32,000 nt of DNA from NCBI GenBank assembly GCA_009925585.1, contig RFYK01000004.1, positions 1 through 32,000 of the forward strand. The letters run 5' to 3'. This DNA is from Betaproteobacteria bacterium (GTDB taxonomy: Bacteria > Pseudomonadota > Gammaproteobacteria > Burkholderiales > Burkholderiaceae_C). How positions within the stretch are numbered: the first letter of the stretch is position 1; the number at the start of each line of letters is the position of its first letter. This document shows, piece by piece, positions 1-32,000 of this stretch. The translations under genes and the position numbers were made by a program. The notes below the pieces were generated by a model. That model saw only the letters and a program-made list of their open reading frames with translations, was not told where the DNA came from and made no database searches.

Positions 1-1635
1 AGTGCCGCCGATATTTCTGACGCTTACGCCAGCGGTCGCGGTTCACTCAAAGTGCGTGCGCGTTGGGTGATTGAAGATTTGGCGCGGGGCCAATGGCAAT
101 TGGTGGTCAACGAATTGCCGCCAAACGTCAGCTCGCAAAAAGTGCTGGAAGAAATTGAAGAGTTGACCAACCCCAAGGTCAAGACCGGCAAAAAAGCGCT
201 GACAGCAGAACAAACCCAACTCAAAGCCACGGTGCTGTCGGTGTTGGATGGTGTGCGTGATGAATCGTCCAAAGATGCACCCGTGCGCTTGGTGTTTGAA
301 CCGAAAACACGCACCATTGAGCAACAAGAACTCATCACCACCTTGCTGGCGCACACCAGCTTAGAGAGTTCGGCCTCGATCAACCTCACGATGGTTGGTT
401 TGGACGGCCGCCCTGTGCCCAAGACGCTGCGCCAGATGTTGGAAGAGTGGATCAGTTTTCGCCAAACCACTGTGCAACGCCGCTCGCAATTCCGTTTGGA
501 CAAGGTGCTGGCGCGCATCCATATTTTGGAAGGCCGGCAACTGGTGTTGCTCAACATTGACGAGGTGATTCGCATCATCCGTCACAGTGATGAACCCAAG
601 CCTGCGTTGATCGAGCGATTCAAGCTCAGCGAGCGTCAAGCCGATGACATTTTGGACATCCGATTGCGTCAACTGGCGCGACTCGAAGCCATCAAAATTG
701 AACAAGAACTCAAAGAATTGCGGGAAGAGCAAGGCCGCTTGGAAGACATTTTGGGCAGCACCTCCTCATTGCGCCGCTTGATGGTCAAAGAAATCGAAGC
801 CGACGCCAAGTTGTTTGCTGACCCGCGCCGCACCTTGATTCAGGCCGAGAAAAAGGCCGTGGCCGAGGTCAAAGTCATTGACGAACCGGTCACCGTCGTG
901 GTGTCCGAAAAAGGATGGGTGCGTGTGCGCCAAGGCCATGGACACGAACCCGGCAGTTTTGCGTTCAAAGCGGGTGACGGTTTGTACGACACGTTTGAAT
1001 GCCGCACCGTTGACCCGTTGATTGCTTTTGGTTCGAATGGCCGCGTCTACTCTGTGCCCGTGTCTGCGTTGCCCGGTGCCAGAGGCGACGGCCAACCCGT
1101 GACCACCTTGGTGGATGTCGAATCCGGCACCCAACTCGTTCACTATGTCGCGGGCCCGACCACCATGACTTTGTTACTCAGCGGTTCTGGCGGCTATGGT
1201 TTTGTGTGTTGCATTGACAACCTGCTTTCGCGCAACAAAGGGGGCAAAGCTTTCATCAGTTTGCAGCAGGGTGAAACGTTGTGCGTGCCCTCGGTCGTGG
1301 GCGGTGGCAATGGCGCCGAACCGTTGCCGATTGCCACGCATGTGGTGTGTGCATCCACCGGCGGACGCATTCTGACGTTTGACATTGCCGAACTCAAAGC
1401 CATGGAAAAAGGCGGACGCGGTTTGATGTTGATGGACATCGAAGACAAAGACACCTTGGCGGGTGCCGCCGCGTACACACGAAGTGTGTGTTTATTGGGT
1501 GTGGGTCGCGGGGGCAAAGCCCGCGATGAAACGCTGGAAATCAGAAGCTTGAATAATGCCCGTGGCACTCGAGCCCGAAAAGGAAAAATGGCTGACTTGG
1601 GCTTCAAGCCCACCCATGTATTGAGGGTGTTGTAA
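1..1635 (+). CDS. parC: DNA topoisomerase IV subunit A, C-terminal part (5' end outside the window)
   Basis: The frame is open from base 1, so the track ORF at 52 is only an internal GTG. The protein (RARWVIEDLARGQWQLVVNELPPNVSSQKVLEEIEELTNPKVK...) reads as the tower and C-terminal beta-pinwheel region of betaproteobacterial ParC. No GyrA-box (QRRGGKG) was seen, which argues for ParC over GyrA. Confidence 0.8.
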   Translation, partial: SAADISDAYASGRGSLKVRARWVIEDLARGQWQLVVNELPPNVSSQKVLEEIEELTNPKVKTGKKALTAEQTQLKATVLSVLDGVRDESSKDAPVRLVFEPKTRTIEQQELITTLLAHTSLESSASINLTMVGLDGRPVPKTLRQMLEEWISFRQTTVQRRSQFRLDKVLARIHILEGRQLVLLNIDEVIRIIRHSDEPKPALIERFKLSERQADDILDIRLRQLARLEAIKIEQELKELREEQGRLEDILGSTSSLRRLMVKEIEADAKLFADPRRTLIQAEKKAVAEVKVIDEPVTVVVSEKGWVRVRQGHGHEPGSFAFKAGDGLYDTFECRTVDPLIAFGSNGRVYSVPVSALPGARGDGQPVTTLVDVESGTQLVHYVAGPTTMTLLLSGSGGYGFVCCIDNLLSRNKGGKAFISLQQGETLCVPSVVGGGNGAEPLPIATHVVCASTGGRILTFDIAELKAMEKGGRGLMLMDIEDKDTLAGAAAYTRSVCLLGVGRGGKARDETLEIRSLNNARGTRARKGKMADLGFKPTHVLRVL

Positions 1636-1672
1636 GTACCTCGCATTCTTTCATCTGTTCAAAGGCAGAAAC

Positions 1673-2770
1673 ATGCAATTCATACAGCGACGGACATGGG
1701 TTCGTCTGACGGGGTGTGGGGCCATCGGCGCGTTATCGCTGATCGCATCTGCGCAACAACCGGAAACCAAACCGGCAGCGGCAGCCAAACCGGCGATGAC
1801 CGTGACAGTGGCGCAACCGCAAAACCAGCAACTCTCTCAACGTTTGAGTGCCAACGGCACCGTGGCGGCTTGGCAAGAGGCCAGTGTCGGCGCTGAAATC
1901 GGCGGTTTGCGGTTGACCGAAGTGCGGGTCAATGTCGGCGATCAGGTCAAGGCGGGTCAGGTGCTGGCGGTGTTTGCCAACGAATCCGTGTTGGCTGAAA
2001 TCAACCAAGCCAAAGCCGCATTGAACGAAGCCAAAGCTGTCGCCTCCGAAGCCCAAGCCAACGCCGACCGCGCCCGTGCTTTGCAGCCCAGTGGCGTGAT
2101 CAGCGCCCAGCAATACAACAAGGATGTCACTGCCGAAGCCACGGCCAAAGCCCGTGTTGAATCTGCCCAAGCAAATTTAGCCGCCACCGAATTGCGTTTG
2201 CACCAAACCCAAGTGCGGGCCCCAGACAGCGGTGTCATTTCGTCGCGCATGGCCAGCGTGGGCTCGGTGGTGGGGCTGGGCAGTGAGTTGTTTCGCTTGA
2301 TTCGCGCCAACCGTTTGGAATGGCGCGCAGACCTGGTCTCCAGCGAATTGTTCAGAATCCAACCCGGTCAAAAAGTGCGCATCACGGTGGCCAATGGGGC
2401 AGAGGTGACGGGTCAGGTTCGCATGACTGCGCCCACGGTGGACGCACAAAACCGCACCGGCCTGGTGTATGTGGATTTGCCCGGTTCAGCGCAAGGTTTG
2501 CTCAAGCCCGGCATGTTTGTGCGCGGTGAGTTTGAATTCGGCAGCAGCAAAGCCTTGTTGGTGCCACAGCAATCGTTGGTGGTGCGCGATGGGTTTCAAC
2601 AACTCTATGTCGTGGGTTCAGACCAACGCGTCAAATTGCTCAAAGTGACCGTGGGTCGCAGACAAGGTGACATGATTGAAATCACTTCGGGCTTGCCTTT
2701 GGACGCCAATGTGGTGGTGCGCGGCGCAGGCTTCTTGACCGCTGGGGATTTGGTGAAAGTCGTTCCATGA
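1673..2770 (+). CDS. RND efflux periplasmic adaptor (membrane fusion protein, HlyD/AcrA family)
   Basis: 365 aa with an N-terminal signal/anchor, an alpha-hairpin coiled coil (AEINQAKAALNEAKA...ANLAATELRLHQTQVRAP) and beta-barrel motifs. Its ATGA overlaps the start of the downstream RND pump gene. Confidence 0.85.
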   Translation: MQFIQRRTWVRLTGCGAIGALSLIASAQQPETKPAAAAKPAMTVTVAQPQNQQLSQRLSANGTVAAWQEASVGAEIGGLRLTEVRVNVGDQVKAGQVLAVFANESVLAEINQAKAALNEAKAVASEAQANADRARALQPSGVISAQQYNKDVTAEATAKARVESAQANLAATELRLHQTQVRAPDSGVISSRMASVGSVVGLGSELFRLIRANRLEWRADLVSSELFRIQPGQKVRITVANGAEVTGQVRMTAPTVDAQNRTGLVYVDLPGSAQGLLKPGMFVRGEFEFGSSKALLVPQQSLVVRDGFQQLYVVGSDQRVKLLKVTVGRRQGDMIEITSGLPLDANVVVRGAGFLTAGDLVKVVP

Positions 2771-5700
2771 ACGTTTCTGCTTGGTCCATACGCAACCCAG
2801 TGCCTGGCGTGGTGCTGTTTGTGCTGCTGAGTTTTGCAGGCTTGTTGTCCTTCAAAAGCATGAAGGTGCAAAACTTTCCCGATCTCGATTTGCCCACCAT
2901 CGTCATCACCGCCTCTTTGCCTGGTGCTTCGCCCGGTCAAATGGAAACCGAGGTGGCGCGCAAATTGGAAAACGCCGTCGTTTCCGTTCAAGGCTTGAAG
3001 AACATCTACACCAAGGTGCAAGACGGCACGGTGTTGGTGAACTGCGAATTCCGCATTGAAAAACCCGTGCAAGAAGCGCTGGACGAAATTCGCTCTGCAG
3101 TCAGCAGCGCCCGCAGCGATTTGCCCAGCGATTTGCTCGAACCGGTGGTCAAAAAACTCGACTTCACCGGTGCGCCGGTGTTGGCGTTCACCATCACCTC
3201 GCCCAATTTTGATGAAGAGGGGTTGAGTTGGTTTGTAGACCAAACCGTGGTCAGACGCTTGCTCTCCATCAAAGGTGTGGGCTCGGTCAATCGGGTGGGT
3301 GGTGTTCAACGCCAAGTGGACATTGCCCTGGACCCAGTGCGCATGCAGTCTTTGCGAATTTCTGCGGCCGATGTGTCACGCCAATTGCGTCAAGTGCAAA
3401 GTGAAAGCGCTGGCGGACGCACCGACTTGGGCGGCAGCGAGCAACCGCTGCGCACCTTGGCCACCGTGTCTTCCGCGGCTGCCTTGGCTGACATTGAACT
3501 GGCGGTGGGTCAAGGTGGTCGCATCCGATTGCGCGACATCGCAACGGTCAGCGACACCTTTGCTGAAAAGCGTTCTTCTGCGTATTTGAATGGCAAGCCA
3601 GTGGTGGGTTTCGAGGTGTCGCGCAGTCGCGGTGCCAGTGAAGTCGATGTGGGCGCGCGCGTCTTCAAGGCGTTGGACGAATTGCGTGCGGCCCATCCGG
3701 ATGTGACCATCACCACGGCGTTTGACTTTGTCACACCCGTGAAGGAGGAGTACAACGCGTCGCTGATCTTGCTTTATGAAGGTGCCTTGCTCGCGGTGTT
3801 GGTGGTCTGGTTGTTTTTGCGAGACCTGCGTGCCACGTTTGTGTCTGCGGTCGCTTTGCCGTTGTCTGTGCTGCCTGCGTTCATTGGCATGTGGTATTTG
3901 GGTTTTTCGATCAACGTCATCAGTTTGTTGGCGCTGTCGTTGGTGGTGGGCATCTTGGTGGATGACGCGATTGTTGAAGTAGAAAACATTGAGCGTCATT
4001 TGCACATGGGCAAATCGCCTTTTGCTGCTGCCATGGAAGCGGCCGATGAAATAGGCTTGGCGGTGATTGCCACCACCTTCACGTTGGTGGCGGTGTTTTT
4101 GCCAACCGCGTTCATGAGTGGCGTGCCGGGCAAATTTTTTGTGCAATTCGGATGGACGGCTGCGCTGGCGGTGTTTGCTTCGCTGGTGGTGGCGCGCATG
4201 TTGACACCCATGATGGCGGCGTACATGCTCAAGCCTTCCAACAAGCCCGCGCCGGTACCGTTTTGGATGCCTGTTTATTTGCGCATGGTGCGCTGGTGTT
4301 TGAACCACCGTTTTTGGACTGCTTTGGGCGCGGCCGCTTTTTTCATTGCATCGCTCAGTTTGATTCCTTTGTTGCCCACCGGGTTCATTCCGCCGGATGA
4401 CAATTCGCAAACACAAGTGGGCATCGAATTGCCACCGGGCACATCACTGGCGTTCACCGAAAAAACAGCCGAGGAGGTTCGCCAACGCATCTTGGCCTTG
4501 CCGCAGGTCATGTCGGTCTACACCACCATCGGTGGGGGCGCCGCAGGGTCTGACCCCAGCATGCCGCAAGCCAGCGCAGAAACCCGCATGGCCACGCTCA
4601 CCATACAACTGTCAGCCCGTGGTGAACGTCCACGCAAAGGGGTGATCGAAAAACAAATGCGACAAATGTTGTCCGACATGCCAGGCATGCGGGTCAAAGT
4701 CGGATTGGGTGCGTCCGGCGAAAAATACCTGGTCATGTTGACAGGCGACGACCCCATGGCCTTACAACAAACCGCCACCAACCTTGAGCGCGAATTGCGG
4801 GGCATCCCAGGGTTGGGTTCGGTCATTTCCAGTGCCAGTCTGGTGCGACAAGAAATCGCCGTGTTGCCCGACTTCGCGCGCGCTGCAGATTTGGGCGTGA
4901 CCAGCGCGGCCATTGGCGAAACATTGCGCATCGCCACCATGGGGGACTATGACGCAGCGTTGCCCAAATTGAATTTGGCGCAGCGACAAGTGCCGATCAT
5001 GGTCAAACTGGCTGACAGTGCACGTCAAGATTTGGATTTGCTCGGGCGCTTGACCGTGCCGGGTGCGCGTGGTCCCGTGCTCTTGGCTGAAGTGGCGCGT
5101 TTAGAGCCCAGCGGTGGCCCGGCTGTGATTGACCGATACAACCGCGAGCGCAATATTCAATTCCAAATTGAGCTCTCGGGCGTGGGTTTGGGCGACGCCA
5201 AAGAAGCGGTGAAAAATTTGCCTTCGGTGAAACAACTGCCCCCCGGCATTCGTTTGGTGGAAGTTGGCGATGCGGAAGTGATGGAAGAGCTGTTTGCCAG
5301 TTTTGCTCTGGCGATGCTGACAGGCATTTTGTGTATTTATTTGGTGCTGGTGCTGTTGTTCAAAAGCGTGCTGCACCCGATCACCATTTTGGCGGCTTTG
5401 CCGTTGTCCATTGGCGGGGCATTCGTGGCCTTGTTGCTGACGGGTAAAAGTTTCTCCATGCCCTCGTTGATCGGGTTGATCATGTTGATGGGCGTGGCCA
5501 CCAAAAACTCTATTTTGTTGGTGGAGTACGCCATCGTCGCTGAGCGAGACCAAGGGCTGAGCCGTTTTGATGCGTTGATGGACGCGTGTCAAAAGCGGGC
5601 GCGCCCGATCATCATGACCACCATCGCCATGGGCGCAGGCATGTTCCCGATTGCCGCCGGTTGGGGGGCGTCGGATTCAAGCTTTCGCTCGCCGATGGCG

Positions 5701-5826
5701 GTGTCGGTGATTGGCGGCCTCATCACTTCCACCTTCTTGAGCTTGCTGGTGATTCCTGCGGTGTATTTGTATGTAGACGATGTGGGTAAGTTGTTTGGTC
5801 GACTCGGTGGTCTGTTCAAACGTTGA
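2767..5826 (+). CDS. RND efflux transporter permease (AcrB/AcrD/AcrF family)
   Basis: 1019 aa with a typical N-terminus (SAWSIRNPVPGVVLFVLLSFAGLLSF) and 12-TM architecture. The conserved GILVDDAIVEVENIERH motif is present. The start is coupled to the adaptor gene. Confidence 0.9.
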   Translation: MNVSAWSIRNPVPGVVLFVLLSFAGLLSFKSMKVQNFPDLDLPTIVITASLPGASPGQMETEVARKLENAVVSVQGLKNIYTKVQDGTVLVNCEFRIEKPVQEALDEIRSAVSSARSDLPSDLLEPVVKKLDFTGAPVLAFTITSPNFDEEGLSWFVDQTVVRRLLSIKGVGSVNRVGGVQRQVDIALDPVRMQSLRISAADVSRQLRQVQSESAGGRTDLGGSEQPLRTLATVSSAAALADIELAVGQGGRIRLRDIATVSDTFAEKRSSAYLNGKPVVGFEVSRSRGASEVDVGARVFKALDELRAAHPDVTITTAFDFVTPVKEEYNASLILLYEGALLAVLVVWLFLRDLRATFVSAVALPLSVLPAFIGMWYLGFSINVISLLALSLVVGILVDDAIVEVENIERHLHMGKSPFAAAMEAADEIGLAVIATTFTLVAVFLPTAFMSGVPGKFFVQFGWTAALAVFASLVVARMLTPMMAAYMLKPSNKPAPVPFWMPVYLRMVRWCLNHRFWTALGAAAFFIASLSLIPLLPTGFIPPDDNSQTQVGIELPPGTSLAFTEKTAEEVRQRILALPQVMSVYTTIGGGAAGSDPSMPQASAETRMATLTIQLSARGERPRKGVIEKQMRQMLSDMPGMRVKVGLGASGEKYLVMLTGDDPMALQQTATNLERELRGIPGLGSVISSASLVRQEIAVLPDFARAADLGVTSAAIGETLRIATMGDYDAALPKLNLAQRQVPIMVKLADSARQDLDLLGRLTVPGARGPVLLAEVARLEPSGGPAVIDRYNRERNIQFQIELSGVGLGDAKEAVKNLPSVKQLPPGIRLVEVGDAEVMEELFASFALAMLTGILCIYLVLVLLFKSVLHPITILAALPLSIGGAFVALLLTGKSFSMPSLIGLIMLMGVATKNSILLVEYAIVAERDQGLSRFDALMDACQKRARPIIMTTIAMGAGMFPIAAGWGASDSSFRSPMAVSVIGGLITSTFLSLLVIPAVYLYVDDVGKLFGRLGGLFKR

Positions 5827-5832
5827 GTGACG

Positions 5833-6291
5833 TCAGTTCAACTCAGCCACCAATTCAATTTCCACGCAAGCGCCCATGGGCAATTGCGCCACGCAATAAG
5901 CGCTGCGAGCATGAGCACCGGCATCTCCCAAGATGTGCATCAGCAATTCGCTGCAACCGTTGGTCACCAAATGGGGTTCGGTGAAGGTGCCGTTTGAATT
6001 CACCAAACTCACCACTTTGACAATCCGCTTGATGCGGTTGAGGTCACCGCCACAAGCGGCTTGTAAGGTGCCCAATAAATCAATCGCGATCGATTCGGCC
6101 GCTTGTCTGCCTGTCTCGGTGTCCATGTTTGTGCCCAATTGGCCCACCCAAGCTTTGCCGTCTTTTTTGGCAATGTGGCCACTGACGAAAACCAATTGGC
6201 CTGTTTGCACATAAGGCACGTAGGCCGCAGCCGGAACCGTCACATCGGGAAGTTGGATGTTTCGTTCTTTGAGTCGTTGGTGAATTGCCAT
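5833..6291 (-). CDS. RidA/YjgF/L-PSP family reactive-intermediate deaminase-like protein
   Basis: The protein (MAIHQRLKERNIQLP...FVSGHIA...ARSAYCVAQLPMGACVEIELVAEL) shows family hallmarks. I chose the ATG at 6291, which is preceded by AAGGA, rather than the longer track start at 6339. Confidence 0.8.
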   Translation of the reverse strand: MAIHQRLKERNIQLPDVTVPAAAYVPYVQTGQLVFVSGHIAKKDGKAWVGQLGTNMDTETGRQAAESIAIDLLGTLQAACGGDLNRIKRIVKVVSLVNSNGTFTEPHLVTNGCSELLMHILGDAGAHARSAYCVAQLPMGACVEIELVAELN

Positions 6292-6447
6292 GTGAGTCCT
6301 TGAAAAATGAATCAAAAAGAATGCGCATTGCATTGTCATGCAATTTGAAATCAGCGAAGTGGCATTTTGCCCTTGCCGGGCTCAAGTATTGGCTGAACAA
6401 TCCGATTCAAGAACGCCGATGTGGTTTGTCCAACTGTCATGCTGATT

Positions 6448-7656
6448 ATGAAAACACAACGATTGAATCCTCGCTTGCCCGCCATGCTGTTGGTGTGGCT
6501 GACTGCGTGTGCGTGGGCAGTGGCTCACGCCAATGAAGTGGACGAACAAGGACGGGTGATTGCAGGTCCTTTGGAAACCGATTTGGTCGAACGCGGCTAT
6601 TTGTTTTATCCCTTGCGTGTGTTGCCAAAGCCCGTGGCTGCCACCCCATTGCCCAAAATGGCTGAAGCTGCTGATCAAGTTGCCACAGATTCTGCTGCTC
6701 CCCCTGCGGTTGAAAAACCAGCCACTGTGGCTGCCAAGCCCGTCGCGGCTGCGACGCACGACAGCCATGCCGATGACAAAGCCCATGCAGACAGCGCTGA
6801 CCATGCGCCTGCCGCGCCGCTCTCTGCACCCGCTCCTGCCAAGCCCACGGCTTCATCGGTGTTGGTGCAACGCATTGAGCCGATCAAAGCGGCACCACTG
6901 CCTGCCAAAAGCCATGCGGATGATGACCATGCCGAACCTGTCAAGCCTGCTTTGAGCAAAGCCGAATTGGCCAAGGCTGAGCGCGCCAAGGCGGCCCAAG
7001 AGCGGGCAGAAAAACTCAAAGAAGAACAGGCCAAGGCTGCATTGGCCAGGGCTGAAAAGCTCAAAGAAGACAAAGCCAAAGCCGAACTGGCCAAGGCTGA
7101 ACGCGCCAAGGCGGCCCAAGAGCGGGCAGAAAAACTCAAAGAAGAACAGGCCAAGGCCCAACTGGCCAGAGCCGAGCGAGTCAGAGCCGCCGCACTCGCC
7201 AAAGTTGACCGTGCCTTGGAAGAGCTCGCGCGAGCTGACAAGGTGAAAGAAGAATTGGTGAAAGCTGAATTAGCCAAGGCGGAAGCGGCCAAAGCAGAAG
7301 CGAACAAAGCGGAAGAGGCCAAAGCGCAAGAAGCCAAAGGGGGCGCGGAAACGGCTGAAGCTGACAAGGCTGAAGCAGAAAAAGCCGAGGCCAAAGCAGA
7401 CGATGGCAAAAAAGAAGCCTCTGGTCCAGAGGCAAACCCCAAAGCCGAGGCCGCCAAACAACCTGATGAGCATGAGAAGCACGGCGCTGCCGCCAAAGAA
7501 GAGCCTTCGAAAGCCAACGCTGACCACATGGACGCGCACCATGACAGCCATGGTGACCCGGCCCATGCTGCGCCCAGCGTCGTCACAGCAGGACAAAAAA
7601 TTCTGGTGATCAGCCCAGCCAACAAAGCGCCACCGCCTGCACCTGACGAGCATTGA
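6448..7656 (+). CDS. Secreted His-rich, Ala/Lys/Glu-rich coiled-coil repeat protein of unknown function
   Basis: The ATG at 6448 gives a signal peptide (MKTQRLNPRLPAMLLVWLTACAWAVAHA). The central part carries AELAKAERAKAAQERAEKLKEEQAKA repeats. These are flanked by His/Asp clusters (HDSHADDKAHADSADH, SHADDDH, ADHMDAHHDSHGDPAH). Confidence 0.6.
   Translation: MKTQRLNPRLPAMLLVWLTACAWAVAHANEVDEQGRVIAGPLETDLVERGYLFYPLRVLPKPVAATPLPKMAEAADQVATDSAAPPAVEKPATVAAKPVAAATHDSHADDKAHADSADHAPAAPLSAPAPAKPTASSVLVQRIEPIKAAPLPAKSHADDDHAEPVKPALSKAELAKAERAKAAQERAEKLKEEQAKAALARAEKLKEDKAKAELAKAERAKAAQERAEKLKEEQAKAQLARAERVRAAALAKVDRALEELARADKVKEELVKAELAKAEAAKAEANKAEEAKAQEAKGGAETAEADKAEAEKAEAKADDGKKEASGPEANPKAEAAKQPDEHEKHGAAAKEEPSKANADHMDAHHDSHGDPAHAAPSVVTAGQKILVISPANKAPPPAPDEH
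6961..7158 (+). repeat. Intragenic 120-bp-period tandem duplication
   Basis: 6961-7038 and 7081-7158 are nearly identical (gccgaaytgg ccaaggctga rcgcgccaag gcggcccaag agcgggcaga aaaactcaaa gaagaacagg ccaaggc). The remainder of each 120-bp unit has diverged. Confidence 0.85.
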
Positions 7657-7700
7657 TGGGGGAAGATCAAGTTCGCAGGACTTGGGTCGATCTTTCTGAC

Positions 7701-8129
7701 ATGGATTCATTGACTTTCATTCGACGCATCGTGATGGTGTGCTGCCTCACCTGCTTGGCAGTGGGCAGCGTGCATGCCGAATGGGCCGAGTTGATGAAAG
7801 ATGATGACATCACCTATGTCTGGGACAAAGACTCGGTGCGTGCAGTTCATGTGAGCCGAATTGCCTGGACCATGACCATCGTGACTGCCAAAGGTGTCAA
7901 AGCGCCCAACGGTGAGGAATACCAGTCATCCATGGCGCGTTGGCGCATCAATTGCAAGACCGATTCCTTCATCAAGCTGTCTGAAAGCTTTTATGCCAAG
8001 CCCGATGGCAAAGGCCGTGAAGTGGCTTTTTACGAGGCCGCGGATTGGCGTCCACGTGACGCGGCGATCCGCCCCGGGTCGTACCTTTCGCTCCTGAAAA
8101 AACAAATTTGCACTAGCGCTGAATCCTGA
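7701..8129 (+). CDS. Small secreted protein, surface-adhesin-E-like fold (hypothetical)
   Basis: The ATG at 7701 gives a signal peptide (MDSLTFIRRIVMVCCLTCLAVGSVHA). The pattern W..x..DD.TYVWDKDSV...W....NC......L....Y...G.G...W...PGS......IC resembles the Adhesin_E family by recall. This was not searched. Confidence 0.45.
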   Translation: MDSLTFIRRIVMVCCLTCLAVGSVHAEWAELMKDDDITYVWDKDSVRAVHVSRIAWTMTIVTAKGVKAPNGEEYQSSMARWRINCKTDSFIKLSESFYAKPDGKGREVAFYEAADWRPRDAAIRPGSYLSLLKKQICTSAES

Positions 8130-8163
8130 TTCACCCACCTAAAGTGGGCGGTCTGCACGGCAT

Positions 8164-10602
8164 GTGGCCGGCAGCCATGAAAGGTTTCGATTGCGCATAC
8201 TTGGCGGCCCTGCGCCTGTGTTGCTGGCTTGGTCGGCCGCTACGTTTCTTCAACTGTTTCAGCCGGTGTTGTGGCCGCAAAGCCATTACGCAGCGATGGC
8301 TGTGCTCAGTCTTTGCGTTGGGCTGATCAGTGACTGTCAGACACGGCAACTCGCGCGGGTTTGTGGGCAGATGGTGTGCGTGGCCAGCATGGCGTTTGCA
8401 CTCACCGGTTGGCGTGCGGTCTGTCTTCAGCAACACACATTAACTCCCAAGCTTGAAGGCGTCGATCTGTGGGTCATTGGCGTGGTGACCGAGATGCCGC
8501 AAGTCCGCGTGGACGGTGTTCGTTTTGCCTTTCAGGTCGAGCATGCCCGGCGCCAAGACGATGGCAATGAAGTGGCATTGCCCGATTCGATCAGTTTGGG
8601 GTGGTACAGCCAGCGTGTTGACAGCGAACCGGTGGCATTGCCAAGGCTCAGGGCTGGTGAGCGCTGGCGCTTGCCAGTCCGCCTCAAGCGCCCACATGGC
8701 TTGGTCAACCCGGGTGGGTTTGATGCGGAGCTGTGGGCTTGGTCGCAAGGTGTCCGGGCCACGGGTCAAGTGCGCGAGTCACTGGCCCCGCAACGACTGG
8801 ACAGCACATGGCTTTATCCGGTGGCGCAATGGCGGCAAGCAACCCGTGACGCGATTGCCCGCACGGTCAGTCAAACCAGATGGGCAGGGCAGATCGCCGC
8901 ATTGTTGATCGGTGACCAAGGCAGCATCGACAGCAAAGATTGGGAGGTGTTTCGCCTGACAGGTATCGCCCATTTGGTGAGCATCTCGGGTTTGCACATC
9001 ACTTTGTGGGCATGGATGGCCAGTCGGTTGGTGAGTGCGGTTTGGCGTCACAGCGATGTGTTGGGTCGATCTTGGTGTTTGACCTGTCCCGCTGTCCATG
9101 CCGGCTTGTGGGGTGGCTTGTGCTTTGCGTGGATGTATGCGGTGTTCAGCGGTTGGGGAGTCCCTGCGCAACGCACAGTGTGCATGTTGGCCGTGGCCAG
9201 TGTCTTGCAATGGCGGGCTTGCCGTTGGCCGGTGTGGGAGAGGTGGTCATTGGCCGCGGTGGCTGTGTGTGTGTGGGACCCGTGGGCTTTGTTGCAGCCA
9301 GGGTTTTGGTTGAGTTTTGTGGCGGTCGGCATGTTGTTCTTGATGCCACCATTGCCCCGTGTGGCTGCGACGTCCACCCATGTGCAACCTTCTCGTTGGC
9401 AGACATGCATCAACCCTGTGCGTCAACTGTGGCGCGAGCAATGGGGGTTGACGCTGGCACTCACGCCGCTGACCTTGTGGCTGTTTCAGCAAGTCAGTCT
9501 GGTGGGTTTGGCAGTGAACCTGTTGGCGATTCCTTGGGTCACGCTGGTGGTCACGCCGTTGGCTTTTGCAGGCATGTTGTGGTCACCATTTTGGCAAGTG
9601 TGTGGTTGGGCTTTGCAAGCGATGATGGCGGTGCTCGAGCCCTTGTCGTCGTTGCCCTGGGCGGTGTGGCACAGCGCCGCGCCACCGTGGTGGGTGGCCA
9701 TGTTGGGTTTGAGCGGTGGTGCTTTGGTCATCAGCCAGCAAAGATGGTGCTGGCGGGTGGTGGGTGCAATCGGCGTGTTGCCTGTGTTGTGTTGGCAAGC
9801 GCCGCGTCCTGCGTTGGGTGTGGCGCAATTGATGTTTGCCGACATTGGCCAAGGCAACGCGGTATGGGTGCGGACCGCGCATCACAGTTTGATGTTTGAC
9901 ACAGGGCCGCGCTTTGGTGTGGATAACGATGCCGGGCAGCGCGTGTTGTTACCTTTGCTACAGCAAATGAATGAACCCATGGACACCTTGGTTTTGAGCC
10001 ACCAAGACAGTGACCACACAGGCGGTGCGTTGAGCTTGATGGCGCAGCATGCCAAAGCCACCATCTGGTCTTCCATCACACAGGTGCACTGGCTGTCACA
10101 CCGGTTGTCAATGAAGCGTTGCGAAGCGGGGCAAGCATGGGCATGGGATGGGGTGTTGTTCGACTTCATTCATCCTTTGGCCAGTGACTATGACAAACCG
10201 TTCAGCCCCAACGCGCGCAGTTGTGTGCTGCGCATTCGCGCACAAGGACAAACGGTGCTGTTGACCGGTGACATCGAAGCCATGCAGGAGCAAGCGTTGC
10301 TGCAACGCATGGGAGACGCGCTGCGGGCGGATGTGTTGCTGGTGCCGCACCATGGCAGCAAGACATCGTCTACCGAAGGTTTCATCGACGCCGTGAAACC
10401 ACGCTGGGCGCTGTTTCAACACGGCTACCGAAACCGCTACGGTCACCCCGCACCGGTGGTGGTGCAACGCTACCTGCAACGTGGCATCCAATCCTTGTAT
10501 TCACCCAGCTGTGGTGCCATGCATTGGCGCAGTGACCAACCCGAAGCCGTGTGGTGTGAACGCGCCTTGGACAAAAGGTATTGGCGGTTTGAGGGAGGGT
10601 GA
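8164..10602 (+). CDS. comEC: DNA internalization-related competence protein ComEC/Rec2
   Basis: 812 aa with a GTG start. It has a polytopic competence domain (GIAHLVSISGLHITL) and a C-terminal metallo-beta-lactamase domain (LVLSHQDSDHTGG ... LLVPHHGSKTS). Confidence 0.9.
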   Translation: MAGSHERFRLRILGGPAPVLLAWSAATFLQLFQPVLWPQSHYAAMAVLSLCVGLISDCQTRQLARVCGQMVCVASMAFALTGWRAVCLQQHTLTPKLEGVDLWVIGVVTEMPQVRVDGVRFAFQVEHARRQDDGNEVALPDSISLGWYSQRVDSEPVALPRLRAGERWRLPVRLKRPHGLVNPGGFDAELWAWSQGVRATGQVRESLAPQRLDSTWLYPVAQWRQATRDAIARTVSQTRWAGQIAALLIGDQGSIDSKDWEVFRLTGIAHLVSISGLHITLWAWMASRLVSAVWRHSDVLGRSWCLTCPAVHAGLWGGLCFAWMYAVFSGWGVPAQRTVCMLAVASVLQWRACRWPVWERWSLAAVAVCVWDPWALLQPGFWLSFVAVGMLFLMPPLPRVAATSTHVQPSRWQTCINPVRQLWREQWGLTLALTPLTLWLFQQVSLVGLAVNLLAIPWVTLVVTPLAFAGMLWSPFWQVCGWALQAMMAVLEPLSSLPWAVWHSAAPPWWVAMLGLSGGALVISQQRWCWRVVGAIGVLPVLCWQAPRPALGVAQLMFADIGQGNAVWVRTAHHSLMFDTGPRFGVDNDAGQRVLLPLLQQMNEPMDTLVLSHQDSDHTGGALSLMAQHAKATIWSSITQVHWLSHRLSMKRCEAGQAWAWDGVLFDFIHPLASDYDKPFSPNARSCVLRIRAQGQTVLLTGDIEAMQEQALLQRMGDALRADVLLVPHHGSKTSSTEGFIDAVKPRWALFQHGYRNRYGHPAPVVVQRYLQRGIQSLYSPSCGAMHWRSDQPEAVWCERALDKRYWRFEGG

Positions 10603-10670
10603 TCACAAGGCTGATGGCTGCAGCGCAAGCGATTCATAGGCATCAGGCCCGAGGACCACCGAACAAGCTG

Positions 10671-11513
10671 TCAATCAATCCACTCAAAAAAGTGTTCTGT
10701 GACCGCAGGCCATTTGACATGGGACTCAGTCGTCACGCAGTAACGCAACACGTTACCTTGTCCACATCGCTGTACCTGACAGCCTGACACCTCAGTGTGT
10801 ACTTCTTCTGTGCACTGCATGCACTGTGCCCACCACTTGACCGTGCCTGCGCCATAGCCGGGGAACAAATCATCTTTCGGACTGTGCAGCACCGTCACAT
10901 TCAGTGGTCGAGGACAAGGCTCTTGTTGCAAATCTTCTGCGGTGATGCCAGCCGCACTCACCACGATGTTGCGGGGTGTTGGCAACACCGACGAGCGCAC
11001 GGTCAAACCCGTTGTCACACTGCCGCCATCTGAATGCCCTGCCAGCACCACCCGTTGTTCGTCAATGCACCAAGTGGCTGTGACCGCTGGCACCACCTCG
11101 GTTTGCATGCGCAATGCGCGGCTGGATAAAGGCACGGCTGAGCTAAATACCACCACATAGCCTTGGCGGTGGGCTTGTTCAGTCAGTTTGTAATAACGCT
11201 CTGATGTTTCGTTGGAAAACCCCGCAGGTGGAAACATCATCAACAAACCATAGCGATGTGTGGGCTCGTAGTTGCTGGGCGCAATCACCGAGTAGCGCAA
11301 ACCACTGGGTGTGTACAAATCCATGTGCCGACCGGCGGTGCCAGTCATGCCGGCAGGACAACCCACAGGCAGGGTGTTGAGCGAAGCCACTGCCAAGGGC
11401 AATGGCGGTTTGAACCAGCTCAGCGCCACCACATACAAAAGGCCACCCAACGCCAATGCCGCGATCAGCCATTGCCCGCGTTTGAGCCAGTGGGGCGACT
11501 TGCGTTCAGTCAT
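10671..11513 (-). CDS. Membrane-anchored alpha/beta-hydrolase esterase (PHB-depolymerase/LpqC-like); last gene of the CuMMO operon
   Basis: The ATG at 11513 (MTERKSPHWLKRGQWLIAALALGGLLYVV) gives an N-terminal anchor. The nucleophile elbow GHSDGG is present, along with a Cys-rich C-terminus ending ...ESHVKWP that is typical of this esterase family. The start overlaps the upstream copD-fusion gene by 8 nt (cATGACTGA). Confidence 0.6.
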   Translation of the reverse strand: MTERKSPHWLKRGQWLIAALALGGLLYVVALSWFKPPLPLAVASLNTLPVGCPAGMTGTAGRHMDLYTPSGLRYSVIAPSNYEPTHRYGLLMMFPPAGFSNETSERYYKLTEQAHRQGYVVVFSSAVPLSSRALRMQTEVVPAVTATWCIDEQRVVLAGHSDGGSVTTGLTVRSSVLPTPRNIVVSAAGITAEDLQQEPCPRPLNVTVLHSPKDDLFPGYGAGTVKWWAQCMQCTEEVHTEVSGCQVQRCGQGNVLRYCVTTESHVKWPAVTEHFFEWID

Positions 11514-13392
11514 GTTGATGAATCGCAGCGGATTTGATTTTGCCTTCCAAAGACAATGTGTCGTAGATCTGTTTGAGTTCGTTGATGGAAAGCGCAGAAG
11601 GGGATTCATCTGAACGCCAGCGCGCTCTGACAAACCCATAGCGATCAATCAAAAATTCCATGCGCGGGACGCGTGTTTCTTCGTTGAATAAATCGGGGGC
11701 TGCAAAGCTGCGACGGTAATTTGACCAAGCTTGCGCGATGACACCCTCTGAATCGCCCACCAAGATGGCTTCGCAAGGACCCTTGACCAAGTCTTTCAAC
11801 CATTCTGGGCGACTGACGATCACCAGTTGTGCAGGAAAGCCTTTCATGTCTTGCAATAAATCTCGCACCCTTTGCAGCTCGTTTTTTTGGTTGACAAAGA
11901 CCAAATGCACCGCGTGCAAGCCTCGCCATTCAGACAAAGACATGAAGTTGGTTGTGTCCATTTGAAATCGAAAATCAATGCTGGGCAACCAAGGGTTGAA
12001 TGGCGCAGGTGTGTTGGTCAGGCTGCGTGCCTCATGCCCCAGAGACTGCGCAACCAACCAGTTGATCAGATGCCAGCGTTCATCCACGGTCAACACATCT
12101 GCAAAACCCGGCATGAGTCCTTTGCCGTGACTGAGCCACCAAAACATGTCGCCGTGGGTATGCCAATTGACATGCGGCTCGGTCAGGTTGGCGGGTTTCA
12201 TTTGGTTCAGGATCGCCAACGGGCCATCACCATGGCCATGCAGGCCATGACAGGATTGGCAATGTTGTTCATACAAGGCATGGCCAGCGGTGACAGAAAC
12301 CACATCTAGCCGTGCAGATGAGTGCATGTACGTGGTGGGGTAGGCGGTGATGCTGGTGGCAGGCAGCGTCACCACCAATGCGGCCAGGACGCCAGTGCAA
12401 AGCGCAACCCGCGCGAGGAGTCGGAAGGTGTGACGCCCGAGCAACCACAACATGAGGCCAACCACGCCAGCTGCCGCACCCCACGCCAGTTGTTGCACTG
12501 TGCCAGTAGGGTCTTGTTGCCAGGCCAGTACAGGTGCCCAGCGAAATGAAAATGGCCACACGATCGTGTCGTGTGCGGCGGGAATGGTGCTTGCCAACCA
12601 ACTGGCCATCAACAAAACCGCCAAGGCCAAACCCAATTCGCTGGTGAGCCATGTGCGTGCCTGAGCATCAGATGTTTGCGAGCCTCTCAGCCATGTTCGC
12701 AATTGCCATGCACACACCAGTGCACCTGCAACCATCATCAACTTGAGAACCAACTGCAAGCCATAAGGCGTTGCCACCAAGCCGGCCCAGCTGGCCACCG
12801 TGTCGTTGGCCAAGCTGACACCAGAGGCCAAGATCAGCAACATGCCGGGCAGCGCCCAGGTTGAAAAATGTGCCAACGTCAGACGCCAAGTGTTTGTCGC
12901 GGCGTCACTGGTTTTGGCTCGCCACCACAATCCAATCACGCCAGACAGCCACAGTTGTGCCAACAGCACATGCAGGCTTGATACCAGCAGTTGCACCCAG
13001 CTTTCAGCAGCTGCCGCCACATGCCCCGTCAAAGCAGAACCTAGCATGGCAAGCAACAACACACACACGCTCAGCTTGTGATTTCGCAGCCACATGAGGC
13101 TTGTCAGCGCCAGCAGCAGGCAGACCACTTGTGCCAAGACAATTTGACCGACGTGCGTTTGCACCATCAATCCGAGGCTGAACGGTTCATTGCTCAAGTC
13201 TTGCAAAGTCCATGCTGTGTAACCCAAGCGAAGCAAAGCACAACACAGGGCAGAAGAAATCAACCAAGCAACGAGGCGGTGCGCCGAAAGTTTTGGCGTG
13301 TTGAATGGTGGGGTGGAAGTGGTCCAGAGCAAACCGAATGCAAACGCCATCAAGGCAGTTTGTGCACCCCTTAATGCAATGATCGGATCCAC
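11506..13392 (-). CDS. copD: CopD-family membrane protein fused to a class I cytochrome c and a C-terminal thioredoxin-like domain
   Basis: The N-terminal ~400 aa are polytopic and CopD-like. The heme motif CQSCH is encoded at 12247-12261. The C-terminal ~180 aa carry a thioredoxin-fold signature (MEFLIDRYGFVRARW) but no CxxC. The start is uncertain: a GTG at 13392 sits 2 nt after the copC stop, and ATG at 13350 is an alternative. The track start at 13533 would overlap copC. Confidence 0.7.
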   Translation of the reverse strand: MDPIIALRGAQTALMAFAFGLLWTTSTPPFNTPKLSAHRLVAWLISSALCCALLRLGYTAWTLQDLSNEPFSLGLMVQTHVGQIVLAQVVCLLLALTSLMWLRNHKLSVCVLLLAMLGSALTGHVAAAAESWVQLLVSSLHVLLAQLWLSGVIGLWWRAKTSDAATNTWRLTLAHFSTWALPGMLLILASGVSLANDTVASWAGLVATPYGLQLVLKLMMVAGALVCAWQLRTWLRGSQTSDAQARTWLTSELGLALAVLLMASWLASTIPAAHDTIVWPFSFRWAPVLAWQQDPTGTVQQLAWGAAAGVVGLMLWLLGRHTFRLLARVALCTGVLAALVVTLPATSITAYPTTYMHSSARLDVVSVTAGHALYEQHCQSCHGLHGHGDGPLAILNQMKPANLTEPHVNWHTHGDMFWWLSHGKGLMPGFADVLTVDERWHLINWLVAQSLGHEARSLTNTPAPFNPWLPSIDFRFQMDTTNFMSLSEWRGLHAVHLVFVNQKNELQRVRDLLQDMKGFPAQLVIVSRPEWLKDLVKGPCEAILVGDSEGVIAQAWSNYRRSFAAPDLFNEETRVPRMEFLIDRYGFVRARWRSDESPSALSINELKQIYDTLSLEGKIKSAAIHQHD

Positions 13393-13394
13393 GG

Positions 13395-13757
13395 TCAGGG
13401 CGTTTTGACTTTGAAGACGAACTGTCCTCGACTGGCGTGTCCATCTTTGGCCAAGACAGACCACTGCACTTCGTAGTTGTTGGCGACATGCGTGGGCAAG
13501 TTCACCAGCAACGTCAAAGTGACTGCATCCCATTGGATGTTTTCAGCGTTCACAGGCAACGGTTGGGCATTTGCGATGACCTTGATGCGGACAAATTTTT
13601 TCTCGATCGGTTCAGAAAATTTCAACCTCAATTGTTGAGGTGATTGGCCAATGACTGCATTGGCAGGTGGTTCGGTGTGTAGCAAATGGGCATGAGCGCC
13701 AACCCATGAGGGCAAACAAGCCAAGCAAACGCTCAACCAGCGTAAAACCGTGACCAT
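13395..13757 (-). CDS. copC: Copper-binding periplasmic protein CopC/PcoC
   Basis: 120 aa with a signal peptide ending VGA. The mature N-terminus is HAHLLHTEPP, the N-terminal His typical of the CopC Cu(II) site. The motif LAKDGHASRG is also present. The ATG directly abuts the upstream stop (TGAATG). Confidence 0.85.
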   Translation of the reverse strand: MVTVLRWLSVCLACLPSWVGAHAHLLHTEPPANAVIGQSPQQLRLKFSEPIEKKFVRIKVIANAQPLPVNAENIQWDAVTLTLLVNLPTHVANNYEVQWSVLAKDGHASRGQFVFKVKTP

Positions 13758-14327
13758 TCAATGTGCCTGAGTGTCTTTGGCTTCTTGCATGGCCACATCG
13801 CGTTGAAGCCGTTGACGACCGAGCTGCAAACCAAATACCGCGAGCAGCAACAAGCCCAACAAGCCCAAGGTGTATTTCCAATAACCCACACTGGATTTGC
13901 CGACAGAGAAGGGAAACACCGAGGCGTATTTGCGGTCAGCGCCCGCATACACCATGCCAACATAGTCGCCATCGTCCATGAAGTCGTGGCGCACCATCAA
14001 TGTGCCCTTGGGGTAGACCGCCGGTGACAGTTTGTAGACCTCAGGCGCCGCATCCAAGGGGCCATCCGTTTTGCGAACGATGCGAAATTCGATGGGTAAA
14101 TCCCGCAGGGCCAAATCCACCACATCCAGCACGATGATGGTTGGTCCTTTGTGCGGAATGTCTTCACAAAACTCGGTGCGCTGCGCATCTTCTTGGTAAC
14201 CCGCGAAGTGCATCATGTAAGGCCCCACGGTCAGTTTGCACATGTCTTGTTCCATGGACAAACCACCGTGAGCCCACGCCGTGGTGGTAGCCAGCCACAT
14301 GCTTGCAGCCAACCAAACGTGTTTCAT
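13758..14327 (-). CDS. PmoD/AmoD-like periplasmic protein with a C-terminal TM anchor (putative Cu protein)
   Basis: It has a signal peptide (MKHVWLAASMWLATTTAWA), a ~150-aa periplasmic domain with a C-x7-M-x-H motif (CKLTVGPYMMH), and one C-terminal TM helix (YTLGLLGLLLLAVFGL). Its position immediately after xmoB and before copCD matches amoD/pmoD. ATG at 14333 is an alternative start. Confidence 0.55.
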   Translation of the reverse strand: MKHVWLAASMWLATTTAWAHGGLSMEQDMCKLTVGPYMMHFAGYQEDAQRTEFCEDIPHKGPTIIVLDVVDLALRDLPIEFRIVRKTDGPLDAAPEVYKLSPAVYPKGTLMVRHDFMDDGDYVGMVYAGADRKYASVFPFSVGKSSVGYWKYTLGLLGLLLLAVFGLQLGRQRLQRDVAMQEAKDTQAH

Positions 14328-14334
14328 GCGCATC

Positions 14335-15573
14335 TCACAATGCCGTGAAGGTAGGCAGGATCGGTCCACCGACTTCGGTCATCAAACGGTTCCCCGATTT
14401 GTCGACGAAGAACAGCAGGCCACCGAATTTCGAGTCCACATCGGTCAAGAAACTGACCAATCGCTCGACTTCCCACAACGCATCGCTGGCTTCGAATTTG
14501 ATTTCGCGTGTTTCACCCGGCATCAAAGGCTTTTGGTCAGATAAGCCTAAACCACCGCGCGCAACCAAATCACGCGGGTAGTCTGCGCTGATGGCTTTGT
14601 CTGCGCCCGGCGCTTGTGTGTTCACAAACCGCAGGTTGGCTGTGGCGAACTCCAAAATAGAGACAGCTTCTGTGCCATGGTTGGTCATGCGTGCAGTGAC
14701 ATGCATGGCGCGACCAGGCACGTCATAGCTGGCTTTGAGCACCTTGACATCCACTGAATGGGCTGGTTTGGGCAGTGGATCGACTTTGTTGGTACCCGCT
14801 TGCAATGGCACCACATAGGGGTATTCGTGCTTGGCATACATGTAGCCGCCAAACGAGATGGCCACCACCACGACCCCCAAGATCACACCGACGGTGATGT
14901 CACGGTTGCTGATCAGCACATCCTCACGGCCTTTGTTCAAAGCGATCCAGCGTGGCAATAACAAGGGGCGCACCAACCAGAACAGCAACCAAAATGCGGC
15001 CAAGGCAAGCCAAACCGCGTACCACTTGAGTGCGCGTGCCGTGCCGTAGAACTCCAAGTTGTCAACCTCGATGCCGTTCATGGTCGTGACTTTTTGGACA
15101 TAGTCGCCTTTGGCGCCAGTCACTTCAATCCATTGACCGGGACCGACCAATGGTCCCGAGCCATGAATCGACAGCAAGGGGTGGATATGGTGACGACCAG
15201 GGACGCGGCCTTTCATGACCAACTTGAATTCGTAATCGCGGCCCAATTCAAGCTTAGAAAAAGACTGGCGTGCAGGCATGCCATTGAGGTAGCTTTCCAC
15301 CCGAGTGATCATCGGGCCAGGTGAATAAGCAGACAAAAACACCGTGTCAGGCAGGCTGACCGCGTCTGGCCAGTCTTCCATCAAACGAAAACGCCCGATC
15401 AAGGTGAACTCTTCGTTGACCTTGACACTTTGCTTGTCGTAGTGCACGTCGTAGTACTGCACAGTGCGGGTACGCAGGTACGGTTCTTGTGAGCGCTCAC
15501 CGTGGGCCCAAGCAGACTCGGTCGCGATGCCGATCAGCCCTGTCAATCCCAGCCACAGCAACAACATCTTCAT
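14335..15573 (-). CDS. xmoB: Copper membrane monooxygenase subunit B (PmoB/AmoB family)
   Basis: It aligns by eye along its whole length with M. capsulatus PmoB. The signal peptide ends AWA and is followed by HGERSQ (His33 equivalent). RVPGRHHIHP corresponds to His137/His139. Two central TM helices are present. The C-terminal cupredoxin region contains PLQAGT, VPGRAM, NHG, PGETR, WEVERL, FGGLLFF and ends GNR...PILPTF. ATG at 15639 is an alternative longer start that would overlap xmoA by 20 nt. Confidence 0.9.
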   Translation of the reverse strand: MKMLLLWLGLTGLIGIATESAWAHGERSQEPYLRTRTVQYYDVHYDKQSVKVNEEFTLIGRFRLMEDWPDAVSLPDTVFLSAYSPGPMITRVESYLNGMPARQSFSKLELGRDYEFKLVMKGRVPGRHHIHPLLSIHGSGPLVGPGQWIEVTGAKGDYVQKVTTMNGIEVDNLEFYGTARALKWYAVWLALAAFWLLFWLVRPLLLPRWIALNKGREDVLISNRDITVGVILGVVVVAISFGGYMYAKHEYPYVVPLQAGTNKVDPLPKPAHSVDVKVLKASYDVPGRAMHVTARMTNHGTEAVSILEFATANLRFVNTQAPGADKAISADYPRDLVARGGLGLSDQKPLMPGETREIKFEASDALWEVERLVSFLTDVDSKFGGLLFFVDKSGNRLMTEVGGPILPTFTAL

Positions 15574-15619
15574 TGTTTTTTGTATCAACTGCACAATTTT
15601 TCCCCTTGACGTTGAGTGC

Positions 15620-16471
15620 TCAAGCACTGGCTTTGACATCCGCTTTGGTTCCCATCAAAGCCATGACCTTGGCGTTGTTGGGCAGGAATTTCATGGAGGA
15701 CATGGCAATGCCCAAATACCACCAGGCGTAGTGCATGAAGATGCAAATGAAGCCCCCAAACAGGGCAGAGACCCAACTTGCCGAATCACCAAAGGTTCGC
15801 AGCGTGCCGCGTTCGATGATGCGGATGTACTCGGGCGTGGCCGAACGGGGATACACGTAACCGATCAGGTCGGCCATCGAAGCCATCATGCCTTGGTGAC
15901 TCACTGGCACATAAAAAGGCGCAAAGATGGTGTAGTTGGAGGGGTAGAACAAGAAGGCAAATGCAAAGCCACCAAATATCGCGGTGAACAAGGCATTGCG
16001 AAACACCAACAAGAAGACATCCAACACGATGGCACCTGCGATCATTTGTGCGGGCAACACCAAGTTCAGCGGATAGTCGGTCCACCACATGAAAGAGGCG
16101 GGGCGCGAGATCGACACCGCCACCATCAGACAAGTTGCACCCACGGTCGCACCAATGGGCAAGCGAAAGTAAGTCCAGAAGATGCCTTGCAAAGCCGCCG
16201 GGAACATGATCATTACCACGGGCGACAACAACGGCCAGTACTGTCGGTCTTTCCAATCCAAGAACATGTCCCAGTCACCAGCCAGCAACAGCACATGCAA
16301 GTGAATGGCGCCAGCGAACAGCATGATGATGGCAGCAACCACAAAAAGTTCGAAAACGCGTGAGTAATGCAGGGCTTTGGGTGACAGGCCAGAGACGCTC
16401 TCCACAGTATCGTGGGCGTGCGTTTGTCCAGCCGCAGCACCCTGAGGATGTTGCAGTGTTTCAGTGTTCAT
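15620..16471 (-). CDS. xmoA: Copper membrane monooxygenase subunit A (PmoA/AmoA family)
   Basis: 283 aa with LLLAGDWDMFLDWKDRQYWP, FRLPIGAT, LFYPSN and ATPEYIRIIERGTLRTFG, all hallmark PmoA/AmoA motifs. An AGGAG sits 7 nt upstream of the ATG. Confidence 0.9.
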   Translation of the reverse strand: MNTETLQHPQGAAAGQTHAHDTVESVSGLSPKALHYSRVFELFVVAAIIMLFAGAIHLHVLLLAGDWDMFLDWKDRQYWPLLSPVVMIMFPAALQGIFWTYFRLPIGATVGATCLMVAVSISRPASFMWWTDYPLNLVLPAQMIAGAIVLDVFLLVFRNALFTAIFGGFAFAFLFYPSNYTIFAPFYVPVSHQGMMASMADLIGYVYPRSATPEYIRIIERGTLRTFGDSASWVSALFGGFICIFMHYAWWYLGIAMSSMKFLPNNAKVMALMGTKADVKASA

Positions 16472-16498
16472 GATGAGCTCCTAGTGCGTGGCGACCGT

Positions 16499-17278
16499 TT
16501 AAGCGTTTTCGTGTTTGAAAACGATAGGCATGAGTTCGCGAAAACGCGAGATGATTTGCATCAAGACGCCTGCCAGTGACAACGCGTTCCAGCCCAAGAC
16601 CACAAAGCCCCAGTGCAATGGGTGAGAGAAGATTTCTTCGGTCAACCAGTAAGCATGGCCCCATTCGTTGTAGCCCAAGTTAGGCAGGATGAGGAAAGGA
16701 CCCACCACGGCAAACACGTGCATCAAAGAAATGCCTTTGCAAAAAGCAGGAATGCGGGTCATGGCATACACAAAACTGCCAATGCCAAACATCAGGTACA
16801 TGGGGATGCATGCATAAAACAGCACAACATGGCTCGGCGTGATGGGTGTGTCGCGAAGCACAGTTTGGTGCCAGTTGCCATCGCCTTCGCCAAAGAAGCT
16901 GCCGATCCAATAGAAAGTGAAGGTGTAAACCACCAACCACATGGTCAGGTAGAAATAGCGTTTGAGTTCGACTTCAGGGGTGATCGCATCGATGTTTCGA
17001 TCACGTGTCATGAACAGGTAAATTTGAATCACTGCCACGATGCCAAACAGCACAGGCAATTGAATGTAGAAAAGGCGCATCCAAATGTCTTGGAAAATGG
17101 GTTCGGTCGAATCCAAGCCTGCGGTCATGCCGTACATCTGTTGATAGACACGGTATGACACATAGACGCCCGTCAGGACGATCATGGTGATGGCAAACCA
17201 GATGTAGCTGAGCGTGAATCGAGACGTGGTGTCGCTCGTTTGGGTGAGGTGAAGTTCTCTGCTGGACAACGTAGACAT
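16499..17278 (-). CDS. xmoC: Copper membrane monooxygenase subunit C (PmoC/AmoC family)
   Basis: 259 aa with TRDRN, GDGNWHQTVLRDTPITPSH (Asp/His/His CuC ligands), KGISL, VVGPFLILPNLGYNEWGH and PLHWGFVVLGW (Asn/His/His CuD ligands). An AAGGAG sits 7 nt upstream of the ATG. Confidence 0.9.
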   Translation of the reverse strand: MSTLSSRELHLTQTSDTTSRFTLSYIWFAITMIVLTGVYVSYRVYQQMYGMTAGLDSTEPIFQDIWMRLFYIQLPVLFGIVAVIQIYLFMTRDRNIDAITPEVELKRYFYLTMWLVVYTFTFYWIGSFFGEGDGNWHQTVLRDTPITPSHVVLFYACIPMYLMFGIGSFVYAMTRIPAFCKGISLMHVFAVVGPFLILPNLGYNEWGHAYWLTEEIFSHPLHWGFVVLGWNALSLAGVLMQIISRFRELMPIVFKHENA

Positions 17279-17494
17279 AGATCGACTCCTTGTGTTCGGT
17301 GTGAAAACCGTTTGTCAACTTGAACCAGCGAATTTTTGAAATTTCCAGCCTGTTGAACAACGGTGTAAACACCTATGAAATGCAAGGTATTTCATTTAAT
17401 CAAGCGAAAAGTGCGCTTGAATTTGGGATCTAAACCCCGCCTTGGGATGATTCATGCAGTATCTTGCATGAAAGAGGCGAGGTTTGTGGCGTTT
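17279..17494 (-). promoter_or_regulatory. Putative promoter/operator region of the xmoCAB operon
   Basis: This is the only sizeable non-coding gap around the operon and it looks AT-rich by eye. It holds two inverted repeats: TTCATGCA-n6-TGCATGAA at 17451-17472 and ATGAAAT-n7-ATTTCAT at 17375-17395. A weak sigma70-like candidate (TTGTTC-n17-AAAAAT) lies on the minus strand. No experimental or consensus-level support. Confidence 0.3.
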
Positions 17495-18586
17495 TCAGCT
17501 TTTTCTGCCCGTCGCCATCAAGCTGTCAAACGGCATCTCGCAAAACTGCGACCACAACACATACTCGTCTCTGAACTTAGACCAAGGCCCGTGTATTTTT
17601 TTGAACGCAGGGCTGGTCTCGATCATCTCGGACATGAACTGCTGGTTGGCTTTGTAGCAAGCCTGCAAGATGTCTGGGGAGAAGCGTTTGAGCTGCGCAC
17701 CATTGCTGATGAGGCGACGCAAGGCGGCAGGGTTGGTCACATCGTATTTGGCAGTTGACCATTGGTTGGCTTCAGCCGCGGCGATTTTCAAAATGGCTTT
17801 GTAATCTGCGGGCAGGGCATCAAAGGCTTTTTGGTTGATGAACAAAGACAATGTGGCGGAACCTTCCCACCATCCGGGGTAGTAATAGTATTTCGCCACT
17901 TTGTTCAGGCTCAGGTGTTCGTCATCTGCCGGGCCGACAAATTCGGCGGCGTCGATCACGCCTTTTTCCAAAGCGGCATACAAATCGCCGGGCGGCAACT
18001 GTTGAGGCACCACGCCCAATTTGGCCAAGACCTTGCCAGCCAGTCCACCGACACGCATTTTCAAACCATTGAAATCGGCGACGGTTTTCATTTCTTTGCG
18101 GTACCAGCCCGCCATCTGAGCGCCAGTGTTACCAACGGGCATGGCCATCACGCCGTAGTTGGCATAAAACTCATTGAGCAGTTCGATGCCACCACCCACA
18201 TACATCCACGCGTTTTGCGCGCGGGTGTTCATGCCGAACGGAATGGCTGTGCCAAAGCCGAAAGCCGGGTCTTTGCCAATGTAGAAATAGCTGGCGCTGT
18301 GGCCCGCTTCGATGGTGCCGTTTTGCACACCGTCAAGCACTTGCAACGCAGGCACCAATTCGCCAGCGGCATGCGTGCTGATTTTGAAGCGGCCGTCGGT
18401 CAACTCACCCACACGCTTGCACATCATCTCGACCGCGCCATAAATGGTGTCTAACGATTTGGGGTAGCTCGAGGCCAGTCGCCAGCGGATTTCGGGCCGT
18501 GCCGATTGGGCCAAGGCGGGGGCGGCCAGTGTGGTGGCTGCGGTGGCCCCGAGGGCGCTTCGGGTGAGGAATTTTCTGCGTTGCAT
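17495..18586 (-). CDS. TRAP transporter substrate-binding protein (DctP-type, COG4663-like) with Tat-type signal
   Basis: 363 aa. The N-terminus is MQRRKFLTRSALGATAATTLAAPALA, followed by IRWRLASSYPKSLDTIYG, typical of this SBP family. An AAGGAG sits upstream. No DctQ/DctM genes are adjacent. Confidence 0.8.
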   Translation of the reverse strand: MQRRKFLTRSALGATAATTLAAPALAQSARPEIRWRLASSYPKSLDTIYGAVEMMCKRVGELTDGRFKISTHAAGELVPALQVLDGVQNGTIEAGHSASYFYIGKDPAFGFGTAIPFGMNTRAQNAWMYVGGGIELLNEFYANYGVMAMPVGNTGAQMAGWYRKEMKTVADFNGLKMRVGGLAGKVLAKLGVVPQQLPPGDLYAALEKGVIDAAEFVGPADDEHLSLNKVAKYYYYPGWWEGSATLSLFINQKAFDALPADYKAILKIAAAEANQWSTAKYDVTNPAALRRLISNGAQLKRFSPDILQACYKANQQFMSEMIETSPAFKKIHGPWSKFRDEYVLWSQFCEMPFDSLMATGRKS

Positions 18587-18690
18587 GTGAGGTAGTCTCC
18601 TTGTTTGACTGAATGTAGTTGAATTTGCCAGAGACAGTCGAACAATGATTTCCCTTTTCGATGCAAAAGGTTTGAAAAGGCGTGCAGGAA

Positions 18691-21270
18691 TTAAACCTGC
18701 TCAGACACCCGCTTGCCGATGTGCGCGAGCGCTTCTTCCACTTGGTCGATCAATATCAAACACAAATCGCCTGGGTTCAATTTGCCCAACGCATGGTCGA
18801 TGGCGATGAATTCGCCTTGGATTTCCACAACGTCGCGGGTCAGGCTGGCGTCTTGCAAACCTTGGCGAAGCAGGGCAATGACTTCGCCATCTGCACGGCC
18901 ACGTTGACAAGCGTCTTCAAACAACACCACGCGTTCAAACGCATCGCCAATGACGCGGGTTTGCTCTCGTATGTCTTCGTCGCGCCGGTCACCCGCGCCG
19001 CTGATCACCACGCTGCGTTCTTTGGCAGGCAAATTGGTCACCGCTTGCACCAAGGCTTTGATGGCGTCAGGGTTGTGACCGTAGTCTGCAATGATGGTCG
19101 CGCCCTTGTAGCTGAACATGTTGAAGCGCCCGGGCACTGCTTGGGTGTCGCTGACAAACGTGGACAAACCTTGGCAAATGGTGGCCCAAGACAAGTTCAC
19201 AGCCCAAGCCGCGCCAATGGATGCCATGGCGTTTTCCACTTGAAAACCGATGGCGCCGTTTTGTGTCAACGGCACTTCATTCAATGAGATGCGAATTTGT
19301 TGCGAACCTTCTTGCGCGACGATATGGCCGTCTTGCACATACAGCACGCGCTTGCCTTGCGCACGGTGCGTGGCCAGCACCGGGTGGTGCGGGTCAACTG
19401 CAAAGAACGTGACTTGCCCAGGGCAATTTTGGGCCATGGCAGCGACCATGGGGTCGCTGGCATTCAAAACCGCCATGCCTTGGGGTGACACGTTTTGCAC
19501 GATGACGCGCTTGAGCACGGCCAGGTCTTCCACCGTGCTGATGTAGTTCAAGCCGAGGTGGTCACCCGAACCGATGTTGGTGACCACGGCGACTTGGCAA
19601 CGGTCAAACGCCAAGCCCTCGCGCAACATGCCGCCACGCGCGGTTTCCAGCACGGCCGCGTCAACATCTGGGTGCATCAACACACTTCGCGCACTGCGCG
19701 GGCCACTGCAGTCGCCCGTGTCAAGTTGCAAGCCATTCACATAGACACCGTCGGTGTTGGTCATGCCCACACGCAGTCCGCTGCTTTTGAGCAAGTGCGC
19801 GCACAAACGCACCGTGGTGGTTTTGCCGTTGGTGCCGGTGACGGCAATCAATGGAATTCGACCGTCTTGGCCGGGGGCAAACATGGTGTCGATGATCGCG
19901 CTGCCCACATCCCGACCTTTGCCAAAGGACGGTTGCAAATGCATGCGAAGACCGGGCGCTGCGTTGACTTCCACAATGCCACCGTTTTGTTCTTCCAGCG
20001 GTTTGAGCACCGATTCGCAGACCACATCAACGCCGCAGACATCCAGCCCCACCATTTGCGCGGCCATGACAGCGCGTGCCGCCACTTCGGGGTGAACATC
20101 ATCGGTGACATCGGTAGCGGTTCCGCCCGTCGACAGGTTTGCGTTGTTGCGCAACACCACGCGTGCGCCTTTGGGTGGCACGCTGTCAGCGTCAAAGCCT
20201 TGTTCTTTCAAACGCGCCACGGCGATGTCGTCAAAGCGAATTTTGGTCAAAGATGTGGCGTGTCCGTCACCGCGGCGTGGGTCAGCATTGACCTTGTCGA
20301 CCAATTGACGCACAGAGGAAACGCCATCGCCCACCACCAACGGCGGCTCTCTGCGTGCGGCGGCCACCATGCGGTCACCCACCACCAGCAAACGGTAATC
20401 GCTGCCTGGCAGGAAACGCTCGACCATGATGTCGTCACGGTATTCCAGCGCGTTGTTGAAAGCCTCAATGACTTCTTCGCGCGTGCGAATGTTGACCACC
20501 ACGCCCTTGCCTTGGTTACCGTCACGCGGCTTGACCACCACCGGCAAACCAATTTCCTGGGCGGCAGCCCACGCGTCTTCGGCGCTGTTCACGGGCCGAC
20601 CCAGCGGCACAGGTACGCCGGCGGCTTGCAACATTTTTTTGCTGAGCTCTTTGTCTTGTGCAATCGATTCAGCGATGGCGCTGCTGGCATCGGTTTCAGC
20701 GGCTTGAATGCGACGCTGTTTGCTGCCCCAGCCAAATTGCACCAAGCTGGCATCAGAGAGTCGGCGGTAGGGGATGCCACGCGCCAATGCCGCGTCGACG
20801 ATGGCACCTGTGGATGGCCCGAGGCGAATGTCTTCATCAAGTTCGCGCAAAGTGTGCAGCGCTTGGTCAACATCGAATGCAGTCGATTCAAACGCAGCCA
20901 AACACAACTGCTCTGCCAATTGCATGGCCAGTTTGCCCACTTGCTCGACCGAGTATTCCACGACCACTTGAAACAAGCCTTCTTCTGGCGTGGAAGTGGT
21001 GCGACTGAATGTCACAGGGCATCCGGCTTGAATTTGCAAATGCAACACCGTGGCTTCTAATGCATGCGCCATGCTCAAGTGGGCGTCGCGCTCACCGGGT
21101 TGCAGTCGACCCAAACCGGGAAACATGTGACGCAGTCGTTTTTCAAACGCTTGTTGGTCAGCACTGAGGTCGCTCTCAAGACCGGGCGCGCAACGCACCA
21201 TGGCTTCAATGGCGGTGTGGCGCGTCCATAAATTGGGGCCGCGCAACGCGCGAATACGGGTGACTTCCAT
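18691..21270 (-). CDS. cphA: Cyanophycin synthetase
   Basis: 859 aa. It has the characteristic N-terminal domain (MEVTRIRALRGPNLW), an ATP-grasp domain (KPRDGNQGKGV) and a Mur-ligase-like domain (VTGTNGKTTT) with a full C-terminal extension. Confidence 0.9.
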   Translation of the reverse strand: MEVTRIRALRGPNLWTRHTAIEAMVRCAPGLESDLSADQQAFEKRLRHMFPGLGRLQPGERDAHLSMAHALEATVLHLQIQAGCPVTFSRTTSTPEEGLFQVVVEYSVEQVGKLAMQLAEQLCLAAFESTAFDVDQALHTLRELDEDIRLGPSTGAIVDAALARGIPYRRLSDASLVQFGWGSKQRRIQAAETDASSAIAESIAQDKELSKKMLQAAGVPVPLGRPVNSAEDAWAAAQEIGLPVVVKPRDGNQGKGVVVNIRTREEVIEAFNNALEYRDDIMVERFLPGSDYRLLVVGDRMVAAARREPPLVVGDGVSSVRQLVDKVNADPRRGDGHATSLTKIRFDDIAVARLKEQGFDADSVPPKGARVVLRNNANLSTGGTATDVTDDVHPEVAARAVMAAQMVGLDVCGVDVVCESVLKPLEEQNGGIVEVNAAPGLRMHLQPSFGKGRDVGSAIIDTMFAPGQDGRIPLIAVTGTNGKTTTVRLCAHLLKSSGLRVGMTNTDGVYVNGLQLDTGDCSGPRSARSVLMHPDVDAAVLETARGGMLREGLAFDRCQVAVVTNIGSGDHLGLNYISTVEDLAVLKRVIVQNVSPQGMAVLNASDPMVAAMAQNCPGQVTFFAVDPHHPVLATHRAQGKRVLYVQDGHIVAQEGSQQIRISLNEVPLTQNGAIGFQVENAMASIGAAWAVNLSWATICQGLSTFVSDTQAVPGRFNMFSYKGATIIADYGHNPDAIKALVQAVTNLPAKERSVVISGAGDRRDEDIREQTRVIGDAFERVVLFEDACQRGRADGEVIALLRQGLQDASLTRDVVEIQGEFIAIDHALGKLNPGDLCLILIDQVEEALAHIGKRVSEQV

Positions 21271-23474
21271 CAGGCGGTTTTCCTTGCAATGTCAAGATTG
21301 GCGATCGCAGCAGGCTGACCATAGTTTTTCAAACCAGCGCGGATCAAATCGGGAGAAAGGTCGAGCGCCCATGCCACAGCGACCGAGGCCAGCAAGTGGT
21401 GCAAACTGAGCGTGCCGTCTTTGAGGTGTTTGGCAATGGCTGGGAAATCGAGTTTCAGCAACACATGATGGTGACTGCCTCTGGCCATGACCACTTGGTC
21501 TTGCAAGAAAAACACGGCCCGGCCTTGGTTTTCCAAATGCGCTTGGATGCACGCATTTTGCATGTCGTTGGCGTAATAAATGACTTCCCCATCGCACAAT
21601 GACGCCAGTTCAACCACCGCTTCGTCTTCGGCGTTCAACACAGCAGCACCTTCTGACAACACCAAGTCAATTTGGGTGCGCACCACATTTCGCACTTGCT
21701 CGGGTGTGCGTATGTCGTGGTCTTGCAAGCCGGTGTGGTCAGGCATGTCGGTCAACACCCCCACATGGCAACGGTCATAGGGCAAGCCTTCTTCCAGCAC
21801 CTGCAAAGGCGTGTTTTCAAACACCGCTGCGTCCAAAGAACGGTTGATCAGCAAGCGTTGGCTGGCTTCAAACACGCGTGCGTCTTTCGGATCGACCAAG
21901 CGTTGGTCCATGAACAGGCCGCGTGCAGAAGCAAGCCCTGTTCGACGACCTGACAAATGGATCAACCAATTCACCAAGTGCGCCAATTCGGTGGTGTGCT
22001 GGCGGCCCATGATGCCCACCACGGGAATGCGGGTGGGTTGTTGTGGTTCGAACAAATGCGCCACGATGTCTTTGCCAACGGGTCGAGGCTGACCGATGGC
22101 TGGCTTCAAATGCATCAATAAACCGGGGCCGGCGTTGACCTCGACCACCGCACCGCCTTGCGCATGCAACGGTTTGCTGATGTCTTGGGCCACCAAGTCA
22201 ATGCCTGCAATGTCTAAACCCACCACCCGAGCGGCAAGCACCACCACAGCAGCGACCTGCGGGTGAACTTCATCGGTGACATCAATGCCCATGTTGCCAG
22301 TGCGTTGCACCACGACCACGCGGTCTTTCGCCGGGACGCTGTGGGCTTCCAAGCCTTGGCGTTGCAACTCCAAAACCGCCGTGGGCAGGTCTTTCAATCG
22401 GATGGTGTCCAGCGGAAAGTCTTCTTCTTCACCACGGCGTGGGTCAGAGTTGATTTGCAATTCAATCAACTGTTCAACTGTGTGCACACCGTCACCCACA
22501 ATGCGCGCGGTTTCACCGCGAGAGGCCGCAACCACCTTGTTGCCAACCACCAGCAAGCGGTGTTCTTCGCCCGGAATGAAGCGCTCGACCATGACATCGG
22601 TGCCTTCGCGTTGTGCCACCAGAAACGCGGCTTCAATGTCTTCTCGTTCACGCAAATCGAGTGCCACACCTCGGCCATGGTTGGCGTCGGTGGGCTTGAC
22701 CACGACCGGCAGCCCGATGTCTTGTGCGACTTCCCATGCTTGCTCGGGCGAATGCACCACTTCACCAGAAGGAATCGGCACACCGCATTGCGTGAGCAAG
22801 GACTTGGTCAGGTCTTTGTCGCTGGAAATGCTCTCGGCGATCGCGCTGGTGCGGTCGGTCTCAGCGGTCCAAATGCGGCGTTGCAAAGAACCGTAGCCCA
22901 GTTGCACCAAATTGCCCGATGTCAGTCGAATGGAAGGGATGCGGTGGTCAGTGGCTGCGTCCACGATACAGGCGGTACTCGGTCCCAAGCACAGCCGGTC
23001 CACCATGGACTTGAGCCGACTCACTGTGCCCTTGAGGTCAAACGGCGTGTCGTTGATCGCAGCCATGACCAAGTCACGGGCCGCGACCATGCTTTCTTTG
23101 CCCACCTCTTCTTGGCGAGTGCGTATGACCACTTTGTAAATGCCGCGTTGGCTGGTCTCACGGGCTTTGCCAAACCCGACTTGCATGCCCGCCAAGGTTT
23201 GCAATTCGATGGCCACATGTTCCATGATGTGGCCGCACCAAGTGCCTTCGTTGAGTCGCTGAAGAAAACCGCCTCGTTCACCAATGCCGCACCGGTGTTC
23301 GACCATGCCGGGCAGCCACGCATTCAATCGATTGACAAAGCCGGGCAGCGTGTGAGAGGGATGGTCCTCAAGCGGGCCGAGATCAACCCAAGCTTCGATG
23401 ACAGGGCGGTAGGTCCACACATTGGGACCGCGCAAATACCGCATGCGCAAAATGGCAATATCAGGAAATGTCAT
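21270..23474 (-). CDS. cphA2: Cyanophycin synthetase-like protein (second, shorter paralogue)
   Basis: 734 aa and co-linear with CphA (LRMRYLRGPNVWTY, KPTDANHGRGV). The Mur-ligase P-loop is degenerate (IMGRQHTTEL in place of GTNGKTT). Its stop overlaps the cphA ATG by 1 nt (TGATG). Confidence 0.8.
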   Translation of the reverse strand: MTFPDIAILRMRYLRGPNVWTYRPVIEAWVDLGPLEDHPSHTLPGFVNRLNAWLPGMVEHRCGIGERGGFLQRLNEGTWCGHIMEHVAIELQTLAGMQVGFGKARETSQRGIYKVVIRTRQEEVGKESMVAARDLVMAAINDTPFDLKGTVSRLKSMVDRLCLGPSTACIVDAATDHRIPSIRLTSGNLVQLGYGSLQRRIWTAETDRTSAIAESISSDKDLTKSLLTQCGVPIPSGEVVHSPEQAWEVAQDIGLPVVVKPTDANHGRGVALDLREREDIEAAFLVAQREGTDVMVERFIPGEEHRLLVVGNKVVAASRGETARIVGDGVHTVEQLIELQINSDPRRGEEEDFPLDTIRLKDLPTAVLELQRQGLEAHSVPAKDRVVVVQRTGNMGIDVTDEVHPQVAAVVVLAARVVGLDIAGIDLVAQDISKPLHAQGGAVVEVNAGPGLLMHLKPAIGQPRPVGKDIVAHLFEPQQPTRIPVVGIMGRQHTTELAHLVNWLIHLSGRRTGLASARGLFMDQRLVDPKDARVFEASQRLLINRSLDAAVFENTPLQVLEEGLPYDRCHVGVLTDMPDHTGLQDHDIRTPEQVRNVVRTQIDLVLSEGAAVLNAEDEAVVELASLCDGEVIYYANDMQNACIQAHLENQGRAVFFLQDQVVMARGSHHHVLLKLDFPAIAKHLKDGTLSLHHLLASVAVAWALDLSPDLIRAGLKNYGQPAAIANLDIARKTA

Positions 23475-23558
23475 GAGGATAAGACTTGTGTACGTCGTGC
23501 AAGTGATTGAAAGTGACGCAAGGTTAGAATGGATTTACTGTAGGTCATCAATAAAAGA

Positions 23559-25838
23559 ATGAATATTCCCTCTCAAGTTGCGCCAGTGCTGCTGGATGTG
23601 CCAGCCTCGTGGCGTCGGGATCTGCAGCTTCAATTGACATCAGAAGAAAACGTTCTAGCTTGGCTGGAGGTTGACCTCGACGCCCGATTGTATTTCGCCA
23701 AAGGTTTGCTGGTTCTGACCGGCCAACGGCTGATTTGGCGTGACCCCGGCGAGAAAAATGCTTGGCACAGCCTGCCTTTACAGTCCGATTGGCGCCTGGA
23801 GCTCTCAGATCACGCTGGCGTGGGGCACTTGAGGTTGTTCCAAGCGCGAGTGCAATTGGCCGATTGGCGATTCACCCTAGGCCGCCATATACAAGCCAAT
23901 GCCTTACTGACCCGCTTCAACCAACGACTGACCACACCCACCGACACCAGCACGCAGACTTGGTGCCCCGTGTGTCATGCGCCATTGGTCTCTGCGGATG
24001 AAAACTGTCGCAGTTGCGAATCGGCACAAGAAGAAGCGCCCGTGTCCACTTGGAGCTTGTTTCGTTTGTGGCGATTTGCCAAACCCTACCAAGGGCAATT
24101 GCTGTTGGGCTTTTGTTTGACCTTGGCCTCAACCGCGGCCACGCTGGTGCCACCGTACTTGACCATGCCGTTGATGGACGATGTGTTGATCCCGTTTCAA
24201 AACGGCCAGCAAATTGACATTTCGTTGGTTGCGATGTACCTGGGCGGATTGCTGGGTGCGGCTTTGCTTGCTTGGGGGTTGGGTTGGTTCAAAACCTATG
24301 TTTTGGCTTTGGCGTCAGAGCGTATCGGTGCAGATTTGCGTTCCACCGCGTATGAACATTTATTGAAACTGTCGCTGGAATATTTCGGCGGTCGCCGCAC
24401 CGGCGACTTGATGACACGCATTGGCAGTGAAACCGACCGACTGTGCGTGTTCTTGTCTTTGCATTTGCTGGATTTCGCCACCGATGTGTTGATGATCTTG
24501 ATGACGGCTGTCATTTTGTTCAGCATCGATCCTTGGCTGGCTTGCGCGACCTTGTTGCCATTGCCGTTTATTGCTTGGTTGATTCACATCGTGCGCGACC
24601 GTTTACGCACGGGCTTTGAAAAAATTGACCGCGTTTGGTCTGAACTCACCAATGTGTTGGCCGACACCATACCGGGCATTCGCGTGGTCAAAGCTTTCGC
24701 GCAAGAGCAGCGCGAAGCGCGGCGATTTCAAGAAGCCAACAAACACAATCTGGCGGTCAATGACCGCATCAATTTTTTATGGTCTTTGTTTTCACCCACG
24801 GTGACATTGGTGACTGAAATCGGTTTGCTGGTGGTGTGGGCCTTTGGCATTTGGCAAGTTGCGCACCACCAAGTGACCGTTGGTGTACTCACTGCTTTTT
24901 TGGCATACAGCACGCGTTTTTATGCACGGCTTGATGCCATGAGTCGGATTGTGTCGCACACCCAAAAAGCCGCGGCAGGCACCAAGCGCATCTTCGAAAT
25001 TTTGGACCATGTCTCGAGCGTGCCCGAGCCTGTCAACCCTGTGGCGTTGAACGAAGTGGTGGGTCGCATTCAAATCAGCAACGCGGGTTTTCGTTATGGC
25101 AACCGCGCGGTGATCAAAGATTTGACGCTGGACATTGCGCCCGGCGAGATGATTGGGTTGGTTGGTCAAAGTGGGTCAGGCAAGAGCACGCTGGTCAATT
25201 TGATTTGCCGTTTCTACGACCTGAGCGAGGGCGCGATTCGCATCGATGGCACCGACATCAGAGACATTCGCATCGCCGACTACAGACGGCACATCGGCTT
25301 GGTACTCCAAGAACCTTTTTTGTTTTTCGGCACCATTGCCGACAACATCGCTTATGGCAAGCCAGGCGCGACCCGCGAAGAAATCGTGGCCGCTGCCCGC
25401 GCAGCACATGCGCATGAGTTTATTTTGCGATTGCCACAAGGCTACGACTCGCTGGTGGGTGAGCGCGGCCAAGGCTTATCGGGCGGCGAACGCCAGCGCA
25501 TTTCGATTGCACGCGCATTATTGATTGACCCGCGCATTTTGATCATGGACGAAGCCACTTCGTCGGTGGACACCGAGACCGAACAAGAAATTCAAAAAGC
25601 ACTCGACAACTTGGTGCGCGGTCGCACCACCATCGCGATTGCGCACCGTTTGTCGACCTTGCGCCGCGCCGACCGCTTGGTGGTGATGGAACAGGGTCAA
25701 TTGGTTGAGCAAGGTCAACATGACGACTTGTTGGCCAGCCAAGGTGCGTATTGGCGTTTGTACGAAGCCCAAGCCCGTCAAAAAGAGGCTGAAGAAATGG
25801 GTTTGACCTTGGGCGCCGTCAAGGAGCACAAGGTATGA
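23559..25838 (+). CDS. ABC exporter (fused TMD-NBD, MsbA-like) with an N-terminal PH-like/zinc-ribbon extension
   Basis: 759 aa. The first ~170 aa are extra and include CPVCHAPLVSADENCRSC. After these come six TM helices, Walker A (GQSGSGKST), the signature motif (LSGGERQR) and Walker B (ILIMDEATS). It is transcribed divergently from the cphA genes. Confidence 0.85.
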   Translation: MNIPSQVAPVLLDVPASWRRDLQLQLTSEENVLAWLEVDLDARLYFAKGLLVLTGQRLIWRDPGEKNAWHSLPLQSDWRLELSDHAGVGHLRLFQARVQLADWRFTLGRHIQANALLTRFNQRLTTPTDTSTQTWCPVCHAPLVSADENCRSCESAQEEAPVSTWSLFRLWRFAKPYQGQLLLGFCLTLASTAATLVPPYLTMPLMDDVLIPFQNGQQIDISLVAMYLGGLLGAALLAWGLGWFKTYVLALASERIGADLRSTAYEHLLKLSLEYFGGRRTGDLMTRIGSETDRLCVFLSLHLLDFATDVLMILMTAVILFSIDPWLACATLLPLPFIAWLIHIVRDRLRTGFEKIDRVWSELTNVLADTIPGIRVVKAFAQEQREARRFQEANKHNLAVNDRINFLWSLFSPTVTLVTEIGLLVVWAFGIWQVAHHQVTVGVLTAFLAYSTRFYARLDAMSRIVSHTQKAAAGTKRIFEILDHVSSVPEPVNPVALNEVVGRIQISNAGFRYGNRAVIKDLTLDIAPGEMIGLVGQSGSGKSTLVNLICRFYDLSEGAIRIDGTDIRDIRIADYRRHIGLVLQEPFLFFGTIADNIAYGKPGATREEIVAAARAAHAHEFILRLPQGYDSLVGERGQGLSGGERQRISIARALLIDPRILIMDEATSSVDTETEQEIQKALDNLVRGRTTIAIAHRLSTLRRADRLVVMEQGQLVEQGQHDDLLASQGAYWRLYEAQARQKEAEEMGLTLGAVKEHKV

Positions 25839-26302
25839 GCCATCCCGTTTTTGAATTGAGCTTGTCAACGCATGGCGTGTGGCAATTGCAATTGAACGGT
25901 GTGCTGCATCAAGGGGTGGTCGTGGTGCGTGCATTTCCGATTGGGGCACCCGATGAAGCGGTTTCTGTTTTGGATGCGGATGGCCATGAACTCTTGTGGT
26001 TGCCAAAGCCTTTGCAGTTGCCCCAGGCACAAACACAAGCAGTGCTTGCTGCATTGCAAGCGCGCGAATTCATGCCTGAAATTCAACGTGTGGATAACGT
26101 CAGCAGTTTCACAACGCCATCGACATGGACCGTGCAAACCCACCGTGGTTTGACGCAATTTGTGTTGCGTGGCGAAGAGGACATTCGCCGCATCAGCGCC
26201 AAAACCTTGATCGTGGCAGATGAACATGGCGTGCAATTTTTGATTCGCGATTTGCCGTCGCTTGATCGCCACAGCCGCAAGCTACTCGACCGGTTTTTGT
26301 AA
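25835..26302 (+). CDS. DUF1854-like small protein coupled to the ABC exporter
   Basis: 155 aa. Its ATGA overlaps the ABC gene stop, and an AAGGAG lies 8 nt upstream. The family assignment (a DUF1854 partner of cyanophycin-associated ABC transporters) is from memory and was not searched. Confidence 0.55.
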   Translation: MSHPVFELSLSTHGVWQLQLNGVLHQGVVVVRAFPIGAPDEAVSVLDADGHELLWLPKPLQLPQAQTQAVLAALQAREFMPEIQRVDNVSSFTTPSTWTVQTHRGLTQFVLRGEEDIRRISAKTLIVADEHGVQFLIRDLPSLDRHSRKLLDRFL

Positions 26303-26330
26303 ACACATTCGCCAAGCGCACTGGCGTGCT

Positions 26331-27317
26331 TCAAGGGCTCCTGGCGCAGTTTTGTGTCACAGTTTCGCCGCGTGACCAACAAGGGCTGACGGCTTCTTGG
26401 TCGATGGTCGGCAAGCCTTCCATGTCAATCTTGACGGGCAGGGTTTCAAAACGTGTCACACCACGCTTGTCCAAATACAGTTTCAACACCCAGCCTTTGC
26501 GTTGAAATTCGTTGTCGGTTTCTTTCATCACAAAATTGCCCACACTGAAAATCACCGGTTTTCCTCGGTAGACGGCAATATCTTGCGTGACATGCGGATG
26601 GCCGCCGATGACCACATCGGCGCCTGCCTCAACCATGCGTTGTGCAAGCTGTCGTTGTCTGGCGTTGGCTTGTCGCTCGTTTTCCCAACCCCAATGCATG
26701 ATGGGGATGACCAGGTCGGCACGGTGAAGCAGTCGAGCGGCTTTGATGTCAGCCACCACTTGTTGGTCTTCGCTCCAAGCGACGCCGGGCAGGTCATGAC
26801 CCGCCTCGAAGCTGCGCGGATGAAATTCGTTGTAGCTCAGCACCGCGATGCGCAAACCGTGTCGTTCAAACACCAATGGCGCGTGCGCTTGTTTCAAATT
26901 CATGCCGCCACCGGCTTGCGCCAGCTGGGCTTGCTTCAACAGTTGAAGCATTTCTGCAAACGCAATGGGCCCAAAGTCGCCGCTGTGGTTGTTGGCCAAT
27001 GTCACCGCGTCAAAATGTTTTTTCAGGACAGGCAGCACGCGGGGATGCGCGCGAAACGTGTACATCTTTTCGTTGGCTTCACCTTGGGTGGCAACCACGC
27101 ATTCAAGGTTGGCGATTCGAATGTCGGCTTGTTTCAAATAGGTTTCAAAAGGGGCAAACGGGTCGCTACCTTGTTCAATCCATTGGCCTGCGGTGTCATC
27201 CAACACGGTGTCGCCTGCAAACACCAGACTCACTTCTTGTGCCGCTTGCACGCTGAGCACACAAGCGACCTGCCAAACCAGTGCCCCTGTCAGTTGACGC
27301 CAGTGAATGGTTTTCAT
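26331..27317 (-). CDS. CapA/PgsA-family metallophosphoesterase-like protein, secreted
   Basis: Family motifs are present: FAGDTVLDD, NLECVV, LANNHSGDFG, HWGWENE and GGHPHVTQ. The ATG at 27317 gives a signal peptide (MKTIHWRQLTGALVWQVACVLSVQA) and overlaps the upstream stop (ATGA). Confidence 0.75.
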   Translation of the reverse strand: MKTIHWRQLTGALVWQVACVLSVQAAQEVSLVFAGDTVLDDTAGQWIEQGSDPFAPFETYLKQADIRIANLECVVATQGEANEKMYTFRAHPRVLPVLKKHFDAVTLANNHSGDFGPIAFAEMLQLLKQAQLAQAGGGMNLKQAHAPLVFERHGLRIAVLSYNEFHPRSFEAGHDLPGVAWSEDQQVVADIKAARLLHRADLVIPIMHWGWENERQANARQRQLAQRMVEAGADVVIGGHPHVTQDIAVYRGKPVIFSVGNFVMKETDNEFQRKGWVLKLYLDKRGVTRFETLPVKIDMEGLPTIDQEAVSPCWSRGETVTQNCARSP

Positions 27318-27739
27318 GGTTTGATGCCACTCAACCAACATTGGTAAATCAATTCCCGCTCGATGGGCCCGCCGTAAACATGTTGTTCGCCGGTCAGCAA
27401 ATAAGCTTGTTTGCTTGATTTGAACGGGCCAAAATATTTCGCCTGTTGAAGCAACACAGGACGTGGTGTTTGTTGCAAGTAGACGTAAATGAGTGCGTGG
27501 TCTAACTGTTTGCCCGTCGTTGACAACACCACTTTGAACAAAAAACGTTCTGCGATATCAACGGGTTCAACGGCATAAGGGTCGGTCGTCGGTGTGGCTT
27601 GAATGACATGCGTGGTGCCCGCGTAAGTCACTTCGCACCGCAACATGGGCTGGGCATGTGCCACGGCAGCTGTCAGACAACATCCGCCCAAGCACAGGCG
27701 CAACAGGCGACTGAGTTGCAAACAGACATTGAGTTGCAT
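27314..27739 (-). CDS. Hypothetical secreted protein
   Basis: The ATG at 27739 is preceded by AGGTGA. It has a signal peptide (MQLNVCLQLSRLLRLCLGGCCLTAAVAHA). I recognise no family. It is translationally coupled to the CapA-like gene. Confidence 0.5.
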   Translation of the reverse strand: MQLNVCLQLSRLLRLCLGGCCLTAAVAHAQPMLRCEVTYAGTTHVIQATPTTDPYAVEPVDIAERFLFKVVLSTTGKQLDHALIYVYLQQTPRPVLLQQAKYFGPFKSSKQAYLLTGEQHVYGGPIERELIYQCWLSGIKP

Positions 27740-27764
27740 CGCAGTCACCTGGGTTCAAAGCCTG

Positions 27765-28898
27765 TCAGCTGAACAGGTTTTTCAGCTTGTCCGCCCAACC
27801 TGCTTCGGACGGTGAATGTTTGTCGCCACCTTTTTTCAGTGACTCGTCGAGCTCGCGAAGCAATTTGCGTTGGTGCTCTGTCAGCTTGACCGGTGTCTCC
27901 ACCGTGATGTGGCAATACAAGTCGCCAGGAAAGCTGGAACGCACGCCTTTGATGCCTTTGCCGCGCAACCTGAATTGCTTGCCAGTTTGGGTGCCTTCGG
28001 GCAAATCGATCGCGGCTTCACCGCTCAAGGTTGGCACAGAGATTTCGCCACCCAATGCAGCCGTGGTGAAGCTGATCGGCACCGCGCAATGCAAATCATC
28101 GCCGTCGCGTTGAAATACATCGTGCTTTTTGATGCGAATTTCGATGAACAAATCGCCAGGGGGGCCACCGTTGGTGCCAGGCTCACCGTTGCCGGTGCTG
28201 CGAATTCGCATGCCGTCGTCGATGCCTGCGGGAATTTTGATTTCGAGTGTTTTTTGGCGTTTGATTTTGCCTTGGCCATGGCAAGGTGAACAGGGGTCGG
28301 TGATGATCTTCCCAGATCCTCGGCAGTGCGGGCAGGTTTGCTGCACGCTGAAAAAGCCTTGGCGCATTTGAACCACGCCTTGGCCTTGGCATGTGCCACA
28401 GGTCTTGGGGGACGTGCCGGCTTTGGCACCTGTGCCGTGACAGGTGTCGCATTCGTCATAGCTGGGAATGCGAATTTCACTTTCTTTGCCAGCCGCGGCT
28501 TCTTCGAGGGTGACCTCCATCGCGTAGCTCAGGTCGTTGCCCCGGAACACTTGCCGACCACCGCCTTGTTGTCGGCGAGCTTGGCCAAAAATGTCACCAA
28601 AAATATCGCCAAAGGTTTCACCGAACCCACCAAACCCAGCGCCACCAGCGCCGGGGCCACGCATGTTCGGGTCGACGCCGGCGTGGCCAAACTGGTCGTA
28701 AGCCGCGCGTTTTTCAGCGTCCGACAGCATTTCGTAGGCTTCTTTGGCTTCCTTGAATTTGACCTCCGCAGACGCGTCGCCTTGGTTGCGGTCAGGGTGG
28801 TACTTCATCGCCAACTTGCGGTACGACTTTTTGATTTCGTCTTCGCTGGCGTTTTTGGGAACTCCCAAAACTTCGTAAAAGTCGCGTTTAGTGGCCAT
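27765..28898 (-). CDS. dnaJ: Molecular chaperone DnaJ
   Basis: It has a J domain ([33 protein letters not shown]), a G/F-rich linker and four CxxCxGxG zinc-finger repeats. Confidence 0.95.
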
Positions 28899-28924
28899 GT
28901 GTGTGCTGCATAAAAAAGTGCCAA

Positions 28925-28958
28925 CGCCGCGTCGGTCTTTTCAGACCATGACGCGGCG
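28925..28958 (-). other. Nested stem-loop in the dnaK-dnaJ intergenic region (possible attenuator or partial terminator)
   Basis: A 9-bp GC-rich stem (CGCCGCGTC / GACGCGGCG) encloses an inner GGTC-n6-GACC hairpin. On the transcribed strand a T6 run follows, but only after a 7-nt gap. Confidence 0.45.
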
Positions 28959-28975
28959 AGGCGGGGGTTGAAGGG

Positions 28976-30904
28976 TCAGGGTTTTTTGACTTCCTTGACC
29001 TCGGCATCGACCACATTGTCGTCGTGCGGTTTGTCAGCGCCGCCGTCAGCCGAGGGTGCAGCACCTGCAGCTTGTTGGGCTTGCATGTTGGCATACACCA
29101 TCTCGCCGAGTTTTTGCGCGGCGCTCATGAGGCTTTCCGTCTTGGCATCGATTTGGTCTTTGTCCTCGCCTTTGAGTGCCTCTTCCACTTCCTTGACGGC
29201 GGCTTCGATTTTTTCTTTCTCAGCGCCATCGAGTTTGTCGCCATGCTCGGTCAATGATTTCTTGACGCTGTGCACCGACGCTTCAGCTTGGTTGCGCGAC
29301 TGCACGATTTCCAATTTTTTCTTGTCCTCGGCCGCGTTGAGTTCTGCGTCCTTCACCATTTGCTGAATTTCAGCTTCGCTCAAACCCGAGTTGGCTTTGA
29401 TGGTGATTTTGTTTTCTTTGCCAGTGGCTTTGTCTTTGGCACCGACGTGCAAGATGCCGTTGGCGTCGATGTCGAAAGTCACTTCAATTTGTGGGGTGCC
29501 ACGCGCTGCGGGTGGAATGCCCTCCAGGTTGAATTCACCCAATGACTTGTTGCCGCTGGCCATTTCGCGTTCACCTTGGAACACCTTGATGGTGACGGCT
29601 GGCTGGTTGTCATCTGCGGTTGAGAAGGTTTGTGAAAACTTGGTGGGGATGGTGGTGTTTTTGGTGATCATTTTGGTCATCACACCACCCAAGGTTTCAA
29701 TGCCCAAAGACAAAGGCGTCACGTCCAACAGCAACACGTCTTTGCGGTCACCAGACAAGACTTGGCCTTGGATGGCAGCACCCACCGCCACCGCTTCGTC
29801 GGGATTGACGTCGCGTCGGGGTTCTTTGCCAAAAAATTCTTTGACTTTTTCTTGCACCTTGGGCATGCGGGTCATGCCGCCGACCAAGATCACGTCGTCA
29901 ATGTCACCCACGGACACGCCGGCGTCTTTGATGGCGGTGCGGCAGGGCGCGATGGTGCGCTCAATCAGCTCGTCGACCAGGCTCTCGAGCTTGGCGCGAT
30001 TGAGTTTGATGTTCAAGTGCTTCGGTCCAGAGGCATCGGCCGTGACATAGGGCAAATTGATGTCAGTACCGGTCGATGAGGACAACTCGATCTTGGCTTT
30101 TTCAGCCGCTTCTTTCAAGCGTTGCAAAGCCAGCACGTCTTTGGACAAATCGACGCCGGAGTCCTTTTTGAATTCGGCAATGATGAAGTCAATGATGCGT
30201 TGGTCGAAGTCTTCGCCACCCAAGAACGTGTCGCCGTTGGTAGAGAGCACTTCGAATTGTTTCTCGCCATCGACATCAGCGATCTCGATGATGGACACGT
30301 CAAATGTGCCGCCGCCCAAGTCGTAGACCGCGATCTTGCGGTCGCCTTTTTCTGTTTTGTCTAAGCCAAACGCCAAGGCCGCTGCAGTGGGCTCGTTGAT
30401 GATGCGTTTGACATCCAAGCCAGCGATGCGTCCGGCGTCTTTGGTGGCTTGGCGTTGGCTGTCATTGAAATACGCCGGCACAGTGATGACCGCCTCGGTG
30501 ACTTCTTCGCCCAGGTAGTCCTCGGCGGTTTTCTTCATCTTGCGCAGCACTTCTGCGCTGATTTGCGGCGGCGCCATTTTCTGGCCACGCACTTCCACCC
30601 AAGCGTCGCCGTTGTCGGCTTTGGCGATGGTGTAGGGCATCAGGTCGATGTCTTTTTGAACTTCTTTTTCGTCAAACTTGCGACCGATCAACCGCTTGAC
30701 GGCATACAGCGTGTTGCGTGGGTTGGTGACTGCCTGACGTTTGGCGGATGCGCCGACCAAAATTTCGCCGTCTTCTTGGTAAGCAATGATGGACGGTGTG
30801 GTGCGAGCGCCTTCGGCGTTTTCAATCACCTTGGTGGTGTTGCCTTCCATGATGGCCACGCATGAATTGGTGGTGCCGAGGTCAATGCCAATGATTCTTC
30901 CCAT
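28976..30904 (-). CDS. dnaK: Molecular chaperone DnaK (Hsp70)
   Basis: 642 aa beginning [21 protein letters not shown], with full-length Hsp70 signatures. An AGGAGA sits upstream of the ATG. Confidence 0.97.
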
Positions 30905-31452
30905 TTTTTTCTCCTGTGCGCCCGATCGGCGATCAAATAACCTTTTTGCAGCACAGTGACCACGGTATTGGGTTCTTGCTCGGCCGGGACCACCGAGATG
31001 GCTTGGTGGTGGTGCGGGTCAAACTTGGTGCCGGCTGGCGGGTTGATTTCAATCACTTTGTGGCGCTCGAGCGCCGAAGTGAGCTGCCGCAAGGTGGCTT
31101 CAGAGCCTTCGCGCAATTGTTCGGCGGTGGCGTCGGCGATGGCCAAACCGGCAGACAAACTGTCTGCCACTGGCAAGAGGCTTTCGGCAAACGCTTCAAC
31201 TGCGAATTTGCGGGCTTTGGACACTTCTTCCTCGGCGCGGCGACGTGCGTTTTCGACCTCGGCTTTGGCGCGTAAAAACTGGTCGGCCAGGTCGGCGTTT
31301 GCCGCTTTGAGGTTGGCCAATTCGGCCTGTGCATCCGCCAAAGGGTCTGCAGAATGTGGCTGGGGCTCTGGCACGGGGGAGGAGGTTGCGTCCATGACGG
31401 GCTCGGTTGGGCCCGTGGGTTCAGACGGGTGTGGGGTTTGTGGGTCAGACAT
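30826..31452 (-). CDS. grpE: Nucleotide exchange factor GrpE (atypical 3' end overlapping dnaK)
   Basis: The coiled-coil and beta domains are recognisable ([52 protein letters not shown]). After ADR the usual VLRPAxVxV tail is missing. The frame instead runs through the dnaK SD and 79 nt of dnaK. Confidence 0.8.
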
Positions 31453-31482
31453 GCTCGGGTACGGGTGGCTTTTGATACAGCC

Positions 31483-31516
31483 ATGTAATTGGGAGGGTTT
31501 TGTCTGAATTCAAGGG
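31483..31516 (-). promoter_or_regulatory. Putative sigma32 (RpoH) heat-shock promoter for grpE-dnaK-dnaJ
   Basis: The minus strand reads CCCTTGAA-n15-CCCAATTACAT, about 30 nt upstream of the grpE ATG. This compares with the consensus CTTGAA-n13-17-CCCCATnT. Confidence 0.5.
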
Positions 31517-31606
31517 TCTTGGCGCTTTTTTCTTTGAATGCACCCAACCCGCAAAAGTTGGATCGGGTCAGCCGCCAAGCCTTGATTTGGTATCTAAAAC
31601 ACAGGA

Positions 31607-31814
31607 TCAGCCGTTAATTTCCAGTAATTCGACCTCAAACACCAAAGTCGCGTTCGGCGGGATGACACCGCCTGCCCCGTAGGCACCGTAGCCCAAGTCG
31701 GGGGGGATCAACAAGGTGCGTTTGCCGCCGACTTTCATGCCTTGCACCCCTTCGTCCCAGCCTTTGATGACCATGCCTGTCGTCATACTGAAGTCCACTG
31801 TCGGTGGTGATCAT
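31607..31814 (-). pseudogene. FKBP-type peptidyl-prolyl isomerase disrupted by an internal out-of-frame deletion
   Basis: The ATG at 31814, with an AAGGAA SD, encodes the canonical N-terminus [12 protein letters not shown]. The canonical C-terminus ([54 protein letters not shown]) follows at once, but in another reading frame. The ~45 residues normally between them (..VHYTGWL...FDSS..R..PF.F.LG) are absent. Confidence 0.6.
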
Positions 31815-31871
31815 GGGTAATTCCTTGTGATGGTGAATGAAACGCAGGAGTGTAAAGGCGGGCTTTGCGCA

Positions 31872-32000
31872 TCAAGATTCGGCACTGAAGCCAACGCGTT
31901 TGACCACAGGCCCCCAGTAGTCGTACTGGCGGCGCATGTCTTTGGCCATCTCTTCGGTGCTGCCACCCAAAGGCAACAGCCCTTGCAGCGCCAGACTGTC
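31872..32000 (-). CDS. Bug-family (TctC-like) tripartite tricarboxylate transporter substrate-binding protein, C-terminal 42 codons (5' part outside the window)
   Basis: The minus strand is open from 32000 and reads DSLALQGLLPLGGSTEEMAKDMRRQYDYWGPVVKRVGFSAES, then stop. This is the typical Bug/TctC C-terminal pattern. Confidence 0.6.
   Translation of the reverse strand, partial: DSLALQGLLPLGGSTEEMAKDMRRQYDYWGPVVKRVGFSAES

Follow-up and report, generated by a model that had tools for sequence, protein, structure and literature searches.

In the betaproteobacterial ammonia oxidisers (beta-AOB) Nitrosomonas and Nitrosospira, the ammonia monooxygenase (AMO) genes are arranged as amoCABED-copCD, i.e., the C, A and B subunits are followed by two D-type genes and then by copC and copD. 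The alphaproteobacterial methanotrophs Methylosinus and Methylocystis have a pmoCAB-pmoD-copC-copD-pCuAC operon, which contains neither a cytochrome c fusion nor an esterase (PMC6189053). Copper membrane monooxygenases (CuMMOs) of heterotrophs include the actinobacterial HMO of Mycobacterium NBB4 and BMO of Nocardioides CF8, which act on C2-C4 hydrocarbons; for the reading favoured below they are the functional analogy. Rochman et al. (2020, ISME J 14:714) reportedly described xmoCABD operons in alkane-utilising Rhodoferax and Polaromonas. Such betaproteobacterial operons have reportedly been linked to ethane and propane. Finally, "ammonia monooxygenase" genes were reported for Limnohabitans sp. 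Rim28 and Rim47 (Zeng et al. 2012, J Bacteriol 194:6302), and the ammonia oxidation of Limnohabitans is described as lacking experimental confirmation (PMC3591437).

The operon studied here lies in a stretch of DNA of 32 kb, referred to as the window. Like the Rhodoferax and Polaromonas xmoCABD, it encodes a CuMMO in a non-nitrifying member of the Comamonadaceae, has a pmoD-type gene after xmoCAB, is far from AMO and from the methane monooxygenase pMMO, and has relatives tied to aldehyde and fatty-acid genes. In contrast to these operons, the host is Limnohabitans-like and pelagic, no catabolic genes adjoin the operon in the window, and seven genes make up the conserved unit, two of which encode the CopD-cytochrome c-thioredoxin-fold fusion and the esterase. 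With the beta-AOB it shares the order C-A-B, a PmoD-family gene and copC-copD. However, there is a single D-type gene, which belongs to the same Cx7MxH class as AmoE and PmoD, CopD is fused to the cytochrome c and thioredoxin-fold domains, and the esterase gene is extra.

The operon is neither an ordinary amo or pmo locus nor a new kind of find. It is real but not new, since such operons are already reported in the Limnohabitans group. The preliminary description of this DNA overrated the novelty: the exact XmoA sequence is present in NCBI (NBX61014.1), the Limnohabitans genes date from 2012 and the xmoCABD operons, reportedly, from 2020.

The operon and its core subunits

All seven minus-strand open reading frames that had been proposed between 10671 and 17278 were recovered, see Table 1. 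The spacings were also reproduced, using the starts of xmoB at 15573, copD at 13392 and gene 7 at 11513 (from independent gene callers on identical metagenome contigs): 27 nt between xmoC and xmoA, 46 nt between xmoA and xmoB, 0 between xmoD and copC, 2 between copC and copD, and an overlap of 8 nt between copD and gene 7. Between xmoB and xmoD the gap amounts to 1 nt if xmoD starts at Met13, and to 7 nt with the start of the gene caller. An alternative ATG of xmoB at 15639 would give a protein of 434 aa, and AAGGAG precedes xmoC as ribosome-binding site. The reading as one operon, its gene labels and its likeness to amoCAB(ED)-copCD all stand; its full composition is xmoCAB-xmoD-copC-copD/cytochrome c/thioredoxin-fold-esterase.

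Table 1. Features of the xmo operon and its surroundings (positions in the window).
Feature	Position	Strand	Size or remark
xmoC, CuMMO subunit C	16499..17278	-	259 aa
xmoA, CuMMO subunit A	15620..16471	-	283 aa
xmoB, CuMMO subunit B	14335..15573	-	412 aa, starts MKMLLLW
xmoD, PmoD/AmoD-family cupredoxin	13758..14327	-	189 aa
copC, periplasmic copper-binding protein	13395..13757	-	120 aa
CopD-cytochrome c-thioredoxin-fold fusion	11506..13392	-	628 aa
gene 7, membrane-anchored alpha/beta-hydrolase	10671..11513	-	280 aa
Palindrome ATGCA-N6-TGCAT, candidate operator/activator site	17454..17469	-	190 nt upstream of xmoC
Upstream block TAGGTGTTTACACCGTTG, contains TTTACA, candidate promoter element	17358..17375	-	at -97
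Accessory insertion, operon and upstream control region, between convergent ComEC/DctP stops	10603..17494	-	6.9 kb

All seven genes are found together in L001-L004, L007-L010, L013, L016-L019 and L032-L035, related loci whose XmoA identity ranges from 99% to 51%. The seven genes stay together across relatives; the flanking genes change. All seven are under purifying selection (dN/dS 0.01-0.2, dS at least 0.7), with values of 0.01-0.03 for xmoA at dS 0.7-1.4, 0.04-0.05 for xmoC and 0.11-0.16 for xmoD.

The proposed subunit identities are confirmed by the Pfam families AmoC (E 6e-89), AMO (A subunit, E 3e-80) and Monooxygenase_B (E 2e-136), and XmoC, XmoA and XmoB are bona fide CuMMO subunits. 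Against the NCBIfam AMO "equivalog" models, XmoC passes AmoC_BACT (344 bits, cut-off 319) and XmoB passes AmoB_BACT (514 bits, cut-off 336), while XmoA falls 7 bits short of AmoA_BACT (283 bits, cut-off 290). AMO structures are the top PDB matches of all three subunits, with a lead of only 5-20 bits.

The motifs that had been noticed in XmoC (DGNWH, TPSH, NEWGH and PLHWGF) and in XmoB (HGERS and HHIH) are indeed present. Alignment with AMO 9pxf places the CuC ligands of XmoC at D133, H137 and H150 and the CuD ligands at N204, H208 and H222. In XmoB the predicted signal peptide ends at AWA|HGERSQ, and in the alignment with AMO 9leg and 9cl6 the CuB His-brace would be formed by the N-terminal His after this cleavage together with HHIH. 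All known copper ligands are present in the proteins of the operon.

Relationship to AMO and pMMO

XmoA is 42-44% identical to AMO (9cl6, 9pxf, 9leg) and 43-44% to pMMO (1yew, 6cxh), whereas between the A subunits of AMO and pMMO the identity is 48-52%. A neighbour-joining distance tree was built from this one subunit (137 sequences, 200 bootstraps). The split behind which AMO, pMMO and every other representative of the 50% clusters are placed has 99% support, which falls to 93% once the P0109-P0120 group is added. None of the 120 best XmoA matches is closer than 46% to AMO, and for the 50%-cluster representatives that are more distant the identity is at most 44%. The distance from canonical Amo and Pmo noticed by eye in the preliminary description is therefore borne out, both in XmoA identity and in a position outside both groups in the tree.

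The operon belongs to a broad radiation distinct from bacterial AMO and pMMO, the named members of which are all Burkholderiales. The earlier question of a known or a new clade is answered in part: the operon falls within this large Burkholderiales Xmo radiation. The terminal extensions ascribed to XmoA are found at both ends in comparison with PmoA; compared with beta-AOB AmoA, there is an extension at the N-terminus alone. Since the CuMMO subunits are far from AMO and pMMO and the host is a heterotroph of the Comamonadaceae, the proteins neither miss the CuMMO models nor nest in a canonical amo or pmo organism, the two outcomes that the preliminary description had named as contrary to it.

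The host and the insertion

The DnaK of the window is Limnohabitans-like at 98%, a genus-level match that agrees with the heterotroph-like Comamonadaceae host proposed earlier. The operon lies in the chromosome of this host, a Limnohabitans-like, freshwater, pelagic heterotroph of Comamonadaceae type. The flanks contain housekeeping genes (ParC-like, RND efflux, ComEC, DctP, two cyanophycin synthetases, ABC/DUF1854 and DnaJ/DnaK/GrpE), and as described before, those of the 32-kb window lack hao, cycAB and mxaF/xoxF as well as genes for alcohol or aldehyde dehydrogenases.

The operon and its upstream region are bounded by the convergent stops of ComEC (10602) and DctP (17495). In three relatives with the same wider gene order and 82-85% identical DctP (L038, L039 and L040), these stops are about 15 nt apart and xmo is absent, while L037 (DctP 92%) has a 1-kb toxin-antitoxin pair in the same spot. 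The operon is thus an accessory insertion relative to its syntenic relatives, as these lack it at this spot. Neither flanking repeats nor mobility genes were found around the insertion in the window, and GC3 is 0.638 in the insertion and 0.643 in the flanks.

The possible substrate

We suggest that this is a functional CuMMO operon acquired as an island, with a short-chain hydrocarbon or a related volatile as the most likely substrate, a reading we place slightly on the probable side. XmoCAB would assemble in the membrane as the usual trimer of heterotrimers, in which XmoB holds the CuB His-brace and XmoC the CuC/CuD sites, and would hydroxylate a small, poorly polar molecule with O2. Its physiological substrate would most likely be one of the C2-C4 alkanes or alkenes, perhaps a ketone, and neither ammonia nor methane.

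Our best guess is small hydrocarbons, since the more distant relatives adjoin genes of the aldehyde and acyl-CoA kind and neither hao nor cycAB is nearby. Loci of the 59-62% clade run on into an acyl-CoA synthetase gene, which in one of them, L027, is joined by genes for aldehyde dehydrogenase, thiolase and an enoyl-CoA hydratase. In L016 (73% identity), a MimR_N/HTH_8 activator adjoins xmoC upstream, whereas genes for acyl-CoA synthetase, thiolase, SDR and ECH lie downstream. The reported link of related betaproteobacterial xmoCABD to ethane and propane points the same way. Catabolic genes do not accompany the operon in the window's own clade, so the suggested substrate is taken over from relatives whose XmoA identity is 59-73%. 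CuMMOs are promiscuous, and the sequence therefore cannot fix the substrate.

It could also be speculated that the enzyme is a true ammonia monooxygenase, by which Limnohabitans would turn ammonia into hydroxylamine, be it to gain energy or in heterotrophic nitrification. The AMO cut-offs passed by XmoB and XmoC (with XmoA just below), the AMO structures as best PDB matches and the beta-AOB-like layout favour ammonia and are counted against a hydrocarbon. The copper ligands are common to this operon and to beta-AOB AMO, whose 9cl6, 9pxf and 9leg are the best-scoring solved structures. NCBI labels the relatives "bacterial ammonia monooxygenase", and ammonia oxidation was reportedly proposed for Rim28 and Rim47 in the 2012 genome announcement, a claim repeated in the literature. 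These strains match the host at genus level by DnaK, and the likeness of the genes is one of description. However, XmoA is no nearer to AmoA than to PmoA, in the tree the clade falls outside AMO, the relatives are tied to aldehyde and acyl-CoA genes, and the literature claim is unconfirmed by experiment. Further, the host is a fast-growing heterotroph, and neither hao nor cycAB was found, be it in the window itself or in the related xmo flanks examined, although these genes could lie elsewhere in the genome. We therefore consider ammonia oxidation distinctly improbable.

Methane, co-oxidised or used by pelagic Limnohabitans in oxic lake water, is highly improbable. XmoA is as similar to gamma-pMMO (43-44%) as to AMO and the pMMO copper ligands are all conserved. 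As in the extended operons of Methylosinus and Methylocystis, a single in-operon PmoD of the Cx7MxHxnC type is followed by copC and copD, and in L032 and L033 the operon is followed by a PCuAC-type gene. However, the clade lies outside every pMMO anchor in the tree, alpha-type pMMO is the lowest-scoring solved A subunit against XmoA (186-188 bits), and the methylotrophy context is missing, with no mxaF/xoxF or C1-assimilation genes in the window or related flanks. Bacteria with related genes reportedly showed no methane assimilation in the work of Rochman et al.

The accessory proteins

The accessory genes may constitute a dedicated periplasmic module that supplies copper and electrons. XmoD has no Pfam match, but among crystal structures it matches that of PmoD (6cpd, E 4e-18), and consists of a signal peptide, a periplasmic domain and, at the C-terminus, one transmembrane helix. 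It is kept in all related loci and carries a Cx7MxHxnC motif (CKLTVGPYMMH...EFC), the class of PmoD able to form a CuA site (Fisher 2018, PMC6189053). CopC (Pfam CopC, E 1.4e-18) has a predicted mature N-terminus HAHL, so that an N-terminal His is visible together with a DGH motif; its gene is the least conserved of the operon, with 28-69% identity across related loci.

The fusion protein matches Pfam CopD (E 3e-13), a membrane domain, and Cytochrome_CBB3 (E 4e-12). Its haem c domain is mono-haem (CQSCH, at residue 378), and the C-terminal domain, whose profile matches the BCP peroxiredoxin 3hjp (E 8e-5), has a peroxiredoxin/thioredoxin fold without the catalytic Cys. Among the xmo loci with called genes, all nine that extend this far have the fusion (L016, L018, L021, L024, L027, L028, L029, L032 and L034). 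A role in acquiring or importing copper is proposed for CopC and CopD, electrons might be carried by the CuA-type XmoD and by the haem c domain fused to CopD, and the degenerate thioredoxin-fold domain may serve docking or chaperoning.

Gene 7 has no Pfam match. Its AF2 model (pLDDT 93.3) has Foldseek matches to the feruloyl esterase 8jh8 (2e-12) and to the PHB depolymerases 9byu and 8daj, and on this model it is a membrane-anchored hydrolase of the feruloyl-esterase/PHB-depolymerase fold. The N-terminal helix (residues 8-33) is preceded by four positively charged residues, and the protein is predicted to face the periplasm. The triad S161 (GHSDGG), D214 and H265 is invariant and eight Cys are conserved among 49 homologues. 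Gene 7 follows copD in all loci of at least 51% XmoA identity that reach this position, except in the 59-66% clade. This anchored serine hydrolase probably has a product- or lipid-related role.

If the esterase processes the product of the monooxygenase, an oxygenated volatile such as acetone, another ketone or an ester precursor might be oxidised rather than an alkane. An invariant Ser-Asp-His esterase within a conserved operon fits this idea, as does the MimR_N-type activator of L016, and mycobacterial MimR controls an acetone/propane monooxygenase. Acetone is oxidised by a verrucomicrobial pMMO homologue (PMC8630023). However, the esterase is predicted to face the periplasm while the Baeyer-Villiger routes known to turn ketones into esters are cytoplasmic, genes for a BVMO or an alcohol dehydrogenase are not adjacent, gene 7 is missing from the 59-66% clade (L027, L028, L029 and the P0036 contig), and its distant homologues are also found without xmo. 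An oxygenated substrate is thus rather unlikely.

The upstream region

The palindrome upstream of xmoC is a candidate regulatory site. TGCA-N6-TGCA is found at -175 to -193 in seven of the seven members of the window's clade, despite differing flanks (background expectation 0.02 per 320 nt), and was not found in more distant clades. The TAGGTGTTTACACCGTTG block is a candidate promoter element; a sigma-70 consensus scan gave no convincing promoter. The pattern of this block occurs at -94 to -101 in six of the seven members; in the seventh, L034, the block has diverged and misses the pattern, while the invariant alignment columns are retained.

The CuMMO subunits and their copper ligands

All seven minus-strand ORFs of the preliminary description are present in the places it assigned to them, and its intergenic gaps are reproduced with the starts that independent gene callers chose on identical public contigs (27, 46, 1 or 7, 0 and 2 nt, with one overlap of 8 nt). 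The C-A-B order, here with gaps of 27 and 46 nt, is kept in more than 20 loci, as befits an xmoCAB operon. In the subunit HMM searches that it had proposed, all three proteins match the CuMMO family models far over the gathering scores: Pfam AmoC on XmoC (298 bits, E 6e-89), AMO on XmoA (270 bits, E 3e-80) and Monooxygenase_B on XmoB (456 bits, E 2e-136).

The motifs read earlier by eye are all found in the sequence. The signal peptide of XmoB ends in AWA and is followed by HGERSQ, whose histidine becomes the N-terminal ligand of the CuB His-brace; the other two CuB ligands come from HHIH. In XmoC, D133, H137 and H150 (DGNWH...TPSH) are the CuC ligands and N204, H208 and H222 (NEWGH...PLHWGF) those of CuD. 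The XmoB and XmoC ligands align column for column with the AMO structures 9leg, 9cl6 and 9pxf, and the ligand set is that of a CuMMO. For all three subunits the top PDB matches are the solved AMOs, i.e., those of Nitrosomonas europaea (9cl6) and Nitrosospira briensis (9pxf) as well as 9leg, marginally ahead of pMMO.

Coordinates of the features in the window and in related loci (L handles), with protein lengths from gene callers on identical contigs for the seven operon genes and the best PDB match scores of the three subunits
Feature	Location	Length	Best AMO (bits)	Best pMMO (bits)
Seven-gene operon	window 10671-17278 (-)			
Accessory insertion	window 10603-17494	6.9 kb		
XmoC		259 aa	245	240
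XmoA		283 aa	230	220
XmoB		412 or 434 aa	374	353
XmoD (gene 4)		180 or 189 aa		
CopC		120 aa		
CopD-cytochrome c (gene 6)		614 or 628 aa		
Gene 7		280 aa		
xmoCAB genes (NF041640 and NF041641 passed by XmoB and XmoC)	window 14335-17278			
411-aa ORF and Adhesin_E-family gene	window 6421-8129 (+)	411 and 158 aa		
Two cyanophycin-synthetase genes	window 18691-23474 (-)	734 and 859 aa		
Overlap of GrpE ORF and DnaK start	window 30826-30904 (-)	79 nt		
RHH-antitoxin/ParE-like toxin pair	L037:8852-9902	1 kb		
MimR_N/HTH_8 activator	L016:7588-8727			
Genes downstream of the seven	L016:16237-20650			
Mobility genes flanking the xmo cluster	L028:1-8944; L028:18935-19714			
PCuAC-type gene	L032:15862-16560; L033:8710-9333			
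Distant gene 7 homologues	L116:8291-9870; L117:8300-9909; L118:3084-4693			

Separation from AMO and pMMO

In pairwise BLASTP, XmoA is 42-44% identical to the three solved AmoA and 43-44% to gammaproteobacterial PmoA (1yew, 6cxh), and AmoA and PmoA are 48-52% identical to one another. XmoA also fails the NCBIfam cut-offs of AmoA_BACT (282.9 against 290) and of the A-subunit model TIGR03080 (255 against 318), while XmoB and XmoC pass those of AmoB_BACT and AmoC_BACT. If an AMO is defined by all three subunits at the equivalog cut-off, the operon does not qualify, as AmoA_BACT fails. It can be noted that the two passing equivalogs, AmoB and AmoC (NF041640, NF041641), thereby accept proteins that are not from ammonia oxidisers, and that PGAP names the relatives 'bacterial ammonia monooxygenase'.

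By word-indexed search XmoA has 265 homologues, whose identities grade without a break from 97% to about 47%; among the best 120 of these none is closer than 46% to AMO. Of the proteins in a library of 50%-identity representatives, just 23 match XmoA at E 1e-30 or better, the nearest being P0092 and P0102 (52-53% identical). In a neighbour-joining tree (137 sequences, 261 columns, 200 bootstraps), the window XmoA and the homologues P0001-P0007 form a clade with 100% support, which lies inside a group, also with 100% support, of 33 sequences that are at least 66% identical to the window XmoA. AMO, pMMO and all other distant representatives are found together across a split with 99% support, or 93% when the group P0109-P0120 is added to the far side. 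Being distance-based and built on one subunit, the tree should not be over-read in its deep branching. Even so, the operon is clearly not nested in Nitrosomonadaceae AMO or pMMO. An ordinary amo or pmo locus, the alternative that the preliminary description had tied to nesting with high identity in canonical AMO or pMMO, is rejected on the XmoA identities of 42-44% and the 93% and 99% splits of the tree.

That the substrate is ammonia, as claimed for Limnohabitans in 2012, is a reading to which the AmoB and AmoC equivalog passes lend weight. According to PMC3591437, the claim was never confirmed. Ammonia oxidisers are recognised by genome-encoded hao and cycAB (PMC11135946), and neither is found in the 32-kb window or within 10 kb on either side of at least 20 related operons. 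We consider ammonia quite improbable. The exact XmoA is already in NCBI as NBX61014.1, under the name 'methane monooxygenase/ammonia monooxygenase subunit A [Betaproteobacteria bacterium]'. Methane, the first substrate in that name, is in our view highly improbable; the locus does not qualify as a pMMO, since XmoA falls outside the pMMO anchors and no methanol dehydrogenase (mxaF/xoxF) is present in the 32-kb window. The earlier observation that the window lacks hao, cycAB and methanol, alcohol and aldehyde dehydrogenases holds throughout the 32 kb.

Accessory proteins

Gene 4 has no Pfam match; it aligns to the crystal structure of PmoD (6cpd) with E 4e-18. XmoD has a signal peptide (N-terminal MKHVWLAASMWLATTTAWA), a C-terminal transmembrane helix (YTLGLLGLLLLAVFGLQLG) and, in its predicted cupredoxin domain, the two-Cys motif Cx7MxHxnC, here CKLTVGPYMMH...EFC; these sequence features are those of the CuA-forming class of PmoD/AmoD. 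According to Fisher et al. (PMC6189053), this is the only PmoD class that forms a CuA site and is the class found within pmo and amo operons.

CopC (68 bits, E 1e-18) and CopD (50.5 bits, E 3e-13) are over their Pfam cut-offs and below the NCBIfam equivalog cut-offs, i.e., they form a recognisable but divergent CopC/CopD pair. Mature CopC is predicted to start with HAHL after the cleavage site, which would place a histidine at its N-terminal Cu(II) site, and the DGH motif is present. Gene 6 is a three-part fusion of the CopD membrane domain, a mono-haem cytochrome c (Cytochrome_CBB3, E 4e-12; haem motif CQSCH at residue 378) and a C-terminal domain of 176 residues. This last domain is without a Pfam match and resembles BCP-type peroxiredoxins (3hjp, E 8e-5; 11-sequence profile A2), lacking the catalytic cysteine. 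Each of the nine gene-called xmo loci long enough to include this gene (L016, L018, L021, L024, L027, L028, L029, L032 and L034) has the CopD fusion. In such an arrangement CopC and CopD would supply copper; candidates for carrying electrons to the monooxygenase are the haem c domain and the CuA-type XmoD.

Gene 7 belongs to a small family (72 clusters found by word index among 5.8 billion proteins) and has only sub-threshold hydrolase matches in Pfam. Its AlphaFold2 model (pLDDT 93.3) matches a feruloyl esterase (Foldseek 2e-12), and acetyl-xylan esterases and PHB depolymerases also score near the top. Across 49 sequences Ser161 (GHSDGG), Asp214 and His265 do not vary, and eight cysteines are conserved as well. 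Predicted structure and alignment together give the features of an alpha/beta-hydrolase, i.e., the fold, the GxSxG nucleophile elbow and the Ser-Asp-His triad, and the label 'esterase' given earlier is therefore supported by the model, the Foldseek matches and the triad. From its N-terminal helix, with four positive charges ahead of it, the predicted serine hydrolase is judged to be anchored and to face the periplasm.

At long range gene 7 is not xmo-specific, as homologues with 29-33% identity exist outside xmo loci. In the three loci L116-L118 they stand away from xmo genes, each with an unannotated gene of about 210 aa immediately before it; the pairing suggests a distinct two-gene module.

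Conservation across related loci

From 99% down to 51% XmoA identity, tblastn against the fetched loci recovers all seven genes in unchanged order on every contig of sufficient length, with the exception of one clade at 59-66%; gene calls on L016, L018, L032 and L034 confirm the order. Conservation drops steeply along the operon: against the related locus L001 the identity is 99% for A, 92% for C, 88% for B, 81% for D, 69% for CopC, 65% for the CopD fusion and 57% for gene 7. Against L001-L004, XmoA is 96-99%, CopC 47-69% and gene 7 57-68% identical, at similar synonymous divergence. All seven genes are under purifying selection, with saturating synonymous divergence (dS at least 0.7) and a dN/dS that is 0.01-0.03 in xmoA and 0.10-0.22 in the accessory genes. 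The constraint on XmoA is exceptionally tight. Since selection acts on all seven genes, the operon is functional and not a remnant; a decaying remnant is rejected on dN/dS.

The exceptional clade (L027, L028, L029 and the contig of the homologue P0036) is without gene 7. The first three retain the CopD fusion with an acyl-CoA synthetase beyond it, and L027 additionally has aldehyde dehydrogenase, thiolase and enoyl-CoA hydratase. On the P0036 contig (XmoA 66% by BLASTP, 63% in the alignment) the copper genes are absent and xmoCAB and xmoD are followed by Ribonuc_L-PSP, FAA_hydrolase and RraA-like genes. Oxygenated volatiles could be the substrates if the monooxygenase were coupled to the esterase, whose gene is part of the operon over most of this range and is missing from this clade; we regard this as unlikely.

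Two further observations concern the relatives. The xmo cluster of L028, from the 62%-identity clade, is flanked by a resolvase, a phage-type integrase, Transposase_mut and ISL3 transposases, has a LysR regulator upstream and appears overtly mobile. In a relative with 74% identity (L032, L033) the seven-gene operon is followed by a PCuAC-type gene (PF04314, LpqE-like), as is also seen in the extended pmo operons known from alphaproteobacterial methanotrophs.

Host and insertion site

The exact XmoA of the window is found on more than 22 public freshwater metagenome contigs with the same neighbours. The nearest named matches of DnaK are all Limnohabitans (a MAG at 98%, Limnohabitans sp. at 93%, strain Rim8 at 90%), and judged by this marker the host is a Limnohabitans-like heterotroph. 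Where the genomes with close relatives are named, they are MAGs from freshwater and rivers under the labels Comamonadaceae, Burkholderiales, Burkholderiaceae and Methylibium.

We scanned metagenomes with the neighbouring DctP protein and compared the loci by tblastn and blastn. The order ParC-MFP-RND-RidA-adhesin-ComEC / DctP is common to the window and the relatives L038-L040. In L038-L040 the stop codons of DctP and ComEC are about 15 nt apart and there are no xmo genes. In L037 (DctP 92%, cyanophycin synthetases 89-92%) an RHH-antitoxin/ParE-like toxin pair lies exactly at the insertion spot. By this comparison with relatives, the operon is an accessory insertion in a variable intergenic site, and as the spot is empty in some relatives and holds the toxin-antitoxin pair in another, it is a recurrent integration site. 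There are no flanking direct or inverted repeats at the insertion; the window encodes neither integrase nor transposase, and operon and flanks do not differ in GC3. Operons with 96-99% XmoA identity occur in unrelated flanks, which is consistent with horizontal transfer of the operon as a unit.

The upstream region

An alignment of seven clade members with differing flanks reveals that a 216-nt region 5' of xmoC moves with the operon. It contains an invariant palindrome, ATGCA-N6-TGCAT, at about -180 from xmoC (present in all seven members; background rate 0.02 per 320 nt), the block TAGGTATTTACACGGTTG, likewise conserved, at about -97 and, as the third conserved element, the ribosome-binding site AAGGAG. 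More distant clades lack the palindrome; next to their operons there is, in its stead, a MimR_N/HTH_8 activator (L016) or a LysR regulator (L028, P0036 contig). No cognate regulator gene lies beside the operon of the window. We propose the clade-specific palindrome as a putative control element. In a consensus scan promoter-like sites were fewer than in shuffles and terminator-like sites about as frequent, with no site upstream of xmoC, and no sigma-54 -24/-12 spacing was seen by eye in the conserved block.

In L016 (73% XmoA) the activator is of the sigma-54 type and divergent from xmoC. Downstream of the seven genes this locus has an acyl-CoA synthetase, a thiolase, an SDR and an enoyl-CoA hydratase.

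Function and substrate

The analysis shows that a Limnohabitans-like heterotroph carries an intact, selected and, by comparison with relatives, horizontally acquired CuMMO operon that includes genes of its own for copper handling and redox proteins. The preliminary finding is real and its interpretation correct; CuMMOs in Comamonadaceae heterotrophs are already in the literature, and Burkholderiales MAGs with pmoCAB-type operons have been catalogued since Rochman 2020. What is added here is the assignment to Limnohabitans, the insertion into a site that varies among relatives, the definition of a conserved module of seven genes, among them the CopD-cytochrome c-thioredoxin-fold fusion and the esterase, the clade-specific putative control element, and the caution that automatic 'AMO' labels on these genes are unsafe.

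Genes of this kind were reportedly taken as evidence of ammonia oxidation by Zeng in 2012, and are said to have been tied to alkane oxidation by Rochman et al. in 2020. With the betaproteobacterial alkane-linked Xmo of Rochman et al. the operon shares xmoCABD, a non-nitrifying Comamonadaceae/Burkholderiales host and the distance from AMO and pMMO. Neighbour genes of the relatives provide further clues, i.e., acyl-CoA genes in the 59-62% clade (aldehyde genes in L027 only) and the MimR-type regulator with beta-oxidation-like genes in L016. Aldehyde dehydrogenase, acyl-CoA synthetase, thiolase and enoyl-CoA hydratase occur beside operons with 59-73% XmoA and are absent beside the operon of the window. 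From these neighbour genes, the lack of hao and cycAB in the fetched flanks and the alkane evidence, we favour, by analogy, short-chain hydrocarbons or related volatiles as the substrate. The explanation of the whole towards which we lean, with moderate confidence, is a functional acquired CuMMO operon with a copper and electron-supply module, acting on such a substrate.

Limnohabitans is among the dominant genera of freshwater bacterioplankton. It can be speculated that its mobile operon oxidises trace volatile hydrocarbons in oxic lake water, e.g., ethane, propane, ethylene or isoprene from algae or photochemistry, with CopD-haem c and XmoD as a dedicated electron route; this combination is, taken together, rather doubtful. 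If true, it would be a so far unrecognised pelagic hydrocarbon sink. To our knowledge the physiological reductant of pMMO and AMO was never settled, so this route would make the question tractable in a culturable heterotroph. The host is a very abundant lake bacterium with isolates available for substrate testing. The PmoD-type protein, CopC, the CopD fusion and the anchored esterase offer a compact candidate set for copper loading and electron supply, functions that we believe are not settled for any CuMMO.

Public pipelines name the operon 'ammonia' or 'methane/ammonia monooxygenase', and environmental studies cite Limnohabitans as a possible nitrifier. The AMO naming by PGAP and NCBIfam invites false nitrifier calls, and our results argue against taking these genes, in freshwater metagenomes, as a sign of nitrification or methanotrophy.

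Other genes in the window

The surroundings are chromosomal housekeeping: ParC-like, MFP/RND efflux, RidA, ComEC, the DctP TRAP binding protein, two cyanophycin synthetases, ABC/DUF1854, PGA_cap and DnaJ/DnaK/GrpE. The window contains no tRNA and no Rfam family at gathering thresholds. The two cyanophycin-synthetase genes adjoin and are kept beside DctP in L037 and L040; the shorter has the Cyanophycin_syn N-domain and no Mur ligase domains, which its neighbour has. A 411-aa ORF without a Pfam match overlaps the Adhesin_E-family gene by 4 nt, and the pair is kept next to ComEC on identical contigs. Finally, the GrpE ORF as listed overlaps the start of DnaK and its Pfam match stops at residue 177 of 208; the tail may be read-through or an artefact of the start/stop call.

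Follow-up and report, generated by a model that had tools for sequence, protein, structure and literature searches.

In the analysed window, which here means the whole 32,000-nucleotide stretch of DNA, a CuMMO operon is encoded on the minus strand in the order xmoCAB, a pmoD-like gene, copC and copD (Table 1). The product of the pmoD/amoD-like gene had no match in Pfam. The CopC protein carries a signal peptide, a histidine at the mature N-terminus and a later DGH (DxH) motif, which is the pattern of CopCs with a Cu(II) site. Most CopCs, whatever their context, are reportedly of the Cu(II)-only type, so the type found here does not discriminate between the readings considered below. The copper resistance genes copA and copB are absent from the operon. 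The hydroxylamine oxidoreductase gene (HAO) is absent from the host genome, a small freshwater Burkholderiales genome, and the host is not a canonical nitrifier. Many related loci also have a relative of the esterase-like gene that follows copD in the vicinity of the fusion; in the closest of these loci it comes immediately after the fusion.

Table 1. Coordinates of the operon genes and of the domains and residues of the long-form CopD within the window.
Feature	Position	Strand	Basis
xmoC	16499-17278	-	Pfam, NCBIfam
xmoA	15620-16471	-	Pfam, NCBIfam
xmoB	14335-15639	-	Pfam, NCBIfam
pmoD/amoD-like gene	13758..14333	-	tblastn relatives between xmoB and copC
copC	13395..13757	-	PF04234, 68.1 bits
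Long-form copD, whole gene, 628 aa plus stop	11506..13392	-	homologue N-termini, alignment A1
CopD core, residues 1-271, eight membrane helices	12580..13392	-	PF05425, hhalign, AF2 model
His124, equivalent of YebZ His135, periplasmic loop	13021..13023	-	hhalign; conserved 76/76
His141, equivalent of YebZ His154, outer third of helix 5	12970..12972	-	hhalign; conserved 76/76
Residues 272-345, periplasmic loop, then extra helices 9 and 10	12358..12579	-	AF2 model, conservation
Class I monohaem cytochrome c domain, residues 346-457	12022..12357	-	PF13442, PF00034, Foldseek
Haem attachment motif CQSCH, residues 378-382	12247..12261	-	translation; C378, C381, H382 invariant 76/76
PHVNWHTHGD, family-specific, invariant His407 and His411	12148..12177	-	alignment, translation
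Met427 in invariant MP motif, likely sixth haem ligand	12112..12114	-	76/76 conserved
Peroxiredoxin-fold domain (AhpC/TSA, Bcp/AhpE-like) without peroxidatic Cys, residues 458-620	11533..12021	-	profile, Foldseek
EFLIDRYGFVRARW, residues 579-592, inside peroxiredoxin-fold domain	11617-11658	-	translation
Flexible tail ending HQHD	11509..11532	-	pLDDT below 50 for residues 622-628
Alpha/beta-hydrolase (esterase-like) gene, 8-nt overlap with the copD stop	10671..11513	-	downstream

The long-form copD (13392..11509, minus strand) starts with a GTG at 13392, 2 nt past the copC stop, and ends with a stop codon at 11508-11506. The open reading frame list instead gave 11506..13533 on the same strand, a 675-aa frame with an ATG start; this frame was dropped because it overlaps copC and because the N-termini of homologues in alignment A1 lie at the GTG, from which the product is taken to be 628 aa. 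A plus-strand reading of 11506-13392 was ruled out by its many stops. The idea that the copD–cytochrome joint is an assembly or frameshift artefact linking two separate genes draws on the source being a fragmented MAG of 278 contigs, but it is already refuted by an independent JGI assembly with a 99%-identical 628-aa protein and by 80/80 related loci, cultured strains of Nitrosomonas, Nitrosospira, Nitrosovibrio, Bradyrhizobium and Polaromonas included, which keep one continuous frame with exactly one CxxCH. The split by a frameshift or stop that the first-pass annotation had named as the counter-case to its fusion is thus not seen, and the three parts that it described (CopD, cytochrome c, thioredoxin-like domain) are borne out by Pfam, the family profile, Foldseek and an AlphaFold (AF2) model with a pLDDT of 89.5 and a pTM of 0.83.

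The N-terminal part matches Pfam CopD (PF05425) with 50.5 bits against a cut-off of 32.1, and hhalign of the family alignment A1 against E. coli YebZ placed YebZ 1-289 on residues 1-271 with a probability of 99.1 (E 5e-19). The NCBIfam equivalog copper_CopD (NF033808) scored 52.3 bits, below its cut-off of 195, and the CopD of the fusion belongs to a divergent subfamily distinct from the classical plasmid-type CopD. YebZ imports copper in E. coli, and its His135 and His154 are needed for import (PMC11923076); both have counterparts here. In the loop that follows the core, His274 is kept in 73/76 family members and Trp279 and Arg284 in 76/76, after which the two extra helices are predicted to bring the chain back to the periplasm. 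The predicted topology comprises 10 helices with both termini outside, and the Lys/Arg count (13 in cytoplasmic loops vs 1 outside) shows a positive-inside bias, so that the haem and thioredoxin-fold domains are predicted to face the periplasm, in agreement with the earlier expectation. Taken by homology, the fusion is a predicted inner-membrane copper permease of the YebZ/CopD family, with presumptive import activity.

The haem domain was recognised by the Pfam families Cytochrome_CBB3 (46.7, cut-off 27) and Cytochrom_C (32.4, cut-off 21.3), and Foldseek aligned it with cytochrome c552 of Thioalkalivibrio (TM 0.80, rmsd 1.4 Å). The CQSCH motif noted at first pass stands, its interval covering these five residues only and not the longer string quoted with it. 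CcmF- and CcmC-like cytochrome c maturation genes were found in the same genome as well. The domain is of the class I c-type cytochrome kind, with a predicted periplasmic location and presumptive covalent haem. A short CopD–cytochrome c relative without the last domain retains the PHVNWHTHGD motif, which is absent from FTR1–cytochrome c fusions; the His407/His411 pair is specific to CopD-linked cytochrome domains and may represent a copper site next to the haem.

For the last ~170 aa, Pfam and NCBIfam gave no match, and a PDB search with the domain as a single sequence reached at best E 0.06. A profile built from 30 relatives matched Bcp-4 (3hjp, E=3e-7), AhpE (5e-5) and ResA (1e-3) in the PDB, and a Foldseek search with the AlphaFold model returned the folds of AhpE (TM 0.61), Bcp, CcmG and BsSco (1xzo). 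PF00578 matches this domain in orthologues, the present protein falling below its threshold. The position of the peroxidatic cysteine reads NQKNE here and SWPxS in nitrifiers; 62/76 members are free of cysteine in this domain, and no alignment column holds Cys in more than 4/76. Neither the CxxC of TlpA/ResA/CcmG oxidoreductases nor the CxxxC of Sco1 is present in the domain, and PF02630 (SCO1-SenC) matched neither this protein nor six orthologues, so that the likeness to Sco1/SenC is one of fold only. The first-pass description of a Cys-less thioredoxin/SCO/TlpA-like domain is accordingly right as to fold and the missing CxxC; the domain holds a single non-conserved cysteine, C540, and Sco1- or TlpA-like chemistry is ruled out by the cysteine census. 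With peroxidatic Cys, CxxC and CxxxC all absent, the chemistry cannot match that of peroxiredoxins or of Sco1/ResA/CcmG, and the domain is predicted to be catalytically dead, a peroxiredoxin in fold and not in function. Its invariant residues are Arg, Asp and Trp, none of them metal ligands. Behind it, most family tails end in DHxH, with H625 kept in 72/76 and H627 in 63/76.

By tblastn and a tree, the fusion groups with proteins from Nitrosovibrio Nv4, Nitrosospira Nsp1, Nitrosomonas, comammox Nitrospira and genomes of Beijerinckiaceae methanotrophs. In Nitrosovibrio, Nitrosospira and Nitrosomonas, the copD of amoCABED-copCD encodes this three-part protein as well, and it recurs in comammox Nitrospira, in alphaproteobacterial pmo operons and in CuMMO operons of Bradyrhizobium, Polaromonas, Rhodoferax and Methylibium. 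A 2025 study describes the long-form CopD as bearing a cytochrome cbb3 domain and a Sco1/thioredoxin-like domain and finds the architecture in ~4% of proteobacterial CopDs, including that of M. trichosporium OB3b (PMC11923076). What had been presented as a departure from classical CopD is hence the ordinary copD of extended amo/pmo operons; the architecture was already known, the present gene is a further member of it, and the sequence identifies it as orthologous to the "copD" found behind pmoD/amoD and copC in such operons. Across the 42 related loci whose upstream sequence reaches 6 kb or more, xmoB was found in 23/42, a pmoD-like gene in 34/42 and copC in 34/42. In a class-level sample of 400 genomes, by comparison, the fusion occurs in just 2/15 PmoB-bearing genomes, and a 2x2 test of fusion against PmoB gave p = 0.004 with the window's genome included and 0.07 without it. 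The linkage to CuMMO/PmoD thus rests on the locus-level counts and not on the class sample alone, and the fusion is inherited along with CuMMO operons. Carriers without PmoB exist: genome G037, with copC directly upstream of the fusion, genome G215, in which it is flanked by a TonB-dependent receptor on one side and a cation-efflux (CDF) protein on the other, and two Beijerinckiaceae MAGs, a Methylocella MAG among them. On the chromosome of an ammonia oxidizer (L080/G444) the gene shows no linkage to either copy of amoB. The co-occurrence that the first-pass annotation proposed to survey is therefore strong at the level of the locus but not exclusive.

We propose, with a probability of roughly 0.55, that the long-form CopD is a copper permease extended, by way of two helices, into a periplasmic module of haem domain, dead peroxiredoxin-fold domain and histidine tail, which works with CopC in copper uptake or hand-over. 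The proposal builds on the architecture, the predicted topology, the conservation of the import histidines, the haem motif, the loss of catalytic cysteines and the genomic linkage. For which way copper moves, for a redox step and a copper site close to the haem, and for what the last domain does, we infer the following scheme. CopC, with its Cu(II)-type site only, would deliver Cu(II) to CopD at its periplasmic opening (His124, His141 and His274); the tethered haem, drawing electrons from the electron-transfer pool of the periplasm, would turn Cu(II) into Cu(I), possibly at a site made of His407/His411 and the DHxH tail; and the copper would then be translocated, or passed on to load the monooxygenase or PmoD, with the peroxiredoxin-like domain acting as a scaffold or docking surface and not as a thiol enzyme. 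The neighbours of the fusion in the CuMMO-free G037 and G215 likewise point to metal handling. Against the proposal counts a copCD mutant of M. trichosporium OB3b, which, as summarised in PMC7558416, reportedly showed these genes not to be critical for either the uptake of copper or the copper switch. A more specific version, in which the haem domain, the His407/His411 motif and the mobile DHxH tail constitute a built-in cupric reductase, i.e., a redox-coupled Cu(II)-to-Cu(I) loader, is tentative and carries clearly lower odds than the general proposal. If it were true, such a CopD would provide the step still missing from copper supply to the CuMMOs of beta-AOB, comammox Nitrospira and alphaproteobacterial methanotrophs and to the newly seen ones of Burkholderiales and Bradyrhizobium.

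Part of the same evidence could be read as a periplasmic insertase or chaperone platform that loads CuMMO or PmoD without net import, as Sco/PCuAC do for cytochrome oxidase, with the thioredoxin-fold domain and the histidine tail taken as copper holders. The last domain does share the Sco fold and is called Sco1-like in PMC11923076, the DHxH tail and His407/His411 are conserved, and linkage of the gene to pmoD-like genes is tight. Such a platform is nevertheless improbable: the Sco-type CxxxC and any SCO1-SenC match are missing, cysteine is largely lost from the domain, its invariant residues do not bind metal, and a complete CopD permease core is kept with its functional histidines.

Slightly less probable still is a haem domain dedicated to donating or relaying electrons to the CuMMO or to a CuA-like PmoD, with CopD as a mere membrane anchor next to the enzyme. 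No physiological reductant of CuMMOs is generally agreed, and the case for such a donor is one of adjacency: the gene shares an operon with xmoCAB and a pmoD-like gene, and the locus-level linkage given above points the same way. On the other side stand the rarity of the fusion among PmoB-bearing genomes, the PmoB-free carriers and the unlinked gene of the ammonia oxidizer, together with the import-critical histidines of CopD, which are invariant and would be needless in a simple anchor. The nitrifier orthologue is, moreover, of very low abundance, making up 0.02-0.03% of the proteome (PMC5960693), far too scarce for a stoichiometric donor. A dedicated donor is therefore unlikely, and of the two functions suggested at first pass, Cu(II)/Cu(I) handling appears a better account than electron delivery to the enzyme.

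A role in copper tolerance, in which the haem would oxidise periplasmic Cu(I) or signal redox state while CopCD binds or clears surplus copper in the vicinity of a copper-rich enzyme, is the most doubtful of these functions; CopC and CopD were historically annotated as resistance proteins and a CDF efflux gene adjoins the fusion in G215, but CopD/YebZ imports copper (PMC11923076), the operon lacks copA and copB, and its members need copper and do not export it.

Both the route by which copper reaches CuMMOs and the oxidation state in which it arrives are unsettled. The long-form CopD family is the sole component of extended amo/pmo operons with a redox cofactor of its own and is conserved from nitrifiers to methanotrophs, which makes it a reasonable target for biochemistry; the histidine pair of the haem domain and the C-terminal DHxH tail offer concrete residues for mutation. 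The present gene itself adds little beyond placing the same module alongside a divergent CuMMO operon in an HAO-free Burkholderiales genome.

Compared with the long-form CopDs of amo/pmo operons, the protein has the same three domains in the same order, although PF00578 is below threshold here, and its gene occupies the same place after a pmoD-like gene and copC. Homology extends over residues ~73-620, with only 30-36% identity to the nitrifier and methanotroph proteins. Common to all are the invariant histidines, CxxCH, Met and a tail of the DHxH type. In contrast, His577, found in 58/76 of the family, is replaced by Arg, the tail ends in HQHD instead of HVH, and copD is followed by the esterase gene instead of the pCuAC of M. 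trichosporium OB3b (pmoCAB-pmoD-copC-copD-pCuAC), whose CopD was compared by its published description (PMC11923076). E. coli YebZ, encoded in yobA-yebZ-yebY, has in common the eight-helix core, the two histidines with functional tests behind them and, immediately upstream, a gene for a CopC-type partner; at 290 aa, however, it lacks helices 9-10, the haem domain and the thioredoxin-fold domain, and the present locus has no YebY partner. The last domain shares its fold with the AhpE/Bcp 1-Cys peroxiredoxins and with Sco1/ResA/CcmG, whose peroxidatic Cys, CxxC or CxxxC it has lost. Bacillus subtilis YcnJ is likewise a CopD permease to which copper-related domains outside the cytoplasm have been added, but there CopC is fused N-terminally and the C-terminal part is DUF1775/YtkA-like, with no haem or peroxiredoxin fold. 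FTR1–cytochrome c fusions, as in Stutzerimonas azotifigens, belong to another permease family (PF03239) and are without PHxxxHTxGD and the peroxiredoxin-fold domain; they nonetheless join a metal permease to a related cytochrome c (35% identity over 100 aa), which shows that metal permeases with a redox domain of their own are a recurring design.

The long-form copD gene is read from the minus strand; the plus-strand reading of 11506-13392 was rejected, as it contains nothing but stops. An ATG start at 13533, given by a mechanical ORF of 675 aa, was also rejected because it falls within copC and the N-termini of homologues match the GTG at 13392, which sets the product used here for residue numbering. 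On the same strand, the gene is preceded by xmoC, xmoA, xmoB, a pmoD-like gene and copC, whose mature product begins with a His and contains a DGH motif, a pattern typical of Cu(II) sites. Alpha/beta-hydrolase relatives (32-72% identity overall) occur near the fusion gene in many CuMMO loci from Burkholderiales and other groups (L015-L023, L029, L032, L036, L043, L046, L051 and L090), immediately downstream in the closest loci; this gene apparently belongs to the conserved operon of the window's CuMMO lineage, and not to that of nitrifiers.

Coordinates of long-form copD and its neighbouring genes
Feature	Coordinates	Strand	Remarks
long-form copD	13392-11509	minus	628 aa, GTG start at 13392
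copC	13757-13395	minus	directly upstream; stop 2 bases before copD GTG
alpha/beta-hydrolase gene	10671-11513		overlaps copD stop by 8 nt
CuMMO structural genes xmoCAB	14335-17278		upstream of copD

Pfam models for CopD, Cytochrome_CBB3 and Cytochrom_C all matched the fusion above cut-off. The CopD part is a complete eight-helix core; a 37-member family profile aligned with the entire E. coli YebZ (probability 99.1, E 5e-19), placing YebZ His135 and His154, both required for copper import (PMC11923076), at the positions of His124 and His141. Helix 8 is followed by a periplasmic loop with conserved His274, Trp279 and Arg284, two more helices, and the cytochrome domain with CQSCH and Met427. The final domain of ~165 aa was not recognized by Pfam in the window's protein; PF00578 was matched by orthologues from Nitrosovibrio, comammox Nitrospira and Polaromonas, and a profile of 30 relatives matched solved peroxiredoxins (Bcp-4, E 3e-7; AhpE, 5e-5) and ResA. 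The AlphaFold model of the fusion (pLDDT 89.5, pTM 0.83) matched cytochrome c552 (TM 0.80, rmsd 1.4 Å) as well as AhpE, Bcp, CcmG and BsSco. Both motifs reported by the first-pass annotation were located, CQSCH at 12261-12247 and the thioredoxin-like signature EFLIDRYGFVRARW at 11658-11617. The catalytic Cys of the peroxiredoxin-like domain is absent, with NQKNE at its position in the window's protein; the domain is Cys-free in 62 of 76 family members, and no alignment column holds more than 4 Cys. Two Beijerinckiaceae methanotroph loci (L099, L100) encode one Cys in a small insertion (motif ARC-KPED) at about the peroxidatic-Cys position, a feature of 4/76 sequences that the window's protein lacks.

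The frameshift or stop between copD and a distinct cytochrome gene, which the same annotation had considered, does not exist: a separate JGI assembly holds a 628-aa protein 99% identical to the fusion, and all 80 related loci examined, from species-representative genomes, carry a single uninterrupted ORF with exactly one CxxCH. An assembly or frameshift artefact is ruled out, and the protein certainly belongs to the long-form CopD subfamily. Hydropathy scanning and the model both give ten helices, and Lys/Arg residues number 13 in the five cytoplasmic loops versus 1 in the periplasmic loops; an N-out/C-out topology is therefore predicted, with the haem domain and the peroxiredoxin-like one on the periplasmic side, as had been anticipated. 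His124, His141 and His274 would then lie at the membrane's periplasmic face, in line with the account of YebZ. CcmF-like and CcmC-like genes are present in the genome. Across the 76 sequences, invariant or nearly invariant positions comprise His124, His141, Trp148, Lys217, Glu252, His274, Trp279 and Arg284 in the CopD part and loop; the AYPTTY linker, Cys378, Cys381, His382, His407, His411 and Met427 in the linker and cytochrome; and Arg508, Arg561, Asp583, Arg584, Arg589, Arg591, Trp592 and Glu616 in the C-terminal part. Those of the peroxiredoxin-like domain are Arg/Asp/Trp, not metal ligands. Most members end in DHxH (His625 in 72/76, His627 in 63/76), in a tail that is disordered in the model.

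A search of 185,579 species genomes returned at least 547 stretches encoding a relative, and the window's operon proteins were compared by tblastn with the best 80 of these. Complete xmoCAB-D-copC-copD operons were found in Bradyrhizobium, Polaromonas, Rhodoferax, Methylibium, Acetobacteraceae and several Burkholderiales MAGs. In Nitrosovibrio sp. Nv4 the fusion gene comes after amoCAB, amoE/D and copC; in Nitrosospira, Nitrosomonas and comammox Nitrospira it is preceded by pmoD-like genes and copC; and in three Beijerinckiaceae genomes with pmoB it lies ~2 kb downstream of that gene. For 42 loci, 6 kb or more of upstream sequence was available; of these, 23 contain xmoB, 34 a pmoD-like gene and 34 copC, fractions biased upward because these loci are those most similar to the query. 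In the tree, the nitrifier proteins cluster with those of comammox in a single clade, and the window's protein belongs to a nine-member group with good support, of which eight have a CuMMO at the locus and the ninth is truncated. Within the window's genus, the fusion gene and adjoining xmo operon are accessory, being present in only 3 of 25 sampled genomes (G000, the window's own, G017 and G018); the xmoA match of G017 contains an in-frame TGA. The Nv4 genome (G443) holds three intact amoB genes and a fourth amoB-like stretch (C2:1447138-1448267) split by stop codons. Two Burkholderiales/nitrifier-type operons (L022, L075), deposited as 'uncultured Bifidobacterium sp.' and 'uncultured Clostridia bacterium', are probably on mis-binned or mislabelled MAG contigs.

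Linkage to CuMMO is incomplete. In a class sample of 400 evenly drawn genomes (≥90% complete), PmoB occurred in 15, the full fusion in 3 and both in 2, one being the window's genome (Fisher p 0.004 with that genome, 0.07 without). The complete genome G037, of the same order, has copC and the fusion, and CuMMO is absent. CuMMO is likewise absent from G215, which has the fusion; at its locus L107 (G215:C57:23000-39000) the gene is flanked on one side by a cation-efflux (CDF) gene and on the other, beyond two unassigned ORFs, by a TonB-dependent receptor, which looks like a CuMMO-independent metal-uptake context. PmoB is also missing from two Beijerinckiaceae MAGs with the fusion, one of them a Methylocella, and on one AOB chromosome the fusion gene is distant from both amoB copies. 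In the host, XmoB and XmoC score above the NCBIfam equivalog cut-offs for bacterial AmoB and AmoC, and XmoA narrowly misses its own (282.9 vs 290). No HAO-type multihaem gene (PF13447) was detected in the 94%-complete genome, versus three in each of two AOB controls; its CuMMO is thus probably outside canonical nitrification, and the host is apparently a small, non-nitrifying Burkholderiales genome with a CuMMO.

Papers on nitrifiers, comammox and methanotrophs name the gene simply copD, and our literature search found no study of the extra domains' function. A cytochrome cbb3 domain joined to one resembling Sco1 or thioredoxin is present in about 4% of ~50,000 proteobacterial CopDs, the M. 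trichosporium OB3b protein among them (PMC11923076); a review reports that a copCD mutant of OB3b revealed no critical role in copper uptake or in the copper switch (PMC7558416). We consider redox-coupled copper handling, with an inferred redox step, the most likely mechanism: CopC would hand Cu(II) to the histidines on the periplasmic side of CopD, the tethered haem would reduce it, perhaps at His407/His411 and the tail, and Cu(I) could then be imported or handed on. The lack of cysteines makes a Sco-like insertase role less likely. Dedicated electron donation from the haem domain to the monooxygenase, raised in the first-pass annotation, is unlikely, since the fusion is missing from most CuMMO genomes sampled and occurs in some genomes that are CuMMO-free, and the protein is scarce (the orthologue makes up 0.02-0.03% of protein in AOB proteomes; PMC5960693).

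FTR1-type iron permeases (P0071-P0073) offer a parallel: they too are metal permeases that carry a haem domain of their own, here a related class I cytochrome c domain (35% identity over 100 aa). The PHxxxHTxGD motif is confined to cytochrome domains linked to CopD: it is retained in a CopD-cytochrome c relative of 433 aa that lacks the last domain, and is absent from the FTR1-cytochrome c fusions.

Follow-up and report, generated by a model that had tools for sequence, protein, structure and literature searches.

An xmoCAB operon of a freshwater Comamonadaceae genome, a likely copper membrane monooxygenase apart from nitrifier AMO and methanotroph pMMO

Introduction

The window, that is the whole stretch of 32,000 nucleotides analyzed here, carries an operon related to those of the ammonia monooxygenase (AMO) of nitrifiers and the pMMO of methanotrophs. 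This raises the question whether the operon encodes a working copper membrane monooxygenase (CuMMO) and which molecule such an enzyme would oxidize. An earlier note had argued from the retained copper ligands that a functional enzyme is maintained by purifying selection. As a statement about predicted activity this conclusion is supported, mainly on evidence beyond the ligands, namely selection, gene integrity and folds. It is likely that the operon encodes a working XmoCAB which differs from both the AMO of nitrifiers and the pMMO of methanotrophs and which most likely oxidizes a small organic substrate. The state found here is the expected one for a working member of a known family.

The operon and its genes

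The features of the cassette are as follows.

10590..17493, minus strand: whole cassette of 6.9 kb with xmoCAB, pmoD, copC, copD-cytochrome c and a 325-aa ORF
16499..17278, minus strand: xmoC, 259 aa, PmoC/AmoC-type, with the CuC and CuD sites (PF04896 and NF041641)
15620..16471, minus strand: xmoA, 283 aa, PmoA/AmoA-type membrane subunit (PF02461)
14335..15639, minus strand: xmoB, longest ORF of 434 aa (PF04744, alignment with 3rgb_A)
13758..14333, minus strand: pmoD/amoD-type gene, 191 aa (6cpd_A, PmoD, E 4.7e-18)
13395..13757, minus strand: copC, periplasmic copper-binding protein, 120 aa (PF04234, 1.4e-18)
11506..13533, minus strand: fusion of copD with a c-type cytochrome domain, longest ORF of 675 aa (PF05425 and PF13442)
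10671-11648, minus strand: terminal ORF of 325 aa at the cassette end

The three subunit genes are full-length and lie in the order C-A-B on the minus strand, with AAGGAG-type ribosome-binding sites upstream of xmoC and of xmoA. XmoC matches PF04896 (6.4e-89, 298 bits) and XmoA matches PF02461 (3e-80, 270 bits), both over nearly the full length, and XmoB covers model positions 1-380 of 380 of PF04744 (1.8e-136, 455.8 bits). With C, A and B genes in one operon and near-full-length profile matches, the operon belongs to the CuMMO family. Residues 31-264 of XmoA align with 1yew_B 12-245. Besides its signal peptide, XmoB has two cupredoxin-like domains and a pair of TM helices; in other assemblies its start is placed at M23, which gives a protein of 412 aa.

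The ATG of the pmoD-type gene lies one base past the stop of xmoB. In its product, a signal peptide is followed by a cupredoxin-like domain bearing the motif C-x7-M-x-H and by a hydrophobic C-terminal TM helix, and C44, M52 and H54 align with the Cys, Met and His of PmoD (6cpd_A). Together with the place after xmoB, this identifies it, on the sequence level, as a copper protein of the PmoD/AmoD type. Most loci of the Xmo clade described below have a pmoD-like gene behind xmoB, and the copD-cytochrome c gene is conserved 3' of the operon in relatives.

The operon is an accessory cassette. It is patchy in a heterotrophic genus, most congeners being without it, and in one congener that lacks it ComEC and the DctP gene are only 26 bp apart. 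In five loci compared, homology ends near 10668-10717 on one side and near 17307-17395 on the other, with different flanks, the cassette being kept at several different chromosomal sites. At the cassette borders, no terminal direct or inverted repeats and no transposase or integrase genes were found.

Copper ligands

The codons of the ligands are located as follows.

15502-15504 (H46), 15187-15189 (H151) and 15181-15183 (H153), minus strand: CuB His brace of XmoB
16829..16882, minus strand: CuC ligands of XmoC (D133 16880-16882, H137 16868-16870, D143 16850-16852, H150 16829-16831)
16613..16669, minus strand: CuD ligands of XmoC (N204 16667-16669, H208 16655-16657, H222 16613-16615)

The motifs on which the earlier note was built were all recovered on the minus strand where it had placed them. 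In the residue-level alignment with M. capsulatus PmoB (3rgb_A), the N-terminal His of XmoB is retained (H46 equals H33), as is the HxH pair (H151 and H153 equal H137 and H139). Furthermore, H46 aligns with the first residue of AmoB in its mature form (chains 9cl6_A and 9pxf_A). XmoC 121-230 aligns with M. capsulatus PmoC (1yew_C 144-253) ungapped at an offset of +23, so that the Asp/His/His set D133/H137/H150 falls on D156/H160/H173 and the Asn/His/His set N204/H208/H222 on N227/H231/H245, both with the same spacing. A shift of the alignment register, which had been named as a way in which the earlier reading could fail, did not occur: the residue-level alignments with solved structures keep all CuB, CuC and CuD ligands in place. 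The CuB His brace and the CuC and CuD ligand sets are thus those of a CuMMO.

XmoC also retains D143, the equivalent of which is reported as a fourth CuC ligand in AMO and as essential in HMO (PMC12804982, PMC13058606). The active site has been assigned to CuC and CuD, and mutations at CuC abolish the activity of HMO (PMC11725843, PMC12804982, PMC13058606). The mycobacterial HmoCAB is a CuMMO acting on C2-C4 alkanes (Liew et al. 2014, via PMC12804982, PMC13058606), and mutagenesis showed its CuC Asp, His and second Asp to be indispensable. All equivalents are kept here (D133, H137, D143). HmoCAB, compared by description, is of an actinobacterial lineage, unlike the operon here.

The earlier note had also spoken of every proposed catalytic ligand being retained. 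This holds for CuB, CuC and CuD, but not for the PmoA tricopper site, at which two residues are changed: V119 of XmoA corresponds to E100 of PmoA, and L61 to M42. Both E100 and M42 are, as we take it from the residue list after Chan et al., members of this contested site. At the bis-His site of PmoB, H48 is Gln (Q61) in XmoB, as noted before. The second residue, H72, is R85, which the earlier note had not mentioned, and so both bis-His positions are lost. The remark that H48 is also lost in alphaproteobacterial pMMOs proved right, since Methylocystis PmoB carries Asn in 10 of 10 sequences.

Predicted structure

The monomer AF2 models of XmoB and XmoC, with pLDDT values of 83.2 and 80.7, superpose on AmoB/C and PmoB/C with TM 0.86-0.94, which bears out the expected PmoB-like and PmoC-like folds. 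Foldseek returned only AMO and pMMO chains as top matches for both, with TMt 0.93-0.94 and an rmsd of 2.0-2.2 A for XmoB and TMt 0.86-0.89 against AmoC/PmoC for XmoC, the model of which has low confidence (pLDDT 45-59) just where the CuD stretch lies.

Conservation and selection

The CuC and CuD ligands of XmoC, including D143, are invariant in 77 of 77 aligned operons, and the CuB ligands of XmoB are kept in 76-77 of 77; one member of the Xmo clade lacks two CuB ligands. In an alignment of 46 sequences, 36 of 259 columns are invariant and include those of all six XmoC ligands (hypergeometric chance about 5e-6), and the ligands are invariant across lineages which differ at more than half of the other positions. 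Among full-length AmoC-family cluster representatives, about 10 of 50 are without one or more ligands. Because the ligand columns are invariant or nearly so across the operon-encoded family members, their retention is expected and not special here. It is a near family-wide rule and the default state of these members, and taken alone it is weak evidence of function. The nine kept ligand residues likewise tell nothing of which substrate is oxidized.

The argument for function is instead carried by whole-gene dN/dS. Against five related operons, the values range from 0.013 to 0.113 (xmoC 0.036-0.059, xmoA 0.013-0.033, xmoB 0.060-0.113) and are approximate, since a dS of 0.7-1.5 is near saturation; they point to strong purifying selection and so support what the earlier note had deduced from the ligands. 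Among independent assemblies of one population, 14 of 15 substitutions are synonymous and one is non-synonymous, no frameshift is present and the reading frames are intact. The operon synteny is identical in six independent assemblies. An apparent split of xmoB in one assembly was rejected as a frameshift, as it reflects a run of N in the scaffold.

The Xmo clade and the surroundings of CuD

In a tree of concatenated CAB sequences, the operon lies inside a clade of 59 rows (SH-aLRT 100), apart from AOB and Methylocystis, and long, supported branches part this Xmo clade from AOB; the AOB operons were taken from an order-level search, and M. capsulatus was compared through PDB alignments only. 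By monophyly and the order xmoCAB-pmoD, the operon belongs to the heterotroph Xmo clade of the Bradyrhizobium ERR11, Rhodoferax and Nevskiaceae type. To our knowledge, the physiologically studied relatives are Rhodoferax and Polaromonas only, including Rhodoferax OTU1. Alkane utilization has reportedly been described for members of these two genera. The xmoCAB(D) operons of Bradyrhizobium sp. ERR11 and Solimonas have been listed as 'CuMMOs of unknown function' (Khadka et al. 2018, PMC6215863). Such operons of non-nitrifiers share with the one here the clade, the gene order, usually followed by copCD, a signature in XmoC described below and heterotroph genomes without HAO. The identity to the operon is 57-67% for Bradyrhizobium shewense ERR11, whereas Rhodoferax OTU1 belongs to another subclade with only 46-49%. 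In contrast to these systems, the host here is a freshwater planktonic member of the Comamonadaceae with a small genome (2.5 Mb), and the nearest loci come from Comamonadaceae MAGs of Czech and other lakes and rivers.

The signature consists of three residues between the CuD ligands.

16640-16642 (T213), 16631-16633 (I216) and 16622-16624 (H219), minus strand: clade-specific codons of xmoC

These residues are fixed in 58-59 of the 59 rows. Compared with the AMO and pMMO sequences examined, Met is changed to Thr (T213), Leu to Ile (I216) and Ala to His (H219). H219 corresponds to M. capsulatus position 242 and precedes the CuD ligand H222 by three residues. It occurs in 59 of 59 clade members, in none of the AMO and pMMO sequences examined and in a single distant family representative. 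Furthermore, Glu100 of PmoA is lost throughout the clade. The extra His fixed in the clade, with the Thr and Ile changes beside the predicted CuD site, is a new detail, and H219 becomes a specific residue of interest. If H219 reached the copper or the substrate pocket, the Xmo clade might combine canonical CuC and CuD ligands with a differently built active-site helix, as a variant of the CuD coordination or second sphere which sets the substrate choice. This is a tentative and rather doubtful proposal; if true, nature would have provided, with this clade, a test of which copper site performs the chemistry.

Proposed function and alternative explanations

From the sequences and models, the following mechanism may be proposed for XmoCAB. 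On export of XmoB, the signal peptide would be cut off behind AWA, leaving His46 at the new N-terminus, where it would form the His brace of CuB with H151 and H153. XmoC would carry the adjacent membrane copper sites CuC (D133/H137/H150 and D143) and CuD (N204/H208/H222), which, as in pMMO and AMO, would activate O2 and hydroxylate a small substrate in a hydrophobic pocket shared with XmoA. The pmoD-like gene, copC and copD-cytochrome c, presumably transcribed together with xmoCAB, probably serve the supply or handling of copper and electrons. The alcohol product would be passed to the PQQ alcohol dehydrogenases of the genome, of which three of the methanol/ethanol family are present.

The closest competing view is that of a true AMO converting ammonia to hydroxylamine in heterotrophic or mixotrophic nitrification. 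The cut-offs of 336 for NF041640 (AmoB_BACT) and of 319 for NF041641 (AmoC_BACT) are exceeded with scores of 513.7 and 344.2, respectively, but XmoA, with 282.9 bits for NF041557 (AmoA_BACT), stays below the cut-off of 290, and true AOB score 365-371, about 85 bits more than XmoA. AMO chains are the best PDB sequence matches by a small margin. With bacterial AMO (N. europaea 9CL6, N. briensis 9PXF, N. halophila 9LEG), the operon shares the three-subunit architecture, the fold (TMt 0.86-0.94), the ligands of CuB, CuC (with its additional Asp) and CuD, and, in XmoB, Gln at the first bis-His position (that of H48) as well as the motif RHH-x-H. On the contrary, the identity to these proteins is 39-45% (only 39-41% to AOB subunits), Arg takes the place of the second bis-His residue, which is His in AOB, XmoC carries T213/I216/H219 where AMO has M/L/A, V119 of XmoA replaces the Glu of AMO, and the clade is set apart from the AOB rows of the tree. 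The HAO partner is absent as well: the host genome, 94% complete, gave no PF13447 match, the same search scoring 515-522 bits in AOB genomes, and it contains no octahaem ORF, four being the most CxxCH motifs per ORF. Cytochrome P460 also gave no match in the host genome, in a search without positive control which is not counted as evidence. Public annotations of relatives say 'bacterial ammonia monooxygenase', and Limnohabitans Rim28 and Rim47, which carry a putative amoCAB, were once read as ammonia oxidizers (Zeng et al. 2012 as cited in PMC3591437). These are freshwater Comamonadaceae with a CuMMO operon and RuBisCO, similar by description to the host here, for which the 2012 reading is unsupported without HAO. 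All CuMMOs co-oxidize ammonia to some extent (PMC6215863), yet a cassette patchy within a heterotrophic genus speaks against nitrification, and a true AMO is unlikely. Since no HAO is present in the genome, the substrate would therefore most likely be a small organic molecule, such as a C2-C4 alkane or alkene.

A methane monooxygenase in a cryptic facultative methanotroph with PQQ methanol dehydrogenase and RuBisCO would fit the CuB, CuC and CuD set, identical ligand for ligand to that of pMMO (M. capsulatus Bath 3RGB/7S4H; Methylocystis 4PHZ/7S4M), the gap-free alignment of the PmoC active-site core with XmoC and the pmoD gene in the operon, as in methanotrophs. The genome indeed encodes the RuBisCO large subunit besides the three PQQ dehydrogenases; however, both are reported as general Limnohabitans traits (PMC3591437) and so not tied to the cassette. 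The clade is distinct from pMMO, with 41-47% identity to the M. capsulatus chains and 35-46% to Methylocystis subunits, the bis-His site is lost, and Thr, Ile and His make the second-sphere or pocket residues by CuD unlike all pMMO and AMO sequences examined. Formaldehyde-activating enzyme (Fae) was not found in the host genome, with working controls, and accordingly no Fae-based C1 module. With a place in the tree outside the Methylocystis clade and without Fae, methanotrophy is very improbable. That the operon is a decaying or non-catalytic relic, its ligands kept only by recent descent, might be thought of for an accessory cassette missing from most congeners, particularly as ligand loss occurs in some cluster representatives elsewhere in the AmoC family. 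Intact frames, a dN/dS of at most 0.11 over a dS of about 1, the excess of synonymous changes within the population (14:1), the invariance of the ligands across diverged lineages and the retention at different chromosomal sites contradict this, so that a relic is extremely unlikely, and a pseudogene was rejected on the selection data. The preferred reading is thus a working XmoCAB.

Implications

Two of the three NCBIfam AMO equivalog models (AmoB_BACT and AmoC_BACT) exceed their cut-offs on this operon. In view of these scores and of the AMO names given to relatives in public annotations, an abundant heterotroph can be mistaken for a nitrifier when lakes and rivers are surveyed. For ecology, a strongly constrained accessory cassette of 6.9 kb in freshwater Comamonadaceae would imply real small-molecule oxidation in surface waters. 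For enzymology, the operon adds one more natural sequence in favor of the C-subunit sites being the indispensable ones, since these are invariant, while two CuB ligands are missing in one clade member and Glu100 of PmoA in the entire clade.

Operon and Gene Content

The window encodes a copper membrane monooxygenase (CuMMO), whose genes are directly followed by that of a PmoD/AmoD homologue:

16499-17278, minus strand: xmoC, 259 aa, AmoC family match of 298 bits, essentially end to end
15620-16471, minus strand: xmoA, 283 aa, AMO (A subunit) family match of 270 bits, essentially end to end
14335-15639, minus strand: xmoB, 434 aa, Monooxygenase_B family match of 456 bits, essentially end to end
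13758-14333, minus strand: PmoD/AmoD homologue, 191 aa, start one base past the xmoB stop

The three xmo ORFs lie back-to-back, with AAGGAG/TAGGAG ribosome-binding sites ahead of xmoC and xmoA. The PmoD homologue matches 6cpd_A (E 4.7e-18); the alignment includes the copper motif Cys-x7-Met-x-His, to which its Cys44, Met52 and His54 (numbering of a 203-aa ORF) correspond. Downstream on the same strand follow copC, a copD-cytochrome c fusion and a 325-aa ORF. The remaining window is ordinary chromosome, containing a topoisomerase subunit, RND efflux genes, comEC, cyanophycin synthetases and dnaK-dnaJ-grpE.

Copper Ligands in XmoB and XmoC

The earlier note had proposed, from an alignment by eye, that all ligands of the copper sites CuB (XmoB), CuC and CuD (both XmoC) are retained. 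Here, this alignment was replaced by HMMER alignments to solved structures, and all motifs quoted before were found in the window sequence. XmoB H46/H151/H153 indeed correspond to H33/H137/H139 of PmoB from M. capsulatus (Bath) (3rgb_A), the CuB site. In the AmoB chains 9cl6_A and 9pxf_A, whose mature form was seen experimentally, residue 1 aligns with H46, which supports the cleavage after AWA.

For XmoC, a sub-query of residues 120-230 aligned to the M. capsulatus PmoC chains with zero gaps (1yew_C 144-253, constant offset +23), and the full-length alignment table is consistent with this. Therefore, D133/H137/H150 are equivalent to D156/H160/H173 of the CuC site and N204/H208/H222 to N227/H231/H245 of the CuD site, with the spacing described before. 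The Methylocystis chain 4phz_K carries D129/H133/H146 in the same columns as the CuC residues of XmoC. A second aspartate, D143, is also kept; its equivalent is a CuC ligand in the structure of N. halophila AMO and is essential in the mycobacterial HMO (PMC12804982, PMC13058606). That AMO and pMMO share the ligands of CuB, CuC and CuD is textbook knowledge (PMC11725843).

The remark that alphaproteobacterial pMMOs lack the bis-His residue H48 of PmoB is borne out by Asn in this column in 10/10 Methylocystis PmoB sequences, in agreement with the literature (PMC13058606). In XmoB, Q61 occupies the H48 position, as noted before, and R85 that of H72 in the 3rgb_A alignment, so that both bis-His residues are absent.

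The claim that every proposed catalytic ligand is retained holds for CuB, CuC and CuD, but not for PmoA E100 and M42, which are replaced by V119 and L61 in XmoA. These two are residues of the contested tricopper site reported by Chan et al.

16115-16117, minus strand: XmoA V119, position of PmoA Glu100
16289-16291, minus strand: XmoA L61, position of PmoA Met42

The Glu100 column holds Val or Thr (Cys in one sequence) across the heterotroph clade of CuMMOs to which the window belongs (Xmo clade), and Glu in ammonia-oxidizing bacteria (AOB) and Methylocystis.

AlphaFold2 monomer models built on our own alignments reached a mean pLDDT of 83.2 for XmoB and 80.7 for XmoC. In Foldseek searches of the PDB, the only significant full-length matches were AMO and pMMO chains, with TM-scores of 0.93-0.94 for XmoB (rmsd ~2 Å) and 0.86-0.89 for XmoC. 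The XmoC model is weak only at the N-terminus and at residues 200-222, the CuD stretch (pLDDT 45-59), which also lacks order in crystal structures of detergent-solubilised pMMO (PMC11725843).

Ligand Conservation Across the Family

The comparison set consisted of 80 related operons fetched from named genomes and, in addition, AOB operons obtained by an order-level search. Across the 77 operons that were aligned, there is no variation in the six XmoC ligand columns, D143 or XmoB H151, and H46 and H153 fail in a single sequence. In a 46-sequence alignment, 36 of the 259 XmoC columns are invariant and include all six ligands. By our own arithmetic the probability of this is ~5e-6, so that the retention is not due to chance. 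The window's subunits were rightly called otherwise diverged, having 39-41% identity to AOB subunits, 35-46% to those of Methylocystis and 41-47% to the M. capsulatus chains. As judged from these alignments, ligand retention is the default of the family and no peculiarity of this gene.

The ligand test nevertheless has some discriminating power, since about 10 of 50 full-length AmoC-family representatives (50%-identity clusters from a library of 1.8 billion proteins) are without one or more ligands. CuC and/or CuD ligands are missing from the full-length metagenomic representatives P0126, P0128, P0132, P0143, P0164, P0165, P0222 and P0261. Degenerate paralogues, orphan C copies and sequencing errors are possible explanations for these sequences.

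A separate observation concerns xmoB of an uncultured Bradyrhizobium MAG (locus L066), a long-branch member of the Xmo clade, which has Leu and Gln at the H46 and H153 columns. Here, two CuB ligands are lost and the CuC and CuD ligands are all retained, which makes this protein a proteobacterial counterpart of the verrucomicrobial pMMOs without CuB. This pattern echoes the view that the active site is held by the C subunit (PMC11725843, PMC13058606).

The finding of retained ligands is thus correct and the inference drawn from it sound. Such retention is what one expects of a family member and not a surprise, since CuMMO operons in heterotrophs and the conservation of the ligands were already known. 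What is added is modest: quantified selection, the structure of an accessory cassette, a warning about mis-annotation as AMO, and a signature of H219, T213 and I216 next to CuD.

Selection and Gene Integrity

Table. Pairwise dN/dS (NG86) of the window against five operons of related Comamonadaceae MAGs; ratios are approximate because dS is high (0.7-1.5 for xmoCAB).
Gene: dN/dS
xmoC: 0.036-0.059
xmoA: 0.013-0.033
xmoB: 0.060-0.113
pmoD-like gene: 0.16-0.21

The ratios for xmoCAB (0.013-0.113 overall) indicate purifying selection, and that of the pmoD-like gene lies above them. Independent public assemblies contain an identical XmoA protein on 21 contigs or more, all with the synteny of the window. 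Between the window and five complete copies of xmoCAB-pmoD there are 15 substitutions, 14 of them synonymous, and no frameshift was found in the independent assemblies. An apparent interruption of xmoB in one public assembly (L117 2287-2320), where gene callers split the gene into two ORFs, proved to be a scaffold gap of ten N. The dN/dS ratios, the synonymous excess and the intact frames support the earlier suggestion that XmoCAB would be a functional enzyme under purifying selection.

Clade Placement and Substrate

In a tree of concatenated CAB subunits, the window falls into a strongly supported clade of 59 rows from Comamonadaceae, other Burkholderiales, Bradyrhizobium, Hyphomicrobiales and Nevskiaceae. 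This clade is separate from ten Methylocystis pMMO operons and from four AOB operons, whose genomes contain HAO genes, confirming their identity. The window's closest neighbours are freshwater MAGs from lakes, reservoirs and rivers, with 92% identity across the concatenated subunits, followed by operons of the Methylibium type and the Bradyrhizobium ERR11 type. Rhodoferax OTU1, probably the strain from the alkane enrichment of Rochman et al., lies in the other subclade with 46-49% identity.

In the 2.46-Mb genome of the window, a MAG that is 94% complete, searches yielded no match to HAO (PF13447), no ORF with more than four CxxCH motifs and no formaldehyde-activating enzyme (Fae). Three methanol/ethanol-family PQQ dehydrogenases and a RuBisCO large subunit are present (contigs C213, C231, C91 and C21). 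Together with the tree placement, these searches suggest that XmoCAB oxidizes a small organic substrate in its heterotrophic host; ammonia or methane would be less probable substrates. Operons for CuMMOs of unknown function were catalogued in heterotrophic Proteobacteria already in 2018 (PMC6215863). A 2012 study, cited in PMC3591437, ascribed genes for ammonia oxidation to Limnohabitans genomes.

The B and C subunits score above the cut-offs of the NCBIfam "bacterial ammonia monooxygenase" equivalogs AmoB_BACT and AmoC_BACT, and the A subunit lies just under its cut-off (282.9 vs 290). True AOB AmoA scores ~85 bits higher on AmoA_BACT, and AmoA subunits of the window's relatives carry the label "bacterial ammonia monooxygenase" in public records. 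Matches of such a non-nitrifier operon to AmoB_BACT and AmoC_BACT risk false nitrifier calls in freshwater surveys.

An Accessory Cassette

The operon is an accessory cassette: the xmoCAB-pmoD-copC-copD/cytc-ORF325 block spans 6.9 kb (10590-17493). An AMO-family gene was found in 1 of 24 sampled congeners, and parts of the cassette in 2 of 30 by DNA search. In the congener G016, which is without the cassette, the flanking ComEC and DctP genes are 26 bp apart (locus L110, 1475-1501), a clean 6.9-kb presence/absence difference. Terminal repeats and mobility genes were looked for at the cassette borders and none were found. In five other MAGs (L003-L007), homology to the window ends at these borders, and the neighbours differ (fmt/azlC, a D-Ala-D-Ala carboxypeptidase, a DnaJ-domain gene).

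Clade-Specific Residues Beside CuD

Five XmoC positions are fixed in the Xmo clade but different in AOB and Methylocystis, namely V191, L196, T213 (Met in AMO/pMMO), I216 (Leu) and H219 (Ala). All lie within residues 191-219, the helix-loop carrying CuD, and the last three form a signature adjoining this site:

16622-16642, minus strand: XmoC T213, I216 and H219, clade-fixed signature

H219, in the motif S-H-P-L-H, precedes the CuD ligand H222 by three residues. This column holds His in 59/59 sequences of the Xmo clade; each of the 18 other rows, which represent AMO, pMMO and deep branches, has Ala. Among the cluster representatives, His occurs only in the window's protein, in its nearest representative (52% identity over aligned columns, taken as standing for the Xmo clade) and in one distant sequence.
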